A stretch of DNA of 64,000 bases from Syntrophales bacterium (GTDB lineage: Bacteria > Desulfobacterota > Syntrophia > Syntrophales > UBA2210). The translations under genes and the position numbers were made by a program. Of the stretch, positions 1 to 64,000 are shown one piece after another (positions within the stretch are counted from its first letter, which is position 1; each line of letters begins with the position of its first letter). The notes under the pieces were generated by a model. The model was not told where the DNA came from, did not search any database, and saw only the letters and a list, made by a program, of their open reading frames with translations. The stretch spans positions 1,472,001 through 1,536,000 of the forward strand of contig CAXXNF010000002.1 in the NCBI GenBank assembly GCA_963666365.2, read 5' to 3'.

Positions 1-85
1 AAATCTCCCGGCCCCTCTCCCCTCTCAGGGCAATTGATAGAGCGATCCCCTCTCCGGGAACGTTCCTCATAATCGGTTCTTTCAC
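1..85 (-). CDS. N-terminus of a probable alpha/beta hydrolase (runs off window edge)
   Basis: Read by hand: GTG at 85 preceded by an AAGGAGG RBS; frame open to the edge (VKEPIMRNVPGEGIALSIALRGERGREI...). Only 28 codons are visible, so the product call is tentative. Confidence 0.45.
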   Translation of the reverse strand, partial: MKEPIMRNVPGEGIALSIALRGERGREI

Positions 86-196
86 AGCGCCTCCTTCCAT
101 TATCAGCAGAAAAAGCAGCACCACTATCTCAAGAAACCCACGCCAGCCAATCCTGAATACACCGGGATGCCCCGTCTCCTCATGGCTCAGCAGCCA

Positions 197-709
197 CTAT
201 GCGCTCATATCGCCGTTTCCTGCATTATCCTGACAGGCCTTCTCCTTCTTGCGCTCTTCGAGCCGCATCTTTCTTCTGGCGACTGCCTCCCGGTTGCGGC
301 GAATTTCTTCTTCCGTTTCGAGGATCAGCGGAGGTATTTCCCTGGGCTTTCCCCCCCGATCGAGGGCCACCATGGTCAGGTAGGCCGATGCGGTATGATG
401 GACGTCTCCGGTCACCAGGTTCTCCGATTCCACGCGCACACCCACCTCCATGGAGGTGTTCCCCACCATATTCAGCCCTGCCCTAAGCGTGAGAAGATCA
501 CCGATGAACACGGGATAATGGAAATCAAGGCGGTCAATCGATGCCGTGACCACATTTGCCTTGGCGTGTCGCACGCCCACTGCGCCGGCGGCCGTATCGA
601 TCAGCCTCATGATAACGCCGCCGTGGACGTTACCGGCGGGATTGGCATCGTGGGGATTCATCATCTGCGCCATCACGACGCTGCTGTCGCTTACTCGCTT
701 CCCTTTCAT
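197..709 (-). CDS. Acyl-CoA thioesterase (HotDog fold, YciA-like)
   Basis: Motifs PHDANPAGNVHGGVIMRLID and VVTASIDRLDFHYPVFIGD. Confidence 0.92.
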   Translation of the reverse strand: MKGKRVSDSSVVMAQMMNPHDANPAGNVHGGVIMRLIDTAAGAVGVRHAKANVVTASIDRLDFHYPVFIGDLLTLRAGLNMVGNTSMEVGVRVESENLVTGDVHHTASAYLTMVALDRGGKPREIPPLILETEEEIRRNREAVARRKMRLEERKKEKACQDNAGNGDMSA

Positions 710-848
710 TGCGGCCTCCTTTGTTTACCTGCCTCAATGCAGTTCTTATATCATTTTTATTGCCCTCAGCGTCAGAAAATTTTTATTTTGACAAAAGTAC
801 CGTCATAATTTACTGAGCATACGACACATGAGGAAAGGAGGAAACAAA

Positions 849-1766
849 ATGGCAGTGCCGAAACCGAAATGGCTTGAAGCGCTCTTTCCCTGGGAACTGA
901 AGCAGCTTCAGGTGAACGGACGCACAATGTCTTATATAGACGAGGGCGATCCGGAAGGACAGCCGGTCCTTTTGCTCTCCGGCAATCCCACCTGGGGATT
1001 TCTCTACCGTGATTTTGTTCCCGTTCTGACAAAGGCAGGGTATCGCGCCATCGCCCCCGACTGGATCGGCGCCGGCTACTCCGATCATCCGCGGATCGAC
1101 AGTGCGCTCACCTTTGCGCACCACATCGCCGATCTCGTGTCCCTGCTGGATCAGCTCGACCTCAGGCGCTATGTCATCGTCGGTCAGGATTGGGGAGGCG
1201 GCCAGGGAATCGGCGCCGCCCTGCAGCGGATTGAACGCCTTGCCGCCCTCGTGATCATGAATACCCTCGCCTTCACCTATCTGGGGAAGTTTCACAGTTC
1301 CCCCTGGCCCTGGACCACCTGGCACTCGCCGCTTGTCGGCCAATATCTGCAAAAAATCGCCAAGGTGCTTTCTCATGCCGGCCCCGCCGCCATTTCCGCA
1401 CGGGGCATGACGAAGGAAGAGGCGAGGGCCTATCATCACGTCTTCGATGAAAAGGATTCGGATCACGTGGTGCTCACATGGCCCCGCACCATTCCCATGC
1501 GCAGAGGCGACAGGGGATGGCAGGACATGAAGGTCCTGGAAGACCGCGCCGGCGAACTCGCCCATGTACCGACGATTCTTCTCTGGGCGCCGGAAGACGA
1601 AGTCTTCCCTATAGAATATGCCTATAAACTGAAGGAGTATCTGCCCCACGCCGAAGGTCCCATCGAATTCACGGGGGCGCGCCATTTCCTGCAGGATGAC
1701 CGGGGCGCCGACCTGGCAGCGGCGATCGTCGAATTTCTTGACCGCCAGAAGGAGGTGCATCCATGA
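849..1766 (+). CDS. Alpha/beta hydrolase, haloalkane dehalogenase/OleB-like
   Basis: SGNPTW (variant of HGNPTW), nucleophile elbow GQDWGG, C-terminal HFLQDD. AAGGAGG RBS precedes ATG 849; the ORF track starts at 828. Confidence 0.85.
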   Translation: MAVPKPKWLEALFPWELKQLQVNGRTMSYIDEGDPEGQPVLLLSGNPTWGFLYRDFVPVLTKAGYRAIAPDWIGAGYSDHPRIDSALTFAHHIADLVSLLDQLDLRRYVIVGQDWGGGQGIGAALQRIERLAALVIMNTLAFTYLGKFHSSPWPWTTWHSPLVGQYLQKIAKVLSHAGPAAISARGMTKEEARAYHHVFDEKDSDHVVLTWPRTIPMRRGDRGWQDMKVLEDRAGELAHVPTILLWAPEDEVFPIEYAYKLKEYLPHAEGPIEFTGARHFLQDDRGADLAAAIVEFLDRQKEVHP

Positions 1767-3025
1767 ACTTCATCACACCGGATCAGGAAGAACTGCGCTA
1801 TTTGAGACCGGACCCGCTTCTCTGGGAGCAGGAACTGGATATAAAACCCAACACCGCCACGGCGCTGGAGCAAATCCTGGGGAAAAGGGCCGGCAGGTCC
1901 TATTGGCGATCGAAGCACGGCCATCTCTACGCAGTGGAGCTTGCCGACCTGGGACGGGACCGCCCCTCCATGGCCACGATTTTCGGCCACTGGGACCGTT
2001 TCGAACCGCGACCGCCGGAACATGAAATCAATCAGGATATCCTCGATTTTCTCCTCTGGTTCGCTGCAAATACAGGAGCGGCCGACCCGAAAATTGTGGA
2101 CAAACTGGCGCGCATCGGCGCTAATGCCCGTCTCCTTACCTGGCCCGAGGGATCGGTGCTGAGAACCCCGGAGGAACGCTTTCATGCTCTCCCGGACTTT
2201 CCCTACGAACCGCACTATATGGAAATCGAGGACCTTCGCATGGCCTACGTGGAATGCGGCACAGGCGACCCGATTCTGATGCTTCACGGGGAACCGACCT
2301 GGGGATTTCTTTATCGCAGAATGATGCCCGCCCTGTCGAAACTGGGAAAAACCGTGGTTCCCGACCTGATCGGATTTGGCCGTTCCGACAAGCCAACGCT
2401 GACCAACGCCTACACCTACAAGTCCCATGTCAGGTGGATGCGCCGGTTTATCGAGCTGCTGGATCTGACCAACATCACGCTTGTCTGCCAGGACTGGGGA
2501 GGATCGATCGGGCTGCGGGTACTTTCTGAAATTCCGGAACGGTTCAAGGCCCTTGTGGCCATGAATACGGGAATTACCCCGGGAGTAATGTCGCATCAGG
2601 CCTTTGACAGCTGGCGCTTTTTCTCCCAGCGGGCCTGGGAATTGGACCTTCCCGCACTGATGAAGCTGACGCTCCAGAAGCGGACACTGACCGATGCGGA
2701 GGCGGCAGCCTATGCGGCCCCCTTCCCTTCCCGCGAATACCAGACCTGCGCCCTTCTGTTTCCGCGCCTGGTACCGATCAGGCCGGATCAACCTGGTGCA
2801 TACGATAACCGCCGTGCCATCGAAGCATTGAAAACGCTTGAGCTGCCCGTGTTTCTTCTCTGGGGAGGCGCCGATGCCATCACCAGGCCCAGCGAGTCCT
2901 ATTTGAGAACAATATTCAGGAATGTGGCGCCTCCGAAAGCGATAGAGGGAGCGGGGCACTTCATACAGGAAGAGGCAGGCGAAGAGGCGGCGGAGCATAT
3001 CGCCGCCTGGATGCACACACTGTAG
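1763..3025 (+). CDS. Haloalkane dehalogenase-family hydrolase with ~130-aa unknown N-terminal extension
   Basis: LRTPEERF, HGEPTW, PDLIGFGRSDKP, CQDWGG, GHFIQEE. ATGA overlap with the upstream gene. Confidence 0.88.
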   Translation: MNFITPDQEELRYLRPDPLLWEQELDIKPNTATALEQILGKRAGRSYWRSKHGHLYAVELADLGRDRPSMATIFGHWDRFEPRPPEHEINQDILDFLLWFAANTGAADPKIVDKLARIGANARLLTWPEGSVLRTPEERFHALPDFPYEPHYMEIEDLRMAYVECGTGDPILMLHGEPTWGFLYRRMMPALSKLGKTVVPDLIGFGRSDKPTLTNAYTYKSHVRWMRRFIELLDLTNITLVCQDWGGSIGLRVLSEIPERFKALVAMNTGITPGVMSHQAFDSWRFFSQRAWELDLPALMKLTLQKRTLTDAEAAAYAAPFPSREYQTCALLFPRLVPIRPDQPGAYDNRRAIEALKTLELPVFLLWGGADAITRPSESYLRTIFRNVAPPKAIEGAGHFIQEEAGEEAAEHIAAWMHTL

Positions 3026-3051
3026 CCATTTGCAGATAAGGAACGATACCC

Positions 3052-3402
3052 ATGCATGAACTTCCCATCACTGAAAGCATATTGAACATCGTCCTGAAGC
3101 ATGCCCGGGCGAACGGAGTGAGCAAAATCGTGACGGTCCATCTGCAGGTTGGCAAGCTCAGCGACCTTGAAGACGAATGGATTCAGCGCTACTTCGACTA
3201 CCTCAGCAAGGGCACTCAGGCCGAGGGGGCACAGCTCAAGATAGAACGGACACCGGTGGTGGTGCGCTGCATCGCCTGCGAGGAGTCCTATGAGGCGGAT
3301 GTACACAACCTCAAGGATCTGACCTGCCCCTCCTGCGGAGAAAAAGGCGTGACGCTGGTGTCGGGACGGGAGTATTATATAAAGAACATGGAGGTGCTGT
3401 AA
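3052..3402 (+). CDS. hypA: Nickel metallochaperone HypA
   Basis: N-terminal MHE, two CxxC motifs (CIAC, CPSC), C-terminal SGRE. Confidence 0.95.
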   Translation: MHELPITESILNIVLKHARANGVSKIVTVHLQVGKLSDLEDEWIQRYFDYLSKGTQAEGAQLKIERTPVVVRCIACEESYEADVHNLKDLTCPSCGEKGVTLVSGREYYIKNMEVL

Positions 3403-4070
3403 TGGACGAGATCAGACTTATAGAGGTGAAAGAAGATATCCTCTCCGACAACAATGCAAAGGCCGAAGAGGTGCGCACCCGGCTTCAGGCTGCCGAGACG
3501 ATGCTTCTCAATCTGATGTCATCGCCCGGCTCTGGAAAGACAAGCCTGATCCTTCGCACTCTTGAAGGCCTGCAAGAGGCACTAACGATCGGGGTGATCG
3601 AAGCCGATATCGATTCCGTAGTTGACGCGGAAAAGGTGTCCGCCCGGGGGGTTCCCGCGATTCAGCTTCGCACGGGAGGATTCTGCCATCTTGACGCCAC
3701 CATGGTCACCCAGGGCCTCGATGCCATGGAACCCGAAAAATTCGATCTTCTCATCATCGAGAACGTGGGGAACCTCGTCTGTCCGGCGGAATTCGACACG
3801 GGCGCCCACAGAAACGTCATGATCCTGAGCGTTCCCGAGGGAGACGACAAGCCCCTCAAATACCCCCTCATGTTTACCATCTGCGACTGCCTGCTTGTCA
3901 ATAAGATAGACTATCTCTCCCTGAGCGACTTCGATATGGCCGCATTGAAGGAACGCGTCCTCGCCCTCAATCCGGACATAACGATTATAGAAATCTCCTG
4001 CAAAACCGGCGAGGGGATCGACAGATGGACAGGATGGTTGAAGCAGGAAGTGGCCGACTTTAGAAAATGA
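3402..4070 (+). CDS. hypB: Nickel incorporation GTPase HypB
   Basis: SSPGSGKT P-loop, CHLDA, ENVGNLVCPAEFDTG, EGDDKPLKYP, NKID. TAATG overlap with hypA. Confidence 0.95.
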   Translation: MDEIRLIEVKEDILSDNNAKAEEVRTRLQAAETMLLNLMSSPGSGKTSLILRTLEGLQEALTIGVIEADIDSVVDAEKVSARGVPAIQLRTGGFCHLDATMVTQGLDAMEPEKFDLLIIENVGNLVCPAEFDTGAHRNVMILSVPEGDDKPLKYPLMFTICDCLLVNKIDYLSLSDFDMAALKERVLALNPDITIIEISCKTGEGIDRWTGWLKQEVADFRK

Positions 4071-4135
4071 CGGGTTCGCCAAAAGTCCATATGCAGCCTG
4101 AGGCCTTTACAGAACCTCATAAAACCATCAATTTT

Positions 4136-4219
4136 GTCATACCGGCAGATCCCGGATCAAGTCCGGGAGGTATCCAGTCTTTCAATTACTTTCTGGATTC
4201 CGGCATACGCCGGAATGAC
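4136..4219. repeat. REP-like palindromic element between convergent genes
   Basis: GTCATACCGGC...TCCAG...CTGGATTCCGGCATACGCCGGAATGAC with nested inverted repeats, including CCCGGATCAAGTCCGGG. Confidence 0.7.
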
Positions 4220-4246
4220 GGCGCTGTCTCCGGGAATCCGGGTTTC

Positions 4247-4660
4247 TCAGGTTGTCAGCGTTTCCTCAATCAGATCCTCATTGGAAATTCCGGACGAAAA
4301 GTGCCACTGAGCGATCTTCCACTCACCATGCTCCTTCCGAAAGACGGCAGTCAACCGGACCGGAATTTCCGAGCCGTCGGGCGTTTTGACCGAGGGGCGA
4401 CCCGCTATCCAACCGATCGAACCTTCACTATAGGCGAGGGGAGTGTCCGCCAGAATCTGAAATCCTCCCGTTTCACTCAATTGGGCATTGAAGGCCCCCA
4501 TAATCACGGAATAACCGGGCCACCATTCCGCCGGGTCACTGCCAATCGCCAGCACACCGTCCTCTTGCGAAAACTGCTGTTCAAAGAAAGAATAATCGCC
4601 CTTTGATATGGCCTCGCAGATTTTAAAGTAAAGTTCTTTCAGCTCTGTCGATTGTTCCAT
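4247..4660 (-). CDS. NTF2/SnoaL-like family protein
   Basis: IGSDPAEWW and C-terminal VRLTAVFRKEHGEWKIAQWHFS; GAGGAG RBS. Confidence 0.8.
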   Translation of the reverse strand: MEQSTELKELYFKICEAISKGDYSFFEQQFSQEDGVLAIGSDPAEWWPGYSVIMGAFNAQLSETGGFQILADTPLAYSEGSIGWIAGRPSVKTPDGSEIPVRLTAVFRKEHGEWKIAQWHFSSGISNEDLIEETLTT

Positions 4661-4686
4661 TGTAAGTTTCTCCTCAAGTGGATCTA

Positions 4687-5802
4687 TTACAACATTCCCA
4701 TTCTCATCAAATCTTCCACGTTGACATGCTTCGATTCATCGATGCGCTGCCCCTCGCGAATCCGCTCCAGAAGAAATTCCTTCTGCTCGGGAAACTGATA
4801 CCCCTCGTAATCCTGGGTAAAGAGCAGCCCGCCCCGCTGATCCCGCCAGGAGTTCATGGCGTGGTCGAAGCAGACCTTGGAGGTTACCTCGAGGCCCCGG
4901 ATCATCACCTCCAGTTCTTCGAGACGCTCTCTCGGTGAGGAAAGGTGCAACTTCCCCTCTGCGTAATCCCTGTAGATAGGCGTTCCGGGATGGGGCACGA
5001 AGGGACGGGAGCGTATGTAGCTTGGGTTGATGGCGGACAGCACCCGGGCCGTATTCTCGGCATGCTGACGCCAGCGTTCCCGTCCTCCCAGATCGGGCAT
5101 CCAGTATTCGGACAGTTGAAATCCCGCCGCCATTGCCTTCTGCCCCCCTTCGATCTGCTCGGCGCCGGTCACCCCTTTTCGCACGATCGCAAGAAGTTCG
5201 TCATCACCCGTTTCAAGTCCCACATGGAGGCGATCGAGACCGGCCGTTCGTATGGCCTTCAGATCCTCGAGCTTTCTCTGGGCAAGGGTCTTCGAGCGGG
5301 CATAGGTGGTCACCCGGGTAAGCGACGGCAGCTGTTCACGGAGATAGGCGAGGACTTCGATAAATTCAGGGGGGCGCATGATAATGCTGTTGGCGTCCTG
5401 GAGAAAGGCCGTTCGCCCGCCTGAGTAGATCCAGTTGAACACCCCCGCAAAGCAGTAGTTGCTGTCCAGCGACGAATCGGCTTGCAGAACCGCCATTGCC
5501 ACGTCTCGCGTAATTTTTCCGCTCAAGCCCAGCTTCCAGGAAATCGCCGTAAGCTCATCTTTAATTGCCTTTACCGCGTCGATATCGGCCTTGATATCCT
5601 CCACCGGCCGGTAGACGAATTTTTCATTTTTGTACATGCTGCAGAAGGTGCACTTGTTCCAGGGACAATTTTCGGTAAACCTGAGAAGCAGGGAAAAACT
5701 CCCCCCTTCGCTGGGCGGACGGTACATCCCCACCTTGTACGAAAGCGACCTCAGTCTCCCGATGCGCTCTCCCATTTCATTACTGCCTACAATAAACGCC
5801 AT
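4687..5802 (-). CDS. Radical SAM protein
   Basis: YRPPSE, CPWNKCTFC (CxxxCxxC), GLETGDDE. The start may be 5778. Confidence 0.9.
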   Translation of the reverse strand: MAFIVGSNEMGERIGRLRSLSYKVGMYRPPSEGGSFSLLLRFTENCPWNKCTFCSMYKNEKFVYRPVEDIKADIDAVKAIKDELTAISWKLGLSGKITRDVAMAVLQADSSLDSNYCFAGVFNWIYSGGRTAFLQDANSIIMRPPEFIEVLAYLREQLPSLTRVTTYARSKTLAQRKLEDLKAIRTAGLDRLHVGLETGDDELLAIVRKGVTGAEQIEGGQKAMAAGFQLSEYWMPDLGGRERWRQHAENTARVLSAINPSYIRSRPFVPHPGTPIYRDYAEGKLHLSSPRERLEELEVMIRGLEVTSKVCFDHAMNSWRDQRGGLLFTQDYEGYQFPEQKEFLLERIREGQRIDESKHVNVEDLMRMGML

Positions 5803-5876
5803 GAATCACTACCCTCTCGTGTAATTGTTTCTAATCTAATATCGAACCGCCTCTTTGTCAAAAGTTCACGGACAGA

Positions 5877-7295
5877 CTATCGCCCGCAGTACCTCTGAAA
5901 ATGGGCAAGCGCACGGATCGCCCGTTCAAAGGACGGATAAGCGGGAATTCCTGCACGGCAGAAGCGGCTTCGAAGGGCAGACCCCTGGGCATTCAGCTCG
6001 GCATCACCACCATCATAATCTATGGTACATACTGTCGGTTTTTTTCTCCTGTGCGTCCTGATGAACTCGGAAATCTGCGGCACGGTATCGGGGATTTCAG
6101 GACTGTGAAAGGCGATGCGGGGAATGAGACGATCGACGATCACCATGTGAATGCCGGGATCGCGATAGGCGATATCCAGAAGTTCGCAGAGCCGGTCCGC
6201 ATTGGTAAAGGACTCCCAGAAATCGAGCGGGTTTCCGGCAATGCTTCCCGCTACGGGCACAATAGGCCGGATCTTTTTCATGCTCTCATCCGCAAGCGCG
6301 GGAACAGCCAGGCCATCGTGTACGGCGAGATCGGAAAATATCACACTGTTCCCCCCGCCGCCGCCTATTATGAAGAGTCCCGTGCCTTCGGTTCGGGGAA
6401 GACAGGAAAAGGCCACGATCGCATCGGCCCACTCGTCTATGGTGGATACAGGCGTCACTCCCGTCTGGGCAAAGAAGGCATTCCATAGCTTCAGATCGCC
6501 CGCCATACCCCCCGTGTGCGAGGCCGCCGTCGACGCCCCTTCTCTGGATTGGCCCCCCTTCAGAAGCACGATGGGCTTTCGCGGTACGATATCCCCGGCG
6601 AGCCGCATCAGACGCCTTCCATCGCGCACGCTTTCCAGGTACATGGCGATGAGCTCTATGTCATCATCGTCCCCCATGAACTTCAGGTATTCGGGACTGT
6701 CGAGCACGGTCGCATTGCCGATACTGGCCGCCTTGCTGACCCCCACACCGAGCGATGTCACAAACTCGGTGAGGCGCTGCGTGATTCCCCCGCTTTGTGA
6801 GATAATGCCAAGCCTCCCGTCGAGCCCCGGCGTGGCCCCCCAGGCGGTAAGCCCCGTCGAGGGGCAGTAGGGTCCCATGCAATTCGGTCCCATAATGAGC
6901 AGGTTTCCTTCCCGTGCAATGGCGGCGATCTCTTCTTCGAGCCTTCTTCCCTCCTCCGTGCCGATCTCCGAAAATCCCGCCGTAAGGATATGGACAAACC
7001 TGATAGAGAGCCGGCAGCATTCTTTCAGCACGGCGGGGACACGCGCCGCCTTGACACTGACGACGACAAGCTCGGGGACCTCCGGCAGCGATGTCAGATC
7101 GGGGTAAACCCTGATGCCCAGCACCTCCGTCATCTTCGGGTGTATCGGGTACAGAGCACCCCTGTAGCCCCACTCAAGAAAGCGGCGCAGAAAGCTCAAT
7201 CCCCCCAGGGCGGCACCTTCGCGGGATACGCCGACAATCGCGATACCTTTCGGCTTGAAAAAACCGGTCAGATCGGCACTGTATTCCTGTTCCAT
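5877..7295 (-). CDS. CoA-binding protein, acyl-CoA synthetase (ADP-forming) alpha-subunit-like
   Basis: FFKPKGIAIVGVS, GPNCMG, SQSGG, ASHTG (phospho-His), NPLD. Confidence 0.88.
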   Translation of the reverse strand: MEQEYSADLTGFFKPKGIAIVGVSREGAALGGLSFLRRFLEWGYRGALYPIHPKMTEVLGIRVYPDLTSLPEVPELVVVSVKAARVPAVLKECCRLSIRFVHILTAGFSEIGTEEGRRLEEEIAAIAREGNLLIMGPNCMGPYCPSTGLTAWGATPGLDGRLGIISQSGGITQRLTEFVTSLGVGVSKAASIGNATVLDSPEYLKFMGDDDDIELIAMYLESVRDGRRLMRLAGDIVPRKPIVLLKGGQSREGASTAASHTGGMAGDLKLWNAFFAQTGVTPVSTIDEWADAIVAFSCLPRTEGTGLFIIGGGGGNSVIFSDLAVHDGLAVPALADESMKKIRPIVPVAGSIAGNPLDFWESFTNADRLCELLDIAYRDPGIHMVIVDRLIPRIAFHSPEIPDTVPQISEFIRTHRRKKPTVCTIDYDGGDAELNAQGSALRSRFCRAGIPAYPSFERAIRALAHFQRYCGR

Positions 7296-7502
7296 CCTGT
7301 TTCGTCCCTTTCCGTCCGCTGAAGCGGCGACCCTTCAATGACATCTGCCGACACTGTCCATGCCGTACAAACAAAGTAAAAACGCTTTGCATCACACGAA
7401 AGTAGGCGTACTATAGGAGAAAGCATTCCGGCTGTCAACCAAAAGACAGGAGGAAGCAGCGTGAAGAATTTTGATCTTTTCCATTTCATGCATATATTAT
7501 TT

Positions 7503-7646
7503 ACCAAACAGACCAAAAGGACCAAACAGACCAGACAGACCAAAAGGACCAAACAGACCAAACAGACCAAACAGACCAGACAGACCAAAAGGACCAAACA
7601 GACCAAACAGACCAGATAGACCAAAAGGACCAAAAGGACCAAACGG
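7503..7646 (+). repeat. 9-bp tandem repeat, 16 units, directly upstream of the cbbQ-like RBS
   Basis: Units counted: ACCAAACAG, ACCAAAAGG, ACCAGACAG, ACCAGATAG. The last unit runs into GGAGGAG. Confidence 0.95.
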
Positions 7647-7657
7647 AGGAGTAGTCA

Positions 7658-8488
7658 ATGGCGGCACGCAAAAAAACAAAAAAACTTGAAAGCAGTGATT
7701 TCACCATCGCAAAGGAGCCTTTTTACCTGCCGCAGGCCAATGAAATCGCACTCTTTGAAACGGCCTATGCCAATAAACTGCCCGTACTGCTCAACGGCCC
7801 CACGGGAAGCGGAAAGACGCGACTGGTAGAACACATGACATGGCGGCTCGGGCTTTCACTCTATACCGTTGCCTGTCACGACGACCTGAGCGCCAATGAC
7901 CTGACGGGACGGTATATCATCAAAGGGGATGAGGTTGAGTGGATCGACGGACCCCTCCTGATGGCCGTCCGTGACGGCGGGATCGCCTACCTCGACGAAG
8001 TGGTGGAAGCCCGCAAGGATGTCACCGTGGTGATCCACCCCCTGACGGACCACCGGCGCTATCTGCCCGTGGAAAAGCGGGGGAAAATATTCCGTGCGCC
8101 CGAGGAGTTCATGCTGGTCATCAGTTATAACCCGAACTACCAGAGCGTGCTGAAAGAGCTGAAGCCCAGCACCAGGCAGCGCTTCGTGTCGATCAATCTG
8201 GGATGGCCCGTGGAAGCGCTTGAAATAAAGATTGTGAGCCAGGAGGCGGGGGTCGATGAGGAAACGTCTACACGGCTGGTAAAGGCGGCGAACAGAATAC
8301 GCAACCTTGTTCATCAGGGCCTTGAAGAAGGGGTGTCCACCAGGGAACTTGTTTATGCCGGTATGCTCATACGAAGCGGCCTCACCCCGGGAGACTCCTT
8401 GCGCGCCACCATGATCGAGCCGCTCACCTATGACAGCGACCTCAAGAAAAGCATCGAAGAGGTGCTGAAAAACTACTTCAGCTTTTGA
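7658..8488 (+). CDS. CbbQ/NirQ/NorQ-family MoxR AAA+ ATPase
   Basis: GPTGSGKT, CHDDLSANDLTGR, YLDEVVEARKD, HPLTDHRR, ISYNP, LKPSTRQRF, EEGVSTRELVYAG. Confidence 0.95.
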   Translation: MAARKKTKKLESSDFTIAKEPFYLPQANEIALFETAYANKLPVLLNGPTGSGKTRLVEHMTWRLGLSLYTVACHDDLSANDLTGRYIIKGDEVEWIDGPLLMAVRDGGIAYLDEVVEARKDVTVVIHPLTDHRRYLPVEKRGKIFRAPEEFMLVISYNPNYQSVLKELKPSTRQRFVSINLGWPVEALEIKIVSQEAGVDEETSTRLVKAANRIRNLVHQGLEEGVSTRELVYAGMLIRSGLTPGDSLRATMIEPLTYDSDLKKSIEEVLKNYFSF

Positions 8489-8547
8489 ACCTTGAACATA
8501 GAACCTTGAACGTAGAACATAGAACATAGAACGTAGAACGTAGAACG
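8485..8547 (+). repeat. 7-bp tandem repeat T(A/T)GAAC(A/C/G), 9 units
   Basis: TTGAACC TTGAACA TAGAACC TTGAACG TAGAACA TAGAACA TAGAACG x3; overlaps the cbbQ-like stop codon. Confidence 0.9.
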
Positions 8548-8564
8548 CAGTACAGGTTTTTGAA

Positions 8565-11500
8565 ATGACATCAGACACTACATTTAAAGACGGCTTCGGC
8601 AGGCCGGGCAGAGGGCGGCACATCGATGAACATTATGAAGCCGAGGTGATTGCCCGATTCGGCGAAACGCTGGCGCCGCTTATCGATCGTTTCGGATACG
8701 AAGGAATCGAGTCGATCGGACTGCTTGTGGGAAGAATTACCCAGGAGGATGCCCCGGCGGCCCTGGAGCTGCTGGAGCAGAGCCCCGCCATTGTGGAGGC
8801 GCTCATGAAACAGGGGGAGCAGCTGGTGCTGCAGGTCTACGGACTGGGCAACCAGATTGCCCCCTACGGTTCCCGTCTCGCCGTCACGTTTATGGTAGTG
8901 AGTCCCCGAATCATGGAGAAAGGGGACTTCGACACACTGGCCCGGGTTGCCGGCCTTGCCGCAGAAACCGCCCGCACCGACGCACATACGGCCCGGGCGC
9001 TGCTCGAACAAAGCCCCGGCCTTATCGAGGCAATCGGGGTCGCCGGTCTTGAGCGCGTGGCACGGTACGGCATGGCCCTGGCCCGGTCGAGCTGGATGCA
9101 GGCAGTCAAAGAAGTTGAAAAGAGCCTTTCCCGCAGCGACGCACTGGTCCGCGAAGGCGGACTGCCCTTCGCCCATGCCGTCTACCACCTGGCGTCGAAG
9201 ATTGCTGAGATAAACTGGACCCATGCCGTCGATCTTATCGAGAAAAGTCCCGCCATTGCCCGCTCATTTGCTCCCTTCGGTGACGCCGCCTATATCGCCG
9301 ATATGTATGAACAGGCAGGCAGGGCTGTTCATTTCGGTTCGAAACTGCCCCTGGCCCTTCTGGAAGAAACGCCGGCTATTCTGGACCGAATCGGGAAAGA
9401 GGCCTGCGACGCTCTCTGGGAATCGGCCCTTGTCATCGCATCGGGCGCGCCGGACGAGGCGGCGGCGCTCATACAACAGAGCCCTCATCTCATAGACAGG
9501 CTGCGCCCACATATGAGCATCGCCCGGGTGATCCGCATATACGGCCTTGGAAATGACCTGGCGACACAGGGGGCAACTATCGCCCGGCAATTCGTCGCTC
9601 AATGCGCGGCACTGGCGGATCGGCTCTCCTTCGACGACATGAAGGAACTCCAGGCGGTGACCGCGCGTATCGGCAGTCAAAGCATTGCCGCAGCGGAAAC
9701 GTTTCTCGAAAGAGCGCCCGATCTTATCGATCGGGTGGGCATGGAAGACATGGAGAAAGTGGCGGATCTGGCCATAGAAGTCAGTCGGATAAGCTGGGAA
9801 ACGGCGTCGCGGCTCCTGGCTCAAAGCCCCGCCATCATCGAACGGCTCGGGCTGGAAGGTTTCACTACTATCGGCCGTTTCTCCGCCCTGCTTTCGCGTG
9901 AAAGCTGGACATCGGCGGTGCATCTGCTTGAAAAATGCCCTGCCGTTGTCGACGGTCTTCTCGCGCTCGGCGGTGGCCCCTTAATTACCCGCGTATGCGA
10001 TCTCGGAGAAAGAATCGCCGATTACAATGCACGATTGTCCGTAAGCCTCATCGATCGAAGTCCCCATATCATCGGCAAAATCGGATTCACCGGCCTCGAA
10101 AAACTGGAAGACCTCGCCCACAGCATCGGAAAGGAAAGCTGGACCACGGCGGTCAGCCTCATTGAAGAAAGTTCCGCCATCATTGAGCGGGTCGGATTCG
10201 AAGGATTAGAAGTCATTGCCGCGGTGGCCCGCAGAATTTCCCGGGACAATCACTACGGGGCTGTCAGTCTCATAGAGAAGAGTCCCGACCTTATCGACAG
10301 GCTCTGCACTTTTGGAGACGCCACGCAGGCGCTTCGCGTCTACGCCCTTGCAGAAAAGGCCGCATCATCGAGCTGGCGAACAGCGGCCACCCTGCTCGAA
10401 AAGAGCCCTCTCTTGATCTCAATGATCGGATATGAGGGACTTGAAAAATTATCACTGCTGATAACGGAAGTGGCGGAACGGAATAAAAAAATATCGACCC
10501 GCATCCTCGACCTTAGTCCCGCCATCATCGACAAAATAGGGTATGAAGGCCTGGAGGCCGTCTGCGGTCTTGTCACGTCGCTTTCACGAGAGGAATGGAC
10601 CACGGCCATGTCCGTCATTGAAAAAAGTCCTGATCTGATTGAAAAGCTCGCCTCCTTCGGGGACCGGAACGTTCCGAAGCAGACCTTCCAGCTCGCCGCC
10701 GCCGCCGCCGTGACGAGCCGGCCCGTGGCACTGAGGCTTCTTGAAAAGAGTTATGAGCTTATCAACCTGGCAGGCATTGAAGGATTCGGCAAGATCGCGG
10801 CACACGTGGTAACCGTGGCCGGGGAAGACGAGGAAAAGGCGCTTTCGTTCCTTCGCGCCGATTCGATTGAATTTGCCGACTTTATGGAGCACATTCCCAA
10901 GGGATTGGAATTGAAAGAGGTGCGGCCCCTGCTGTCGACCTATCTCCGGGCGCTTCTCGGACGGCGGGTGGAAATCGCCGAGGCCGACACAGTATCCACC
11001 GACGGCATAAAGATCTATCTCCCCCGCAGAGTCAAGGAATTTCGGGAAAACGAGCACAATTTCACCTTCTACAAGGTGATCACCACCCATCAGGAGGCAC
11101 ATCTCGAATACGGAAGCTTCGAATTCGATTACCGCCGCATCGAGGACTGCGCGGCCGCCGTCACAGCCCGGTACGGCGCCAGGGAAGAAACGGAAGGAAG
11201 TGATGTTGAACGGTTCTTCGCCCTCTTTCCCGAACCGGACCTTGCCGCCGATCTGTTCAACATGGCTGAAGATTTTCGCATAGAATCGCGGCTGAAGCGG
11301 GAATACCCCGCCCTGGGCAAGGAAATTGCGCGGATGAACCGGCATGGGCTTTCCAAGCGTTCGTCGCTTAAAAAAATGACTAACCAGAAGCAGCGGGCGG
11401 TGGAAATGGTCGGCCGCACATTGAGCGCCGGCAGCGCCTTTGACGACAGAGAAGATCCCACATTCACCGCCTGGACCGAAGCCGTTGCAGGGGCGGAACC

Positions 11501-12977
11501 GCTGACCCGGCCCGACGCCGATGTGCACGACACCGCCCGCATCACCGCAGAACTGTATTGCATCATTGATCAGGCCTTTGAAGAAGTCTACCGGCCGGTC
11601 AGGCCCCTGTCGAAGCCGATCGACCAGAATACGGTGGCACAGAACATCGGCAGTTTCGGAAAGACATCACAACATATCGAAGACAGGCTGCAGGGGAATC
11701 AGCCCCCGTCCCCGCGCGGCCGCCAGCAGGAAGCGGTGGAAGCCGAGAGCGCGTCGGAAAATGATACGACGCCCACCGACAGCCGCCCCCAGGGACAGCA
11801 GATCAGAGAGGCATCCCACCGGACCGGCGAAAGCCAGCGCACCTATCAAAGCGCATCGCCGGGCGGCAAGCAGGAATCGGGGGATGCCGACGACGCCCAC
11901 GAAAAAACCGAGTCCGCCGGCGGCTCGATGAAGTACGACTCCACCGACAAGATAGAACGGCTCCTGCGCTCCGCCTATCGGGAACGGGGAATTACCCCGA
12001 AGGAAATCGAACGAAGGATGGAATCGCTTCATCCGAATGAGATCTATCTGTTTCTCCATAATCTGGAGGCCTCGCTCAAGAAAAAAACGGAACTGGAACG
12101 TGAGCGGGGCACCACGCTCTATGCCGAATGGGGCGATGACATCAACGAGTATCGTGCCAACTGGTCGAGAATCAGGGAACAGTTGCACAAAAGCACGACC
12201 CTCGACTTCTACCGTGACGCGACGGACCGTCACGCGGGACTTCTCAAAAAAATCAGGCGCGAATTCCAGATGTTGAAACCGGAGGGGTTCAGCAGGCTGA
12301 AACGGCAGTATGACGGTGACGAGATCGATCTGGATGCGGTGGTCGAATATCTGGTGGATCGGAAGGTGGGACTGTCACCGTCGGAAAAGAATTACACACT
12401 GATCCGCAAAAAGCGCCGTGATATCGCCGTGGCCTTTCTTATCGATATGAGCCGCAGCACCAAGGGATCCACCATTGAAAAGGAGAAGGAATCGCTCATC
12501 ATCATGTCCGAGGCCCTCCACGAAGTGGGCGATGCCTTCGCCGTGTACGGATTCTCCGGCGACAACCGCGACAACGTGGATTTTTATCTCATCAAGGATT
12601 TTGACGAACCCTACAAAGATCGCGTGAAAAAGCGGATCTGCGCCATAGAGGACCGCTTCGAAAACCGCGACGGCACGGCGATCCGCCACACCATCAACAA
12701 GCTGCGGCGACGCCCCGAACGGACGAAGATGATCATTCTTCTGAGCGACGGCAAACCGGTGGACAAGGAATACGCGGGAACCTACGCCATCGAGGACACC
12801 CGCATGGCCCTTAAGGAGGCGCAGCGCTTCGGCATCAAAACTTTCTGCATCACCGTCGACAAAAGCGCCGCCGACTACCTGCCGCGCATGTACAGTCACA
12901 GCAGCTGGACCGTCATCGACGACGTGGTGAAACTCCCCGAGAAGATCACGCGCATCTATCGGATGCTGACCACATAA
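8565..12977 (+). CDS. CbbO/NorD-like VWA protein with long N-terminal helical-repeat region
   Basis: C-terminal VWA MIDAS (DMSRST, NRDGTAIRH, LLSDGKP), YAEW and DGDEIDLDA motifs, TDG..IYLP..HQEAH. About 18 repeats of 37-42 aa at the N-terminus. Confidence 0.9.
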   Translation: MTSDTTFKDGFGRPGRGRHIDEHYEAEVIARFGETLAPLIDRFGYEGIESIGLLVGRITQEDAPAALELLEQSPAIVEALMKQGEQLVLQVYGLGNQIAPYGSRLAVTFMVVSPRIMEKGDFDTLARVAGLAAETARTDAHTARALLEQSPGLIEAIGVAGLERVARYGMALARSSWMQAVKEVEKSLSRSDALVREGGLPFAHAVYHLASKIAEINWTHAVDLIEKSPAIARSFAPFGDAAYIADMYEQAGRAVHFGSKLPLALLEETPAILDRIGKEACDALWESALVIASGAPDEAAALIQQSPHLIDRLRPHMSIARVIRIYGLGNDLATQGATIARQFVAQCAALADRLSFDDMKELQAVTARIGSQSIAAAETFLERAPDLIDRVGMEDMEKVADLAIEVSRISWETASRLLAQSPAIIERLGLEGFTTIGRFSALLSRESWTSAVHLLEKCPAVVDGLLALGGGPLITRVCDLGERIADYNARLSVSLIDRSPHIIGKIGFTGLEKLEDLAHSIGKESWTTAVSLIEESSAIIERVGFEGLEVIAAVARRISRDNHYGAVSLIEKSPDLIDRLCTFGDATQALRVYALAEKAASSSWRTAATLLEKSPLLISMIGYEGLEKLSLLITEVAERNKKISTRILDLSPAIIDKIGYEGLEAVCGLVTSLSREEWTTAMSVIEKSPDLIEKLASFGDRNVPKQTFQLAAAAAVTSRPVALRLLEKSYELINLAGIEGFGKIAAHVVTVAGEDEEKALSFLRADSIEFADFMEHIPKGLELKEVRPLLSTYLRALLGRRVEIAEADTVSTDGIKIYLPRRVKEFRENEHNFTFYKVITTHQEAHLEYGSFEFDYRRIEDCAAAVTARYGAREETEGSDVERFFALFPEPDLAADLFNMAEDFRIESRLKREYPALGKEIARMNRHGLSKRSSLKKMTNQKQRAVEMVGRTLSAGSAFDDREDPTFTAWTEAVAGAEPLTRPDADVHDTARITAELYCIIDQAFEEVYRPVRPLSKPIDQNTVAQNIGSFGKTSQHIEDRLQGNQPPSPRGRQQEAVEAESASENDTTPTDSRPQGQQIREASHRTGESQRTYQSASPGGKQESGDADDAHEKTESAGGSMKYDSTDKIERLLRSAYRERGITPKEIERRMESLHPNEIYLFLHNLEASLKKKTELERERGTTLYAEWGDDINEYRANWSRIREQLHKSTTLDFYRDATDRHAGLLKKIRREFQMLKPEGFSRLKRQYDGDEIDLDAVVEYLVDRKVGLSPSEKNYTLIRKKRRDIAVAFLIDMSRSTKGSTIEKEKESLIIMSEALHEVGDAFAVYGFSGDNRDNVDFYLIKDFDEPYKDRVKKRICAIEDRFENRDGTAIRHTINKLRRRPERTKMIILLSDGKPVDKEYAGTYAIEDTRMALKEAQRFGIKTFCITVDKSAADYLPRMYSHSSWTVIDDVVKLPEKITRIYRMLTT

Positions 12978-13062
12978 CCCCGATGATTTCATTGAAGAAT
13001 AATTTTTTGTAACCCTGTTTTTTCTTGATATTCCCTCAATTTGTGATATTCTCAATTTTTAA

Positions 13063-13479
13063 ATGATTACAAACTTAAAGGCACTGCATATGGACAAGAA
13101 GTCGCACAAAACAGCGCAGAGAGCAGCCATTCTGGAGTATTTACGGGGGAACACCGATCATCCGTCGGCCGCCCATATCTATGAAGCGGTTTCCAGGCAG
13201 CTCAGTGCGATATCGCTCACGACCGTATATAACACGCTGATGCATCTCGAAAGGAAGGGCCTGGTACAGGAAGTGCCTTCCTGCGGCAGTGCAGGGAAAC
13301 GATTCGATCCCAACGCGGCGCCTCACGATCATCTCATCTGCCGATCCTGCAACGCTATTTTCAATCTGGATCCTTCTCTTCGTCCGCCGATCGGCGCCGA
13401 GCATCTGCATGGATTCGATCCGAAGGATATCGTCATCACTGTGTACGGTCTCTGTCCGGACTGCAGTGGAACTGAATGA
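13063..13479 (+). CDS. Fur/PerR-family transcriptional regulator
   Basis: TAQRAAIL, HPSA, SLTTVYNTL, RFD, HDHLICRSC, GLCPDC. The start may be 13090. Confidence 0.92.
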   Translation: MITNLKALHMDKKSHKTAQRAAILEYLRGNTDHPSAAHIYEAVSRQLSAISLTTVYNTLMHLERKGLVQEVPSCGSAGKRFDPNAAPHDHLICRSCNAIFNLDPSLRPPIGAEHLHGFDPKDIVITVYGLCPDCSGTE

Positions 13480-13596
13480 TAAACAGGGAATACAGAGCCC
13501 TTATTGTATGAACAACTGCGTACCGACTGACCATTCGATCGCGTTTTTTTCTTACAGGATAGAGCAATGTGCATACCTGTATGGAGGGGGGCCCAC

Positions 13597-16500
13597 ATGA
13601 ACAGACGCCCCTTCGGCGCTGCAAGAGCCTCAGTTGTCAAGACGGACCGCACACTGTCGATTCTCTGCGGGGGAGTCGATGCAGGCGATGATGCCCCCCC
13701 GCGGCGAACGTTGAAGCCGGGCATTCTTTTCTCTCTCCTGCTGGCGCTTTCGCTTTTACTCGCCCCCGCCACCCTTCATGCCGCCTATGTCAAACGGTAC
13801 ACGACGATCGCCAACGGCGCCATGACCTTCACGGGAAACGCCCTGGGGTTGAGCAAGGCAAGCAACTCCGACCGACCGGGCACAAACGGCTCAATCGGCA
13901 CATTCAGCACTACGGACACCTCGTTACGGGACAATAGCTACTGGCCCTACGGCACAACCGACAACTGGCAGGACAATTCCTCGTCCGCTCTGCTGACTAT
14001 GCCCGGCGGAAGCACGGTCCTCTATGCGGAGCTGATATGGGGAGGAAGCTACAATTACGGCGGCAGCAACGTGAGCTCCTCCCTGAACAACGCCGTCTCA
14101 CTTACCACGCCGCTGGGCGCATTCAGTATCAGCCCCTCATCCTCGACGGCGACTACGCTTACCGGCGACTACTACTATGTCCGATCCGCCGATGTCACCA
14201 GCTACGTCAAGGGCGCCGGCGCCGGCCTGTATACCGTGGGCGGCGTCCCCGGCACTCAGGAACGTAACGAAAACAACGCCAACGCCGCAGGATGGACGCT
14301 TGCCGTGGTGTACAAGAATACCGCCCTTCCCGCGAGAAACATGACCATCTTCGTGGGAGGAGAACTGACCAGCTCCTCTCAGACCACCACATCGTCCGTA
14401 AGCGGCTTCTGCACTCCGCAGTCGGGAACAATCAACGCCCGCATGATGGTGTCGGCTATTGAAGGCGATTCTAATCTGACGGGCGACCAGATGCGGTTCG
14501 GACCATCGACGGGAACGCTTTCTGCCGTATCGGGACCCAACAATCCTATCAACAACTTTTTCTCGTCCCAGATCAACAGCGACGACGGCACGCTGGACAC
14601 ATCCGGAACCTTCGGCACCCTTAACCACACACCCGGCTCAAACAGCAGCGGTCGCCGCCAGGGCTGGGACATCACCAACGTAGACGTTTCATCGCGGATG
14701 CAGAACAGCCAGAGCACCGCCTTCGCCCGGGGCACCACGAGTGGCGATCGGTATGTCATCACCACGATCGGCCTTCAGATCGATGTGGGACAGCCTGTGT
14801 TTCCCACTGCAGTGATGACCGTCGACAAACCCGTCACCTTTGTGGGAGACACGGTAACCTACACGACAACCCTCGACAATTCTGCGGGATCCGCCGATGC
14901 GCTGAATGTGGTTTTCACCGATTCGCCGCCTCCGGGCATGTCCTTCGTCACTGGCAGCGTCACAGTCAACGGCGTGCCTCAGCCGGGTGCGAACCCCGCC
15001 CTGGGCATTCCTCTCGGCGCCATCGCCGCAGGGAGCGTCGTGACGATCTCCTATCAGAAACAGGTCGATGCCGTCCCTTTGCCGCCTGCGCCCGCCGAAT
15101 ACGCCAACAACGCAACCTGGACCTACCAGTACGAAAGCTGCCCCAGTTTTCCCCTGAATAACGGGACGCTCTCCACTGCGCCGAATGTCATCAGTGTGGT
15201 GCCGCGCCTTGAACCGACAAAATCCGCCGATCCTCCCGGCGCCGTCCTGCCCGGCGGCGCCGTCACCTACACCATTACCATCCCCAATACGGGAACGGCG
15301 CCCACAGCCGGGACGACGCTCGCCGATCCTATTCCCACAGGAACCGCCTATGTGCCGGGAAGCACCACCATGAACGGAACACCGGTGGCCGATACGGCGG
15401 GACAAATGCCCTTTGCCGCGGCGCGCCTGGTGAACAGCCCCGGAGAACCGGCGGGACAGGTCAACATTGGAGAAGCCGCCGTGATTTCTTTTCAGGTGAC
15501 CATCAACCCAGATCCGCCACTGATCATTACCAACATCGCCACCATCGATCCCGACGGCGCCGGTCCCTCGCCTGCCATCGAAGTGCCCCTGACAAACCCG
15601 CCGGTACAGGCCGACCTCGCCGTGGCCATCACCGACAACCAGACGGAAGCCGTAGCGGGAGCACCGATTGCCTACGAGGTGACCGTCACGAATAACGGGC
15701 CTGATCGGGTAATCAGTTGCAATCTTTCGGTCCCCCTGCCCGACGCGATCATCAATGCCGCCTATTCAGCGAATGCAGGCGCCTACAACAGCCAGACGGG
15801 GGCATGGACGGGATTATCCCTGAACGCCGGACAAAGCGCCGTCCTCACCGTCAGCGGAAATGTCGCTCCTTCGGCCCTTTCGCCGCTTACGGTTACCGCA
15901 ACGGTCTCGCCTTCTCCGGGCGTCCAGGATGCGGCAAGCGGCAACAACTCGGCCTCCGACACCGACACGATCCTGTACCGGGCCGATCTCGCCGTGACGA
16001 AAACGGACGGCAAGGAGAGCGTCATTCCGGGAGAAACCATCACCTACACGATTACCGTCACCAACAACGGCCCAAGCCATGTCGAAGCCGTGACCCTTGT
16101 CGACACCCTGCCGGCACTGTTTCAAAGCCCCCTCTTCAATCCATCGGAGGGGGTCTACAACGAGGAAACGGGCCTCTGGTCCGGAATATCGCTTGAACCG
16201 GGAAGCAGCGTCACCCTCTCCCTGACGGGTATGGTGGATGAATCGCTCACAGGCGACCTTGTCAATACCGTCACCGTCACGCCGCCCGAGGACGTCGTCG
16301 ACCCGGAGAACGGCAATAACACGGCCGTCGACACGAATACGAGCAGCCCGCTTATGTCGCTTCATAAATATGTCGATCGGACGAACGCCGCGCCGGGCGA
16401 AAGTCTGCTTTACACGGTCCACTACCGTAATATCGGAGGAAGCCTGGCACAAAACGTTATTATTATAGATACCATCCCGCCCTACACACGCTATAAAGCG

Positions 16501-16701
16501 GGAACCCTCAAACGAGGTACGGCCAATTCCACCTACGGCGATCCCGCCAACCTGACCTTTACCGATGCAGTCGACGGCGACAAGGGCGAGGTGAGCGGCG
16601 CCAGCATTATTTTCAAGATCGATACCGTAGCGGCAAATGACGGCGCCGACGGCACCGGCGCCGATGAGGGAAAGGTGTATTTCGAGGTGATAATCGATTG
16701 A
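13597..16701 (+). CDS. Secreted multi-DUF11 surface protein with N-terminal beta-rich adhesin-like domain
   Basis: GGAGG RBS before ATG 13597; signal peptide (..LLLAPATLHA); repeated L-x-x-x-K..PG..TYTITVTNNGP..D.LP domains; ends FEVIID. Confidence 0.85.
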   Translation: MNRRPFGAARASVVKTDRTLSILCGGVDAGDDAPPRRTLKPGILFSLLLALSLLLAPATLHAAYVKRYTTIANGAMTFTGNALGLSKASNSDRPGTNGSIGTFSTTDTSLRDNSYWPYGTTDNWQDNSSSALLTMPGGSTVLYAELIWGGSYNYGGSNVSSSLNNAVSLTTPLGAFSISPSSSTATTLTGDYYYVRSADVTSYVKGAGAGLYTVGGVPGTQERNENNANAAGWTLAVVYKNTALPARNMTIFVGGELTSSSQTTTSSVSGFCTPQSGTINARMMVSAIEGDSNLTGDQMRFGPSTGTLSAVSGPNNPINNFFSSQINSDDGTLDTSGTFGTLNHTPGSNSSGRRQGWDITNVDVSSRMQNSQSTAFARGTTSGDRYVITTIGLQIDVGQPVFPTAVMTVDKPVTFVGDTVTYTTTLDNSAGSADALNVVFTDSPPPGMSFVTGSVTVNGVPQPGANPALGIPLGAIAAGSVVTISYQKQVDAVPLPPAPAEYANNATWTYQYESCPSFPLNNGTLSTAPNVISVVPRLEPTKSADPPGAVLPGGAVTYTITIPNTGTAPTAGTTLADPIPTGTAYVPGSTTMNGTPVADTAGQMPFAAARLVNSPGEPAGQVNIGEAAVISFQVTINPDPPLIITNIATIDPDGAGPSPAIEVPLTNPPVQADLAVAITDNQTEAVAGAPIAYEVTVTNNGPDRVISCNLSVPLPDAIINAAYSANAGAYNSQTGAWTGLSLNAGQSAVLTVSGNVAPSALSPLTVTATVSPSPGVQDAASGNNSASDTDTILYRADLAVTKTDGKESVIPGETITYTITVTNNGPSHVEAVTLVDTLPALFQSPLFNPSEGVYNEETGLWSGISLEPGSSVTLSLTGMVDESLTGDLVNTVTVTPPEDVVDPENGNNTAVDTNTSSPLMSLHKYVDRTNAAPGESLLYTVHYRNIGGSLAQNVIIIDTIPPYTRYKAGTLKRGTANSTYGDPANLTFTDAVDGDKGEVSGASIIFKIDTVAANDGADGTGADEGKVYFEVIID

Positions 16702-16717
16702 GCAAGGGGTGTAATGC

Positions 16718-17236
16718 ATGAATACCACAAATTTATTTCCAAGAGCGGCGCTCCTCTGCGCGTCTTTTCTCCTGTGCTTCCTTTCGGGAAGTCCTGCCTG
16801 GTCACAGGACGAAGCCAGGCTCGTTCTGAAGACGGAAGCAGCCAAGGAGATCAGGGTGAAAGAAGGAGCTGTCTGGGTCGTAAAGTACGAGCCGGTAACC
16901 GTGACAAAGCCGGGGGACATCCTGCGGTATACGGTTGCCTATCACAACGAGGGAAACGCTCCGGCAGTGGGCGCCCGTATCGTGGATCCGGTCCCGAAAG
17001 GAACCGTCTATATCATGGGAAGCGCCGCCGGCGCCGGGACGGCGATCCGATTCAGCATCGACGGCGGGGCGACCTGGCAGGCGCCCCCGGTGATGCATGT
17101 GGTGCGGAAACCCGACGGAAGCGAGAAAAAAGAGCCGGCCCCGCCGGAACTCTTCACCCATATCAGGTGGTCCCTGACGGGAGAGGTGCCCGCCGGCGGT
17201 TCCGGCAGTGTGCATTTCAAGGTCACCGTGCAGTAA
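16718..17236 (+). CDS. Small secreted single-DUF11-like protein
   Basis: Signal peptide (..SPAWS); KPGDILRYTVAYHNEG..IVDPVPKGTVYI; ends HFKVTVQ. Confidence 0.85.
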   Translation: MNTTNLFPRAALLCASFLLCFLSGSPAWSQDEARLVLKTEAAKEIRVKEGAVWVVKYEPVTVTKPGDILRYTVAYHNEGNAPAVGARIVDPVPKGTVYIMGSAAGAGTAIRFSIDGGATWQAPPVMHVVRKPDGSEKKEPAPPELFTHIRWSLTGEVPAGGSGSVHFKVTVQ

Positions 17237-17308
17237 AAGGTGGAAATCGTATGAGATTTCCATTGGATATACATTAGTTAACATTACATGAAGGGGAGGT
17301 AACAAGTC

Positions 17309-19057
17309 ATGCGTAGAATTCTCTTAACCATGGTTGTTGTTGCAGCGGCCCTCACACTGTGCTGGTCACAGGCGGAGGCCGCGGGAACTCCGGTCAACAC
17401 ATCCATCACCAACCAGGCCTATGCCGATTACAAGGACGCCAACGGCAACGACCGGCCGCGGGTCACCTCGAACACGGTCACCACCGTGGTCAGCCAGGTG
17501 GCCTCCGTCTCGAGTACTCCGGCGACGGCCTCACACAACGGCATCGCAGGCACCGATGTGGAATATCCGGCGGAGATCTGCAATAAGGGGAACGGGTCAG
17601 ACACGATCACCCTGGCAGCGGTAAACGACCAGGGATGGACTGTCACGATCTATCCCGATCTCAACGGAAACGGCGTGTGGGATTCGGGCACCGAAGGCAC
17701 GCCTGTGGCAAATACGGGATCGCTGGCCGCCGATCAGTGCTATAAAGTGATCGTAATGGTGTCCGTACCGGCAGGGACGGCAAACGGGACCATCGGCACG
17801 ACCACGCTCACCGCCACATCCACCTATAACGGTACCGTATCCGACACGTCCGTCTTTACGACTAACGCCCAGTCGGCGGTGCTCACACTTATAAAATCGG
17901 GCACGCCGGCCAATCCGAAACCGGGCGATACCATTACCTACGCGATCACCGGCAGCAACAGCGGCGGCACCGCTTACAGCGTCCGCGTCATCGACGCCAT
18001 TCCCGCCAACACCACCTACGTGACGGGGAGTATGAAGGCCGGTCCCGTGGGGGGCGAGTACGCCACTGCCTATGCAATGACGGATGCGAACGATTCGGAA
18101 AATCTGACCTACACGGTGGGGGCCGACACGGCGATCGCCAATGCCTACTATGATTCGGGCGCAACACAGATTCAGCTCGACTGGTCCCAGTGCCCTCCGG
18201 CGGGGGTCTTCTACTTCCAGGTAAAGGTAAACAGCGACGTCGCCTCGGGGACGGGCATCACCAATACGGCCACGGCCTCTTACGGCCTGCTCGACAACGG
18301 ACTGCGCCCCTACACCGAATCGACCAACGGCGCCACAGTCACCGTGGCCACCCTGCCGGGTGTTGATCTCTATTCCGACGGAACCGGCACGGGCGATCCC
18401 GGCGACCAGATGGTCTACCCCTTTACCGTCAAAAATACAGGAAACGCCACCGACACCTTCGATTTCACCTACACCTCGTCGGCGGGGTGGACCTGGGTTA
18501 TCTGGCGGGATGTGGACGGCAACGGCATTCCCGGCACCGATGGCGATGTTGCCGTCACCGATTCGGGCGATCTGGCTGCCGGGGCAACGGGGTCGTTCCT
18601 GGCCGTCGCCACCATACCGGCCGGCCAGGCTGACGGGACCGTCGACACCGTGGTCGTTACCGGTAAATCCCGCATCGACACGGGCGTAAGCGACACGGCC
18701 ACCTTCGCCACCACCGTCACGGCGCCGGTGCTGACCATCACCAAGACCGTGTCCCCCACGGGGAATCAGCCTCCGGGGACGGTGCTCACCTACCAGGCGA
18801 CGGTCACGAATGTCGGCACGGGCGTGGCTACAAGCATCATCATTGCCGACATGGTGCCCCAGTACACCACCTATGTGGCGGGCTCCATCAAAACAGGGGG
18901 CACGGCAGGCTCGCTTGTCGCACGGACCGACGCCTCCGACGGCGACGGCGGCCGCTACGACGCGGGGACCAACGCCGTCACGGCGGGAGGAGCGGGCGTG
19001 CTGAGCCTGGGGGCCGGCGGCACCTGGGTGCTGGAGTTCAAGGTGACCATCGACTAA
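17309..19057 (+). CDS. Secreted DUF11-repeat protein (candidate major filament subunit)
   Basis: Strong GGGGAGG RBS; signal peptide AEA|A; DUF11 and related Ig-like domains; ends FKVTID. Confidence 0.88.
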   Translation: MRRILLTMVVVAAALTLCWSQAEAAGTPVNTSITNQAYADYKDANGNDRPRVTSNTVTTVVSQVASVSSTPATASHNGIAGTDVEYPAEICNKGNGSDTITLAAVNDQGWTVTIYPDLNGNGVWDSGTEGTPVANTGSLAADQCYKVIVMVSVPAGTANGTIGTTTLTATSTYNGTVSDTSVFTTNAQSAVLTLIKSGTPANPKPGDTITYAITGSNSGGTAYSVRVIDAIPANTTYVTGSMKAGPVGGEYATAYAMTDANDSENLTYTVGADTAIANAYYDSGATQIQLDWSQCPPAGVFYFQVKVNSDVASGTGITNTATASYGLLDNGLRPYTESTNGATVTVATLPGVDLYSDGTGTGDPGDQMVYPFTVKNTGNATDTFDFTYTSSAGWTWVIWRDVDGNGIPGTDGDVAVTDSGDLAAGATGSFLAVATIPAGQADGTVDTVVVTGKSRIDTGVSDTATFATTVTAPVLTITKTVSPTGNQPPGTVLTYQATVTNVGTGVATSIIIADMVPQYTTYVAGSIKTGGTAGSLVARTDASDGDGGRYDAGTNAVTAGGAGVLSLGAGGTWVLEFKVTID

Positions 19058-19090
19058 GGGGCCGACAAGGCCGGTGAGAGAGAAGACGCT

Positions 19091-22000
19091 GTGACGAAGA
19101 AGATGCGGCGGAATACTACGCATTTTGTCCTTTACTGGTGCATACTGATGGTGTGCCTGTGGCACGCCTGCACCGGAGGGACACCTGCGTACGCCGCATC
19201 GCCTCCCGTCGGCACCGCCATCACGAACCGCGCCACCGTCGCGTACCACGACGCCAACGGGAACCTGCTGCCCGAGGCAAGCGCCACCGTGTCCACCATC
19301 GTTTCCGGCGCACCGGTGCTTGCCGTCACGAAAACTGCAAGCGCCGATATCGTCAGCGCCGGCGATTTACTGACCTACACCATCACCTGTGAAAACAGGG
19401 GGAATGCCGACGCCCTTTCGACGGTCGTCGTCGATCATCTGCCCGCGGAAGTGATTTTCCTCAGCGCATCGACCGGCGGCGCCTACAGCTCAGGACCGCC
19501 GGCAGGCGGCAGCGTCGCATGGAATCCGGGAACCCTCGCGGCCGGTGAACGCATTTCCCTCTGGGTCGAGGTACGGGTAAAGGCGGGTCTCGCCGTCGGT
19601 ACGATGATAGACAATACCGCCGACATCACCTCGGCCGAGGGCGCATCGGCGGCGGCGGCACAGTCCGCACGCGTGGGGTTCGCACCGAATCTTTCCATCA
19701 CAAAATCCGCTGTACAGGGCACGGTCACACCGGGAGGGACAATCACCTATACCATCGACTACAAAAACAGCGGGAATCAGACCGCATCCTTCGTTTCCAT
19801 CGGCGACACGCTTCCCGCCGGTACCACCTATGTTGACGGTTCTTCCACGGCAGACGTCACGGTCAAGGGCGGTCTGCTCTCATGGTCCATCGGATCGATA
19901 CCGGCCGGTGTGCAGGGGTCGGTCACTTTTCAGGTAACGATATCACCGGCGGCCTCTGAAGGCGACATGGTGCGGAACACGGCCGCGCTGACCAGCAAGG
20001 AAGGGGGCACCATTTCGTCAAATACGGTCGCCACCGCCGTGGTCGCATCTCCTCCGCTGATTGTGGCTAAAACGGGAGTCCCCGATCCGGTGCGGGCAGG
20101 AGATACCATTACCTATACCATCGTGGTGACAAACGGCGCGTCGACTCCCGTGACGGGACTTCTCATCACCGATCCACTGCCGGCACATACCGCCTTCGTC
20201 AGCGCCGACGCGGGAGGCGTCCTCAGCGGCGACAGCGTCGTCTGGTCCGCGGGAACACTCGCGGGAGGGGCGTCAACGACGGTCAGACTGGTGGTGCAGG
20301 CGCTGCCGTTCAGCGATCCCAATCCCGTCATTGCCAACAGGGTCTCGGCAGCGGCCAACGAGGCGCTTCTGCAGACGGCCTCGACCACGACCTCCGTCAT
20401 CTGCCGCACTCCGGCGGCGATACGCTTTCTTGATGCAGCATCGACGCCCACGAACCGGTATTCCGTGGGTGACATGATCTGCATGGAAGTGTCCGATCCC
20501 GATCAGAACCGCGATCCCCTCACGGCGGAGACGGTCACGGTCCGCATCACGACATCCGGCACCGGCGACGCGGAAACGATCATCCTCACGGAAACAGACA
20601 TCAATACGGGCGTATTCCACTCATGTCTGCCTTCCGATACCGGACCCACCGTTCAGCAGAACGGCATCCTCACCGTAGCTTCCGACATCACCGTCACGGT
20701 AGCCTACGAAGATCCGCTGGATGCCCTCTGCGGATACCAGGCGGAATCGACGGCCGATGTCCTGATCGACCCCTTCGGCGTCGTCTTCAATTCCATCACC
20801 GGGCTTCCCGTGGCCGACGCCACGGTCACCCTGATTGACGATGCCACGGGACTGGCGGCGGCGCTTCCGCTCAACCCGAAAACCGGCGCAGTTCAGCCCA
20901 ACCCGGTGGTCACAAAGGCGGACGGCGCCTTCCAGTTTGAATACGTCAGCCCGGGAACCTATCATTTTACCGTCGGCACGCCTGCAGGCTACCTGTGGCC
21001 CTCGGCCGTGCCCAATACGGAGCTGCGCCTGTCCTGGCCCGCTTTCGTCATCGACGACAACGGCTCCAAGGGTGAATCCTTCACCCTGACCGCCGCCTCT
21101 CCGCCGCTCAACATCGATCTGCCCCTGGATCCTCCCGGCGGATCCTTCGTGGTTGAAAAAACGGCGGACAAGAGCGCTGCATCCGTAGGCGATCTGGTAC
21201 AGTACACGGTGACGGTCTCGAACAACGGCGCCTCTCCTATCGGATCGATTGCCGTCCATGATGCCATGCCGCACGGCGTTCGGTATCTGAACGGCTCATC
21301 GCGCCTCGGCGGGGTGAAGATCGCCGACCCGGTTCCCACCGCCGGAAGAACGGTCATATGGAACATTCCCGCACTTGCACCGGGGGATGCGGCGGCGATT
21401 ACCTTCAGGGCCCTTGTCGGTCCCGACAGTCATCGGGGCACGGGACGAAATACGGCATGGGCCTCGGGAACGACCGTGGGCGCCGCGGTGTCTTCCAGCA
21501 TTGCCACCCACGACCTGAAAATCACCGAGGGGGTATTCACCTCCAGGGCGATCATCATCGGCAAGGTCTTTATCGACAGCGACGGAAACGGCCTTCAGAC
21601 AAACGACGCGGTCAGCGCCGAAACGACATCCGGCGGCGGCGCCACAGAACAATGCCATAACGAACCGGGCATTCCCGGCGTGGTCCTCTACCTGGAAGAC
21701 GGCACCCGGGTGATCACGGATCAGCACGGCAAATTCTCCATCCCGGGCGTTGCGCCGGGCACGCACGTTCTGCGGGTCGATACATCGTCACTGCCGGAAG
21801 GGGTCGAGCTTACGGCCTCATCGGGAAGATCCATGGGAGACGGCACGTCGCAGTTTATCTCTATAGGCTACGGCAGTCTCTTTAAAGCGAATTTCACGGC
21901 CCGCATGCGGGAGGGAACAGATTTCACCGCACTGCGGATTCAAAAACAGACGATCCTGAAGCCGGACCGCCCAACGGGCGCATCGGGCCGTTCCGGCGCC

Positions 22001-22294
22001 CCGGCTTCGATCACGCAGGCGCCGGAGCCCGTCGAAACAGGGACGGTTCTTACCGACACGCCGGCGGCCGCCGGCGCGAAGGCGGTGCATTCGGAAGAGA
22101 GTCCCGCTCCTCACACCACACCTCCCCTTGAGGAGCGCATTCTCACCATGTCGAAGGAACTCGCCTTCGTCAGCCCCGTCGACGGCGCTATCATCGCCGG
22201 CGATTCCACCGCCGTGGTGATCAAGGCGCCGGCAGGATCGACGCCCGCCCTTTCCGTCAACGGGCGCACCATCGGCAATGATAAAATCGGTTAA
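19091..22294 (+). CDS. N-terminal part of a large DUF11/SdrD-B-like outer-membrane protein (frameshifted from the next ORF)
   Basis: Signal peptide AYA|A; four DUF11 domains; DPFGVVFNSITG and IIGKVFIDSDGNG..GIPGVVLYLEDG..TDQHGKFS motifs; stop at 22294 falls mid-domain. Confidence 0.8.
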   Translation: MTKKMRRNTTHFVLYWCILMVCLWHACTGGTPAYAASPPVGTAITNRATVAYHDANGNLLPEASATVSTIVSGAPVLAVTKTASADIVSAGDLLTYTITCENRGNADALSTVVVDHLPAEVIFLSASTGGAYSSGPPAGGSVAWNPGTLAAGERISLWVEVRVKAGLAVGTMIDNTADITSAEGASAAAAQSARVGFAPNLSITKSAVQGTVTPGGTITYTIDYKNSGNQTASFVSIGDTLPAGTTYVDGSSTADVTVKGGLLSWSIGSIPAGVQGSVTFQVTISPAASEGDMVRNTAALTSKEGGTISSNTVATAVVASPPLIVAKTGVPDPVRAGDTITYTIVVTNGASTPVTGLLITDPLPAHTAFVSADAGGVLSGDSVVWSAGTLAGGASTTVRLVVQALPFSDPNPVIANRVSAAANEALLQTASTTTSVICRTPAAIRFLDAASTPTNRYSVGDMICMEVSDPDQNRDPLTAETVTVRITTSGTGDAETIILTETDINTGVFHSCLPSDTGPTVQQNGILTVASDITVTVAYEDPLDALCGYQAESTADVLIDPFGVVFNSITGLPVADATVTLIDDATGLAAALPLNPKTGAVQPNPVVTKADGAFQFEYVSPGTYHFTVGTPAGYLWPSAVPNTELRLSWPAFVIDDNGSKGESFTLTAASPPLNIDLPLDPPGGSFVVEKTADKSAASVGDLVQYTVTVSNNGASPIGSIAVHDAMPHGVRYLNGSSRLGGVKIADPVPTAGRTVIWNIPALAPGDAAAITFRALVGPDSHRGTGRNTAWASGTTVGAAVSSSIATHDLKITEGVFTSRAIIIGKVFIDSDGNGLQTNDAVSAETTSGGGATEQCHNEPGIPGVVLYLEDGTRVITDQHGKFSIPGVAPGTHVLRVDTSSLPEGVELTASSGRSMGDGTSQFISIGYGSLFKANFTARMREGTDFTALRIQKQTILKPDRPTGASGRSGAPASITQAPEPVETGTVLTDTPAAAGAKAVHSEESPAPHTTPPLEERILTMSKELAFVSPVDGAIIAGDSTAVVIKAPAGSTPALSVNGRTIGNDKIG

Positions 22295-25220
22295 AACGGT
22301 GACCCATAGTAAAGGAAAGGTTGCCCTCTTCGAATACATAGGGGTGCCTCTCGATCCCGGCGCTCCCAATGTGCTGACCGTCTCCGTGACGGATCCCTTC
22401 GGGAACAGGCGAGGCAGCGCGTCCGTCACCGTCGAGACCGTCGGCGAGGCGGATCGCATTCTTCTGTCGGCGGATCGCGAAGAGGCGCCCGCCGACGGTA
22501 ATGCGACGATTGAGGTCACCGTCTCAATCGTCGACCGGAAAGGGCATCCCGTCCCCTACGCGGCGCCGGTCACGGTAATCGTCACCCCGGGAGAAATCAT
22601 TACCGAAGACGCCGATCCTTCGACAGAGGAAGTGCAGATTGCCTGCACAAAAGGAACCGCCCGATTTAGCGTTCGGGCACCCCGCACCTCCGGCGAAGGG
22701 AACATCAATGTCTACGCCGATGCGCTGGAAGGAAGAATGAATGTCTTCTTCTTCCCCTACCTGCGCGACCTCTTTGCCGTCGGTATCGGAGAAATCACCA
22801 TCGGCCACGGCTCGACACGAGGCGATTTCGGCTACCTCAAAGACGGCAAGTGGTTCGATGATGATCTCTACGGCGGCGCCCGGGGCGCCTTCTTCCTGAA
22901 GGGAAACATTTATAAGGACTATCTGCTCACCGCCTCCTTCGATTCAGAAAAGGAAGAGGAGGACGAACTCTTCCGCCAGTCCGACACCGACATTGAGTCT
23001 GAGGACAAGTATCCTATTTACGGGGACGAGAGCACCCTGGGCTATGAAGCTATGTCGAAGGACAAGCTCTACGTCAAGGTGGAAAAAGGTCGGTCGTCGC
23101 TGCTCTACGGCGATTATCAGACGAATCTCAACGACACGGCGCTCGCCTCATACCAGCGATCGTTCAATGGACTGAAGCTCGACCTCAACACGGATCGCTT
23201 CAAACTGCGCGCCTTCGGCAGCGAAACCGATCAGACCCAGGTCGTGGACGCCCTGCCGGGACGCGGCATTTCGGGATATTATTATCTAACCCACCGGCCG
23301 GTCATCTCCGGGTCGGAACGGGTCGTCATCGAGGTGCGGGACCGGCTGCGCCCCGACCGCGTCCTCTCCCGCGAAACCCGTGCACGCGGCAGCGACTACG
23401 ACATCGATTACGATGCAGGAACCATTCTGTTCAAGGAACCGATCCCCATACGGGACAGCGACTACAACCCCGTCTATGTCACAATCAGCTATGAAGCGGA
23501 AACGGGGGGAGAAGACTATTACATTTACGGCGGGCGAGGCGCCTTCAAGGTTCTGCCCTGGCTCGAAGTGGGCGCCACAGGCATCGTGGAAGAGCAGGCC
23601 GCCGGCGATTATACGCTTTTCGGCGGAGACGTCACGTTGACGCTTCCGGGCAATACGACGGTAAAGGCCGAATACGCCGAAACGCGGGCACTGTTCGACA
23701 TATCGAATGCCATGGTAAGGAAATCCGGCGGCGGCTGGTCCTTTGAGCTCGAATCATCGCCGATAGACCGGCTTGTCCTGTCCGGCTACTATAAGAATCT
23801 GGACGACTATTTCCAGAACATCTCCGCCACCGATGCACCGCGGGGCGTCGAAAAATACGGATTCGACGGCCGCTTTGCACTGACCGACCGCATCGAATTG
23901 AAGGGAACCTTCTTTGATGAAAAGGACAAACTGAATCATTCAAGCCACAGTTATGCCTCACTGGGAGCCCAGGCCCGGCTGGGGAAAACAAAAATCACCG
24001 CGGAACTTTCAAGGGAAACCTCCGACGATCAGTACATACCGGCCACGAGCGATTCGACGAGAAGCCCCTTCGACATGAGCGAGGAATCGCCGCGTGAACT
24101 CACGGCCGCCGGCGTCGCCCTTGAAACGGAGCTTCGCCCGAACCTGTCCCTTACCGTGGGGCACAAGCGCAACATAAAGGACGAAAACCTCCACACCTCC
24201 CAGGTAGGGCTCAACTATCAGATCAGCGAGCTCAATCGCCTCTATGTGAGGGAGGAGTACCAGAAGTACAGTGAACGGACCGAGCTGAGAACCCTCTTCG
24301 GCGTGGAATCGAAGGTCATCAAAAACACCGTCGCCTTCAATGAATACCGCCTGGTGGACGGATCGGACAGTTCCCGCAATCAGCAGGCCATCGGCCTTCG
24401 GAACAAATTCCTCCTGGCCGATCATCTGACGGGAAACCTTTCCGTCGAATACCTGAGCACCCTCTCGGGAGAGGCGAAGGAGAGCGAACCGGACGCCTTT
24501 GCCCTGGCCACGGGACTGGAATATCTCCCCCGGGATGATTTCAAGGTAACGGGACGTTTCGAACACAGAAACGAACTCTCCGGCGACGGCATCGACAGCT
24601 ATCTGGGCGAATTAGGGCTTCTGCTGAAAATCACGCCCAGCTACTCGCTGCTGGCCAAGGAACGGTTTTTTTATGAAACAAGCGGCATAACGGGCGCCCA
24701 CACCAGCTCACGCACCATGGTGGGACTTGCCTGGCGGCCCCTCTGCGACGACCGGTTCAACGGCCTTGCGAAAGCGGAATACAAGGTCGACGACAACGGC
24801 ACGATTGATCCGGATTATAAAACCACGGCCTTCATTCTATCTACAGAAGGTGTCTACCAGGTAAACAGCCGGCTCCAGCTTTCGGCCAAATACGCGGGGA
24901 AACTGTCGCGCGACAGCGAGTATTCCTCCTACACGGACCTCCTTTCGGCACGGATCATCTACGACGTGACGGACCGCATCGACCTCGGGGCCGAGTACAG
25001 AGTGCTGACAAGCCATAAAATCGGAAGCACCCTTCAGGGAGGAAATCTGGAAGTCGGCTATCGGGTGGTCAAGAACCTCTGGGTCTCCCTGGGCTATTCC
25101 TTCGACGACTTCGATGCCGATCTCATCGGCGACGACTACCAGGGAAGAGGGCCCTATGTAAAACTCCGCTTCAAGTTCAGCGAAGACTCCATAAAAAACC
25201 TCTTCAAAAAGAAAAAATGA
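22278..25220 (+). CDS. C-terminal part: Ig-like domain plus large outer-membrane beta-barrel-like region
   Basis: No signal peptide; long run of alternating amphipathic strands; ends ..YVKLRFKFSE..; continues the upstream ORF in another frame. Confidence 0.75.
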   Translation: MIKSVKTVTHSKGKVALFEYIGVPLDPGAPNVLTVSVTDPFGNRRGSASVTVETVGEADRILLSADREEAPADGNATIEVTVSIVDRKGHPVPYAAPVTVIVTPGEIITEDADPSTEEVQIACTKGTARFSVRAPRTSGEGNINVYADALEGRMNVFFFPYLRDLFAVGIGEITIGHGSTRGDFGYLKDGKWFDDDLYGGARGAFFLKGNIYKDYLLTASFDSEKEEEDELFRQSDTDIESEDKYPIYGDESTLGYEAMSKDKLYVKVEKGRSSLLYGDYQTNLNDTALASYQRSFNGLKLDLNTDRFKLRAFGSETDQTQVVDALPGRGISGYYYLTHRPVISGSERVVIEVRDRLRPDRVLSRETRARGSDYDIDYDAGTILFKEPIPIRDSDYNPVYVTISYEAETGGEDYYIYGGRGAFKVLPWLEVGATGIVEEQAAGDYTLFGGDVTLTLPGNTTVKAEYAETRALFDISNAMVRKSGGGWSFELESSPIDRLVLSGYYKNLDDYFQNISATDAPRGVEKYGFDGRFALTDRIELKGTFFDEKDKLNHSSHSYASLGAQARLGKTKITAELSRETSDDQYIPATSDSTRSPFDMSEESPRELTAAGVALETELRPNLSLTVGHKRNIKDENLHTSQVGLNYQISELNRLYVREEYQKYSERTELRTLFGVESKVIKNTVAFNEYRLVDGSDSSRNQQAIGLRNKFLLADHLTGNLSVEYLSTLSGEAKESEPDAFALATGLEYLPRDDFKVTGRFEHRNELSGDGIDSYLGELGLLLKITPSYSLLAKERFFYETSGITGAHTSSRTMVGLAWRPLCDDRFNGLAKAEYKVDDNGTIDPDYKTTAFILSTEGVYQVNSRLQLSAKYAGKLSRDSEYSSYTDLLSARIIYDVTDRIDLGAEYRVLTSHKIGSTLQGGNLEVGYRVVKNLWVSLGYSFDDFDADLIGDDYQGRGPYVKLRFKFSEDSIKNLFKKKK

Positions 25221-25298
25221 CGCCTGGAGACCTGACATAATTCCCTCAATCCTGACGTCACGACGCATGCAAAGAGACCTTTTGTGGCCAAAATCTTC

Positions 25299-25327
25299 TT
25301 GACACACAAGAGACGGCTTAATAAACT
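25299..25327 (+). promoter_or_regulatory. Putative sigma70 promoter of the saposin-like gene
   Basis: TTGACA (25299-25304), 17-bp spacer, TAAACT (25322-25327). Confidence 0.55.
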
Positions 25328-25377
25328 TCGGCTCACAAAAAGGAAGTTCTTATCAATTCAATTTAAAAGGAGATCCC

Positions 25378-25710
25378 ATGCGAAAACGGTTGTTCCTTCT
25401 CTTTGCGGTGATCGCTCTGTTGCCGGCCGGTCTCTCCCAGGGGCGGCTCGCCTTGGAACCCTGCAGCGCTTACGCGGACCTGAACTGCGCGGTCTGTGAG
25501 TGGGTGATGGCCGAGGTGGACAAGTGCCCAGGGGCGACCAGGGAACAGATCGCGCAGTGCCTCGACCGCTCCTGCGCCTTCCTCCCGTACAGCGTCAGGA
25601 CCCTCTGCGATTCCTTCGTGAAGACCAAGGGCCCGCAGTGCGTGGACCTCCTGGTCGCGAAGGTCCCACCGGAACAGATCTGCACCTCGGTGGGCTCCTG
25701 CACCAAATAG
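25378..25710 (+). CDS. Secreted saposin-B-like (SAPLIP-fold) protein
   Basis: AAGGAG RBS; signal peptide; Cys pattern C37xxC40...C66xxLP...C77xxFV...PxxIC102xxxGxC108 matches the saposin six-cysteine signature. Confidence 0.75.
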   Translation: MRKRLFLLFAVIALLPAGLSQGRLALEPCSAYADLNCAVCEWVMAEVDKCPGATREQIAQCLDRSCAFLPYSVRTLCDSFVKTKGPQCVDLLVAKVPPEQICTSVGSCTK

Positions 25711-25818
25711 GGCCCATCTCCTCTTTACCGGCCCTCCGGATGAAGGCAAGAGGGAAAAGCCAAATTACAGTTTATTTTCTCCGAAAAGTACAATATATCG
25801 ATACTTACTGGAGACACT

Positions 25819-26418
25819 ATGCCGAAGGATCATGCCACCCTGATGCACGAAATGCGGGATTACGCCTCGCCGAAGGCGCGTCTGACGCGGATGATCAAGT
25901 CGGGCGAGCTAATCCAGGTGCGCAGGGGGATATTTCTGGAGAAAAAAGAAACAGGATATTCCCTCAAAAGTCTCGCGTCAATCATCTACGGCCCCTCCTA
26001 TATCTCCTTTGAATACGCCCTGGGCCATTACAGGCTGATCCCGGAACGGGTTCAGGCCGTCACCTCGGCGGTGTACAACAAAAACAAGAATCGCCGCTTC
26101 CATACTCCCCTGGGCGATTTTTACTACTATTATCTTCCGGCTAAGGTCTTCCCCTATGGTGTCGTCCTGGGAGAGGAAAACGGCCAGCGCTATCTGATGG
26201 CCACGCCGGAAAAGGCGCTTTGCGACAGTCTCTACAAAACGCGGGGCATCGGCAGCGTGAAGGCCCTCAAGGCTCTGTTCTTTGAGGACTGGCGAATGGA
26301 ACGAGAGGCTGTCCTTTCCCTGGACCGGGAGAGCATTCTTTTTTTGGCCCCCCTGTACAGAAAGCAGATTTTCCCGCTGCTTCTGAATTGGTTGGAGGAC
26401 GAGGCGAATGATGCATAG
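25819..26418 (+). CDS. abiEi: Type IV toxin-antitoxin antitoxin, AbiEi family
   Basis: IYGPSYISFEYALGHYRLIPE and ATPEKALCD; overlaps the downstream toxin gene. Confidence 0.85.
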   Translation: MPKDHATLMHEMRDYASPKARLTRMIKSGELIQVRRGIFLEKKETGYSLKSLASIIYGPSYISFEYALGHYRLIPERVQAVTSAVYNKNKNRRFHTPLGDFYYYYLPAKVFPYGVVLGEENGQRYLMATPEKALCDSLYKTRGIGSVKALKALFFEDWRMEREAVLSLDRESILFLAPLYRKQIFPLLLNWLEDEANDA

Positions 26419-27298
26419 CGCACTGCAGGACATGCTCAAGGCCTACGATTGCCGCACGGCGGATGACTACCGCCACGCGCTCAATGAAACCGTCCAGGAA
26501 ATCGCTCTATTAGGGCTTTATCGCGGAGGTTTTTTCACCAAAGCGGCCTTCTACGGTGAAACGGCCCTCCGCATTTTCTACGGCCTCGATCGTTTTTCAG
26601 AAGACCTGGATTTTTCGTTGCTGAAAAGCGACCCGTCCTTTGATCTGTCCTCCTTTACACAGGTGTTGCAGGATGAACTGGGCGCTTACGGTCTGGAGAT
26701 GACGGTTCAGAAAAAGATCAAACGCAACGATTCTCCCGTTCAATCGGCCTTCATCAAAGGAGGCACGCAAATGCATCTGCTGACGATCGCATCGGTTCAA
26801 CCGCCCGTGTCCGGCATCAACCCCAAGGAACAACTCCGGATCAAGTGTGAAGTGGATACCGAACCACCAGGCGGCGCAACCTTCGAAATGAAATATCAAC
26901 TGCGCCCGGTGCCTTATTCTGTGCGCCTTTACTCGCCCTCATCGCTTTTCGCCGGGAAAGTCCACGCACTGCTCTGCCGGTCGTGGAAAAGGAGGGTCAA
27001 GGGACGCGACTTTTACGATTATGTCTGGTTTTTGTCCCGATCGATTCCGGTGAGCCTCGCTCATCTGGCGGAGCGGATGAGGCAGACGGGACACCTTTCA
27101 GCCAATGCGGTCCTCAGTGAAGAGGCCCTCAGGGATTGTTTGAGAAAACGCTTTGCAGTCGTTGATTTCGATCAGGTGCGAAAAGACGTGCTGCCCTTCA
27201 TCAAAAATGCCGAGGCCGTCCATCTCTGGTCGGCAGATTTTTTCTCTCGGATTACGGATGAACACCTTCACACCGAAGGGGCCAAAGCCGATGTCTGA
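26408..27298 (+). CDS. abiEii: Type IV toxin-antitoxin nucleotidyltransferase toxin, AbiEii/AbiGii family
   Basis: AAFYGETALRIFYGLDRFSEDLDFS, LFAGKVHA, RVKGRDFYD. Confidence 0.9.
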   Translation: MMHSALQDMLKAYDCRTADDYRHALNETVQEIALLGLYRGGFFTKAAFYGETALRIFYGLDRFSEDLDFSLLKSDPSFDLSSFTQVLQDELGAYGLEMTVQKKIKRNDSPVQSAFIKGGTQMHLLTIASVQPPVSGINPKEQLRIKCEVDTEPPGGATFEMKYQLRPVPYSVRLYSPSSLFAGKVHALLCRSWKRRVKGRDFYDYVWFLSRSIPVSLAHLAERMRQTGHLSANAVLSEEALRDCLRKRFAVVDFDQVRKDVLPFIKNAEAVHLWSADFFSRITDEHLHTEGAKADV

Positions 27299-27391
27299 CT
27301 CGGAAAAATTATCCCGTCCGGGATCCCCACCCTTCAAGTTGTTTTGTTCTGCGGCGGACTGGTGCAAGAAGATAAAAATGCACTCACCCTT

Positions 27392-29935
27392 TCACTCCGG
27401 TCTCATTCCCACCAGCTGCTGCAGGATGTAAATCGCCTCTCCCAATCCCTGTGGGCCGCTGCCGCCGTTGCCGCATGGACCGGCGACCGCGAGCAGGGCG
27501 GTGGCCGTGCCTGTCTGGGACGCCCCGTCGGTGACGGTGAGCGTCACATCATAGAATCCCGGCTGCAGATCCGTCAGATCCGGTGTTGCCCCCGTTGCCG
27601 TCCTGTTGTAAGCGGCATTTGTGCGGTGGGTCAGTGTCCACTGATAGGATATGATGTTCCCCTGTGAGGCGCTGCCATCCAGGTGCGCACTGTCGAACAC
27701 CACGAGATCCGGACCCGCATTGGCCGCCGTCTGCAGATGAAAGGCGGCGGTAACCGTCGTGGCCGCATTCAGCGTGACCGTGCACGTTCCCGTCCCTCCA
27801 CAGCCCCCGCCGCTCCAGCCGGAAAAGACGGCGCCGGGGGCGGCAGCCGCCGTGAGGGTTACCGTCGTTCCCGCATCGAAGGAGGCCGTGCAGATGTCAC
27901 CGCAGGCGATCCCTGCCGGCACGCTGGTGACCGTGCCGGCGCCGTCGCCGGATTTGACGATGGTCAGGGTCACCTTTGCGGGAGGGGCCGCCGCCGTCGA
28001 ATAGAGTTCAGCTGTTCCGCCCGGATCTCCTCCCACGATAAGGATGTCATATTCCGGGGAAAGACCGGGCAGGTAGGTGGCGGTATGAAAGAGCCGGGGG
28101 GTGGTCATCTGCGCCGTGGTCACGGTGAAATCGTCCGTCGATAAATCGAGTATCTCCATTGTCGCATTCAACGGGCAGCCTCCGCTGACAAGGAGCCGTC
28201 CGTCCGTGAGCTGCGTCACCTCAGCGCCGAACCGCCCGTGATTGAGGGTCCCGTAGGCCGAGAAGGTTCCCGTCAGGGGGTTGTAAATTTCCGTTGACGT
28301 CAGAACAGTTCCCGGGTTGTTCATTTCCGTAAGGCCGCCGCCGAAGACGATCTGAAAATTGCCGGCCATTGTTCTGGCCGCCGCCATCGATCCCGTGGCG
28401 GAGAATGTGCCCGTCGCGGCATCGTAGATTTCGGCGCCGGCAAGTGCACCGGCGCCATTGCTTCCTCCGGCAAGGAGGACCTTCGTTTCACTCAACGGCG
28501 TCGCCCGGTGGTAGACCCGCCCGGTGACCATGGTCCCTGTGGGGGTGAACACTCCCGATGCCGCGTCATAGAGATCGGCCGTGTTGGTGACACTCACTGT
28601 CGTTTCCGTCATTGCGCTGGCGCCGCCGGCAAAAAGGATCTTCATTCCTTTGGAGATCGGATCCATAATGGCCGTTGCCGTGTACAGCTGCCGGGGCGTG
28701 CTCATCTTTGAGGCCAGCAGCGTAAAGACGCCCGTGGCCGGGTCGTAGAGCTCGGCGCTGTCGATGTTGGTGGAAATGCCGTCCAGGGCATGAAATCCGC
28801 CGGCGACGAGTACCCTTCCGTCGAGCAGCAGAGTCGCCGTATGTCCCATGCGGGGAACATGCATGGATCCCGTCAGTGTAAAGGTCCGTGTCGCCGGATC
28901 GTACAGTTCCGCCGTGGCCGTAGCACCTGCCGGACCTGTCCCGTTGTGGCCGCCTGCAATAAGCACCTTGCCGTTCAGCAATCGTAGGGCCGTGTGGTAC
29001 CCGCCCCGCGGGGTCTGGGTAGCGCCCAGCGGAATGACGGATCGGGGAAGGGGGGGCGCAAGCTGATGAACGGCAAATCCGTTCTTTCCCGATCCGAGAC
29101 TGACGAATGCCATGCGGGGCACGCCCGCTGTGGCATTTGCGGCAGCATTGATAGAGATCTCGCCGCTTCCCGTACCGGCGGCAATGCCGTTGATGGAAAG
29201 CCATTCCACTCCCGGTTGAACCGCGGCGCTCCAGGCGCAGTCTTCAGAAGAGGCTGTAATGTGCAGGGTCGCGTCACCCCCTTCGGGACCGAGATAGACG
29301 CTTATGGGGTTTGCGCTGCCCGCCCTGGCCACCACAAAGGTGCAGTCTTCCGATGCGGCCGCCGGTGCAAATACGATGTCATCTATCGTAAAGTCGCCGA
29401 AATTCTCCTTTGCGATCTCGATTTTGGTAATTGCCGTCGCCGTGGAAGGAAGGGTGATAGAGGCGGCAACGGTACCGCTGAAAGTGGGAAGGGGCCCGAG
29501 CGATACCGGTGTTGAAATCTCGCCGTTCATGGGGTTGGCCAGCGTGGTGCGCACCGGCGTCCCGCTGTCAAGATAGGTAAGGTACACGGCAACCGTGCGC
29601 CATCCATCGTCGGGGGTTCCCGATTTCACCAGCTTCATGGAAAAGGTGTAGGATTTCCCCCCCACGCCGGTGATGCTCAGATTCTGGTAGATGATCGTTC
29701 CCGTGTACCCGCCGGAGGGTGGGTGAAGATTCACCGCGCCGTCCACGAGCGGCCAGGGGGGCGGCTCCGTGGGCACGACCACCCAGCCCAGGATACCCGC
29801 CGAAAAATCCCCGTTGGCAATCAGGTTTTGCGCCCGGAGCTCACGCGATGTCACAGACAACAAAAAACACACGCACACCAGCACCCAAACCGCCTTGGTC
29901 GCATTGCGCACCATAGAGTCCTCCTTGATTCTCAC
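27392..29935 (-). CDS. Secreted multidomain protein: carbohydrate-binding-like, BACON, kelch beta-propeller, InlB-B-repeat-like, PKD-like
   Basis: Signal peptide; kelch repeats (HTATLLLDGRVLVAGG..AELYDPATG); TVTLTA..FSGWSGG.C.GTG.C; ANAGPD..LDGSAS..YQW. Probable start is ATG 29914. Confidence 0.85.
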   Translation of the reverse strand: MRIKEDSMVRNATKAVWVLVCVCFLLSVTSRELRAQNLIANGDFSAGILGWVVVPTEPPPWPLVDGAVNLHPPSGGYTGTIIYQNLSITGVGGKSYTFSMKLVKSGTPDDGWRTVAVYLTYLDSGTPVRTTLANPMNGEISTPVSLGPLPTFSGTVAASITLPSTATAITKIEIAKENFGDFTIDDIVFAPAAASEDCTFVVARAGSANPISVYLGPEGGDATLHITASSEDCAWSAAVQPGVEWLSINGIAAGTGSGEISINAAANATAGVPRMAFVSLGSGKNGFAVHQLAPPLPRSVIPLGATQTPRGGYHTALRLLNGKVLIAGGHNGTGPAGATATAELYDPATRTFTLTGSMHVPRMGHTATLLLDGRVLVAGGFHALDGISTNIDSAELYDPATGVFTLLASKMSTPRQLYTATAIMDPISKGMKILFAGGASAMTETTVSVTNTADLYDAASGVFTPTGTMVTGRVYHRATPLSETKVLLAGGSNGAGALAGAEIYDAATGTFSATGSMAAARTMAGNFQIVFGGGLTEMNNPGTVLTSTEIYNPLTGTFSAYGTLNHGRFGAEVTQLTDGRLLVSGGCPLNATMEILDLSTDDFTVTTAQMTTPRLFHTATYLPGLSPEYDILIVGGDPGGTAELYSTAAAPPAKVTLTIVKSGDGAGTVTSVPAGIACGDICTASFDAGTTVTLTAAAAPGAVFSGWSGGGCGGTGTCTVTLNAATTVTAAFHLQTAANAGPDLVVFDSAHLDGSASQGNIISYQWTLTHRTNAAYNRTATGATPDLTDLQPGFYDVTLTVTDGASQTGTATALLAVAGPCGNGGSGPQGLGEAIYILQQLVGMRPE

Positions 29936-30106
29936 TTCACAAAAAAAAACATCTACCTATATTGACATGGAAAAACGCCGGTTCGGAAGAACCGGCAACA
30001 GATACGGAATGACAATGGCTGAAATTATCTTCGAGACCTTTCCCAAAGTCAAATGCTTTTTATACGAGGCTTTTTTTGGTACTGTGAAATGCATCACATG
30101 CTAATA

Positions 30107-30245
30107 AATAGGGACACTTCCCTCTTTAATCGTTAGGATCGTTAGTAGCGTTATGAACGTTGAGATCGTTATTGTCAAAACGTTCCTAACGTTTCTAACG
30201 TTCTAAACGCTCTCAACGGTTTTTAAAGAGGGAAGTGTCCCTATT
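30107..30245. repeat. Paired-hairpin (REPIN/MITE-like) element, copy A
   Basis: Perfect 23-bp inverted termini AATAGGGACACTTCCCTCTTTAA / TTAAAGAGGGAAGTGTCCCTATT; the interior has 9-bp CGTT../..AACG units. Confidence 0.9.
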
Positions 30246-30246
30246 C

Positions 30247-31065
30247 TCAAGGCCCGTCGATGCCTACGCCTTTGAGCCTGGCCAGAGAGTCGGTCAGAAA
30301 GGCGATGTCCTCCCGTCGGTCGATGATGCTTCCGTGCTGGGGGGCGATCATCGAGGCGCCCACCCCGCCGATCACTTCCATCGCATGGTGCAGCGCCTTT
30401 TCCGAGGGCATGACGTTGCGGTGGAAGGTCAGCAGATCGGTCATGGGGCAGTAGGGCTTCCCGTAGACACAAGGACCGCCGCTGTCGTAGTCGTCACAGG
30501 CGCGGCACTGTTCGTCCAGCCTCAGGAAAAGATCCCACTGCTGCGAGTAGCTCCCAAAAAGGTCGCTGGTGAAGAGCGTCTCCGTCCGGGGATCCCAGGT
30601 AATTAAACTCCCGGCAGTGTGGGCGAAGGGGGTACTGAAAAAGCGCAGTTCCCGGCCGTTGAAAGAAAAGACCATTCCCTGATCGTCCAGGGACCGGAAA
30701 AGCCCCCGCTTTTCCCGCTCCAGATAGAAACTCAAAAAGAAGTTGTTTGCCCGATCGGAGAGGATCGTAAGCGCCTTGTGTGCGCAGAGGTCGACCATGT
30801 TGGCCATGGAGCCGCAGAGATCCGGATCGGCGTGCTGATAGATGAGGGCCACAATCTGCTCCGGCGCGATCCCGGTCTGGAGGATCTTGCGCATGACCAC
30901 AGGGAAATCGGCGCGACTGCCCGCATCGATGAGCACGGCCTTGTCCCCTTCAACGATCAGGTAGGGATTGCAGTGAAAATTGCTGTAGGCATCGTGAAAA
31001 CCCACCCAGTGAATCCCCGGCGCAATCTCCACCGGCCGGTTATAGCGCTTCTGTTCCACTGTCAT
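30247..31065 (-). CDS. MBL-fold protein, ODP (oxygen-binding di-iron protein)-like
   Basis: HCNPYLI, LIDAGS, HADPDLCGS, LFTSDLFG, IAPQHGSII. Confidence 0.8.
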   Translation of the reverse strand: MTVEQKRYNRPVEIAPGIHWVGFHDAYSNFHCNPYLIVEGDKAVLIDAGSRADFPVVMRKILQTGIAPEQIVALIYQHADPDLCGSMANMVDLCAHKALTILSDRANNFFLSFYLEREKRGLFRSLDDQGMVFSFNGRELRFFSTPFAHTAGSLITWDPRTETLFTSDLFGSYSQQWDLFLRLDEQCRACDDYDSGGPCVYGKPYCPMTDLLTFHRNVMPSEKALHHAMEVIGGVGASMIAPQHGSIIDRREDIAFLTDSLARLKGVGIDGP

Positions 31066-31852
31066 GGCGTTCCCCCAGGACAAAATAGGCCTTCATCAGG
31101 CCCCTGTGTTTAAGGGGGATTTCTCCCCGCTCCTCGAAAAAAAACCGTTCACGGGTCAGGACATAGGTCTCGTGCGAGCAGTTCACCCGTCCCGGCGCCC
31201 CGGCGGTCTCGAAACGGGAGGCGATATTGACGCTGTCGCCGAAGATATCGAACTGCATGCGCTCTTCTCCCACCACGCCCGCCATCACCGTGCCCGTATG
31301 GATCCCGATCCGGGATTCGAGTTTCAGATCGCCCCGCGTGCTGAAAGCCTTGAGTTGTTTCTGCATGGCCAGCCCCGCCTGAAGGGCCAGCGAGGGATGA
31401 TCGGGATCGGGCCGCGGGGCGCCAAAAACCGCCATGTAGGCGTCGCCGATGGTCTTGACCTTCGTGCCCCGAAAGCGGTGTATCAGTGTGTCCGCGGCTC
31501 TGACCACCATGTCAAGCATCTCGATCAGCTTTTCGCCCGAGAGCTGCGCTGCCAGTTGGGTAAAGTCGCAGATGTCGGCAAAGAGAATCGTACAGTGGCA
31601 GGCGCGGGGGGCAAAGCTCCCGGACTCCTTGATCTCCTCGGCCACCTCGGCGGGCAGGGTGTTTTTCAGCAGTTCGTCGACCTGCTTTTCCAGGACAACG
31701 TATTGCCGGATCAGCTCTTTGAGAAGACGCTGCTGGATGCCGCTGTCCTGAATGGTGGCAACGGACTGAAAATAGTCCACCAGGACCGACTCCGTCTGTC
31801 CGTTTCTCCGCCGCTCCTCCTGAGGCAGTTCTGTCGATGATTCATTGGGCAC
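31040..31852 (-). CDS. Class III adenylate/guanylate cyclase
   Basis: TILFADICDFT, KVKTIGDAYM, RIGIHTG, FDIFGDSVNIASR. GTG 31852 follows an AAGGGAAGG RBS; the ORF track extends to 31948. Confidence 0.9.
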   Translation of the reverse strand: MPNESSTELPQEERRRNGQTESVLVDYFQSVATIQDSGIQQRLLKELIRQYVVLEKQVDELLKNTLPAEVAEEIKESGSFAPRACHCTILFADICDFTQLAAQLSGEKLIEMLDMVVRAADTLIHRFRGTKVKTIGDAYMAVFGAPRPDPDHPSLALQAGLAMQKQLKAFSTRGDLKLESRIGIHTGTVMAGVVGEERMQFDIFGDSVNIASRFETAGAPGRVNCSHETYVLTRERFFFEERGEIPLKHRGLMKAYFVLGERHDSGTEAL

Positions 31853-31984
31853 TCGGCTATTTCCCTTCCCTTTCTTGACCCTGACGTTCAGTTGTGATTC
31901 TAACCCGTGGTCGCGGGAAACGCAAAGGAAAACAGGACAAATTTTCACAGGGTGTTTCGCAATGGACCGGCCGCAGTACAGTTC

Positions 31985-33490
31985 TTAGAGCATGGTCCCC
32001 TTTTTCTGATAGTTCAGGTGCCAGGAGAAGGCCTCTTCAAGCAGCATCGGGATGTGACCGCCCGTCTGCGCGACGGCGCGGCGGTGGTAGGCGCGAAGGG
32101 CATCGCGGTAGTTCGGGTGTGCGCAGTGCTCGATGATGGTTTCGGCCCGTTCGCAGGGATCGAGCCCCCGCAGATCGGCCAGCCCCTGTTCGGTGACAAG
32201 TACATGGACCTCGTGCTCCGTATGGTCGACATGGGTGACCTGGGGCACAATGCAGGATATGGTTCCGTTCTTCGCGGTTGACGGCGTCAGAAAGACGGAC
32301 AGATAGGCGTTTCTCGAAAAGTCGCCCGAGCCGCCGATGCCGTTGACGACGGAACTGCCGAACATGTGCGTTGAGTTTACATTACCGTATATGTCGGCCT
32401 CAACCGCCGTATTCATCGCCACTACGCCCAGGCGGGCTGCAATTTCGCCGCTGTTGCTGATCTCCTGGGGACGAAGCACTATTTTCCGGCGGTAGACATC
32501 TATGTGTTCGTAAAAGCGCCGGAGCCCCTCCGGTGAAAGAGCCAGCGATGTGGCCGATGCGAAGGTGAGCTTTCCCACATCGATTAGATCCAGTATGGCG
32601 TCCTGTATCACCTCGGACCAGAGCGTGAGGTCCGTCCAGTCACTTTCGAGTATCCCCTGCATGACCGCATTGGCAATTCCGCCCACACCGGACTGTAGCG
32701 GCGGAATGTGTTCGTACATCCGGCCCCGAATATGGCGGTTCATAAAATCGATAAGGTGCACCGCCATTCGTTTCGATGTGTCGTTCACAGGAGCGAGCGG
32801 TCTGGTTCTGTCAAGCATATCGGAAGGACAGATCGCAACGATCTTGGCCGGATCGCAGGGAATGGAGATTCGGCCGATCCGCTGCGAAGGATCGGTAATC
32901 GGGATGGGAAGCCGCCGGGGAGGAGGTTCCGGACTGTAGATGTCGTGGATGCCGATCATGCCCGGGGGCTGTGCCCCGTTGAGTTCCACGATGACTTGCT
33001 TTGCTTCAGCCACAAGGGTGGCCGAGGCGCCTACCGACGTGGTGGGGACGATACCGCCGTCTTCCATGACCGCCGTCGCTTCGATAACGGCAATGTCCAC
33101 GGGCCCCAGAAAGCCGAAACGAAGCTGCTCCGCCAGTTTTCCCAGGTGGATGTCACAATATTTAATGCGGCCTTCATTGATTTCCCGGTTGATCACGGCG
33201 CCTGTCTGATAGGGGTAGCGCCGCGCAATGGCGCCTACAGAAGCGAGGGCTTCGTCCAGCTCGACCCCGGTCGAGGCGCCGGTGACAAGACCGATCTTGA
33301 GTTTTTCCCCCTCTCTTACGCGTTCCGCCAGGGCCAGGGGAAAGGTTTTTGGATATCCGCAGGAGGTAAATCCGCTGCAGGCCAGCATCATGCCGTCTTC
33401 GACAAGCCGCGCGGCCTCTTTCGCGGTGGTGATTTTCGAGATGAGTTCCCTACAGTAGATACGATCCTTTACCGACACAGCTGCTTCCAT
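31985..33490 (-). CDS. Succinate CoA-transferase / acetyl-CoA hydrolase-transferase family
   Basis: SGFT..GYPK, LQSGVG, SEVIQD, LRPQEISN, NGIGGSGDFSRNA, VTEQGLADLRG. Confidence 0.92.
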   Translation of the reverse strand: MEAAVSVKDRIYCRELISKITTAKEAARLVEDGMMLACSGFTSCGYPKTFPLALAERVREGEKLKIGLVTGASTGVELDEALASVGAIARRYPYQTGAVINREINEGRIKYCDIHLGKLAEQLRFGFLGPVDIAVIEATAVMEDGGIVPTTSVGASATLVAEAKQVIVELNGAQPPGMIGIHDIYSPEPPPRRLPIPITDPSQRIGRISIPCDPAKIVAICPSDMLDRTRPLAPVNDTSKRMAVHLIDFMNRHIRGRMYEHIPPLQSGVGGIANAVMQGILESDWTDLTLWSEVIQDAILDLIDVGKLTFASATSLALSPEGLRRFYEHIDVYRRKIVLRPQEISNSGEIAARLGVVAMNTAVEADIYGNVNSTHMFGSSVVNGIGGSGDFSRNAYLSVFLTPSTAKNGTISCIVPQVTHVDHTEHEVHVLVTEQGLADLRGLDPCERAETIIEHCAHPNYRDALRAYHRRAVAQTGGHIPMLLEEAFSWHLNYQKKGTML

Positions 33491-33502
33491 TCCATAGTGT
33501 TA

Positions 33503-33623
33503 AATAGGGACACTTCCCTATTTAATCGTTAGTAGCGTTATGAGCGTTCAGATCGTTACTGTTAAAACGTTCCTAACGTTCTAAACGCTCTCAACGGTTT
33601 TTAAATAGGGAAGTGTCCCTATT
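33503..33623. repeat. Paired-hairpin element, copy B
   Basis: 23-bp inverted termini AATAGGGACACTTCCCTATTTAA / TTAAATAGGGAAGTGTCCCTATT; same interior type as copy A. Confidence 0.9.
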
Positions 33624-35961
33624 CATCGAGCACCTTGCGTACCGTCCCTGCCATGTCTTTCAACGAAAAGGGCTTCATGAGGAATTCTCTGATCCCCAAC
33701 TCCTTCGCCTTCTGCTCCGTCACCAGCTCGCTGTACCCGGTACACAGCACGATGGGAATGTCGGACCGAATCTGCAGGATTGCCCTGGAAAGGTCGAGAC
33801 CGGTCAGTCCCGGCATGGTCATGTCGGTCATGACAAGGTCGAATTGCGCCGGTGCGCTCCGAAAGGCATTGAGGGCTTCAATGCTGCTCGACAGCGCAAC
33901 GACACGGTACCCGAGCATTTCAAGCATCTCCCGCCCTATCCCCGCAAGCGCCTCTTCGTCGTCGACAAACATCACCCGCTCGTCGCCCCTGGGAATGGGA
34001 TCAAGCGAAACCGCCTCAGGCCGTCCCTGCGCTTCGACTGCAGGAAGATACACAAAAAATGACGCTCCGGCGCCGGGCGTGCTCTCCACCGTAACGGCGC
34101 CGCCGTACTCCTTCACAATACCGTAGACCACCGACAATCCCAGACCGGTCCCTTCCCCCCGCTCGCCGGTGGTAAAATAGGGATCGAAAATCCGGTCCAG
34201 TATGGCCGGCTCTATGCCCACCCCCGTATCGGCGACGGTAAGTTTGACATAGTCGCCGGGCGCCAGGTCGGTACCGGAAGAAATGGTGTCTGAATGAATT
34301 CCTACATTTTCAAGCGATACGTCAAGCGTCCCTCCCCCCGTTTCACGCATGGCGTGGGCGGCGTTGGTGCAGAGATTCATGAGAATCTGGTGTATCTGCG
34401 TCGGATCGGCGACTACCGTCTTTACCTTTGATTCTATGCGGGACGTAATTTCAATGGTCGTGGGGAGTGTGCCCCGCAACAGGCGCAGGGCCTCTTTCAC
34501 AAGCGCCTTGATGTTGACTGTCTTGACCTCGAGATCGGTCTTCCGGCTGAAGGCAAGTATCTGGCTCACCATGTTCGAGGCGCGGGTGCTGGCCTGGAGA
34601 ATACTCTCCATGTAGGGCAGGAGTTCCGGCTGGTGCAGTTTTCGCTTTGTAATTTCCGCATAGCCGATTATTCCGGCAAGTATATTATTGAAATCATGCG
34701 CAATGCCTCCGGCAAGGGTGCCGATGGCTTCCAGCTTCTGTGTCTGGGCAAGGCTGGATTCGAAACGTTTGCGGTCGGTAATGTCGCGAACCGATTGGAC
34801 GGCGCCGACGATATTCCCTTCACTGTCATAAAAGGGGGCCGCCTTTCCCCATAGGGTGCGCTTCTCTCCCTTGAGCGTTACTTCGGCCTCGATGAGCAGT
34901 ATGTCATCGGCCCTCGTGAATGTAAGGTATTGCTGCTCGATCTCTTCGCTGGGCTCGATAACGAGATCGATAAGCAGCGGGCGCCTGGCGCCGTAGAAGG
35001 GAATTGCGTATTCATAGTTTCCCTTCCCCTGCATGGCGCGGGCCGGAATACCGGTCATTTCCTCCATGGCCCGATTCCAGGCGATCACCCTATGGTCGCC
35101 GTCAATGGCGAATGTCGCATCGGGAAGAAAATTGATGATATCGAAAAGCCGTTTTTCAGAATCGCGAAGGTTCTGCTCCGCTTGTGCACGCTTCGTAATA
35201 TCGGATGAAAAGACGGCGATTCTTGCAACCGTGCCTGCCTCGTCACGGACAGGGTAGAGATGATGTTCGAAATGTCTCCCGTTCCGTGTATCCCTGTAAT
35301 GCACAGTTTTACCCGTACGCACGGCCTTGAAGAACTGATATTCTCTTACTTCATTGAGTTCACGAGTAAAATGGGTGCTGAGAGGTTTGCCGATAATATC
35401 ATCCACGGATTTGCCTACCCGCCGTGCCAGTGTTTCATTTACCACGAGCACCCGCCCCTCCCGGTCCATCAGAATCAGGGCCTCCGAGGTCGCATTGATG
35501 AGCGAATGCAGCGCCTCTTCGCTGCGCTGCAGGGCCTCTTCCATGTCCCTCTGCTCGGTGATGTCGGTCAGAAAGATAAGGGTCGCCGGTCTTCCCTTCC
35601 ACTGGATCATGGCGGCATTGACCTCCCCCCATCTGACGTTCCCCTGCTTGTCGATGATCCGGTGGGCATAGATGTTGGGAAATTCTTCGCCTCGCAGTCG
35701 TCTGCGATGTTTATCAAGCACCGCTTCTCTGTCATCGTGATGAAGAAACTCCGCAAAAGGCCGCCCTAGAAGCTCCTCCCGCGTATAGCCGCTGAAGGCC
35801 TCCGTCCGGGGATTCAAAAAGACGAATCTGCCGTCCTGGATCACATAGATCGCCTCGTGCGCCTTTTCAAAGACAAGACGATACTGATCTTCAAGGCCAT
35901 CCACAGGAGGCTGCGCGTTTTTTGCTGCATCGTCCGCCGTCATGACGTCACCTGCAACCAC
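33619..35961 (-). CDS. PAS-domain hybrid sensor histidine kinase/response regulator
   Basis: Three PAS domains; H-box GGIAHDFNN; N-box NLCTNA; DTG, GTGLGL; receiver VDDE..TDMTMP..KP. Confidence 0.95.
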   Translation of the reverse strand: MVAGDVMTADDAAKNAQPPVDGLEDQYRLVFEKAHEAIYVIQDGRFVFLNPRTEAFSGYTREELLGRPFAEFLHHDDREAVLDKHRRRLRGEEFPNIYAHRIIDKQGNVRWGEVNAAMIQWKGRPATLIFLTDITEQRDMEEALQRSEEALHSLINATSEALILMDREGRVLVVNETLARRVGKSVDDIIGKPLSTHFTRELNEVREYQFFKAVRTGKTVHYRDTRNGRHFEHHLYPVRDEAGTVARIAVFSSDITKRAQAEQNLRDSEKRLFDIINFLPDATFAIDGDHRVIAWNRAMEEMTGIPARAMQGKGNYEYAIPFYGARRPLLIDLVIEPSEEIEQQYLTFTRADDILLIEAEVTLKGEKRTLWGKAAPFYDSEGNIVGAVQSVRDITDRKRFESSLAQTQKLEAIGTLAGGIAHDFNNILAGIIGYAEITKRKLHQPELLPYMESILQASTRASNMVSQILAFSRKTDLEVKTVNIKALVKEALRLLRGTLPTTIEITSRIESKVKTVVADPTQIHQILMNLCTNAAHAMRETGGGTLDVSLENVGIHSDTISSGTDLAPGDYVKLTVADTGVGIEPAILDRIFDPYFTTGERGEGTGLGLSVVYGIVKEYGGAVTVESTPGAGASFFVYLPAVEAQGRPEAVSLDPIPRGDERVMFVDDEEALAGIGREMLEMLGYRVVALSSSIEALNAFRSAPAQFDLVMTDMTMPGLTGLDLSRAILQIRSDIPIVLCTGYSELVTEQKAKELGIREFLMKPFSLKDMAGTVRKVLDE

Positions 35962-36127
35962 TCCTAAATACTATAAAATTTTTCACCTTGTTCCCTGACG
36001 TATATTTTTAAGGGACTCACGAGGCACACCCGACCATCAAGACCTCTTACAGTTTCATCATCTTCAGGTCGGCTCGCATCCTCTTACATTGGCCATGTAG
36101 AGATTATGTATGCCACATAAGGAAGAT

Positions 36128-37015
36128 TCACGCAAGAACGAGTTTCTGCTCCTCTTGAAGCTCTTCCAGCAATCTTATCGCCTGTTGATTTTCCGGGTCG
36201 AGGGACAGAATAAATTCAAGACGGGCCTTGATGTCTCCGTGTGCGATATTCGATGTACCCGATTTCCAGAGGGAATGGTGCAACCGGGCAAGATTGAGAT
36301 TCGCTTCCTTCTGAAATGGATTCAGCTCCACGCTCCGGTTCCAGGCGGAACGCGCCCTTTCCATATCCTTCATCTCTTCATAGAGCGATCCCACATTATT
36401 CCAGGCGTCGCTGTTATCGGGCACGAGTTCCAGAAAACGCTCGAGCATTTCCCGTGCGTCCTCATAATTCCCGACCTGAATACACAAATTGCCCAGATTA
36501 AAGAGGGCCTTGCGGTGACAGGGGTCACGATCGAGCACATCCCGATAGATGCGCATCGCCTCGTCAAACATGTCATGGCGGTCATAGCAGAGGGCCAGGC
36601 AAAAGCGCGCACGCACCCCGGTGCGATCGAAGAGTGCCGCATTTTCATACTCTATGATCGCACCGAAATAATCGCCCTCGCGCTCCCGGATATGGGCAAG
36701 GTTGATCATCGCCTCCGCATTCGCCGGATCAAGACGAAGCGCCCGCTGATAGAGCGCGCGGGCGCCGGCCAGACGGCCCATTCTTTCATAGAGGTATCCC
36801 AGATTGTTGCAGGCTTCCGGATTTTCCGATTCCAGATCGACCACCCGGGCAAAACACTTTTCGGCTTCACGGTAACACTCTTTCTCCATATAGGAAAACC
36901 CGATGTTGACATATCCTTTGGCGCCGCAGCTTCCCCCAGCGGCCTGGAGGTCGCTGCGAACACGCCGACTCGTCGATTCCCGGTCCTTCCTTTTCATGCG
37001 GGCCTCTCCCTTCAT
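36128..37015 (-). CDS. Tetratricopeptide repeat protein
   Basis: Repeated NNLG/FNLG..A...Y..AL.LDP TPR motifs. Confidence 0.88.
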   Translation of the reverse strand: MKGEARMKRKDRESTSRRVRSDLQAAGGSCGAKGYVNIGFSYMEKECYREAEKCFARVVDLESENPEACNNLGYLYERMGRLAGARALYQRALRLDPANAEAMINLAHIREREGDYFGAIIEYENAALFDRTGVRARFCLALCYDRHDMFDEAMRIYRDVLDRDPCHRKALFNLGNLCIQVGNYEDAREMLERFLELVPDNSDAWNNVGSLYEEMKDMERARSAWNRSVELNPFQKEANLNLARLHHSLWKSGTSNIAHGDIKARLEFILSLDPENQQAIRLLEELQEEQKLVLA

Positions 37016-38263
37016 CTATGCGGGAACTGTATGTATTTCACGGTCGAACCGCTTCAGAACCACATCCCTGATCTCACCCCATATCGATACGGGATCGATG
37101 GCGTAGGAACCTGTAATCTGCGGATGCTTCTTGAGGGTCTCGGCAGCCAGCACCCCGGCCATCCTCGATCTGTTCTCCCGCGTGGCCGCCAGGGCCTGCC
37201 GTATCAGATGATCGGGCAGATCGATGGTAATGCGGTACTCACCGACCTTGATCTCTTCAACAGATGCTTTTTCGACGGCCTCGGCCGCTTTCTTCTCTTT
37301 CGTTCTTTCGGCGGAAACCTGCGCCCGCACTTCGGGGTCCTTTCCCTGCATCGCGTCCCCGCGACGCCCCTCGCCGGCGGTTTCGATCTTTTCGGGCCGG
37401 GTTCGTCCTCCCCGCGGTCTGCGCTTCCGGATGACGGGACCGGTCAATTTCTGGAAGCGGCTGCCGACATGATCGACAACCTCGCCGTTGATCCGGTCGA
37501 ACTCATTCGTCTCCCCCGCTTTCAGGCAGAGTTTCGCCATTTTGTTGATAAGGCGGGGCGTGCCTCGATTGGAATACTCCCAGATTCCTTCGATCGCATC
37601 GTCGGTAAATATGCCCTTTGACGCGCCTGCCAGTGCCAGCCGTGTTTCAATGTATGTTTTGACCACCTCCCGCGACTCCAGTCTGTCGATTCTGCTGTAG
37701 GTGCCCACGCGCTGAAAAAGGTTGGCCCGTTTCGGGTGTTCCAGCCTGCGGGCAAATTCAATCTGACCGGCCAGCACAATGGTAAACAGGTTTCGCTTGT
37801 CCCCCTGCAGATTGGTAAGCAAACGAAGATTTTCAAGATTGGAAGGAGAAATGGCGTTTGCTTCGTCAATAAAAATAAGCGCCTTTTTGCCTTCTCTGTA
37901 TGTGGAAACCAGGAGATTGTTGAATGTCTCAAGCAGTGTTACCTTGCGCTTTTCATCACACTGCCTGTTCGTAAGTTGCCCGATGATTTCCTGGAGAATC
38001 TGGACGAAAGTAATGCTGGGATTGGTGATCAGCACAATTTTGTATTTGCTCTGGTCCAGAGAATCGATGATCATACGGAGTGAAAGTGTCTTCCCCAGTC
38101 CGACATCACCAATTATGACGGCGATGCATTCGTCCCCTTCCTCTATGGCATAGCAGGTTTCCGCAATGGCATTTTCCATGGAACTGTGACAGTCTACATA
38201 CATGGACGGGTCGGGTACGTTATCAAAGGGTGGTTTCTCTAGACCCCAATATTCGTAATACAT
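37016..38263 (-). CDS. ExeA/GspA-family AAA ATPase
   Basis: MYYEYWGLEKPPFDNVPDP, GDVGLGKT, IDEA, LAGQIE, GTPRLINK. AGGAGG RBS before ATG 38263. Confidence 0.9.
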   Translation of the reverse strand: MYYEYWGLEKPPFDNVPDPSMYVDCHSSMENAIAETCYAIEEGDECIAVIIGDVGLGKTLSLRMIIDSLDQSKYKIVLITNPSITFVQILQEIIGQLTNRQCDEKRKVTLLETFNNLLVSTYREGKKALIFIDEANAISPSNLENLRLLTNLQGDKRNLFTIVLAGQIEFARRLEHPKRANLFQRVGTYSRIDRLESREVVKTYIETRLALAGASKGIFTDDAIEGIWEYSNRGTPRLINKMAKLCLKAGETNEFDRINGEVVDHVGSRFQKLTGPVIRKRRPRGGRTRPEKIETAGEGRRGDAMQGKDPEVRAQVSAERTKEKKAAEAVEKASVEEIKVGEYRITIDLPDHLIRQALAATRENRSRMAGVLAAETLKKHPQITGSYAIDPVSIWGEIRDVVLKRFDREIHTVPA

Positions 38264-38333
38264 GACATCTACCTCCTTTTCTTTTTCGTTGTGCAGTCGG
38301 CTATTCCGGCAGGATCCTGATCTTTGCGGGACT

Positions 38334-38870
38334 TCAGGAGGTCTCACCGGGTACATTGCAGCTTTTCTCCAGATACGAAAAAATGTCATCGAGCATGTAC
38401 CGTCTGGCCCTTCCGATCTTGTAGCTCGGCAATTCCCCTCTTCCGACCAGACGGTTCAGCAGACTTTTGCTGATGCCAAGCATATGCGCCACCTCTCGGG
38501 GCCGTAACATGCGCAGGGGGGGAATTGCCTCGAACTGCAGCTTCAACACAACCGGCCTGTTCCCCGGTCCGGTCCCCTCAAGCCTTTGCACTCCCTCCGC
38601 AACCTCCTTAACATGGTGATTCGACCAGAGGGCCCTCGTTTGCCCTTCCGTCAGCGCAAGGGTGACACTCTGCGCGTTCCTGTTGTGCGCCTTCCCTGAT
38701 ACAGTGCCCCCATCGACGCCGCTCCATCCCCCCGTGCGTTCTCTCAGTGAGGAGGAACGATGCGCCTCGCGGCTGTCCCCGCCTCCGGAACCTTCCTGGC
38801 GGCGCTCCCCGGTCACTTCAATGGGACGGGTCAGATGTTTTCGTAACTTGACAATAGAGATTTTCTCCAT
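38334..38870 (-). CDS. Protein with C-terminal excisionase-like HTH (HTH_17) domain
   Basis: MLRPREVAHMLGISKSLLNRLVGRGELPSYKIGRARRY; AGGAGG RBS before ATG 38870. Confidence 0.85.
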   Translation of the reverse strand: MEKISIVKLRKHLTRPIEVTGERRQEGSGGGDSREAHRSSSLRERTGGWSGVDGGTVSGKAHNRNAQSVTLALTEGQTRALWSNHHVKEVAEGVQRLEGTGPGNRPVVLKLQFEAIPPLRMLRPREVAHMLGISKSLLNRLVGRGELPSYKIGRARRYMLDDIFSYLEKSCNVPGETS

Positions 38871-39088
38871 AATTCCTCCTTTTCCTTGCCCGGCGCCGCG
38901 CCGTCGCTCCCACAGCCTGTGATGTACCGGCACACTGCAGTGGACAGTATCAGTGAAACACTATGACGGCGGCGCCGTGTATGCCCGTCGCGGAATATTA
39001 CTCCCGCACCGGTCCCACTGGGCAGAAAACAGCAAATCATGCTTTGTGATGGTAATATAAAAGGAATACTCAGAAACTACATTGAGGC

Positions 39089-39182
39089 TTGAAAAACTTC
39101 GGTAACCTGGCGATCGCCCTTCACGGGGACCCATGGCTTTGCGTCCTGCCCTCTCAGACAGTTTGCCTTTGTCGGTTTTCAA
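39089..39182 (-). ncRNA. c-di-GMP-I (GEMM) riboswitch
   Basis: Minus strand AAAGGCAAACUGUCU-GAGA-GGGCAGGACGCAAAGCCAUGGGUCC...GAUCGCCAGGUUACCGAA; it has the GGCAAAC, GNRA loop, GACGCAAAGCC and GGUUACC hallmarks. Flanked by UUGAAAA/UUUUCAA. Confidence 0.88.
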
Positions 39183-39214
39183 AGAACCCTGTTATGGGCG
39201 CTGATAATGGTTCC

Positions 39215-39243
39215 TTTATATACTGACAGGTTCTCGATGTCAA
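39215..39243 (-). promoter_or_regulatory. Putative sigma70 promoter upstream of the riboswitch
   Basis: Minus strand TTGACA, 17 bp, TATAAA. Confidence 0.6.
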
Positions 39244-39410
39244 GCCTCTTTGGTGTAATATCACTCACACCTGCACCCCATGCCGCGTTGACGCCGCAGG
39301 ATAAATGTATTGACAGTATGGCGTATTCCCTGTAGGTGCAATGGCAGGTACACTGAACGGCGCTTTTCCATCAGCCTCAAATATGCGGCAATTTCAGGAG
39401 ATTCGGTTTC

Positions 39411-40001
39411 ATGGAAACATCATCCCTTTTTGATGCGGAGCTTTTCAGATGGATCGGGATACCGGTTCTGATTTTTTTCGCCCGCGTAGTCGATGTTTCG
39501 TTAGGCACACTCCGCATCATTTACATCTCGCGGGGGATGAAGGTGCTGGCACCTCTCTTCGGTTTTTGCGAAATTCTTATCTGGCTGATTGCCATAGGGC
39601 AGATCATGCAGAACCTGACCAGCATCTCCTACTACCTCGCCTATGCATTCGGGTTTGCGTCGGGTAATTTCGTAGGCATTTTCATTGAAGAACGGCTTGC
39701 CGTGGGAAAGGTCGTGCTTCGCATTATTACCCAGAGGGATGCGACGGAACTTATCAGGGAGCTTCGTGCAAAAGGATACGGCGTTACCGTCGTCGATGCC
39801 TGGGGTTCCACGGGACCGGTGAAATTGATTTTTACTGTCATCAGCAGAACAGATGTGGAAGATGCCGTTGCATTAGTGCAGCATTTCAATCCGCGCGCCT
39901 TTTTTTCCGTGGAGGATGTAAGGCTTGCCCGTGAAGGCATCTTTCCTCCACACCGGATATCGACGCTGCAACGACTGAGATTTACACGAAAAGGAAAATG
40001 A
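39411..40001 (+). CDS. DUF2179/UPF0316 membrane protein
   Basis: IFFARVVDVSLGTLRI, GFCEILIW, YAFGFASGNFVG, NPRAFFSVEDVR. Confidence 0.88.
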   Translation: METSSLFDAELFRWIGIPVLIFFARVVDVSLGTLRIIYISRGMKVLAPLFGFCEILIWLIAIGQIMQNLTSISYYLAYAFGFASGNFVGIFIEERLAVGKVVLRIITQRDATELIRELRAKGYGVTVVDAWGSTGPVKLIFTVISRTDVEDAVALVQHFNPRAFFSVEDVRLAREGIFPPHRISTLQRLRFTRKGK

Positions 40002-40202
40002 ACACGTCGCTTGATTCCGCCGATGCCTGTCACCTTTCATGACAAGGCACGCGGCAGATGACTGTCAGTCAGGGAATCCACAGCGCTGTGAATACCTCTG
40101 TTGACAACGCTGTGGAAAGGAAGGGTAACCAGTAGAACTCTCAGGCAATATTAACGGATTGCCCACAGATTAGGCAAGATATTATATAATATAAACAAAT
40201 AG

Positions 40203-41036
40203 TTAGAGTTTTTTAACTTGATTTCGGGAGGATAGGCGGCTTTCCCTGCCCCCCCTTTTTGCGGGGTCTTCATCCCTTCTTCCCGTCCCTGCAATATAAT
40301 CCACAAAGGCGTCTTCATCACCGGCTTCGATCAGTTTTTTCATCCGGGAAAGCACCCTTTCATAGAGTGCCGCCATTTCTCCTATATAGGGATTTTTCAT
40401 CACTATCTCGGCATGAAGCCGGGGATTTTCCTTCACGACTCTCTCGATAATTGAACACTTCAATTCAAAAAGCGGCGTCGAGTAATTGCGAAGTTCCTCA
40501 GGCGTGATTCCCGTTTCGGAGAGTACCGCGCTCATCGTCATGGTGTTCAGGTGGTTCAGACCCTGCACAATTGACATCATTTTATCGTGCCGCTCCGGCG
40601 TTGTTTCAATTACGGCGGCCCCTTCAGCGGCAAAGAGTGTTCGCGGCCACTCGTTCCATCTGAAAATGCGGGCCGGGCAGAGTACTATGTGAAGTCCCTT
40701 TATCGACTCGACGGAAGGTCCGAAAAGGGGGTGGCTTCCGAGCACCTCGGCCTTTGTCGATGCACACATCCACTTCACCGGTTCTTCTTTCAGGGAGGTG
40801 ACGTCCATCAGCAGCGCCCTTTCATCCAGAAGCGGCCCCACCTCTTCGATCACCCTGCGTGTTGCGTGAATGGGAACGGCCACCACCACGACGGCACATC
40901 CCGCAACTGCCGACTCTATGCTGTCCCCCCTGTCGATCACGCGAACGGTATGGCCGCAGCCTTCAAAAAAACGGACGCACCAGGCGCCCATGCCTCCGGC
41001 GCCGCCTATCACGCCGATGCGGAAATCAGTCATCAT
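40203..41036 (-). CDS. tyrA: Prephenate/arogenate dehydrogenase
   Basis: IGVIGGAGGMG, DVTSLKE, HPLFGP, HDKMMSIVQGLNH. Confidence 0.88.
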   Translation of the reverse strand: MMTDFRIGVIGGAGGMGAWCVRFFEGCGHTVRVIDRGDSIESAVAGCAVVVVAVPIHATRRVIEEVGPLLDERALLMDVTSLKEEPVKWMCASTKAEVLGSHPLFGPSVESIKGLHIVLCPARIFRWNEWPRTLFAAEGAAVIETTPERHDKMMSIVQGLNHLNTMTMSAVLSETGITPEELRNYSTPLFELKCSIIERVVKENPRLHAEIVMKNPYIGEMAALYERVLSRMKKLIEAGDEDAFVDYIAGTGRRDEDPAKRGGRESRLSSRNQVKKL

Positions 41037-41050
41037 AAAAACCTCTCCCG

Positions 41051-41161
41051 GGGACACTTCCCTATTTTTCCTGTACCTGACGCTATAGATAATTTTTATC
41101 TTTTTTTCAAATATTCTGAGGCCTCTGCACCTGTTGCCCTGTAAAAAATAGGGAAGTGTCC
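41051..41161. repeat. Paired-hairpin element, copy D (different interior), overlapping the trpF 3' end
   Basis: GGACACTTCCCTATTTTT ... AAAAATAGGGAAGTGTCC. Confidence 0.85.
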
Positions 41162-41791
41162 TCCTTTCGTTCCTTCGGCCTTCACTGCGTCGGTGATTGT
41201 CCGGATCTTTTCGTGGTTTTTTATGCCCGGTGCGAGCTCGCAGCCACTGTTGATATCGACGGCCCAGGGGGACACGACCCGAAGGGCATTCACAATATTG
41301 CCGGCGTCAAGACCGCCGGCCAGTATTAGCGGTCGGCGCCGTGCCAGTTGTGTTGCAAGTGCCCAGTTCGACCTCGCCCCCGTACCACCGTACAATCCCC
41401 CGGATCGCGCATCGACAAGAAGCGCCCCGGCAGGATAGGTCGCCGCCTTCTCAACATCTTCTGCCTGCTGCAGGGAAAAGGCCTTTATGACGCTCTTCGA
41501 TGGAAAACGTCCGGCGAATTCAGGCGGCTCGTCTCCGTGAAGCTGGATCATATCGAGACTGCAGAACGCGACCACATCCTTTATTTCGCTTTCCGGCTGA
41601 TTGACAAAGACCCCCACCCGGACCGGTTCCGGCGGCAGCGCATCCACTATGGACCGCACCGCCTCAGGCGTCACGTACCGTGGACTGGGGGGATAAAAAA
41701 TGAACCCCAGAGCATGGGCCCCGCTGTCAGCGGCGCACTGTGCATCAGCGTGATTCGTAATACCGCAGATCTTTATTTCCGTCATGGACAC
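41096..41791 (-). CDS. trpF: Phosphoribosylanthranilate isomerase
   Basis: KICGIT, SPRYV, QLHGDE, GGTG, LAGGL, DINSGCE. Confidence 0.95.
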   Translation of the reverse strand: MSMTEIKICGITNHADAQCAADSGAHALGFIFYPPSPRYVTPEAVRSIVDALPPEPVRVGVFVNQPESEIKDVVAFCSLDMIQLHGDEPPEFAGRFPSKSVIKAFSLQQAEDVEKAATYPAGALLVDARSGGLYGGTGARSNWALATQLARRRPLILAGGLDAGNIVNALRVVSPWAVDINSGCELAPGIKNHEKIRTITDAVKAEGTKGGHFPIFYRATGAEASEYLKKR

Positions 41792-42567
41792 CCTTCCTTT
41801 CCCATGAGCGCGCCCAGCGCCGCAGTCATATCATCACTTCTCATAAGGAACTCCCCCACGAGAAAGGCATGGATTCCTCTTTCCATCAGGAACAGCACAT
41901 CCTTCCGGGAACGAATGCCGCTTTCCGAAACAACGCACACTCCCTGGGGAACATGGGCGGCCAGTTCCGCGCTCACGGCAAGATCGGTGGCAAAGGTGGC
42001 CAAATCCCTGTTGTTGATTCCTATAATGGGCGCCTTCGCTTCGAGGGCGCGATCCAGCTCAGCACGATCGTGCACTTCCACAAGGGAAACCATCCCCAGT
42101 GATTCGGTCAGTGCAATAAATTCGGCAAGCCGATCCGTCTCCAGCATCCGGGCAATCAAAAGAAGCGCATCTCCCGCAAAGGCGCGCGTTTCGTAGATCT
42201 GATAGGGATCGATGATAAAGTCCTTCCTGAGAAGAGGAATGGAGGCGACCTGACCGATCTGCAGAAGATATTCGATAGTGCCTTCAAAAAAGTCTTCCTC
42301 CGTCAGGACCGACAGGGCGGCCGCCCCTCCCCGCTCATAGGCGCGGGCGATTGCACGGGGATCGAAGTCCTCCTTAATCCGCCCTTTCGAGGGCGAACTT
42401 CGTTTGACCTCCGCAATCACGGCACAGGGAGCGCTTTCCACGGCCCCCTTGAAATCACGGGGCGGCGGAACCTCTCCGATCCGCTCCTGGAGAAAAGCAA
42501 GGCTCCGCATTTTCTTGTGCCGGCCCAGCGCACTCTTTTTGGCGTCGATAATTCTGTCGAGTATCAT
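41782..42567 (-). CDS. trpC: Indole-3-glycerol phosphate synthase
   Basis: IAEVKRSSPSKG, LRKDFI, GINNRDL, SESGI. Confidence 0.96.
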   Translation of the reverse strand: MILDRIIDAKKSALGRHKKMRSLAFLQERIGEVPPPRDFKGAVESAPCAVIAEVKRSSPSKGRIKEDFDPRAIARAYERGGAAALSVLTEEDFFEGTIEYLLQIGQVASIPLLRKDFIIDPYQIYETRAFAGDALLLIARMLETDRLAEFIALTESLGMVSLVEVHDRAELDRALEAKAPIIGINNRDLATFATDLAVSAELAAHVPQGVCVVSESGIRSRKDVLFLMERGIHAFLVGEFLMRSDDMTAALGALMGKEGCP

Positions 42568-42574
42568 GGGATCC

Positions 42575-43585
42575 TCAGCTGTTGCTTATCTCGACGAGGC
42601 CGCGAAGCTTTTTCATGGCAAGACCTCCATCTATAGACTCCTTCGCAACGTCGATCCCTTTCTGAAGAGTACGGACCTTTTCGCCCGCCACAATGGCAAG
42701 ACCTGCATTGAGAAGCACGATATCCCGGGCGGCGCCCTCTGCCCCGGAAAGCACCTCGGTGGTGATTCGGGCGTTTGTGTCGGCATCCTTGCCGAGGAGT
42801 TCCTCCGGGGAATAGGTAACGCCGAAGAGGCTTACCGGATCGATGTTGTAGGTGGAAATCATGCCGTCATTCAATTCGGAAACCCTCGTCTCGGCGGTAA
42901 CGGTGGCTTCGTCAAGACCGTCGGCCCCATGGACCACAAAGGCCCTCTTTGCGCCGAGCCGTTTCAGCACAGATGCAACTACTTCCGTCAGCTTCGCGTC
43001 GTAGACGCCGATCAGCTGAGCGGTGGCCCCGGCAGGATTGGCGAGCGGCCCCAGCATGTTGAACACGGTTCTGATCCCTACTTCTCTCCTTGGTTTTACC
43101 GCATATTTCATGGCCCCGTGAAGTGCCGGCGCAAAGAGAAAGCCGATCCCGATCCGGTGGATGCATTCTTCTATGATTTCCGGTCCTGCCGTAATGTTGA
43201 CGCCCAGGGCTTCCAGCACATCGGCGCTTCCGCATCCGCTCGAAACGGCCCGGTTGCCGTGCTTTGCCACTGTAATACCGGCAGCGGCGACCACAAAGGC
43301 CGTGGTTGTGGAAATATTGAAGGTATTCATCCCGTCGCCGCCGGTCCCGCAGGTATCGACAATAACCGATGAGCGGGTATCGATGCGCGTGGCCTTCTGC
43401 CTCATGATGCGGGCGGCGCCGGTGACTTCATCGATCGTCTCCCCTTTCATACGGAGCGCGGTGATACACGCGCCGATCTGGGCCTCCGTGGCGTCACCCT
43501 CCATAATTTCATCCATCACCGCCATCATCTCCTGCTCTTTTAAGTCATTTCCCTCCACGAGGGTGGCAAGGGCTTCTTTGATCAT
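42575..43585 (-). CDS. trpD: Anthranilate phosphoribosyltransferase
   Basis: DTCGTGGDG, NIST, KHGNRAVSS, GLDE. Confidence 0.96.
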   Translation of the reverse strand: MIKEALATLVEGNDLKEQEMMAVMDEIMEGDATEAQIGACITALRMKGETIDEVTGAARIMRQKATRIDTRSSVIVDTCGTGGDGMNTFNISTTTAFVVAAAGITVAKHGNRAVSSGCGSADVLEALGVNITAGPEIIEECIHRIGIGFLFAPALHGAMKYAVKPRREVGIRTVFNMLGPLANPAGATAQLIGVYDAKLTEVVASVLKRLGAKRAFVVHGADGLDEATVTAETRVSELNDGMISTYNIDPVSLFGVTYSPEELLGKDADTNARITTEVLSGAEGAARDIVLLNAGLAIVAGEKVRTLQKGIDVAKESIDGGLAMKKLRGLVEISNS

Positions 43586-43600
43586 GATAAAAATTCCTCT

Positions 43601-44167
43601 CTAATTTCTTGAAATAAAATTTTTAATAATCCGTTTCCCCTGAGGGGTAAGGATCGATTCGGGATGAAACTGTATCCCTTCCGTGGGATAGACCCGGTGC
43701 CTGAGCCCCATCACTTCCCCTTCTTCCGTTTCGGCACTGATTTCCAGACAGGAGGGGATGCTGTCCCGATCCACGATCAGCGAGTGGTACCGCCCCGCCG
43801 TAAAAGGAGACGGCAGCCCGGAAAAGATGGTTCTGCCGTCATTGAAAATGGGCGAGGTCTTCCCGTGCATAACGCGTTCGGCGCGCACCACCCGTGCCCC
43901 GAAGGCATATCCGATAGCCTGGTGCCCCAGGCAGACACCCATGATGGGAACTTCCCGGTGAAAGCGCCGGATAACCTCGACGGCCACACCGGCATCTTTG
44001 GGAGAACGGGGACCGGGGGATATGACTATCGACGCAGGCTTCATCGCTTCGATGGCCGTCACAGTGATGCAGTCATTTCTGTGCACCGCCACGTCATGTC
44101 CCAGCTGTTCCAGATAGTGCACAATGTTGTAGGTAAACGAGTCATAATTATCGATCATGAGTATCAT
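43601..44167 (-). CDS. trpG: Anthranilate synthase component II
   Basis: IDNYDSFTYN, ISPGP, GVCLGHQ, QFHPES. Confidence 0.96.
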   Translation of the reverse strand: MILMIDNYDSFTYNIVHYLEQLGHDVAVHRNDCITVTAIEAMKPASIVISPGPRSPKDAGVAVEVIRRFHREVPIMGVCLGHQAIGYAFGARVVRAERVMHGKTSPIFNDGRTIFSGLPSPFTAGRYHSLIVDRDSIPSCLEISAETEEGEVMGLRHRVYPTEGIQFHPESILTPQGKRIIKNFISRN

Positions 44168-44179
44168 TGGACGCCCCCC

Positions 44180-45670
44180 TCAGCGTGTAAGTAAAAAATT
44201 ATTGGCCGCCAGATGAATCGCCTCCATCATGGCTTTGGCTTTGTGCATGGTTTCTTCATATTCAAGATCGGGGTCGGAATCAGCCACAATCCCGGCGCCG
44301 GTCTGTATGAAAAGGGTCCCCTCTTCTACCGTGATGGTACGAATGGTGATGCACAGGTCCATATTCCCCGTGTATCCGATATACCCTACGGCCCCTCCGT
44401 AGGGTCCCCGGCGGCTTTCTTCCAGTTCTTCTATAATTTCCATGGCCCTCACCTTCGGCGCCCCGGTGAGGGTGCCCGCAGGAAAGGTCGCCCGCAGCAC
44501 ATCGAAGGCATCTTTGCCGGGCGCAAGCTGCGCCTGTACATTCGATACAAGATGCATTACATGGGAATAGCGCTCCACCATCATAAGCCGCGTCACCTGG
44601 ACGCTTCCTGTCCGGGCAACTCTTCCCAGATCGTTCCTTCCCAGATCGACAAGCATGATGTGTTCGGCCTTTTCCTTGGCGTCGCCCAGAAGCTCGTCGG
44701 CCAGCATCCGATCTTCCTGCTCGTTTTTCCCCCGGCGCCGCGTCCCGGCGATCGGTCGCAGCTCGGCGATACCCTCTTCCATGCGCACCATGACCTCGGG
44801 AGAAGAGCCGATAAGCGTAATATCGCCGAGTTTGAGATAAAAGAGGTAGGGCGAAGGATTAATGAAGCGTAGGGCGCGATACAAATCGACGGGATTCATA
44901 TCGCTTTTCCTTCGAAACCGCTGTGACAGCACCACCTGTATCACATCGCCGTTGACAATGTACTCCTTGGCTTTTCTGACCATGTCCTTGAAAGCCTCAG
45001 GCGCCCTCTCCGGCTGAAGCGAAAAATCGCCTCCTGAACTACGCCGAACCGGTTCCTCCCCGTCCTTTGACGTTACACTGTCGATCGTCTCTTCGATCTT
45101 TCGAAGGCCCTCGTCATAGAGGGAACGAAGATCGCTTCCCTCATCGACGCGGATTGAGGCGACTGCTTTGATTGTATGCCGGATATGGTCGAAGATAACC
45201 ACGGTATCGGTGATAATGAACACCGCATCCACCCTCTCGGAATCACCAGTGATGACCTCGGGAAGTTTTTCAAAATACCGGACCATGTCGTAGCCGAGAT
45301 AGCCCAGGGCGCCTCCGTAAAATCGGGGCAGACTGTCAGTGGGAACGGGATGGTATTTTCCCACAAGGTTCTTCAAATATTTCATCGGATCGCCCTGATG
45401 CGCGCAGCTCGTTTTTTTCCCATTTTCCTCGATCTCGACGCGGGACCCGACAACCCTGAATATTGTCCGGGGGTCACATCCCAGAAAGGTGTAGCGACCC
45501 CACTTTTCACCCCCCTCCATGCTCTCCAGAAGATAGGCGTAGGACTTGGCACGAAGGTTCATCAATGCCGTCACCGGAGTGTGGATGTCGGCCAGAATTT
45601 CCCGATAGAGGGGCACCAGGCTTCCCGGCGCGGCGAGTTTTGCAAATGCATCAAATGTCAGTGAGTACAT
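44180..45670 (-). CDS. trpE: Anthranilate synthase component I
   Basis: LLES, NPSPY, GSSPE, EHIMLVDLGRND, PAGTLTGAPK, GAGIVADS. Confidence 0.96.
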   Translation of the reverse strand: MYSLTFDAFAKLAAPGSLVPLYREILADIHTPVTALMNLRAKSYAYLLESMEGGEKWGRYTFLGCDPRTIFRVVGSRVEIEENGKKTSCAHQGDPMKYLKNLVGKYHPVPTDSLPRFYGGALGYLGYDMVRYFEKLPEVITGDSERVDAVFIITDTVVIFDHIRHTIKAVASIRVDEGSDLRSLYDEGLRKIEETIDSVTSKDGEEPVRRSSGGDFSLQPERAPEAFKDMVRKAKEYIVNGDVIQVVLSQRFRRKSDMNPVDLYRALRFINPSPYLFYLKLGDITLIGSSPEVMVRMEEGIAELRPIAGTRRRGKNEQEDRMLADELLGDAKEKAEHIMLVDLGRNDLGRVARTGSVQVTRLMMVERYSHVMHLVSNVQAQLAPGKDAFDVLRATFPAGTLTGAPKVRAMEIIEELEESRRGPYGGAVGYIGYTGNMDLCITIRTITVEEGTLFIQTGAGIVADSDPDLEYEETMHKAKAMMEAIHLAANNFLLTR

Positions 45671-45686
45671 GTCCCTTTCTCCTTAC

Positions 45687-45764
45687 AAAAAAAGGCCGTG
45701 AGTTGCTCACGGCCTTTTCAATTTATATACAGGGCCGTGAAACCCGGAAGGGGGTTTCACGGCC
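45687..45764 (-). terminator. trp attenuator hairpins (intrinsic terminator plus upstream alternative hairpin)
   Basis: Minus strand GGCCGTGAAACCC..GGGTTTCACGGCC (45733-45764), then AAAAGGCCGTGAG-CAA-CTCACGGCC-T7. Confidence 0.85.
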
Positions 45765-45786
45765 TTGATATCAATATTTCAGTCTA

Positions 45787-45843
45787 TCAGCGGCGGATAC
45801 ACCCCTTCCTTTTGATGCGGGTCCACCACCAGTTACGGTTCAT
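45787..45843 (-). CDS. trpL: trp operon leader peptide MNRNWWWTRIKRKGCIRR
   Basis: Three tandem TGG codons between the promoter and the attenuator hairpins. The frame is open upstream through a 9-bp repeat to GTG 45933. Confidence 0.85.
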   Translation of the reverse strand: MNRNWWWTRIKRKGCIRR

Positions 45844-45921
45844 CTGTTCTGTCTGGTCTATTTGGTTCATTTGGTCTGTCTGGTCTGTTTGGTTCATTTG
45901 GTCTGTCTGGTCTGATTGGTC
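45838..45921 (-). repeat. 9-bp tandem repeat (ACCAGACAG family) in the trp leader
   Basis: Minus strand GACCAATCA GACCAGACA GACCAAATG AACCAAACA GACCAGACA GACCAAATG AACCAAATA GACCAGACA GAACAGATG. Confidence 0.85.
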
Positions 45922-45953
45922 AGACAAACTCACCCTTCATTAAAGTGGACCTG

Positions 45954-45982
45954 TGTATAACAGCTTTAAAAGTGACAGTCAA
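45954..45982 (-). promoter_or_regulatory. Putative sigma70 promoter of the trp operon
   Basis: Minus strand TTGACT, 17 bp ending in TGT, TATACA. Confidence 0.5.
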
Positions 45983-46016
45983 CAGAAAAATGATTCTATC
46001 GATAGAAACACGCAAA

Positions 46017-46110
46017 AACAGGGACACTTCCCTATTTTTTTTGCAGAAGAGTTCTGTTTCCGTATTTATATTATAGTCTTACGAACCAAAAATAGGGAAG
46101 TGTCCCTGTT
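46017..46110. repeat. Paired-hairpin element, copy E, overlapping the aroC 3' end
   Basis: Perfect 23-bp inverted termini AACAGGGACACTTCCCTATTTTT / AAAAATAGGGAAGTGTCCCTGTT. Confidence 0.88.
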
Positions 46111-47158
46111 GTATAGTGCGCTGCCGAAGAAGGTGGTCGGCGAGGACGATGGCCGTCATGGCCTCGCAGACCGGGATGATGCGGGGGATCACCGATATAT
46201 CGTGTCTTCCACCGATGCGCACGGTGGCGGCGTTTCCGTGACGATCGATTGTCTGCTGCTCACGGGCGATGGATGGAATTGGTTTGCAGGACACGCGCAG
46301 AACGACAGTGTCGCCCGTGGTGATTCCGGCCAGTATCCCCCCGGCGTTGTTGGAAAGAAATCCATCCGGTCCAATCGGGTCGTTCATCTCGCTCCCCCTC
46401 AGGCGGGCCGCCTCACGTCCGGCGCCGACCTCCACAGCCTTGACGGTACCGATGCTCATGAGGGCCTTGGCTAAATCGGCATCCATCTTGTCGAAGACGG
46501 GCTCGCCAAGCCCGGCGGGACATCCCCTGACCAGGATCTCGACGATCCCTCCCAGAGTGTCGCCGCTGCGGCGCGCCTCGTCCAGGGCCGCCTCCATGGA
46601 CTGCGCCGCCTTCCCATCGGGGCAGCACAGCCTGTTTCCGCCGATTTGCGACTCATTAAAGCATGCGGCGGCAATGCCGCCCAGTTCCTGTGTATAGGCA
46701 ACGACTGTCACGCCTTCGGTCAGGATAATTTTTTTCGCCACGGCGCCGGCAGCCACACGGCCAAGGGTCTCCCGTCCCGATGCGCGCCCTCCTCCCCGGT
46801 AATCCCGCATGCCGTATTTCTTATCGTAACTGTAATCACCATGGCCGGGCCGGTAGATGTCGCGCAGCATGTCGTAATCACGGCTCTTCGCATCCCGGTT
46901 CATTACCATGAGTGAAAGGGGGGTCCCTGTCGTTTTGTCCTCAAAAATGCCCGACAGGATTTCCACACGGTCCTCTTCTTTACGGGGGGAAGAAAAAGGA
47001 TCGCCGCCCGGTTTTCTGCGGTCCAGCTCTTTCTGCAGATCTTCAACGGACAGATCGATTCCCGGCGGGCATCCGTCGATGACAACGCCGGTCGCTTTGC
47101 CGTGAGATTCGCCCCATGTGGTAACGGTGAATACCCTGCCTATGGAGTTGCCTGACAT
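46079..47158 (-). CDS. aroC: Chorismate synthase
   Basis: [37 protein letters not shown]. Confidence 0.97.
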
Positions 47159-47688
47159 ATCTCTTTCCCTTCTTTATGCATATAATCGAGGATCTGAACG
47201 GCGGTCTCGTCGGCCGCCGCAGAGGTAGTGTCTATAATCAGATCGGCCATCTCCCGATAGAGAGGCATCCGCTGCTCCAGAATGAGCTCGATCTCATCCG
47301 CAAGCGGATCGTGGGAAAGCGGTGGACGCTCTTCTTCACTTTTTCCATCGACGATCATACGCGCAACGATGGCATCCCGTTCGGCGGTAAGCCAGACGAC
47401 CAGATTACCCTCGGAAAGGCGTCGCCTATTGTCCCCATTTTCCACCGCTCCGCCCCCGGTGGCGATGACCCTTCCCTGCGCGGTGGCGACCTCTTCAATC
47501 ACCTCATGTTCGTGCGCGCGAAAGAAACTCCACCCTCTCTCTGCGACCATCCGTGAGATCGACTGACCTACACGCGCCTGCACAACGTCGTCGGTATCCA
47601 TAACGGGCAGGTGCAGCATCCGTCCGAGCGCCCTCGCCACCGTCGATTTGCCTGTGCACCGGTATCCTATGAGTACCACGTTATTCAT
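47140..47688 (-). CDS. aroK: Shikimate kinase
   Basis: [22 protein letters not shown]. Confidence 0.93.
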
Positions 47689-48950
47689 AGTGACAGCTCC
47701 TCCATTACATCCCAGAATGTGGGAAAGGACTTGGCCACCGTCCCTTCATTTTTTATCTTCATCCCTTGCACGGCAAGTCCCGCTGCGGCAAAGCTCATGG
47801 CAATGCGGTGATCATTGTATGTTTCTATCTCGGCGCCCCGCAGGTCGCCGCCCCAAATGACCATCCCGTCGTCCCGTTCTTCGGCCCGCGCACCGATTTT
47901 TCTTAATTCGCATACCGTCGCCTCGATGCGGTCGCTTTCCTTGAACCGAAGGTGCGGCACCCTGGAAATGCGCGTGCAACCGGGCCGGAAGGCGGCCAGC
48001 AGGGCTACCGTGGGCACGAGATCGGGCATACCGCCCATATCGAACTGAAAATCCCCTGCGGCAAGATTCCTGCCCTGCACGTCAATCCAGTCCACACCTT
48101 TTTCAACCCTGCATCCGAGCGTCTCCAGAATCGAAAGAAATCCTATGTCCCCCTGCTTCGTGCCATGGTGTATGTTGGTGACCCGGACCTTCCCCTTGAG
48201 TATGGCGGCAGCCAGAAAAAAATAGGAGGCGCTGGACACATCCCCTTCGACGCGATACCGTGTTCCCCGGTACTTTTGACGGGCTCTGATAAAATAGTCA
48301 CTGTTGCTCAGCGAAAGGACCTTCACACCGAAATGCCCCATGACATCGGTGGTGATATCGATATAGGGTTTTGACACCGCGCTTCCTTTCAGCGCGAGGG
48401 TTACATCATCCGCCGCATAGGGCGCCGATATGAGAATTGACGATATATATTGGCTGCTCTCCGGATTTTCTATGACAATTCTCCCCCCTTCGATGCCACC
48501 GCCTTTGACCTCAACGGGAGGGCAGCCGTCATTATGCAGGCTGCCGCAGTCGACACCAGCGGCTTTCAGGGCCTTCAGAAGGGTTCCCATGGGCCTCTGG
48601 CGGAGACGTTCATTTCCATCAAGAATGGAAACGCCCCGCCCAAGCGCCGCCATTGTCATGAGAAACCGAAAGGCCGTTCCGTTGTTCCCCAGGTAGATCG
48701 GTTCTCCCGGTGTCGTCAGCGCACCCCCCGTTCCACTCACAATGATGTCGTCATCGGCAACCAGAATCTGGGCGCCGAACGCGCGAAGCGCATCTATGAG
48801 GAAGCCCGTATCCTCCGATATAAGGCAATTGCGCAAAAAGCTTCTTCCTTCCGCCAGTGCCGCAATCACGAGGGCTCTCTGCGTATAGCTTTTAGAACCG
48901 GGCATTGCAACGGTGGCATTGAGATGTGTGATCCTTTTAATTTCTTTCAT
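47685..48950 (-). CDS. aroA: EPSP synthase
   Basis: PGSKS, GNNGTAFR, RP, SSQY, KESDR, DHRIAM, KSFP. Confidence 0.97.
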   Translation of the reverse strand: MKEIKRITHLNATVAMPGSKSYTQRALVIAALAEGRSFLRNCLISEDTGFLIDALRAFGAQILVADDDIIVSGTGGALTTPGEPIYLGNNGTAFRFLMTMAALGRGVSILDGNERLRQRPMGTLLKALKAAGVDCGSLHNDGCPPVEVKGGGIEGGRIVIENPESSQYISSILISAPYAADDVTLALKGSAVSKPYIDITTDVMGHFGVKVLSLSNSDYFIRARQKYRGTRYRVEGDVSSASYFFLAAAILKGKVRVTNIHHGTKQGDIGFLSILETLGCRVEKGVDWIDVQGRNLAAGDFQFDMGGMPDLVPTVALLAAFRPGCTRISRVPHLRFKESDRIEATVCELRKIGARAEERDDGMVIWGGDLRGAEIETYNDHRIAMSFAAAGLAVQGMKIKNEGTVAKSFPTFWDVMEELSL

Positions 48951-49755
48951 GTGTCAGATGATCCCGCACCACTCGCATCATCGCTTCCACGGGTGGTTCC
49001 TTTCCTGTCCATAGACGTAGTTGCTGGCCGCCCTGGTGCACGAACATTGCCAGACCCGAAAGGGCCGTGCACCCGGTCTTCACCGCATCTTTCATGAGTG
49101 TGGTTTCCAGGGGATTGTAGATGGTGTCCATCACCCAGGCAAATCGTTCAAGCACGGACTGCGCCACCGGCGATTGACCGACATTTGGCCACATACCCAC
49201 AGGGGTTGTGTTGATAAGACAGTCCGCATCGACGGTGCGCACATCGGCAAGAGGCACGAACTCACAGTTCATGTCCCGGGCGACCTCCTTTCCGCGCGGC
49301 ACCGTGCGATTAAGGAGCAGCGGCGCTCCCCCGTTTTTTTTTATGCAATAGATGACCGCCCGCGCGGCACCGCCGGCCCCCAGAACGGCATACCGCCTGC
49401 CCGCGATTGTCATCACCTCCGCGAGGGCCCGCTCCACGCCCAGCCAGTCGGTATTGTCGCCTCTCAATTTCCCGTCACTTTCTATTACGGTATTGACGGC
49501 GCCAATCGCACGGGCGTCCTCCGAGAGCTCATCGAGAAAATTCATGACAGCGACTTTATGGGGAATCGTGACGCTTGCCCCTTCAATCCCCATGGACCTG
49601 ATACAACCGACAATGTCCTGCGCCCGGCTCACCGCCACTGCCCGGTAATGACCGCGGATTCCCATTTGATCAAAGGCATACGTCATCATCAGAGGCGACA
49701 CACTGTGTGCCACAGGATTCCCAAAAAGGGCAAACCGCCGAACCATACCTTCCAT
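48937..49755 (-). CDS. aroE: Shikimate dehydrogenase
   Basis: GNPVAHSVSP, VTIPHK, GAVNT, NTD, GAGGAARA, NRT. Confidence 0.96.
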   Translation of the reverse strand: MEGMVRRFALFGNPVAHSVSPLMMTYAFDQMGIRGHYRAVAVSRAQDIVGCIRSMGIEGASVTIPHKVAVMNFLDELSEDARAIGAVNTVIESDGKLRGDNTDWLGVERALAEVMTIAGRRYAVLGAGGAARAVIYCIKKNGGAPLLLNRTVPRGKEVARDMNCEFVPLADVRTVDADCLINTTPVGMWPNVGQSPVAQSVLERFAWVMDTIYNPLETTLMKDAVKTGCTALSGLAMFVHQGGQQLRLWTGKEPPVEAMMRVVRDHLTHERN

Positions 49756-49771
49756 ACCCTTCCCCTCTTCA

Positions 49772-49806
49772 ACTTTTCCTACTTTTCCTACTCTTCCTAC
49801 TTTTCA
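49772..49806. repeat. Short 9-bp tandem repeat (ACTTTTCCT x~4) between aroD and aroE
   Basis: ACTTTTCCT ACTTTTCCT ACTCTTCCT ACTTTTCA. Confidence 0.6.
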
Positions 49807-50484
49807 TACCCTCACCACTTTCATGATCGTCTTCGCCTCCTCCAGGGTCAGCTGCCCCGGCGCTGTCACCTGAGCGTCATCGAGGGCGACATAGCTCATC
49901 CATGACCCGAAAGACGGGGCTGCAATTCGGCTGATTCTCCCCTTCTCTCCCATGCAGAACCCGATGATCCGCTGTCCCATGGCGTCCGCCCACTGCACCA
50001 GTTCCAGAAGCCTGAGATTATCCTTCATATGGCAGGCCATAGTGACAATTTTCACAATGTGGGCGCCGTGCCGGCGGGATTCTTCCACAACGGATCGCAG
50101 TTTCCTCATTCCCGGGGTTCCTTCGAAGTCGTGATAGGAGAGAATCAGCTCCGTCCTGCCGCTGCTGTTTTCCACGGAATGCACTATCCGCCCACGCCAC
50201 TCCCTGTCGGTTCTCAACTCAACATCCACCATGTCGGCCCCCAGGGCAACCGCCTCGAGCAGAAGGGCGCAGCGCCTCTCCTCGCTTCCGGAAAAAAAGC
50301 CCCCCTCGTCTCTTCTTCTGTTCGTGACCAGTATTGTTCCTTTGCGATTTGTCAGCAGCATTGAGAGATCCGGCTTATCGAGGGCATCAATGCGCATCTC
50401 CACTACATCGGCGCAGGACGCACACCGGGCCATGGATTGAATCGCCTCTTCGTTGGTGGCGACACAGAGGGGGATGCAGATCAT
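49804..50484 (-). CDS. aroD: Type I 3-dehydroquinate dehydratase
   Basis: EMRID, EGG, SYHDF, IVKI, MGEKGRISR, APGQ. Confidence 0.93.
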   Translation of the reverse strand: MICIPLCVATNEEAIQSMARCASCADVVEMRIDALDKPDLSMLLTNRKGTILVTNRRRDEGGFFSGSEERRCALLLEAVALGADMVDVELRTDREWRGRIVHSVENSSGRTELILSYHDFEGTPGMRKLRSVVEESRRHGAHIVKIVTMACHMKDNLRLLELVQWADAMGQRIIGFCMGEKGRISRIAAPSFGSWMSYVALDDAQVTAPGQLTLEEAKTIMKVVRV

Positions 50485-51563
50485 GATTCCGGGTCTCCCA
50501 CGGGGTATGATCCCAGCAGTTTGACAAAGGTACAGGCCTCTTGAATCTGTTCGAGAGAGGCGGCGACCTTTTCATCATCGGCATGTCCGATGAAATCAAC
50601 GAAGAACAGATATTCCCATATCCGCTCTCGCACGGGATGGGACACAATCTTTGTGAGATTAATTCCCCGGTCGCTGAAGGGGGCAAGTGCATGAAGCAGT
50701 GCCCCCGGTTCGTGGCGAACGCTGAAGAGTATGGACGTCTTATCTTTGCCCGTCGCACGATTGATCCCTCGCCCGAGTATGAGAAACCGGGTCACGTTTA
50801 CGGGATGATCCTCTATGCCTTCGGCGATGATGTCAAGCCCGTAGGTCAAGGCCGCCGCCTTGCTTCCCACGGCCGCCGCCTCTTTATCGTCCAGGACGCG
50901 TCGCGCCGCCTTTGCCGTGCTTTCCTCCTCACAAAGTTCGCAATGGGGCAGATTGTTCCGAAGCCACCGCTGGCACTGGGCAAGGGCCTGCGGATGGGAA
51001 TAGACCCTTTTCAGCAGATCCATTTTTCCGCCTACCGACAGAAGGCAGTGGCTGATGGGAAGATAGACATCACCCACAATATTGAGCGGAGTGGAAATTA
51101 ACTTATCCAGCGTCTGCTTTACGGAACCTTCCAGTGAATTTTCCACGGGAACCACTCCAAAATCGGCTCTTCCCTTTTCCACTTCTTCACACACATCGAA
51201 GACCGTGGGCTGCGCCGAAAGATCCTGGGCGCCGCCGAAGTGAGAGCGCGCCGCCAGATGGGTGAAAGAGGCCTCCGGCCCCAGATAGGCAACAGTAACC
51301 GGTCTCTGCAGGGAGCGCGATATCGAGAGAATTTCACGATAAACCTGCCTGAGTGCAGCGGCGCTCATAGGACCCTTGCTTATCGCCTCCAGATGGGAAC
51401 AGAGTTCATGCTCACGGCAGGGGTCGTACACCTCACAACCGCGTTCCCTTTTAAATGCGCCTATCTGAATCGACAGCCCGGCCCGTTCGTTCAAAAGCCG
51501 CACAATTTCTTCATCCAGTGTAAGTATGCGCGCTCTCAATTGTTCTAATCTATCCGCCATCAC
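50481..51563 (-). CDS. pheA: Chorismate mutase/prephenate dehydratase (P-protein)
   Basis: N-terminal AroQ domain, YLGP, PVENSLEG, SHPQALAQC, TRF, ACT domain. Confidence 0.96.
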   Translation of the reverse strand: MMADRLEQLRARILTLDEEIVRLLNERAGLSIQIGAFKRERGCEVYDPCREHELCSHLEAISKGPMSAAALRQVYREILSISRSLQRPVTVAYLGPEASFTHLAARSHFGGAQDLSAQPTVFDVCEEVEKGRADFGVVPVENSLEGSVKQTLDKLISTPLNIVGDVYLPISHCLLSVGGKMDLLKRVYSHPQALAQCQRWLRNNLPHCELCEEESTAKAARRVLDDKEAAAVGSKAAALTYGLDIIAEGIEDHPVNVTRFLILGRGINRATGKDKTSILFSVRHEPGALLHALAPFSDRGINLTKIVSHPVRERIWEYLFFVDFIGHADDEKVAASLEQIQEACTFVKLLGSYPVGDPES

Positions 51564-52654
51564 ATCCTCAGTTCTTCAATGGTGTCTTTTACCGTTTGCT
51601 CGTCTATTGAACCGTTTATGAAGGGCATTCCTATTTTTTTGAGGAGTACAAAGTGCAGCTCGCTATTCTGCCGTTTCTTGTCGCGCTGCATGTGACGTAG
51701 TATACCCGTCGTGTCCATGGTATCGGGAATTACGGTGGGCAATCCCAGTGAACGAATAAGCCTTTCGATCCGCTGTCGTTCCGCCGCCCCCAGGTGCCCC
51801 CTTTTCTCCGAAATACGGCCCGCAGCGATCATCCCCAGAGAGACCGCGCTTCCATGGGACATGGTATAGGCCGACTGCGCCTCCAGGGCATGGCCGAGCG
51901 TATGGCCGAAATTGAGTATGCGTCGCATTCCCCTGTCCTGCTCGTCGATTTCGACAATGCTCTTTTTAATTTTACAGGCCTGTTCCACCACACTCTGCAG
52001 CAGTTCCATATCCCCCTCGACGAGTTTTTCACCGTCACGCTCGAGTAAGGAAAAGAGATCGACATCGTCGATAATACCGTATTTCACGATTTCCGCCAGC
52101 CCGTTTTTTATTTCCTGTGAGGGCAGACTTTGCAGGAATTGAAGATCAATGAATACAAAACGCGGTTGATAGAAGGCGCCCAGGAGATTTTTCCCCTCAG
52201 GCAGGTCAATGCCCGTTTTCCCTCCCACGCTGCTGTCCACCTGGGCAAGGAGTGTGGTGGGTATCTGAATATAGGGAATTGACCGCATGTAGAGAGATGC
52301 TGCAAATCCCACAATATCGCCTGTCACGCCGCCGCCAAGGGCAATGAGCGCCGTTTCCCTGTCGGCCCCCAGTTCCACGAGACGGCGGGAAATGGAAACG
52401 ACCGTTTCCGGGGTTTTGGACTCCTCCCCTGCGGGAAATTCCATAATGTCCGCAGAAAGTCCCGCATCTTTCAGCATCGACATCACTTTTTCGCCATAGA
52501 GCGCCGCTACCGTCGAGTCGGCGATTACCACATAACGTCGGGCCAGGTTACTCTTGGCAATGACCATGGCCGCCCTGTCAAGAATACCCTTTCCGATACA
52601 TATTTCATAGGAATGATTCGTTTTTTTGGTCAGCGACAGCTTCAAACGTTTCAT
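51560..52654 (-). CDS. aroB: 3-dehydroquinate synthase
   Basis: GEESK, GGGVTGD, PTTLLAQVDSSVGGKTG, LNFGHTLGHALE, DKK. Confidence 0.97.
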   Translation of the reverse strand: MKRLKLSLTKKTNHSYEICIGKGILDRAAMVIAKSNLARRYVVIADSTVAALYGEKVMSMLKDAGLSADIMEFPAGEESKTPETVVSISRRLVELGADRETALIALGGGVTGDIVGFAASLYMRSIPYIQIPTTLLAQVDSSVGGKTGIDLPEGKNLLGAFYQPRFVFIDLQFLQSLPSQEIKNGLAEIVKYGIIDDVDLFSLLERDGEKLVEGDMELLQSVVEQACKIKKSIVEIDEQDRGMRRILNFGHTLGHALEAQSAYTMSHGSAVSLGMIAAGRISEKRGHLGAAERQRIERLIRSLGLPTVIPDTMDTTGILRHMQRDKKRQNSELHFVLLKKIGMPFINGSIDEQTVKDTIEELRM

Positions 52655-53679
52655 TGGCGCACCCCTTTTGCCTCTTTCATAAGGTTCTCCAGTGTCCGGA
52701 TCTGATCCATGAATTCATAGAACCGTTCAGGTTTAAGGGACTGAGCCCCGTCAGATACGGCCTTTTCAGGTTCCGGATGAATCTCGATCATCACCCCGTC
52801 GGCGCCTACCGCCAGAGCGCTTTTCGCCAGGGGAAGCACATACTTCCAGTTGCCGGCGGCATGACTGGGATCGATGATCACGGGAAGATGGGTCAATTCC
52901 TTCAGCACAGGAACCGCGCTGATGTCCAGGGTGTTGCGCGTTGCCGTTTCAAAGGTCCGGATGCCCCGCTCGCAGAGAATTACCCGGTCGTTTCCTTCGG
53001 ACAGTATGTACTCCGCCGACATAAGGAGTTCTTCTATGGTGGTCATCAATCCCCTTTTCAGGAATACCGGCTTCTTCGCTTTTCCCACGCGCTTCAGAAG
53101 CGCAAAATTCTGCGTGTTTCGGGCACCGATTTGAAGAATGTCCGCATATTGCTCAACCACGTCCACTTCGGTGGTGTTCATCACCTCCGTAATGATGGGA
53201 AGTCCCGTTTTATCCCCTGCGTCCCTCAGTATCTTCAGCCCTTCCTCCTCCATGCCCTGGAAACTGTAAGGGGAGGTTCTCGGTTTGTAGGCGCCGCCCC
53301 TGATGATATTGGCGCCCCCTTTTTTTGCAATCACGGCGCTTTCCATCATCTGCTCTTCGCTCTCGATGGAACAGGGTCCGGCAATTACCACAAAGTCGGG
53401 ACCGCCGATGTGGACATCGCCCACGCGAATGATCGTATCACACTCCCTGGACTCACGGCTCGCAAGTTTATAAGGCTTGAGGATCGGAATCACTTTTTCG
53501 ACACCGGCAAGATTCTCGATAAATTTTACCTGCCCGCTGGGTCTGTTGCTGCCAACGGCACCGATAATAGTCCGTTCCACCCCGTGTGAGGGATGCGCAT
53601 GGTACCCTACCGATTGAATCCACTCAATCACCTTGCCCACCTGTTGTTCCGTCGCATTTTTCTTCATGACAATAATCAC
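52651..53679 (-). CDS. aroF: DAHP synthase type I-beta with N-terminal ferredoxin-like regulatory domain
   Basis: AGPCSIES, KPRTSPYSFQG, QIGARN, KRG, CERGIR, DPSH. GTG 53679 follows AAAGGAGAGG. Confidence 0.95.
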   Translation of the reverse strand: MIIVMKKNATEQQVGKVIEWIQSVGYHAHPSHGVERTIIGAVGSNRPSGQVKFIENLAGVEKVIPILKPYKLASRESRECDTIIRVGDVHIGGPDFVVIAGPCSIESEEQMMESAVIAKKGGANIIRGGAYKPRTSPYSFQGMEEEGLKILRDAGDKTGLPIITEVMNTTEVDVVEQYADILQIGARNTQNFALLKRVGKAKKPVFLKRGLMTTIEELLMSAEYILSEGNDRVILCERGIRTFETATRNTLDISAVPVLKELTHLPVIIDPSHAAGNWKYVLPLAKSALAVGADGVMIEIHPEPEKAVSDGAQSLKPERFYEFMDQIRTLENLMKEAKGVRQ

Positions 53680-53703
53680 TTGACCTCTCCTTTCAACGAG
53701 AAA

Positions 53704-53784
53704 GGCCGTGGCGAATTCTTTTTTCACCACGGCCCAAAAATAAAAAGCCATGGTGCGGATCCTCTCTCGATCCGCCCATGGCCT
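53704..53784 (-). terminator. aro operon attenuator hairpins
   Basis: Minus strand GGCCATGG-GCGGATC..GATCCGC-A-CCATGGC-TTTTTATTTTT, then GGCCGTGGTGAA..TTCGCCACGGCC-TTT. Confidence 0.8.
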
Positions 53785-53808
53785 TGAATTCTATTTTATT
53801 GTGTGTTT

Positions 53809-53898
53809 CTAACTTCTCCAGGCAAAGGGACAGACCGAGGTATGATAAAAATACCAGTAAAAGCTAAAATAGTTGTCTGCCCTGCAGTTAATGCCCAT
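53809..53898 (-). CDS. Aromatic amino acid leader peptide MGINCRADNYFSFYWYFYHTSVCPFAWRS
   Basis: AAAGGA RBS; 29 codons with the run YFSFYWYFY; lies just upstream of the terminator hairpins and aroF. Confidence 0.85.
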   Translation of the reverse strand: MGINCRADNYFSFYWYFYHTSVCPFAWRS

Positions 53899-53968
53899 TC
53901 TCTATCCTTTGACTCACTGTCAATTAGCGGGTGATTCAATCATAAATAATTATATCTGTCAATATAAA

Positions 53969-54094
53969 AATGGGGACACTTCCCTATTTAATCGTTAGGA
54001 TCGTTAATAACGTTATGAGCGTTTAGATCGTTGGTATCAAAACGTTCTCAACGCTCTGAACACTTTTCATTAAATAGAGGGAAGTGTCCCTATT
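53969..54094. repeat. Paired-hairpin element, copy C
   Basis: AATGGGGACACTTCCCTATTTAA ... TTAAATAGAGGGAAGTGTCCCTATT, with the CGTT/AACG interior. Confidence 0.88.
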
Positions 54095-56227
54095 TTACTT
54101 CATGGAAAGCGATATTCGTCCCCGTGCACGGTCTATACCGGTCACGGTGACTGTGACGTTCTGATTGACCTTGACGACATCATGGGGATGTTTCACAAAT
54201 CTGTCGGCCATCTCGCTGATATGGACGAGGCCGTCGCGATGCACACCGATATCGACAAAGGCGCCGAAGGCCGTTACATTGGTCACCACACCCGGCAGCC
54301 GCATTCCCTGTTCGAGGTCGGAAATATCATTGATGCCTTCTTTGAAATGATACAGGGTGAACTCGCTGCGGGGGTCCCTCCCCGGCTTTGCCAGTTCGGT
54401 CATGATATCGCGCAGCGTCGGCATTCCCACCGAAGCGGTCACATATCGTTCCGGCTGAATCTGCGCTCTCACGTCGGCACGGGCAAGCAGGTCCTCTACG
54501 GTGACGCCGCAGTCCGCCGCCATGGCTTCCACAATAGCATATCGCTCGGGATGGACGGCTGAGGCATCCAGGGGGTTTTCACCGCCTCGAATTCGTAAAA
54601 ATCCTGCCGCCTGCTCGAAGGTCCGGGGACCCATGCCCGAAACGTTCATCAGATCCTTTCGCGAGAGGAAAGGACCTTCGCAATCCCGAAAGGCAACAAT
54701 CGCCGCTGCAAGTCTCTCGGACAACCCCGACACGTACCCGAGAATCTGTCTGCTCGCCGTATTCACATCCACCCCCACCGCATTGACACAACTCACCACG
54801 ACATCATCCAGGGCCGTCTTCAGAAGACGCTGATCCACATCGTGCTGGTACTGGCCCACACCGATTGATTTCGGATCAATTTTTACCAGTTCAGCCAGGG
54901 GATCCATAAGGCGCCTGCCGATTGATACGGCACCACGGACCGTCACATCCTGATCGGGAAACTCCTCCCGCGCTGCTTCCGAGGCCGAGTAGATGGAGGC
55001 ACCGCTTTCGTTTACCATCACGATAACAGGCGGTTTCGCACACTCGATACCCTTCAAAAAGAGCTCCGCCTCGCGTCCCCCTGTACCGTTCCCCACCGCA
55101 ATCGCCTCGACATTGAATTTTTCCACAAGATCCCTCAGGAGAACCGTGGCTTCTTTGACCTTTTTATGCGGTTCCAGGGGATAGATTGTCTCCGTGGCCA
55201 GAAGTTTTCCTTGAGGATCAAGACAGGCCACCTTGCAGCCCGTGCGCAATCCCGGATCAACGGCAAGCACCGCCTTTTGCCCAAGCGGCGGGGCGAGCAA
55301 AAGATTGCGAAGATTTTCGGCAAAGACTTTCACCGCCTCCTCATCGGCCCTGACCTTCGTCTCCAGGCGCATTTCCGTTTCCAGTGAAAGAGAAAGAAGA
55401 CGGCGGTAACTGTCTTTTGCTGCCAGGGCCATCTGACGGGCTGTTTCGCTTTCGCCGCGGACAAACCTTCTTTCCAAAAGTGCCAGGGCATCCTCCTCAC
55501 CGGCAAGAATCCGGAACCGGAGCACACCTTCAGCCGCTCCCCGGCGAATCGCCAGCACGCGATGGGACGGGGCCGCCATGGCAGGTTCCCGCCATTCATA
55601 ATAGTCCCTGAACTTTATCCCCTTTTCTTCCATATCCTTTGCCACGGATGACGTCAGCACTCCCGTGGCGCGGAAGAGTTCGCGGAGCTCCGCCCGAACA
55701 TCCCCGTCTTCGTTGATCCATTCGGCAATGATATCCCGAGCCCCCGCCAGGGCATCATCGGTACTCCCAACCCCCTTCCCGGCATCAACAAAGGAGGAAG
55801 CCATCTCGTGAGGATTCACGGTTTCATATGTAAAGACCGCCTTTGCCAGGGGCTCCAGCCCCCTTTCAAGAGCCGCCATACCCCGGGTCCGACGCTTCGG
55901 TCGGTAAGGCAGGTACAGATCCTCCAGAATCGGGAGCGTCTCTGCGGCTTCTACCTTCCGACGAAGTTCATCGGTAAACGCCCCCTGCTCCTCCAGCGAT
56001 TTTATGATGGCGGCGCGACGCGCATCAAGCTCACGAAGGCGGAGCAGACCGTCGCGTATCGCAATAATGGCAACCTCGTCCAGCCCCCCGGTGATTTCCT
56101 TTCGATATCGGGCAATGAAGGGTACCGTCGCCCCATTTTCAAGAAGACCGGCTGCGGCCTCTACCTTATGCGGGTCCAGCGCAAGGTCCCCGGCAATTTT
56201 TATAATATGGACATCGTTTCGGGTCAT
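54095..56227 (-). CDS. tex: Tex-family RNA-binding transcription accessory protein
   Basis: GATVPFIARYRKE, DPGLRTGCK, NESGASIYSAS, DPKSIGVGQYQHDV, S1 domain. Confidence 0.96.
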   Translation of the reverse strand: MTRNDVHIIKIAGDLALDPHKVEAAAGLLENGATVPFIARYRKEITGGLDEVAIIAIRDGLLRLRELDARRAAIIKSLEEQGAFTDELRRKVEAAETLPILEDLYLPYRPKRRTRGMAALERGLEPLAKAVFTYETVNPHEMASSFVDAGKGVGSTDDALAGARDIIAEWINEDGDVRAELRELFRATGVLTSSVAKDMEEKGIKFRDYYEWREPAMAAPSHRVLAIRRGAAEGVLRFRILAGEEDALALLERRFVRGESETARQMALAAKDSYRRLLSLSLETEMRLETKVRADEEAVKVFAENLRNLLLAPPLGQKAVLAVDPGLRTGCKVACLDPQGKLLATETIYPLEPHKKVKEATVLLRDLVEKFNVEAIAVGNGTGGREAELFLKGIECAKPPVIVMVNESGASIYSASEAAREEFPDQDVTVRGAVSIGRRLMDPLAELVKIDPKSIGVGQYQHDVDQRLLKTALDDVVVSCVNAVGVDVNTASRQILGYVSGLSERLAAAIVAFRDCEGPFLSRKDLMNVSGMGPRTFEQAAGFLRIRGGENPLDASAVHPERYAIVEAMAADCGVTVEDLLARADVRAQIQPERYVTASVGMPTLRDIMTELAKPGRDPRSEFTLYHFKEGINDISDLEQGMRLPGVVTNVTAFGAFVDIGVHRDGLVHISEMADRFVKHPHDVVKVNQNVTVTVTGIDRARGRISLSMK

Positions 56228-56270
56228 CTGGTCTGTCTGGTCTGTCTGGTCTGTCTGGTCTGTCTGGTCT
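56228..56270 (-). repeat. 9-bp tandem repeat (ACCAGACAG, ~4.7 units) abutting the tex start codon
   Basis: Minus strand AG ACCAGACAG x4 ACCAG ATG. Confidence 0.9.
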
Positions 56271-56515
56271 TACAAGAGAAGCATGGCGAAGAGAAATAGC
56301 AGTGGAACGAAGATTTGTAAAGATGAATTATGAAATAGGTGAAATAAACAGCATCTTGTTTTAATTTGACAGGAATATATCGCCTTTAGTAGCATCACTG
56401 GCTGTGTCCAGTCGTAATAATTTTACAGACCACAGGCGATATGGTAGGGTACGCAGTATCGGCATGAGCTTTTGGAAAAACAAAGGTCCGAAACTACCTG
56501 CTTCAGCCGTAAAAT

Positions 56516-56532
56516 AATAGGGAAGTGTCCCT
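56516..56532. repeat. Solo arm of the paired-hairpin family
   Basis: AATAGGGAAGTGTCCCT just upstream of the RBS at ~56541. Confidence 0.7.
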
Positions 56533-56550
56533 CAAACCGAAGGAGTTTCC

Positions 56551-57702
56551 ATGGATGAATTGAGCAACTTCTCCCGGGCGGCCGCCCTCCCCGAAAGGTA
56601 CGGGGAAGAACTGAAAATGGAGGGGAACAGGATCATCGGGTATTTCTGTTCCTACTGTCCCGAGGAAATAATTCACGCCGCCGGTCTCCACCCCATGCGC
56701 CTTTTTGGCACGTCGCAGCCGATTATGAAGGCGGACAGGCATCTTCAGGCCTATTGCTGCTCTCTGGCACGAGGCGCCCTGGAAAACGCTCTGTCCGGCG
56801 CCTTTGAATTTCTCGCCGGAGCAGTCTTTCCCCACACCTGCGACACCATTCAGCGGCTCTCCGACATCTGGCGGCTCAACACCGACTTCAGCTTTTTTGC
56901 CGACGTGGTGCTGCCGGTGAAGCTCGACAGGGAAAGCGCAAAGGAGTACCTGGAAGCGGTCCTCAGAAAATTCAAAAGGGATCTTGAGGTATGGGTCGGC
57001 GCGGAGATTACCGACGAGGCATTGCACCGTTCAATCGAAACGTACAATGCCATACGGACCCGCCTGGGAAGGCTTTACCGTCTCAGATCGGACAATCCCG
57101 ACATCATAAGCGGGAGCGATGTGGCGACAATCGTAAAGGGATCGATGATCATGAAACGGGACAGTCTTCCGGAGCATCTCGATCGCCTTTTAGAAGAAAT
57201 CAAAGAGGGGCGCTACCGTACCGGAAGGGGCGATAGAGGAAAACGGTTGATAATTGCCGGAAGTATCTGCGATCATCCCGACTTTTACGACATACTGGAA
57301 CAAGCGGGCGGAACCGTGATTGAAGACGATCTGTGCACCGGCAGACGCTACTTTGAAGGCCTTATAGAGGGCAACGGCGATCCTGTCGCGGCGATCGCCC
57401 GCAGATACGCCGCACGCCCGATCTGCCCGGCCAAACATCTCTCGGAAAGCGCACGGGGGGAAGCGCTCATCGCTGAAGTAAAAAAGCATAATGCGCAAGG
57501 CGTCATATTCTTTCTTCTCAAATTCTGCGACCCTCACGCCTTCGACTACCCCTATCTCAAGGCGATGCTTGAAAAAGCATCCATCCCCAGCATTCTGATA
57601 GAGGTGGAGGACCGTCTTCCGCCCGAAGGGCAGCTCAAAACCCGTCTTGAGACCTTTATCCATATGCTCTCATCAAAAAGGAGTGCTCCATGGCCGACGT
57701 GA
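56551..57702 (+). CDS. 2-hydroxyacyl-CoA dehydratase subunit (HgdB/BcrC-like)
   Basis: GYFCSYCPEEIIHAAG, YCCS, HTCD, DDLCTGRRY, KFCDPHAFD, TRLETF. Confidence 0.88.
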   Translation: MDELSNFSRAAALPERYGEELKMEGNRIIGYFCSYCPEEIIHAAGLHPMRLFGTSQPIMKADRHLQAYCCSLARGALENALSGAFEFLAGAVFPHTCDTIQRLSDIWRLNTDFSFFADVVLPVKLDRESAKEYLEAVLRKFKRDLEVWVGAEITDEALHRSIETYNAIRTRLGRLYRLRSDNPDIISGSDVATIVKGSMIMKRDSLPEHLDRLLEEIKEGRYRTGRGDRGKRLIIAGSICDHPDFYDILEQAGGTVIEDDLCTGRRYFEGLIEGNGDPVAAIARRYAARPICPAKHLSESARGEALIAEVKKHNAQGVIFFLLKFCDPHAFDYPYLKAMLEKASIPSILIEVEDRLPPEGQLKTRLETFIHMLSSKRSAPWPT

Positions 57703-58931
57703 AGGAAAAGGGCAGAGGCCCGAAAATCAAAATGGATGAAAAAATGAAGGAAATCATGACGGGGTACTATATCGAGGCCAAGACCGCCGCCGACAGGGGG
57801 AAGAAAGTGGCCTGGATCACCAGCGGCGGACCCGTGGAACCGCTTATCGCCATGGATGTGATTCCCGTCTACCCGGAAAATCACGGGGCCATGATCGGCG
57901 CCGCCAAGATGGGGGGCGATCTCTGCGAACGGGCCGAAGCCATGGGATACAGCGGCGATCTCTGCTCTTACGCACGATCCGACATCGCCTCGGCCGCCGT
58001 CGACGGCGGACCCATCGGCGGCCTTCCCCGGCCGGACATGCTGGTGGCCTGCAACAACATCTGCGGAACCGTCATGAAATGGTACGAGGTCCTGGCCCGT
58101 TTTTACGATGTGCCGCTCTTTATTTTAGACACCCCCATGTGCCATACCGAATACCTTGAAGAATCGAGGCGCTATGTCAAACGTCAGGTAGCGGAGTACG
58201 TGGAGTTTCTGGAAGCGGCATGCGATAAAAAATTCGACTACGACATAATGGCCGAAGTGGGAAGACGCTCGCTTGAAGCCCAGAAACTCTGGCAGGCGGT
58301 GCTCGATACGGCCATGACGCGGCCCTCGCCCATGACCGCCTTCGACGGCTTCTATCATCTGGCCCTTATCGTTACCCTGAGAGGCACACAGATTGCCGTC
58401 GATTATTACCGCGATCTTCTGAAGGAAATGCAGGAACGAGTTGCCCAAGGAATCGGCGCTATTCCCAACGAGCGGTACCGCCTGATGTGGGACAATCTTC
58501 CCATCTGGTACCGGTTAAAATGGCTGTCGAAAAAATTCGCCGCCCATGATGCCTGTCTGGTGGCCGATACCTACAATACGGCATGGTGCCGGTCCCTGCG
58601 CTACATTCAAACTGATGACTTTCTTGAATCCATGGCCGAAGGATACACCCGCATGTACTTGAATATCGGCATTGATCAGATGGCGGAAACGATCATCGAG
58701 ATGGCCGAAAAATATCAGGTCGACGGCATGGTTATGCATTCGAACCGGAGCTGCAAGCCATACTCATTCGGGCAGTACGACATCGCTCGAATGGTCCAGG
58801 AACGACTGAACATCCCCTGCCTGATGATCGAATCCCACATGGTGGATGAACGGAGTTTTTCCGAAAGCCAGACGGAGACGCGCATCGACGCGTTCATGGA
58901 AGTAATCAAAGAACGGGGCGGCGCGAGGTAA
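57690..58931 (+). CDS. 2-hydroxyacyl-CoA dehydratase subunit (HgdA/BcrB-like)
   Basis: YPEN, DLCSYAR, PRPD, NNIC..KWYE, RSCKP, TRIDAF. Confidence 0.88.
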   Translation: MADVKEKGRGPKIKMDEKMKEIMTGYYIEAKTAADRGKKVAWITSGGPVEPLIAMDVIPVYPENHGAMIGAAKMGGDLCERAEAMGYSGDLCSYARSDIASAAVDGGPIGGLPRPDMLVACNNICGTVMKWYEVLARFYDVPLFILDTPMCHTEYLEESRRYVKRQVAEYVEFLEAACDKKFDYDIMAEVGRRSLEAQKLWQAVLDTAMTRPSPMTAFDGFYHLALIVTLRGTQIAVDYYRDLLKEMQERVAQGIGAIPNERYRLMWDNLPIWYRLKWLSKKFAAHDACLVADTYNTAWCRSLRYIQTDDFLESMAEGYTRMYLNIGIDQMAETIIEMAEKYQVDGMVMHSNRSCKPYSFGQYDIARMVQERLNIPCLMIESHMVDERSFSESQTETRIDAFMEVIKERGGAR

Positions 58932-59011
58932 CGGGCTATGGGCCATGGGAAGCAACCTTTCATTACCTGTCATCGCCTATCGCCTGATTTCTGATTGTTA
59001 AAGGATTTTTT

Positions 59012-59791
59012 ATGGTAACTGCAGGCATCGACATCGGTTCTATTACAAGCAAGGCAGCCCTGCTGAACGACGAAGGAATCGTCGGCACGAAGGTGATCTT
59101 TACCGGATATAACGCCGAAAAGGCGGGGAAACGGGTCTATGAAGAGCTGCTGCAGGAGCTGGATCTCAGCGCGTCGGATATTTCCTTCGTGGTTTCAACA
59201 GGCTACGGCCGCAACGGGGTGAAGTGTGCCGACAAGGCCGTCACCGAGATCATCTGTCACGGCGCCGGCGCCTATTACCTGAATCCTCAGGTGCGGTCGA
59301 TTATCGATGTGGGCGGTCAGGACAGTAAGGCGCTGCTTCTCGACGAAACCGGCCGGGTTAAGGATTTTGTCATGAACGATAAATGCGCGGCCGGTACCGG
59401 TCGTTTCCTTGAGGTGATGGCCCGAGCCCTGGAAGTTGATCTGGATGAGTTCGGCCCGCTGTCGCTCGAATCGAATCGTCCTTCGAAAATAAGCAGTATC
59501 TGTACGGTGTTTGCGGAATCGGAGGTTATCTCTCTCATCTCGAAAGGAGAACGCAGGAAAGATATTATCGCCGGCATTCACGAATCGGTGGCCTCCCGCG
59601 TTTCGGCACTGGCGCACAGGGTGGGAATTATTCCTCCCGTCATGATGACCGGGGGGGTCGCAAAAAATGTGGGCGTCGTCGCGGCACTGGAAAAAAAACT
59701 GGGGCTGCCCATCGAGGTGTTTCCCGCTGCCCAGGTCAACGGCGCAATCGGTGCAGCCCTGCTGGCGCGTGAACAGGCCATTGGATCCTGA
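59012..59791 (+). CDS. Acyl-CoA dehydratase activator (HgdC-like ASKHA ATPase)
   Basis: GIDIGS, TGYGR, EIICH, DVGGQDSK, MNDKCAAGTGRF, CTVFAESE, GGVAKN. Confidence 0.95.
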   Translation: MVTAGIDIGSITSKAALLNDEGIVGTKVIFTGYNAEKAGKRVYEELLQELDLSASDISFVVSTGYGRNGVKCADKAVTEIICHGAGAYYLNPQVRSIIDVGGQDSKALLLDETGRVKDFVMNDKCAAGTGRFLEVMARALEVDLDEFGPLSLESNRPSKISSICTVFAESEVISLISKGERRKDIIAGIHESVASRVSALAHRVGIIPPVMMTGGVAKNVGVVAALEKKLGLPIEVFPAAQVNGAIGAALLAREQAIGS

Positions 59792-59806
59792 AATTAGGAA
59801 TTTTAT

Positions 59807-60733
59807 CTACATTTGTTCCGGCACAAAGGCAACCACATCGTCGATGGCGTCAACATCGGTGAACATCATTGCCAGGCGGTCCATTCCCAGGGCAATTCCC
59901 GCCGATTCGGGCATATTCTTCAGGGCGCCGAGAAATTTGGCGGGCTCGGGATAGGGGTGCTTCCCGCGTTCCCGGCGATGCCTTTCCTCAAGGGTGAAGC
60001 GCCTTCGCTGCTCCTCCACATCGGTCAGCTCCGAAAAGGCGTTCGCCAGTTCGATCCCGCCCAGGTACAGTTCGAATCGCTCCACGACTGACGGATCTGC
60101 CGCCTTCTTCCGTGCAAGCGATCCCAGCGACACCGGATAATCGTAAAGAAAGACGGGCCGTTTTCGTCCCAGCTCCGGTTCGATACGAGACACCATTATT
60201 TCGTCGAAGCACTCGTCGGCCAACGCACCTTCCAGGGTGACCGGCGCATACCGCGAGAAGGCCTCTGCCACGGAGACCCGTTCCCAGGGCTTTGAAAGAT
60301 CGACGGAGGACCCTCGAAAGGTGAGCGTCGTTCCCCTGCCGAGACGGGCAGCGGCATAGATGATCAAATCCTCGCATTCGTCCATGAGGGAACAATAATC
60401 GGCGCCGCAGCGATACCATTCGAGCATGGTAAATTCCGTCAGATGACGCCGTCCACGCTCGTCCCGACGAAAGCATTTCGAGATCTGGAACAGCTGAGCA
60501 TACCCGGCGGAAAGCAGCCGCTTCATACAGAGTTCCGGCGATGTCTGAAGAAACCAGCCGTCCCCCGCGGGAACGGCGTCGATATGGGATTCCGGCGCCA
60601 CCTCGCGAATGCGCAAGGGGGTTTCAATTTCAAGGGAGTTCCGATCGATAAAAAAGAGACGGACCGCCTGAATCAGCTCCGCCCGGATCCTCAGGGCTTC
60701 CGCCTTGCGGGCCAGCATCCATCGTTCGTTCAT
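59807..60733 (-). CDS. epmA: EF-P lysine aminoacylase EpmA
   Basis: LQTSPELCMKRLL, EFTMLEWYR, ERFELY..ELANAFSEL, GIALGMDRL; adjacent to efp. Confidence 0.95.
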   Translation of the reverse strand: MNERWMLARKAEALRIRAELIQAVRLFFIDRNSLEIETPLRIREVAPESHIDAVPAGDGWFLQTSPELCMKRLLSAGYAQLFQISKCFRRDERGRRHLTEFTMLEWYRCGADYCSLMDECEDLIIYAAARLGRGTTLTFRGSSVDLSKPWERVSVAEAFSRYAPVTLEGALADECFDEIMVSRIEPELGRKRPVFLYDYPVSLGSLARKKAADPSVVERFELYLGGIELANAFSELTDVEEQRRRFTLEERHRRERGKHPYPEPAKFLGALKNMPESAGIALGMDRLAMMFTDVDAIDDVVAFVPEQM

Positions 60734-60740
60734 GAAACAG

Positions 60741-61304
60741 CTATTCCTTGACGCGGGTCACATAGTCACCGGTCCGCGTGTCGATCCGTATCTTCTCCCC
60801 CTCTTCAATGAAGGGAGGCGCCTGCAGCTGATAACCCGTCTCCACGATAATCGGTTTTGAATTTCCCGCAGCCGTGTCACCTTTCACCCAGGGATCCGCT
60901 TTTGACACGGTAAGATCGACAAAATTCGGCAGGGTAATGCCAAGGGGCTGTTCGCCGAAAAAAAGAATCTCCACATCGATATTGTCGATCATGAAGTTGA
61001 CCGCATCACCGACCTGTTCCGTCGTGAGATATACCTGCTCGTAGGTCTCGTTATCCATGAAACAGTACTTGTTCTCTTCCTGATAGAGGTATTGCATCGC
61101 CCGTTCCTGAAGATTGGCCGGTTCGAAGCTGTCAACGGAGCGGAAGGTGCGTTCGAACTGAGAGCCGGTCACCATATTTTTCAATTTGCACCGGTACAGC
61201 GCCTGCCCCTTCCCCGGTTTGGAAAATTCAAAATCGACCACCACATAGGGCTCGCCGTCTATCTGGATTTTTAAATTTTTTTTCAAATCACTTGCCGAGT
61301 ACAT
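60741..61304 (-). CDS. efp: Elongation factor P
   Basis: KPGKGQA (modifiable Lys), FMDNETYEQ, KGDTA, DTRTGDYVTR. Confidence 0.97.
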   Translation of the reverse strand: MYSASDLKKNLKIQIDGEPYVVVDFEFSKPGKGQALYRCKLKNMVTGSQFERTFRSVDSFEPANLQERAMQYLYQEENKYCFMDNETYEQVYLTTEQVGDAVNFMIDNIDVEILFFGEQPLGITLPNFVDLTVSKADPWVKGDTAAGNSKPIIVETGYQLQAPPFIEEGEKIRIDTRTGDYVTRVKE

Positions 61305-61548
61305 ACAATGGAACTCCCCTCTTTTCATGTGCGCTTAAATGCCTGATACTCTTATTCCATTTAGCGTACAATGTCAAAGTAATAGTGATAGGTCCGCCTC
61401 TCCTGCTTTACCGCCTTTCAGGTTTACTCTGATTTGCCATTGACTAAAACCTATATTCTGATAAGAAATGGGCGCAGTCTTCATAATCGTTTCGACACAG
61501 AATTTGGAGCGCATATTTCATTACAGGAAACGAAAAGGAGCGTCAAAA

Positions 61549-62979
61549 ATGGATCTCACAAAGTTATTCTATCCCGAAAGTGTCGCCGTTATCGGCGCCT
61601 CCGCCAACATGGGAGGGGGCAAAATACCCTACTTTCTTTTACTGCAGGGAGGTGGATATAAGGGGAAACTGTATCCGGTTAATCCGAAGTACAGTGAGAT
61701 CAACGGCGTGAAGGCCTATGCCTCGATCGACGAGCTTCCGGAAGGTGTCGATTATGCAATCGTGGCGGCGCCGGTGCAGCAATCAATGGATATTATCAAA
61801 TCGGCAGCACGCAAGCAGATCAAGTTTATCCATTTTTTTACTTCCGGTTTCGGTGAAACAGGGAATTACGATCTGGAAAAAGACCTCGTGAAAGAGGCCC
61901 ACAGGGGCGGCACGCGAATAATAGGACCCAATTGTGTGGGAGTGCACTGCACAGAGTCGAAATTGAGTTTCGGATACGGCCTTGAGCAGAATAACCATTC
62001 ACCGGGAAACGTGGCCTTCCTGGGGCAATCGGGCGGCGTCACGGGTAATTTTACCGGCATGGCACTCACACGAAGGATACACGTAAACAAGATCGTCTCC
62101 TACGGCAATCAGATCGATGTGAGGGTGGAAGATTATCTCAACTATTTCGCCGACGATCGGAACATTACCCTGATCGCCTGTTATATTGAAGACATCAAGG
62201 ATGCCAAGGCATTTCTCCGCGCCCTGAGAAAGACGACGGAAAAGAAGCCCGTGATCATTCTCAAGGGCGGCACCACCGCACAGGGATCGGTGGCGGCGGC
62301 AAGCCATACCGGCGCCATGGCCAGCGATTACCGCATATGGTCGTCTGCCATTCGCCAGCATGGCGGCGTGCTGGTAGACAATTTCGACCAGATGATGAAT
62401 CTCGTCATGCTGGGAACCGGGAGGAAACCTCTCAGAGGCAAACGACTGGGTTTTCTCGGCGCCGGCGGCGGAGTTTCAGTCATGTTCACGGATATGGCCA
62501 TACAGGAAGGGTTGTCCCTCCCTCAGCTCCAGGAGAGAACACAGCGGATGATCGCAGAAAAAATCAAAGGGGTAAACACCTCTACCATGAACCCCGTGGA
62601 TTTGGGCGCCTATGGATTTGATTTCAATGTCATGTCCCATACCATGAAGGCCCTGGATCAGGATGACAACATCGATATCATCATCCCCTATTTTTCGGTC
62701 GATTACATTCTGAGGGCGGTGCTCCTCCTCAACGCCCAAAACAGCCAGCAGACGATTGTGGAAATGGCCGAGGCGATCAAAAAACCGGTCATTCCCATCC
62801 TGACACGATTTACAGAAGACAGCATAGATATCGAAAAAACGAGAATTGACACGTTTTCAACGCTCCGCAATGCAGAATTTCCTGTGTTCTCGAATATTCA
62901 GGATGCCGTGTATTCGATCAGCAAATATTTTGAATGGGCGGAGAAAAGGGAACACGATAAAAAGAACGGCAGCCGGTAG
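61549..62979 (+). CDS. CoA-binding protein, acyl-CoA synthetase (ADP-forming) alpha-subunit-like
   Basis: LFYPESVAVIGAS, PVNP, GPNCVG, QSGG, ASHTG, NPVD. AAGGAG RBS before ATG 61549. Confidence 0.88.
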   Translation: MDLTKLFYPESVAVIGASANMGGGKIPYFLLLQGGGYKGKLYPVNPKYSEINGVKAYASIDELPEGVDYAIVAAPVQQSMDIIKSAARKQIKFIHFFTSGFGETGNYDLEKDLVKEAHRGGTRIIGPNCVGVHCTESKLSFGYGLEQNNHSPGNVAFLGQSGGVTGNFTGMALTRRIHVNKIVSYGNQIDVRVEDYLNYFADDRNITLIACYIEDIKDAKAFLRALRKTTEKKPVIILKGGTTAQGSVAAASHTGAMASDYRIWSSAIRQHGGVLVDNFDQMMNLVMLGTGRKPLRGKRLGFLGAGGGVSVMFTDMAIQEGLSLPQLQERTQRMIAEKIKGVNTSTMNPVDLGAYGFDFNVMSHTMKALDQDDNIDIIIPYFSVDYILRAVLLLNAQNSQQTIVEMAEAIKKPVIPILTRFTEDSIDIEKTRIDTFSTLRNAEFPVFSNIQDAVYSISKYFEWAEKREHDKKNGSR

Positions 62980-63184
62980 AAAGAGGCCGCACAGGCAGTC
63001 CTCCTTTTCTTTTGACAGGAAAACATTTTTTACGTATAGTCGCTGCTCTGTTTTACGTGGCATCCATGCGGCCCTTCATAAAACTCCCTTACATGATGAT
63101 CAAGCGGGGCGACGTTAAAAAGAACACCGTATCATCCACCCATACCGGGGGGAGTGCACACAATAACACAGAGTGAAGAGCATT

Positions 63185-64000
63185 ATGATACAGAGGGATA
63201 CATCGAAAATAGCTATTATCGGTCCCGGCAGGCTGGGAACGGCCTTTGCCTACAAATTCAGCCGCGACGACAAGGAAATACATATATACTACCACGACGC
63301 CGGTCTCTGCAAGTGGATCAATGAAGAACACCTCAATCCGAAACATCTGACGGAAAGTCTTTGCGACATAGTCGGCGGGATGGAAAATGTTCCCCGGCTT
63401 TCAAAAAAAGTGCGGGCCACCAACGACCTGGAAGCGATCGTAGAGGAAAACGATTTCATCATCCTTTCAATCACAATGCATCGGCTCCCTGAACTTCTGA
63501 ACTATTTAAAACCGCTCATTGCGAAAAAACAGGGACATACCTGTCTTCTCTCTCCCATAAAGGGCCTCTCTTCCGACGAGAAAACGAAGGAACTGATTAC
63601 CCCCTCGCAGATGATCAACAACTACCTTTTCGATCTCAAGCACAAATACGACATCATCTGCATCGGCGGTCCCTTTTTCGATGTCGATATCGCCCTGGGG
63701 AATCCTGTCTGCCTCACCGTGGCCGGAAAAAAGAACATCGCCGGAATCGTGAAAAACAATATATTAAAGGTAAACAGGCGCGAGATGAACTCCTACTATA
63801 ACTTCGATACCATCGGGGTTGAGGCCTGCGGCGCCCTGAAAAACATCGTGGCGAACCTCAAAGGGGTCACCGACTGCCTTGATCTGGGACGATCGATTGC
63901 GGGAACCCTCTTTGCGCGATCAGGCGTTGAAGTGCGATCCCTGTCAAAGCTTTTAGGGGGAAGTTTTCAGGCCTTCTACAGTCAGGCGGGCGTGGGTGAC
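63185..64000 (+). CDS. NAD(P)H-dependent glycerol-3-phosphate dehydrogenase-like protein (partial, runs off window)
   Basis: Read by hand: KIAIIGPGRLGTA, IKGL, GGP, GVEACGALKNIVA, AGVGD; frame open to the edge. Confidence 0.8.
   Translation, partial: MIQRDTSKIAIIGPGRLGTAFAYKFSRDDKEIHIYYHDAGLCKWINEEHLNPKHLTESLCDIVGGMENVPRLSKKVRATNDLEAIVEENDFIILSITMHRLPELLNYLKPLIAKKQGHTCLLSPIKGLSSDEKTKELITPSQMINNYLFDLKHKYDIICIGGPFFDVDIALGNPVCLTVAGKKNIAGIVKNNILKVNRREMNSYYNFDTIGVEACGALKNIVANLKGVTDCLDLGRSIAGTLFARSGVEVRSLSKLLGGSFQAFYSQAGVGD

Follow-up and report, generated by a model that had tools for sequence, protein, structure and literature searches.

The data presented in this study suggest, with a probability that we put at roughly 70%, that four genes on the + strand of the 64,000-nucleotide stretch of Syntrophales DNA analysed here (the window) encode a fibre of split CLIPPER (DUF11) domains, whose subunits are joined by donor-strand complementation and fastened by Lys-Asn isopeptide bonds, with an anchor in the outer membrane. 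In the model proposed here, the last domain of each subunit would lack its final, Asn-bearing strands, and the following subunit would carry them at its mature N-terminus. Insertion of this N-terminal segment would finish the fold of the neighbour by donor-strand complementation and would put the donor Asn beside the acceptor Lys and Asp, so that an autocatalytic Lys-Asn isopeptide could form between chains, the same bond that an ordinary CLIPPER domain makes within itself. The polarity of the parts would give an ordered polymer, with an acceptor-only, variable and adhesin-like tip protein (A) followed by many copies of a shaft protein that is both donor and acceptor (C) and by one donor-only base protein (D), whose giant C-terminal beta-barrel would sit in the outer membrane. 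A small protein (B) would be an acceptor that does not depend on the triad; it would bind donor segments without a covalent bond and act as a chaperone or as a cap, either removable or minimal. We infer that in the cell the subunits assemble in trans, that they become bonded and that the fibre is carried on the surface. No published description of such a fibre was found in literature searches. If the model is true, bacteria with an outer membrane have a covalent pilus that can do without a sortase, a separate chaperone-usher pair and ATP, and the model would account for the widespread DUF11 and "isopeptide-forming fimbrial" proteins whose annotation names no function. Such fibres could also play a part when syntrophic anaerobes aggregate with their partners.

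The gene cassette and its split domains

Gene A (13597..16701, + strand) encodes the tip protein, which has 1034 aa when counted from 13597, in an open reading frame that opens at 13567. A signal peptide and an N-terminal region of about 340 aa are followed by four complete DUF11 domains (Pfam DUF11, E 9.1e-66) and a truncated last domain (16366..16698, + strand, residues 924-1034) with Lys924 at 16366 and Asp958 at 16468. No family was matched by the N-terminal 344 aa in a Pfam scan. The protein ends in FEVIID at 16698, before a stop codon at 16699-16701. Gene B (16718..17236, + strand) encodes a small secreted protein of 172 aa with one truncated DUF11 domain, ending in FKVTVQ with its stop at 17236. 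Gene C (17309..19057, + strand) encodes the shaft subunit of 582 aa, which consists of a signal peptide, a donor segment (17381..17500, + strand, residues 25-64, with Asn35 at 17411-17413) and four DUF11-like domains. The sequence AGTPVNTSITNQ begins at 17381, which is residue 25 and lies directly after the signal peptide. The last of the four domains is truncated (18722..19054, + strand, residues 472-582, with Lys479 at 18743 and Asp514 at 18848), and the protein ends in FKVTID with its stop at 19057. The first part of gene D, D1 (19091..22294, + strand, 1067 aa), encodes a signal peptide, a donor segment (19196-19315, + strand, residues 36 to about 75, with Asn46 at 19226), four complete DUF11 domains and then CarboxypepD_reg/SdrD_B-like domains. 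Here ASPPVGTAITNR begins at 19196, which is residue 36, and no truncated domain is present. A preliminary description had listed the ends and starts of these proteins, and all of its sequence statements about them hold.

That description had also claimed that the DUF11 ends of A, B and C lack the Asn-bearing final strands, and this was borne out when the domains were placed on a DUF11/CLIPPER profile of 114 positions made from 34 complete domains in six genomes. The last domains of A, B and C stop at position 83-84, whereas complete domains extend to 110-114. In the window, the last domain of C covers positions 1-84 and that of B (residues 58-172) covers 7-84; in relatives, the corresponding proteins run from position 6 or 9 to 83 or 84. 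A reading of the F-x-V-x-I-D ends as a C-terminal beta-signal or sorting motif was rejected; the same strand is also found inside complete domains.

The missing segment was said to stand at the N-termini of C and D, and profile comparison agrees. When a donor-segment profile (40 columns from 118 homologues) was aligned by hhalign with the complete internal domain of the shaft protein itself, it matched the last 39 columns (120-158 of 158) with a probability of 96.4%, an E of 1.4e-9 and a score of 48.1. Thirty column shuffles scored 7.9-15.7, and 0/30 reached 48.1. Matches to broader references were weak, both for the donor segment against a mixed DUF11 alignment (columns 82-94, probability 1.8%, E 0.028) and for single donor segments against the DUF11 HMM built here (i-E 0.2-0.6). 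On this homology, C and D begin after the signal peptide with the Asn-bearing strands that are absent from the ends of A, B and C. The donor HMM finds no match in tip-like proteins, and A and B are acceptor-only. The roles that had been proposed for A, as an acceptor-only tip, and for C, as a donor-plus-acceptor shaft, fit these layouts.

The arrangement is not peculiar to the window. Shaft protein C has 408 homologues at E<=1e-5, and among the matches listed the donor motif is present in 120 of 120 shaft homologues and the truncated end in 118 of 120, both exceptions being broken genes. One of the homologues of C is named from Desulfatibacillum aliphaticivorans. Related loci were found with an 18-row shaft alignment, and the order of tip, small protein, shaft and barrel-fused base is the same in five relatives. 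In 27 related loci, a shaft protein with a donor segment recurs in 26, a small B-like protein in 25 and a tip-like protein in 24; the barrel-bearing base lies directly downstream in 20 of the 27, and the other seven are cut by contig ends or broken. The donor/acceptor polarity is therefore kept across homologous operons, as had been expected. No extra gene, and hence no sortase gene, is conserved beside the cassette (24 loci). The homologues are labelled "DUF11 domain-containing" or "isopeptide-forming fimbrial", carry no annotated function and come from Syntrophales, Desulfobacterales, Lentisphaerota and others.

The Lys-Asp-Asn triad and models of the shaft interface

All 98 of the aligned shaft proteins, which are 42-90% identical, have the donor Asn35 and the acceptor residues Lys479 and Asp514, and the acceptor Lys and Asp are kept in 28/28 tip proteins. 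In the complete internal domain of C, Lys196 and Asn319 are each found in at least 90% of the sequences and Asp229 is invariant. A and C have no such Asn in their own last domains. The shaft profile aligns with the CLIPPER structure 9IFR across the Lys and Asp strands. The preliminary description placed the three residues where an intermolecular bond would require them, and the conservation in shafts and tips supports that placement.

Small protein B departs from this pattern. Among 26 B-family sequences taken from related loci, Lys is present in 15, Asp in 18 and both in 10, so that one or the other is missing in 16. The statistics are limited to these 26 because giant multi-DUF11 proteins swamped a search of B against 1.84 billion representatives, in which only 7 of the 150 matches listed were of 320 aa or shorter. 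Because the triad is not conserved in B, the protein is more likely to be a non-covalent cap or chaperone than a covalent subunit. This favours the earlier assignment of B as a cap or chaperone, in a non-covalent form.

The variation in B also bears on the best of the alternative explanations, in which the fibre is built by donor-strand complementation but the link is non-covalent, the conserved Lys, Asp and Asn being there only to stabilise the fold or to form hydrogen bonds. Lys or Asp is often missing in the B family, and in some distant base homologues Ser or His replaces the donor Asn while the strand pattern is kept. Of the base-protein homologues, 29/120 have no donor-HMM match, some being N-terminally cut and some being distant ones with Ser or His in place of the Asn. 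Oligomers of the clostridial protein BsaA are also described as SDS-stable without the bond (PMC11580942). However, a triad that does not vary among shafts down to 42% identity, together with its Lys and Asp in 28/28 tip proteins, argues against this, and the homologous triad is bonded in the intact domain of 9IFR (PMC12617251). We consider the non-covalent fibre unlikely.

Structure prediction placed the N-terminal segment of the shaft protein inside the shaft's C-terminal domain, in line with the earlier expectation that it would complete its neighbour. When C residues 468-582 and 25-190 were modelled as two chains, ipSAE values of 0.87, 0.88 and 0.87 were obtained, against 0.15 for the best of three controls; in calibration, the ipSAE mark was reached by 116/157 solved complexes and 2/215 mismatched pairs. 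At least 97% of contacts were common to the runs, and partner pLDDT was 91 or higher. In the donor, residues 37-42 pair with 507-513, the acceptor side of the interface consists of residues 471-481, 484-499 and 505-520, and the interface lists include residues 35, 479 and 514. This pass may reflect the resemblance of the pieces to intact, solved Ig-like isopeptide domains. Moreover, the two chains were given a same-row custom alignment, and because they share alignment rows, co-variation cannot separate binding in cis from binding in trans.

This blindness of co-variation leaves room for an explanation in which the N-terminal segment completes the last domain of its own chain as a circular permutation, C being a closed four-domain monomer and the proteins separate adhesins. 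In the AF2 monomer model of the shaft, the donor strands (31-61) have pLDDT of 92-93 and residues 186-192 form a low-confidence hinge, and the high pLDDT of these strands in the protein alone would fit docking in cis. Against this, because A and B have no donor and D has no truncated domain, the ends of A, B and D can be satisfied only between chains; closure within one chain would leave the truncated domains of A and B and the donor of D without a partner although they are conserved. The order in trans, in which domain 4 plus the donor leads to domain 1, also mirrors the internal passage from domain 2 to domain 3. Circular permutation had been named in advance as an outcome that would refute the fibre, and the ends of A, B and D argue against it; we regard it as quite improbable. 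With Foldseek, the whole shaft model retrieved generic Ig-domain arrays only, and C alone had 0 matches when its sequence was compared with the PDB.

The least probable explanation is that the N-terminal segment acts as a signal for sorting or secretion and that the shortened C-terminal domains are variants that are stable as they are, the proteins being fibrillar adhesins that work independently of each other, together with an outer-membrane protein. In its favour, fibrillar adhesins made of one chain are common among DUF11 proteins (PMC12617251) and the cassette has no dedicated export gene. Against it, the segment is homologous to exactly the missing strands, the truncation point is the same across three protein families and the complex model beats its controls.

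The base protein, its frame break and its barrel

In the window, gene D consists of D1 and a second part, D2 (22278..25220, + strand, 980 aa), in different frames. The frame break (22278..22294, + strand) is an overlap of the two open reading frames with one surplus base near 22290-22293. In relatives, D is one open reading frame of 2030-2371 aa, and residues 5-1067 of D1 align with residues 2-1059 of the single 2030-aa protein of one relative. Independent contigs also break here: two of them end and begin at 22291/22292, and no contig runs across. Another sequencing run gave no contig over this stretch. Programmed frameshifting at 22291 was rejected by inference: no slippery motif was recognised, the relatives are uninterrupted and independent contigs break there. 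Because the base gene is frame-broken in the assembly, the system might be dead in this genome.

D2 encodes two Ig-like domains (residues 1-160, 22278-22757) and then a beta-barrel region (residues about 164-967, 22767-25178), with Big_1/invasin-like Ig domains upstream of the barrel. The AF2 model of D2 (pLDDT 79.4) has about 36-40 long strands, and its fold matches are large outer-membrane barrels. A conserved insert lies at about residues 330-397. The best barrel match by VIA-align was the usher FimD (Z 17.0, rmsd 8.2 Å over 338 residues), other barrels reaching 14.1; Foldseek gave a TM of about 0.2, and no sequence match to the usher family (PF00577) was found in Pfam or the PDB. No autotransporter or intimin barrel family was matched in Pfam, and the similarity to BBP2 was weak (E 0.0022, below the cut-off). 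Among 211 long homologues of D2, distant ones carry OmpA_C, which is OmpA-like and peptidoglycan-binding. The region 19091-25220 had been described as one donor-only base fused to an outer-membrane barrel; its donor segment, complete domains and large predicted barrel are upheld, but it is two open reading frames here and not one. It is conceivable that subunits pass through the barrel of the base protein itself, in the manner of an usher.

Comparison with known systems

In chaperone-usher pili (type 1 and P pili, with FimD and PapC), an N-terminal donor strand completes the Ig-like fold of the previous subunit. The cassette is alike in its acceptor-only tip, its donor-only terminal subunit and its incomplete Ig fold that a neighbour would complete, a likeness that comes here from sequence and model only and involves another fold family. 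Where one strand is donated in those pili, two to four would be donated here, with a predicted covalent lock, and the last subunit is fused to a barrel of about 800 residues, far larger than the usher pore. No PapD-like chaperone was matched in Pfam by A, B, C, D1 or D2, and none is conserved in 24 loci. Taken further, the cassette could tentatively be seen as a separate pilus class of two-membrane bacteria, though this is doubtful: a chaperone-usher-like line of split CLIPPER domains with autocatalytic Lys-Asn locks, whose last subunit is fused to a giant usher-like barrel that would pass the fibre tip-first and then end assembly by threading and anchoring its own passenger, with B as a one-domain "reverse chaperone" of periplasmic donor strands rather than of acceptor grooves.

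Sortase pili (for example RrgB) are joined by a sortase that links the threonine of LPXTG to the lysine of a pilin motif. They have in common with the cassette Ig-like pilins with Lys-Asn isopeptides, the logic of tip, shaft and base, and covalent links between subunits, which here are predicted. Scores for NCBIfam TIGR04226 were 63.4 bits for D1 and 44.4 for A, with C at 27.3, below the cut-off of 30. No LPXTG or membrane anchor was found in A, B or C, which end in F-x-V-x-I/V-D/Q, and with no other gene conserved next to the cassette, a conserved sortase gene is absent too. Classical and inverse autotransporters carry a 12-strand barrel beside the passenger, unlike the much longer barrel region of D, which matches no such family.

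The complete internal domains of the cassette look like ordinary members of the CLIPPER family (PF01345), with which they have the Lys-Asp-Asn triad in common. PF01345 scores were 219.8 bits for A, 43.9 for C and 214 for D1 against a cut-off of 24.6, with B just below it at 23.4, and B scored 37.5 with TIGR01451 against a cut-off of 24. The crystal structure 9IFR has the Lys-Asp-Asn isopeptide inside one domain of one long chain (PMC12617251), whereas here the last domain is split over two polypeptides and the bond is predicted to join subunits. In the portions of PMC12617251 available to us, a split form of the domain is not mentioned and the word "split" occurs 0 times.

Closer parallels in mechanism are found in other fold families. 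The Sulfolobus acidocaldarius thread (Saci_0406) is assembled head-to-tail by donor-strand complementation, with a proposed spontaneous intermolecular isopeptide and an adjoining putative cap gene (PMC9715654). It differs in being archaeal, in its fold and family, in a bond that joins Asn57 with the amine at the N-terminus of subunit n+2, and in having no outer membrane or barrel (PMC9715654). In the mechanism named "donor-strand exchange and lock" of Clostridium perfringens BsaA (TasA family), an N-terminal segment enters the sheet of the neighbour and an Asn-Glu-Lys triad then makes an intermolecular isopeptide, mutants being without oligomers (PMC11580942). BsaA is a Gram-positive protein with a TasA/camelysin-like fold, a SipW signal peptidase and a single subunit type and, unlike C, does not combine a split domain with intact copies of it in the same protein. 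No TasA-like fold or SipW-type signal peptidase was matched in Pfam by the cassette proteins, and no conserved extra gene accompanies them. The cassette would work like TasA/BsaA fibres but is no member of that group.

SpyTag/SpyCatcher and related engineered pairs are made by dividing a domain that has an internal isopeptide, so that the peptide carries one reactive residue and the catcher the others; the parts reassociate and bond spontaneously. If the model is true, the cassette is the natural counterpart of this trick and a new assembly principle beside the known pilus classes, and it would offer protein engineering orthogonal natural tag/catcher pairs of defined order (tip, shaft, base). 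The SpyTag/SpyCatcher pairs are man-made splits of CnaB domains, whereas in the fibre proposed here a CnaA-like domain would have been split in nature and used for polymerisation.

The split DUF11 domain and its conservation

Five open reading frames on the plus strand lie between 13.6 and 25.2 kb, with intervals of 16, 72 and 33 bases. They encode the proposed tip protein A (13597-16701, 1034 aa), the small one-domain protein B (16718-17236, 172 aa), the shaft subunit C (17309-19057, 582 aa) and the base protein D, which is divided here into D1 (19091-22294, 1067 aa) and D2 (22278-25220, 980 aa). All four proteins show a signal peptide in their sequence. A profile scan placed A, C and D1 in DUF11 (PF01345/TIGR01451); B passed the TIGR01451 cut-off, and D1 and A also exceeded that of TIGR04226 ('isopeptide-forming domain-containing fimbrial protein'). 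According to PMC12617251, DUF11 has recently been renamed CLIPPER, and crystal structure 9IFR shows an intramolecular Lys-Asp-Asn isopeptide in it.

The preliminary description held that A, B and C stop within their last DUF11 domain and that C and D begin with the missing segment, and its motifs and coordinates were all correct on re-reading of the sequence. Complete DUF11 domains extend to positions 110-114 of an in-house profile of 114 positions (built on 34 complete domains, taken from 22 proteins of the window genome and five related genomes), and the final domains of C and B end at positions 83-84. Residues 475-582 of window C correspond to positions 1-84 and residues 58-172 of window B to positions 7-84, and four C or B proteins of relatives begin at position 6 or 9 and end at 83 or 84. 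In tip proteins the local HMM alignment halts early at an insertion, and direct alignment shows that they too terminate with the F-x-V-x-I strand. The N-terminal segments of C and D matched the 114-position profile weakly at positions 80-111 (i-E 0.2-0.6) and a mixed DUF11 alignment weakly at columns 82-94 (probability 1.8%, E 0.028). A stronger test used the family's own domain: a profile of the N-terminal segment, 40 columns long and built from 118 homologues, aligned with columns 120-158 of the 158 columns in a profile of the complete internal domain of the shaft, with an hhalign probability of 96.4%, an E of 1.4e-9 and a score of 48.1, compared with 7.9-15.7 for thirty column shuffles. In this alignment Asn35 of the donor, as the N-terminal segment is called here, falls on Asn319 of the intact internal domain.

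Among 8000 scored proteins, 408 were homologous to C at E<=1e-5. In all of the best 120 of these 408 the donor motif lies within the N-terminal 120 residues, and 118 have the truncated-strand end; a 399-aa fragment and one protein whose tail diverges are the exceptions. Window C was aligned with 97 of these listed matches (42-90% identical to it), leaving out an identical entry, near-duplicates and the two exceptions, which are broken. Asn35 and the acceptor residues Lys479 and Asp514 are invariant across the 98 rows; in the internal domain Asp229 is invariant, and Lys196 and Asn319 are kept in at least 90%. Conservation along C is highest in the N-terminal segment. The acceptor Lys and Asp are also kept in 28 of 28 tip proteins, so that the triad is placed as the proposed intermolecular Lys-Asp-Asn bond would require.

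The base protein

The interval 19091-25220 had been read as one base protein fused to a barrel; the barrel region stands, and the single reading frame does not. Residues 5-1067 of D1 and 6-976 of D2 align end-to-end with residues 2-1059 and 1060-2030, respectively, of a relative's single base protein. Because D1 and D2 together cover that protein, a one-base frame break must lie near 22290-22293; the two frames overlap at 22278-22294 (plus strand) with one surplus base, and the break falls at 22291/22292. Two contigs assembled independently from a public run containing 98% of the sampled words end and begin, respectively, exactly at 22291/22292, and none crosses the site. Since they break exactly there, an assembly join or a variable site may underlie the frame break, rather than a settled pseudogene.

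D2 has 211 long homologues (1716-4900 aa) at E<=1e-10. Those at a distance (31-36% identity) add an OmpA-like C-terminal domain, and a Geomonas entry among them is named as an OmpA family protein. In the AF2 model of D2 (pLDDT 79.4) two Ig-like domains are followed by about 36-40 long strands over residues 166-967. Foldseek matched this model to large outer-membrane barrels at a TM of about 0.2 (Deinococcus SlpA, LptD, MtrB, FimD), and VIA-align ranked the FimD usher highest among barrels (Z 17.0, rmsd 8.2, 338 residues aligned), with PapC at 13.6 and other barrels at 14.1 or less. By sequence, D2 matched no usher in Pfam and PDB searches. A small beta-rich insert inside the barrel region (23265-23468, D2 residues about 330-397) is highly conserved, with the family consensus motifs GISGYYYL, RDR and ILFK.PVP, and its placement is reminiscent of the usher plug.

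The donor HMM matched 91 of the 120 base homologues listed; among the other 29 are entries truncated at the N-terminus and distant proteins in which Ser or His replaces the Asn. Several members of the distant branch with the OmpA-like domain (P0209-P0238), the Geomonas entry for example, show this replacement, and the branch may represent a non-covalent version of the same assembly.

Gene neighbourhood and distribution

Whole-genome searches found the same gene order in five relatives, each with the base as a single frame of 2030-2371 aa. Of 27 related loci drawn from a species-representative genome collection, 26 have a donor-matching shaft gene, 25 a small B-like gene just upstream of it, 24 at least one tip-like gene (truncated-strand end, no donor) and 20 a barrel-bearing base directly downstream, the other seven having a contig end or a cut or broken downstream frame. 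The survey of homologous operons proposed in the preliminary description thus found the donor/acceptor polarity kept in the five relatives and across the 27 loci. Two loci have a tip-like acceptor-only gene downstream of the base (L024, 17669-20668; L038, 17900-19648) and L031 has two tip genes in tandem; the tips, 477 to 1376 aa long, look like exchangeable modules.

When all window frames in 3-36 kb were compared by BLAST with 24 of the 27 loci (three short loci omitted), A, B, C and D1 were matched in 24 and D2 in 21. No other frame was matched in more than 8 of the 24, and those few are antisense shadow frames. As only A, B, C and D recur beside one another, the cassette consists of four genes, and no conserved chaperone, usher, sortase or secretin gene dedicated to it was found by BLAST alongside it in these 24 loci.

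Directly upstream on the same strand is a Fur-family regulator gene (13063-13479; PF01475, 2.3e-22), present in 5 of 24 related loci, and 8565-12977 encodes a 1470-aa protein with many helical repeats of about 35 residues (LLE.SP.II.R.G.EG...) and a C-terminal VWA domain (PF00092, 9.1e-11). A small secreted 110-aa protein at 25378-25710 has a saposin-like SapB_2 domain (28.2 bits, cut-off 21), unusual in bacteria. Just 3' of the cassette are an AbiEi-like antitoxin and AbiEii nucleotidyltransferase toxin pair (25819-27298; PF08843, 2.5e-25) and, on the minus strand at 27392-29935, another surface protein, of 847 aa and secreted, with Kelch repeats, an InlB B-repeat-like domain and a PKD domain.

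Of 61 related genomes, 7 encode the shaft protein at E<=1e-20, and of 401 genomes evenly sampled from the phylum, 3 do so at E<=1e-40; its own genome is counted in both. The closest named homologues come from metagenome bins labelled Syntrophales, and record names among the matches include Syntrophales, Smithella, Syntrophorhabdaceae, Desulfobacteraceae, Desulfuromonadales, Lentisphaerae/Oligosphaeraceae and Latescibacteria. These counts and names indicate that the cassette is sporadic but spread widely.

Proposed closure between chains and comparison with known systems

It had been predicted that the N-terminal segment would complete a neighbour's C-terminal domain. A two-chain model of C residues 468-582 with C residues 25-190, both alignments user-built, agrees with this for the C-C pair, scoring 0.87, 0.88 and 0.87 compared with 0.15 for the best of three controls; of 157 solved complexes, 116 reach the mark it passed, as do 2 of 215 mismatched pairs. 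The runs have at least 97% of contacts in common and a partner pLDDT of at least 91, donor residues 25-64 face acceptor residues 471-481, 484-499 and 505-520, and residues 37-42 adjoin 507-513. This pass may be due to likeness, the two pieces being halves of a domain with solved intact relatives.

In the AF2 monomer of C (mean pLDDT 87.5, pTM 0.58) the N-terminal strands reach a pLDDT of 92-93 and a weak hinge lies at 186-192, so that the N-terminal segment may there close the last domain of its own chain. However, A and B have a truncated domain and no donor, and D has a donor and complete domains only. These open acceptors and this donor without an acceptor are conserved, and they can be closed only between chains. 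In trans, domain 4 plus donor followed by domain 1 would have the same order as internal domain 2 followed by domain 3, so the polymer would be one regular string of domains.

Under closure between chains, all four proteins would be exported by Sec, as their signal peptides predict, and the C-terminal acceptor of the tip or of the preceding shaft subunit would receive the N-terminal segment of the next shaft. Its uptake would close the fold, and Lys479, Asp514 and Asn35 would then make the isopeptide. The base's N-terminal segment would close the last acceptor and tether the chain to the base barrel. We infer a fibre on the cell surface. It may pass tip-first through the base's own barrel, a route that would fit the polarity and the absence of other genes but depends on a weak fold likeness.

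B probably stands apart. Among 26 B-type proteins (one masked fragment dropped) the canonical acceptor Lys is present in 15 and the Asp in 18 (Asn in 7, Thr in 1), and both together in only 10. Five residues downstream is a Lys-Glu pair that ordinary DUF11 domains lack; it is retained in 24 and 25 of the 26, respectively. With the triad dispensable, B most likely holds free donor segments reversibly, or caps them. In B proteins the first strand is also followed by an additional hairpin-like insert, and P0262, a 319-aa protein matching B over two stretches, may be the small acceptor in tandem.

No published split DUF11/CLIPPER polymer was found in a full-text literature search that covered few subscription journals. 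Published filaments differ from the cassette: those of DUF11 proteins are giant single chains (10.1101/2025.08.19.671072) and other donor-strand filaments belong to other families (PMC11821415). The Sulfolobus thread (PMC9715654) and C. perfringens BsaA (PMC11580942) are described as combining donor-strand complementation with a spontaneous intermolecular isopeptide, but their folds are unrelated to that of the cassette and their cells lack an outer membrane. Chaperone-usher pili have the polarity in common with the cassette but neither its families nor the covalent lock predicted here. Ig-like isopeptide domains also occur in sortase pili, but assembly there relies on an enzyme and LPXTG.

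Follow-up and report, generated by a model that had tools for sequence, protein, structure and literature searches.

A predicted secreted, single-domain saposin-like protein, probably of lateral and ultimately eukaryotic origin, encoded in a Syntrophales chromosome

Saposin-like proteins (SAPLIPs) are compact bundles of four or five alpha-helices, and interaction with lipids and membranes is common to the class; PMC5890168 describes them as working in the lysosomes and the innate immunity of eukaryotes, "from protozoans to mammals". Amoebapore A, Dictyostelium AplD and the naegleriapores each consist of a signal peptide and one SAPLIP domain, according to PMC5890168. These amoeba SAPLIPs are lytic effectors of phagocytes. 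Human saposins are released as four domains from one precursor that also contains SapA modules, and the prosaposin family generally combines several repeats with SapA modules and an N-glycosylation site in each repeat. The multi-saposin proteins of invertebrates and protists contain 3-29 repeats, with six cysteines per repeat and a charge of -2 to -12. Enterocin AS-48 and its leaderless relatives are helical and membrane-active and are described as having a saposin-like fold; bacteriocins of this type are cationic, disulfide-free and circular or leaderless, and are accompanied by immunity and ABC-transporter genes. Among the matches listed by our literature searches, neither "bacterial saposin" nor "prokaryotic saposin" was found, and saposin was not found together with eukaryotic-like proteins, with eukaryotic-like in bacterial genomes, or with Syntrophus. 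The available parts of PMC8683733 and PMC8136499 hold nothing relevant to bacteria.

Here we describe a saposin gene in a bacterial chromosome. The window, i.e., the whole 64,000-nucleotide stretch of DNA that was analyzed, covers positions 1472001-1536000 of a 2.47-Mb contig (C2) in a genome of 4.0 Mb that is 94% complete. It also encodes trpEGDCF, aroA/B/C/E/K, efp, epmA, and hypB. Records titled Syntrophobacterales, Syntrophales, or Syntrophaceae share 87-67% identity with the EF-P protein of the window (70% for Syntrophus buswellii), and the closest named relatives of this EF-P are Syntrophales. The features of the locus are as follows.

22278..25220, plus strand: upstream neighbor, a 980-aa Big_1/invasin-like protein ending in LRFKF, final gene of a VWA/DUF11 surface-protein operon
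25227..25734, no strand assigned: 508-bp cassette comprising the saposin ORF, its promoter and leader, and 24 nt of 3'-flanking sequence; a near-identical contig has ~6 nt instead
25299..25327, plus strand: sigma-70-like promoter TTGACA-17-TAAACT, 10/12 consensus positions
25366..25372, plus strand: Shine-Dalgarno sequence AAAGGAG, 5 nt 5' of the ATG by direct reading
25378..25710, plus strand: saposin ORF, 110 aa plus stop codon, translated as protein P0001
25378..25443, plus strand: predicted signal peptide, residues 1-22 (RKR, hydrophobic core, S-Q-G), from hydropathy and by inspection
25474..25707, plus strand: saposin B-type domain, residues 33-110, from Pfam, PDB matches, alignment, and models
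25819-26418, plus strand: AbiEi, downstream neighbor (PADLOC, 197 bits)
26408-27298, plus strand: AbiEii, downstream neighbor (PADLOC, 352.7 bits; Pfam AbiEii, 90.2 bits)

An initial annotation of this DNA had described a protein with a signal peptide, six cysteines in saposin spacing, and several extra cysteines, and translation of the ORF confirmed this description. P0001 contains 10 cysteines, at positions 29, 37, 40, 50, 61, 66, 77, 88, 102, and 108. Those at 37, 40, 66, 77, 102, and 108 are the canonical cysteines of the domain, those at 50, 61, and 88 are extra, and Cys 29 lies just upstream of the domain. The residues that had been singled out as typical (CxxLP, CxxFV, and PxxICxxxGxC) are all present by direct reading, as C66-AF-LP, C77-DS-FV, and P98-EQ-IC-TSV-G-S-C108. 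The N terminus reads M-RKR, then a hydrophobic segment of 15 residues (9-residue Kyte-Doolittle means reach 3.4) and S-Q-G, which fits a Sec signal peptide with predicted cleavage, read by inspection, after G22; the model has a helix at residues 3-14 and a pLDDT of <50 at residues 18-27. The promoter and ribosome-binding site that the gene had been credited with were both located, and TTGACA-17-TAAACT is the sole such site in 25150-25900, with 0.3 expected from shuffles. The gene does sit between a surface-protein (filament) operon and a toxin-antitoxin module, since the DUF11/VWA operon lies upstream and the AbiEi/AbiEii genes (25819..27298), a type IV toxin-antitoxin/abortive-infection pair, lie downstream. 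None of the PADLOC defense families matched the saposin protein.

The Pfam profile SapB_2 (PF03489) matched residues 76-108 of P0001 over positions 2-34 of the 34-position model (E = 2.2e-6) with 28.2 bits, above the curated cut-off of 21, and a genome-wide search with SapB_2 recovered the same place. SapB_1 (PF05184) scored 14.7 bits, below its cut-off of 25.2, its match being confined to residues 36-49, and the whole-domain model PF20825 scored 21.9 bits against a cut-off of 27. The N-terminal half nevertheless aligned over its full length with both saposin C and saposin D (E about 1e-9) and with 19 domains. Human saposin D and C chains from the PDB matched residues 33/37-109 with E values of 1.5e-9 to 4e-9, the six canonical cysteines aligning with cysteines of both saposins. 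Across 19 homologous domain pieces (31-44% identical), C37, C40, C66, P70, C77, C102, and C108 were invariant. A search among 1.84 billion representative proteins returned 1056 proteins at E <= 0.001, with scores of up to 60 bits for the best single-repeat homologues. No NCBIfam family matched P0001, nor did SapA (PF02199), and the protein holds a single saposin domain.

Structure prediction agreed with these matches, the saposin fold being found both in a single-sequence model and in an MSA-based AlphaFold model. The single-sequence model superimposed on saposin C (2gtg) with a TM score of 0.87 and an rmsd of 1.5 Å, and the domain had a pLDDT of 92-97 in the MSA-based model. The model helices (residues 30-47, 55-68, 71-93, and 98-104) form a four-helix bundle. 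Comparison by VIA-align gave a Z score of 12.8 against saposin C (2gtg; rmsd 1.4 Å, 76/78 residues aligned), 12.7 against saposin D, 11.3 against granulysin, and 10.7 against NK-lysin, and the lytic SAPLIPs were 16-19% identical to P0001 in structural alignments. Of the results that the initial annotation had said would refute it, a missing SapB match and a non-saposin fold were therefore not seen. Judged by these alignments and models, P0001 is a true saposin B-type domain, homologous to saposins.

Among solved structures, human saposins C and D (2GTG, 2R0R, 3BQQ) were the best matches both in sequence and in structure, with Z scores of 12.4-12.8 and rmsd values of 1.4-2.0 Å over 76-78 residues. 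P0001 has in common with them the six-cysteine pattern, the LP motif after the third cysteine, and an acidic to near-neutral charge, but it is only 28-33% identical, has four extra cysteines, and is encoded in a bacterial host with a Sec signal peptide. It is the product of a stand-alone one-domain gene and lacks the repeats, SapA modules, and glycosylation sites of the prosaposin family. The nearest sequences were multi-saposin proteins of Amphiura, Clytia, Nematostella, Ptychodera, Anaeramoeba flamelloides, and Eukaryota sp. TZLM1-RC and TZLM3-RCL, together with unnamed metagenome proteins; single repeats of these proteins were 31-46% identical to P0001, and the proteins are more acidic than P0001. 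Amoebapore A, which shares the one-domain architecture, matched the model less closely (Z score of 6.1, rmsd of 4.0 Å, 16% identity). Structural matches were also obtained with acyloxyacyl hydrolase (AOAH), acid sphingomyelinase, and GALC-SapA (Z scores of 5.7-7.0), hydrolase-linked saposins that offer a conceptual model for lipid hand-over to a phosphodiesterase, whereas P0001 is unfused. AS-48 matched the model with a Foldseek E value of 3.4 and showed no sequence homology. Unlike bacteriocins of that type, P0001 has 10 cysteines, a predicted Sec signal peptide, an acidic charge, and no immunity or ABC-transporter genes as neighbors. On the sequence comparisons, P0001 is thus a homologue of eukaryotic saposins and not an analogue like AS-48.

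We then considered how widely the domain is distributed. With P0001 as the protein query, 1 of 41 genomes gave a match, its own; the 40 others consisted of 1 genome from its genus, 23 from its family, and a further 16 from its order. A saposin profile (A1) matched 1/339 genomes of the order and 1/401 genomes of a sample of the phylum, and PF03489 likewise matched 1/401 genomes of the phylum sample, so that rarity was gauged on prokaryote genomes from the window's own phylum. No match was obtained by tblastn of the saposin against 72,556 plasmid and 50,697 phage records. Single-protein pattern scans of genome, metagenome, and viral contigs, a method that finds close relatives only, confirmed no relative. 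A word-indexed protein search with P0001 retrieved the protein itself alone among 6 candidates, and the same type of search with alignment A1, at near lengths, yielded 7 proteins from 633 candidates; five of these were examined, and they look like fragments of eukaryotic multi-saposin proteins. Every homologue row bearing an organism name was eukaryotic (animal or protist), with 25-46% identity, and 46% was the best identity of P0001 to any domain.

The composition of the gene is also atypical. Its GC content is 64% and its GC3 is 86.5%, versus an average GC3 of 60.7% (SD, 7.0) for the long ORFs of the genome, and only 0.14% of 4176 same-length genome windows reach this GC3. The initial annotation had called for a phylogeny, and we built a tree by a quick method from 151 domain rows of 52 proteins (<=3 domains each, 80 columns). 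In this tree, P0001 stands on a long branch (0.84) and falls inside no supported clade. The tree identified no donor, and no homologue was close enough to name one. The long branch, the best identity of 46%, and the lack of a supported clade are not easily squared with very recent transfer out of any eukaryote that was sampled.

A contig from an unrelated sediment metagenome of another study (run X4, record 12; 387 nt, depth 5) carries an empty version of the site. Its left side corresponds to window positions 25038-25226 with 9 differences in 189 nt, and its right side corresponds to 25770-25927 with 2 differences in 158 nt. Between these flanks are 40 other letters, the last 34 of which align by eye with window positions 25735-25769. 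A close relative in another metagenome, with flanks 95-99% identical to the window, therefore lacks the cassette, which establishes a presence/absence polymorphism and points to a recent gain, or a very recent loss, of the cassette. The saposin gene is also dispensable, since this relative does without it. In a genome of the same genus (G001), a convergent mutS lies 22 nt beyond the upstream gene, and synteny stops at the stop codon of the upstream gene. The borders of the cassette showed neither a target-site duplication nor inverted repeats, and no Rfam family matched there. An 8-nt direct repeat, CTGGAGAC, occurs at 25224 and 25808, off the right border, and was taken as chance; a joint skipping 1029 nt in run X3 was set aside as unreliable because its sides were only 21-27 nt long.

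The initial annotation had left it open whether the gene was horizontally acquired or ancient. The horizontal reading holds up, given the absence of the domain from relatives (338 genomes of the order and 400 of the phylum sample), the GC3 in the top 0.14%, and the empty site, so lateral acquisition of the saposin domain is well supported. The unnamed donor and the long branch would also suit an ancient bacterial saposin, inherited vertically and lost from nearly all other lineages. However, that history requires losses in 338/339 genomes of the order and 400/401 of the phylum sample, and it is at odds with the atypical composition of the gene and with an empty site in so close a relative; we regard it as very improbable. 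Still harder to credit is an assembly chimera or eukaryotic contamination, in which the saposin sequence would be foreign to the bacterium. Such an artifact might explain the outlying GC3 and the exclusively eukaryotic named homologues, but the gene sits 1.5 Mb into the 2.47-Mb contig with bacterial genes on both sides, is intron-free, and is preceded by bacterial expression signals. In addition, Logan contigs of 3304 nt and 7933 nt from two runs cover all of 24800-26300 with 0 differences, although both runs represent one sample, maybe the source sample, and are not independent support.

We consider it probable that this is a real bacterial gene, carried in the 508-bp cassette of a Syntrophales chromosome, and that it encodes a secreted single-domain SAPLIP whose domain entered by lateral transfer, with a eukaryote as its ultimate source, and serves in lipid scavenging. 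The cassette would supply a bacterial promoter, a ribosome-binding site, and a Sec signal peptide to a captured saposin domain. The exported mature protein of ~88 aa would fold into a closed four-helix saposin bundle, with disulfides predicted by homology between C37 and C108, C40 and C102, and C66 and C77, and two more possible among C29, C50, C61, and C88. On contact with a membrane, P0001 may open as lysosomal saposins do and extract or solubilize lipids, which would become available to hydrolases or for uptake. The likeliest role for such a lipid-solubilizing or membrane-active protein would be the scavenging of membrane lipids by a fatty-acid-degrading syntroph, the alternative being direct damage to the membranes of other cells. 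Mature P0001 (residues 23-110) has 9 K+R versus 10 D+E, a charge of -1.3, a pI of 5.25, and no histidine, and in charge it appears to resemble the acidic saposins rather than the cationic NK-lysin or granulysin. This argument is weak, because Dictyostelium AplD is negatively charged and still forms pores, as reported in PMC5890168.

As an unlikely but serious alternative to lipid scavenging, P0001 could be secreted as an antimicrobial or cytolytic pore-former, comparable to amoebapores, AplD, or NK-lysin, that permeabilizes the membranes of competitors, grazing protists, or a host. NK-lysin and granulysin have a strongly net positive mature domain, and the pH-dependent activity of amoebapores needs a C-terminal histidine; P0001, at -1.3, lacks a cationic face and has no histidine. 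Its nearest sequences are saposins C and D and the repeats of prosaposin, not the lytic SAPLIPs, and no immunity gene is evident beside the saposin gene from the ORFs and the Pfam matches of the neighbors. On the other hand, the combination of a signal peptide and one SAPLIP domain is the architecture of amoebapore and AplD, the structural matches to granulysin and NK-lysin are strong, and the example of AplD makes a negative charge compatible with pores (PMC5890168). The gene might also be a recently inserted passenger that contributes nothing, being either unexpressed or unable to fold without periplasmic disulfide-forming enzymes. It is a singleton among its relatives and absent from a close one, its composition shows no drift toward the genome's, and profile searches of the genome found no DsbA (PF01323), DsbB (PF02600), VKOR (PF07884), Thioredoxin_4, or Thioredoxin_5, the thioredoxin-type matches being generic Thioredoxin_2 only. 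How a 10-cysteine exported protein is oxidized in a presumably strict anaerobe without DsbA, DsbB, or VKOR is a puzzle. However, the ORF is intact, with a good promoter, a Shine-Dalgarno sequence, and a bacterial signal peptide, none of which would be expected from a raw eukaryotic fragment; the six canonical cysteines and P70 have all been kept; the native-like promoter element suggests domestication; and the genome exports other cysteine-rich proteins, such as a 666-aa lipoprotein. We therefore judge an inert passenger improbable.

The same lipoprotein provides a lead toward a partner. A 60-nt element containing the saposin promoter is 75% identical to the region upstream of the lipoprotein gene, which lies 672 kb away, and an exact 16-mer that includes the -35 box has two occurrences only in the 4.0-Mb genome. 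The lipoprotein is called PI-PLC-like solely on a language-model feature similarity of 0.94, and it had no sequence match in Pfam, NCBIfam, or the PDB. Complex prediction for saposin residues 23-110 with lipoprotein residues 335-666 gave a score of 0.01 (mark, 0.32), which has no bearing either way, and the putative link between the two genes through a shared promoter element is a lead rather than a result. One could imagine an extracellular rebuild of lysosomal membrane digestion, in which the saposin lifts foreign lipids and the secreted PI-PLC-like lipoprotein cleaves them to feed the cell with fatty acids, both genes being unique among relatives and served by copies of one promoter/leader element, and the 10-cysteine saposin folding without DsbA/DsbB. 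This scheme is a long shot; if true, it would imply an unrecognized disulfide route, or a disulfide-independent saposin, in strict anaerobes.

If acquired as we propose, this canonical saposin, which is encoded on a bacterial chromosome and equipped with the expression and export signals of a bacterium, would be a clean example of eukaryote-to-bacterium transfer, and one caught early, because a close relative has an empty site and the composition has not drifted toward the host's. The finding concerns one gene in one genome and is interesting rather than transformative. P0001 is nonetheless a small and easily expressed protein with which to ask how a bacterium benefits from the predicted lipid extraction, and it offers a test of saposin-fold maturation in an organism without DsbA/DsbB. 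It also differs from the saposins at their N-x-T glycosylation site, where P0001 has a 2-residue deletion and C50; in the alignment, the N-A-T of the homologues becomes G-A-T after this deletion. The low SapB_1 score coincides with these two changes, the 2-residue deletion and the missing N-x-T site. The protein could be a new, nonglycosylated scaffold for saposin-lipid nanoparticles.

The initial annotation described a secreted 110-aa saposin-fold protein, and the ORF proposed for it encodes 110 residues, including all ten claimed cysteines (positions 29, 37, 40, 50, 61, 66, 77, 88, 102, and 108) and the motifs CAFLP, CDSFV, and PEQICTSVGSC. The N terminus has the Sec-type appearance expected from the proposed signal peptide, with MRKR, a 15-residue hydrophobic core delimited by hydropathy, and S-Q-G; inspection suggests a Sec signal peptide with cleavage following G22, and no lipobox could be fitted to this segment. 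The expression signals were also recovered, namely, a ribosome-binding site (AAAGGAG) located 5 nt upstream of the ATG and a promoter that is the only sigma-70-like site in window positions 25150 to 25900 (0.3 expected by chance). The two features lie as follows.

25299-25327, + strand: promoter TTGACA-17-TAAACT, matching 10 of 12 consensus positions
25378-25710, + strand: saposin ORF, 110 residues

The SapB profile search suggested by the initial annotation returned Pfam SapB_2 with 28.2 bits, above the curated cutoff of 21; the whole-domain model PF20825 (21.9 bits, cutoff 27) and SapB_1 (14.7 bits, cutoff 25.2) remained below theirs. Human saposins D and C were the best matches among solved structures (E values of 1.5e-9 to 4e-9), and since these alignments start at residue 33 or 37 and extend as far as residue 109, the N-terminal half of the domain is also aligned. 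In an alignment with 19 homologous domains (31 to 44% identity), C37, C40, C66, P70, C77, C102, and C108 are invariant, and the protein carries a two-residue deletion and C50 at the N-x-T/S glycosylation site of the eukaryotic domains. By sequence, the product is thus a saposin B-type domain, in which homology predicts disulfide pairing of cysteines 1-6, 2-5, and 3-4.

The fold was evaluated with two structure models, and both the models and the structural searches bore out the predicted saposin fold. A single-sequence model (pLDDT of 67.9) superimposed on saposin C (2gtg) with a TM score of 0.87 and an rmsd of 1.5 Å, and SAPLIPs or saposin-domain proteins made up nearly all of roughly the top 30 Foldseek matches listed. 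With a whole-protein alignment of 18 rows as input, the domain reached a pLDDT of 92 to 97, with helices at residues 30-47, 55-68, 71-93, and 98-104. VIA-align matched this second model to saposin C over 76 residues (Z of 12.8, rmsd of 1.4 Å), followed by saposin D (Z of 12.4 to 12.7), granulysin (11.3), NK-lysin (10.7), saposin A (10.4 to 10.5), and amoebapore A (6.1). The product is therefore a saposin by predicted structure too.

A HMMER search of 1.84 billion representatives yielded 1,056 proteins at an E value of ≤0.001, and the best per-domain scores of the homologous domains were about 60 bits. The 149 proteins listed besides the query all have lengths of 261 to 3,236 aa and between 3 and 29 matched stretches apiece; they are multi-saposin precursors, whereas the protein studied here has a single domain. 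A close single-domain relative would be expected above the bottom of the list, at about 102 bits, and none was present among the listed matches. All homologues with an organism name are eukaryotic; they include animals (echinoderms, cnidarians, molluscs, hemichordates, arthropods, and vertebrates) and protists (Anaeramoeba flamelloides, Eukaryota sp. TZLM1-RC and TZLM3-RCL, and Capsaspora). A tree of 151 domain rows places the protein on a long branch (0.84), outside any supported clade; it names no donor, and the best identity within this set is 46%, to an unnamed metagenome protein.

Among bacteria, the distribution counts, which cover the host's own phylum, identify the gene as a singleton among the genomes searched. 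The protein query matched 1 of 41 genomes, its own; of the other 40, 1 shares the host's genus, 23 its family, and 16 its order. A saposin profile found 1 of 339 genomes of the order (1 of the 204 that are at least 90% complete) and 1 of 401 in an even sample of the phylum, and PF03489 likewise found 1 of those 401. Moreover, tblastn against 72,556 plasmid and 50,697 phage records gave no match, pattern scans across collections of genome, metagenome, and viral contigs yielded no confirmed close relative, and NCBIfam holds no model for the protein. Domain databases carry a few bacterial SapB entries; we found no report of a bacterial saposin homologue in the open-access literature searched.

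The composition of the gene is foreign. Its GC content is 64% in a genome of 52%, and its GC3 of 86.5% is reached by only 0.14% of 4,176 same-length windows from long host ORFs (mean GC3 of 60.7%, standard deviation of 7.0), a reference set obtained by crudely calling ORFs with an ATG start and a length of ≥350 aa. Contamination or chimerism is nevertheless very unlikely, as positions 24800 to 26300 are covered entirely and with 0 differences by contigs from two runs (3,304 and 7,933 nt); these contigs are not independent support, because a single sample, possibly the source, gave rise to both runs. The sharpest evidence on how the gene arrived is a 387-nt contig from another study's sediment metagenome. 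It matches positions 25038 to 25226 with 9 differences in 189 nt and positions 25770 to 25927 with 2 differences in 158 nt, and 34 of the 40 letters between these pieces are, by eye, homologous to positions 25735 to 25769. This pattern indicates an empty site in a very close relative, in which the 508 bp from 25227 to 25734 (promoter, leader, ORF, and 24 nt) are replaced by about 6 nt. Because the gene is absent from all other relatives, gain in the host lineage is more parsimonious than loss.

In the same-genus comparison genome, the genes upstream of the saposin site are kept at 73 to 74% nucleotide identity, and a convergent mutS lies 22 nt past the last of them; the host mutS is 545 kb from the saposin locus. 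Synteny breaks at the saposin gene and returns at the nucleotide level only from about position 36285, so the stretch from about 25.2 to 36.1 kb is a variable segment. The roughly 11 kb between about 25218 and 36285, which have no nucleotide-level counterpart at the syntenic place, look like a variable accessory region. They contain the saposin gene, AbiEi/AbiEii, a Kelch/PKD protein, an ODP metallo-beta-lactamase-fold protein, a class III adenylate/guanylate cyclase, an acetyl-CoA hydrolase/transferase, and a PAS histidine kinase with a receiver domain.

The saposin promoter region does not look foreign. Over 60 nt that include the -35 box, it shares 75% identity with a site elsewhere on the same host contig (C2:2169673), and an exact 16-mer with the -35 box occurs in the genome at these two places only. 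A third copy, on an 8,451-nt contig of the unrelated sediment metagenome that shows the empty site, is 88% identical (8 differences in 69 nt relative to window positions 25290 to 25358). This metagenome match suggests a conserved regulatory element in the host lineage. The second genomic copy is 177 nt upstream of a gene for a Cys-rich lipoprotein with an LTGC lipobox.

G000:C2:2169673-2171850 (loci L087 and L088:251-2251; G000 being the host genome): 666-aa Cys-rich lipoprotein with the shared element

This lipoprotein, found in 1 of 41 genomes only and adjoined by an IS110 transposase gene, had no match among Pfam, NCBIfam, and PDB sequences; by language-model features only, its residues 335 to 666 resemble PI-PLC X-domain proteins (score of 0.94, 21 of 30 matches in the family set). 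That the two proteins are coregulated and cooperate is offered as a hypothesis only.

By sequence and fold criteria, the protein belongs to the SAPLIP family; it has a pI of 5.25, a net charge of -1.3, and no histidine. Three narrower classes were rejected: prosaposin (there is one domain, without a SapA module or a glycosylation site), a cationic lytic SAPLIP (given the charge and pI), and an AS-48-type bacteriocin (the likeness is at most in fold). We propose that the protein would be exported through Sec, cleaved to about 88 residues, and folded into a closed saposin bundle, which could serve a fatty-acid-degrading syntroph as a lipid-extracting or lipid-solubilizing helper in scavenging membrane lipids. 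The main rival is a pore-forming weapon. The pI, charge, and lack of histidine place the protein nearer to the acidic, lipid-presenting saposins than to cationic NK-lysin or granulysin and lead us to favor the helper role, but the argument carries little weight, as AplD forms pores despite its negative charge (PMC5890168). The main difficulty is the oxidation of ten cysteines: DsbA, DsbB, VKOR, Thioredoxin_4, and Thioredoxin_5 were not found in the 94%-complete host genome, in which the family search gave only generic thioredoxin-like matches. As a cross-domain transfer the gene is unusually clean, and it poses a redox question that can be tested. Other exported Cys-rich proteins of this genome are the 666-aa lipoprotein and the Kelch/PKD protein.

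The window (C2:1472001-1536000) belongs to a 4.0-Mb genome in two contigs with 3% contamination. It also contains complete aro and trp operons, efp, epmA, hypB, and benzoyl-CoA-reductase-like or 2-hydroxyacyl-CoA-dehydratase-like genes, and its EF-P is 87 to 67% identical to records titled Syntrophobacterales, Syntrophales, or Syntrophaceae (70% to Syntrophus buswellii), so the host is an uncultured Syntrophales bacterium. A VWA/DUF11 surface-protein operon, the last product of which is a 980-aa Big_1/invasin-like protein, is located upstream of the saposin gene; downstream are the AbiEi/AbiEii pair and then, on the opposite strand, the Kelch/PKD protein (27392-29935, -; 847 aa, secreted, with Kelch repeats, an InlB B-repeat-like domain, and a PKD domain). 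The long same-strand run at 7658-25220 (+), called a filament operon in the initial annotation, is probably a cell-surface adhesin or fiber system; it encodes a GvpN-like AAA protein, a 1,470-aa VWA protein, three DUF11-repeat proteins (1,044, 582, and 1,067 aa), a 187-aa protein without a family match, and the invasin-like protein. The genes for the 1,067-aa (19091-22294) and 980-aa (22278-25220) proteins overlap by 17 nt in different frames (22278-22294). Their counterpart in the same-genus genome is one unbroken ORF of >1,500 aa, so the host sequence has a single-base frameshift near 22290, which could reflect either a genuine gene split or an error in the assembly.
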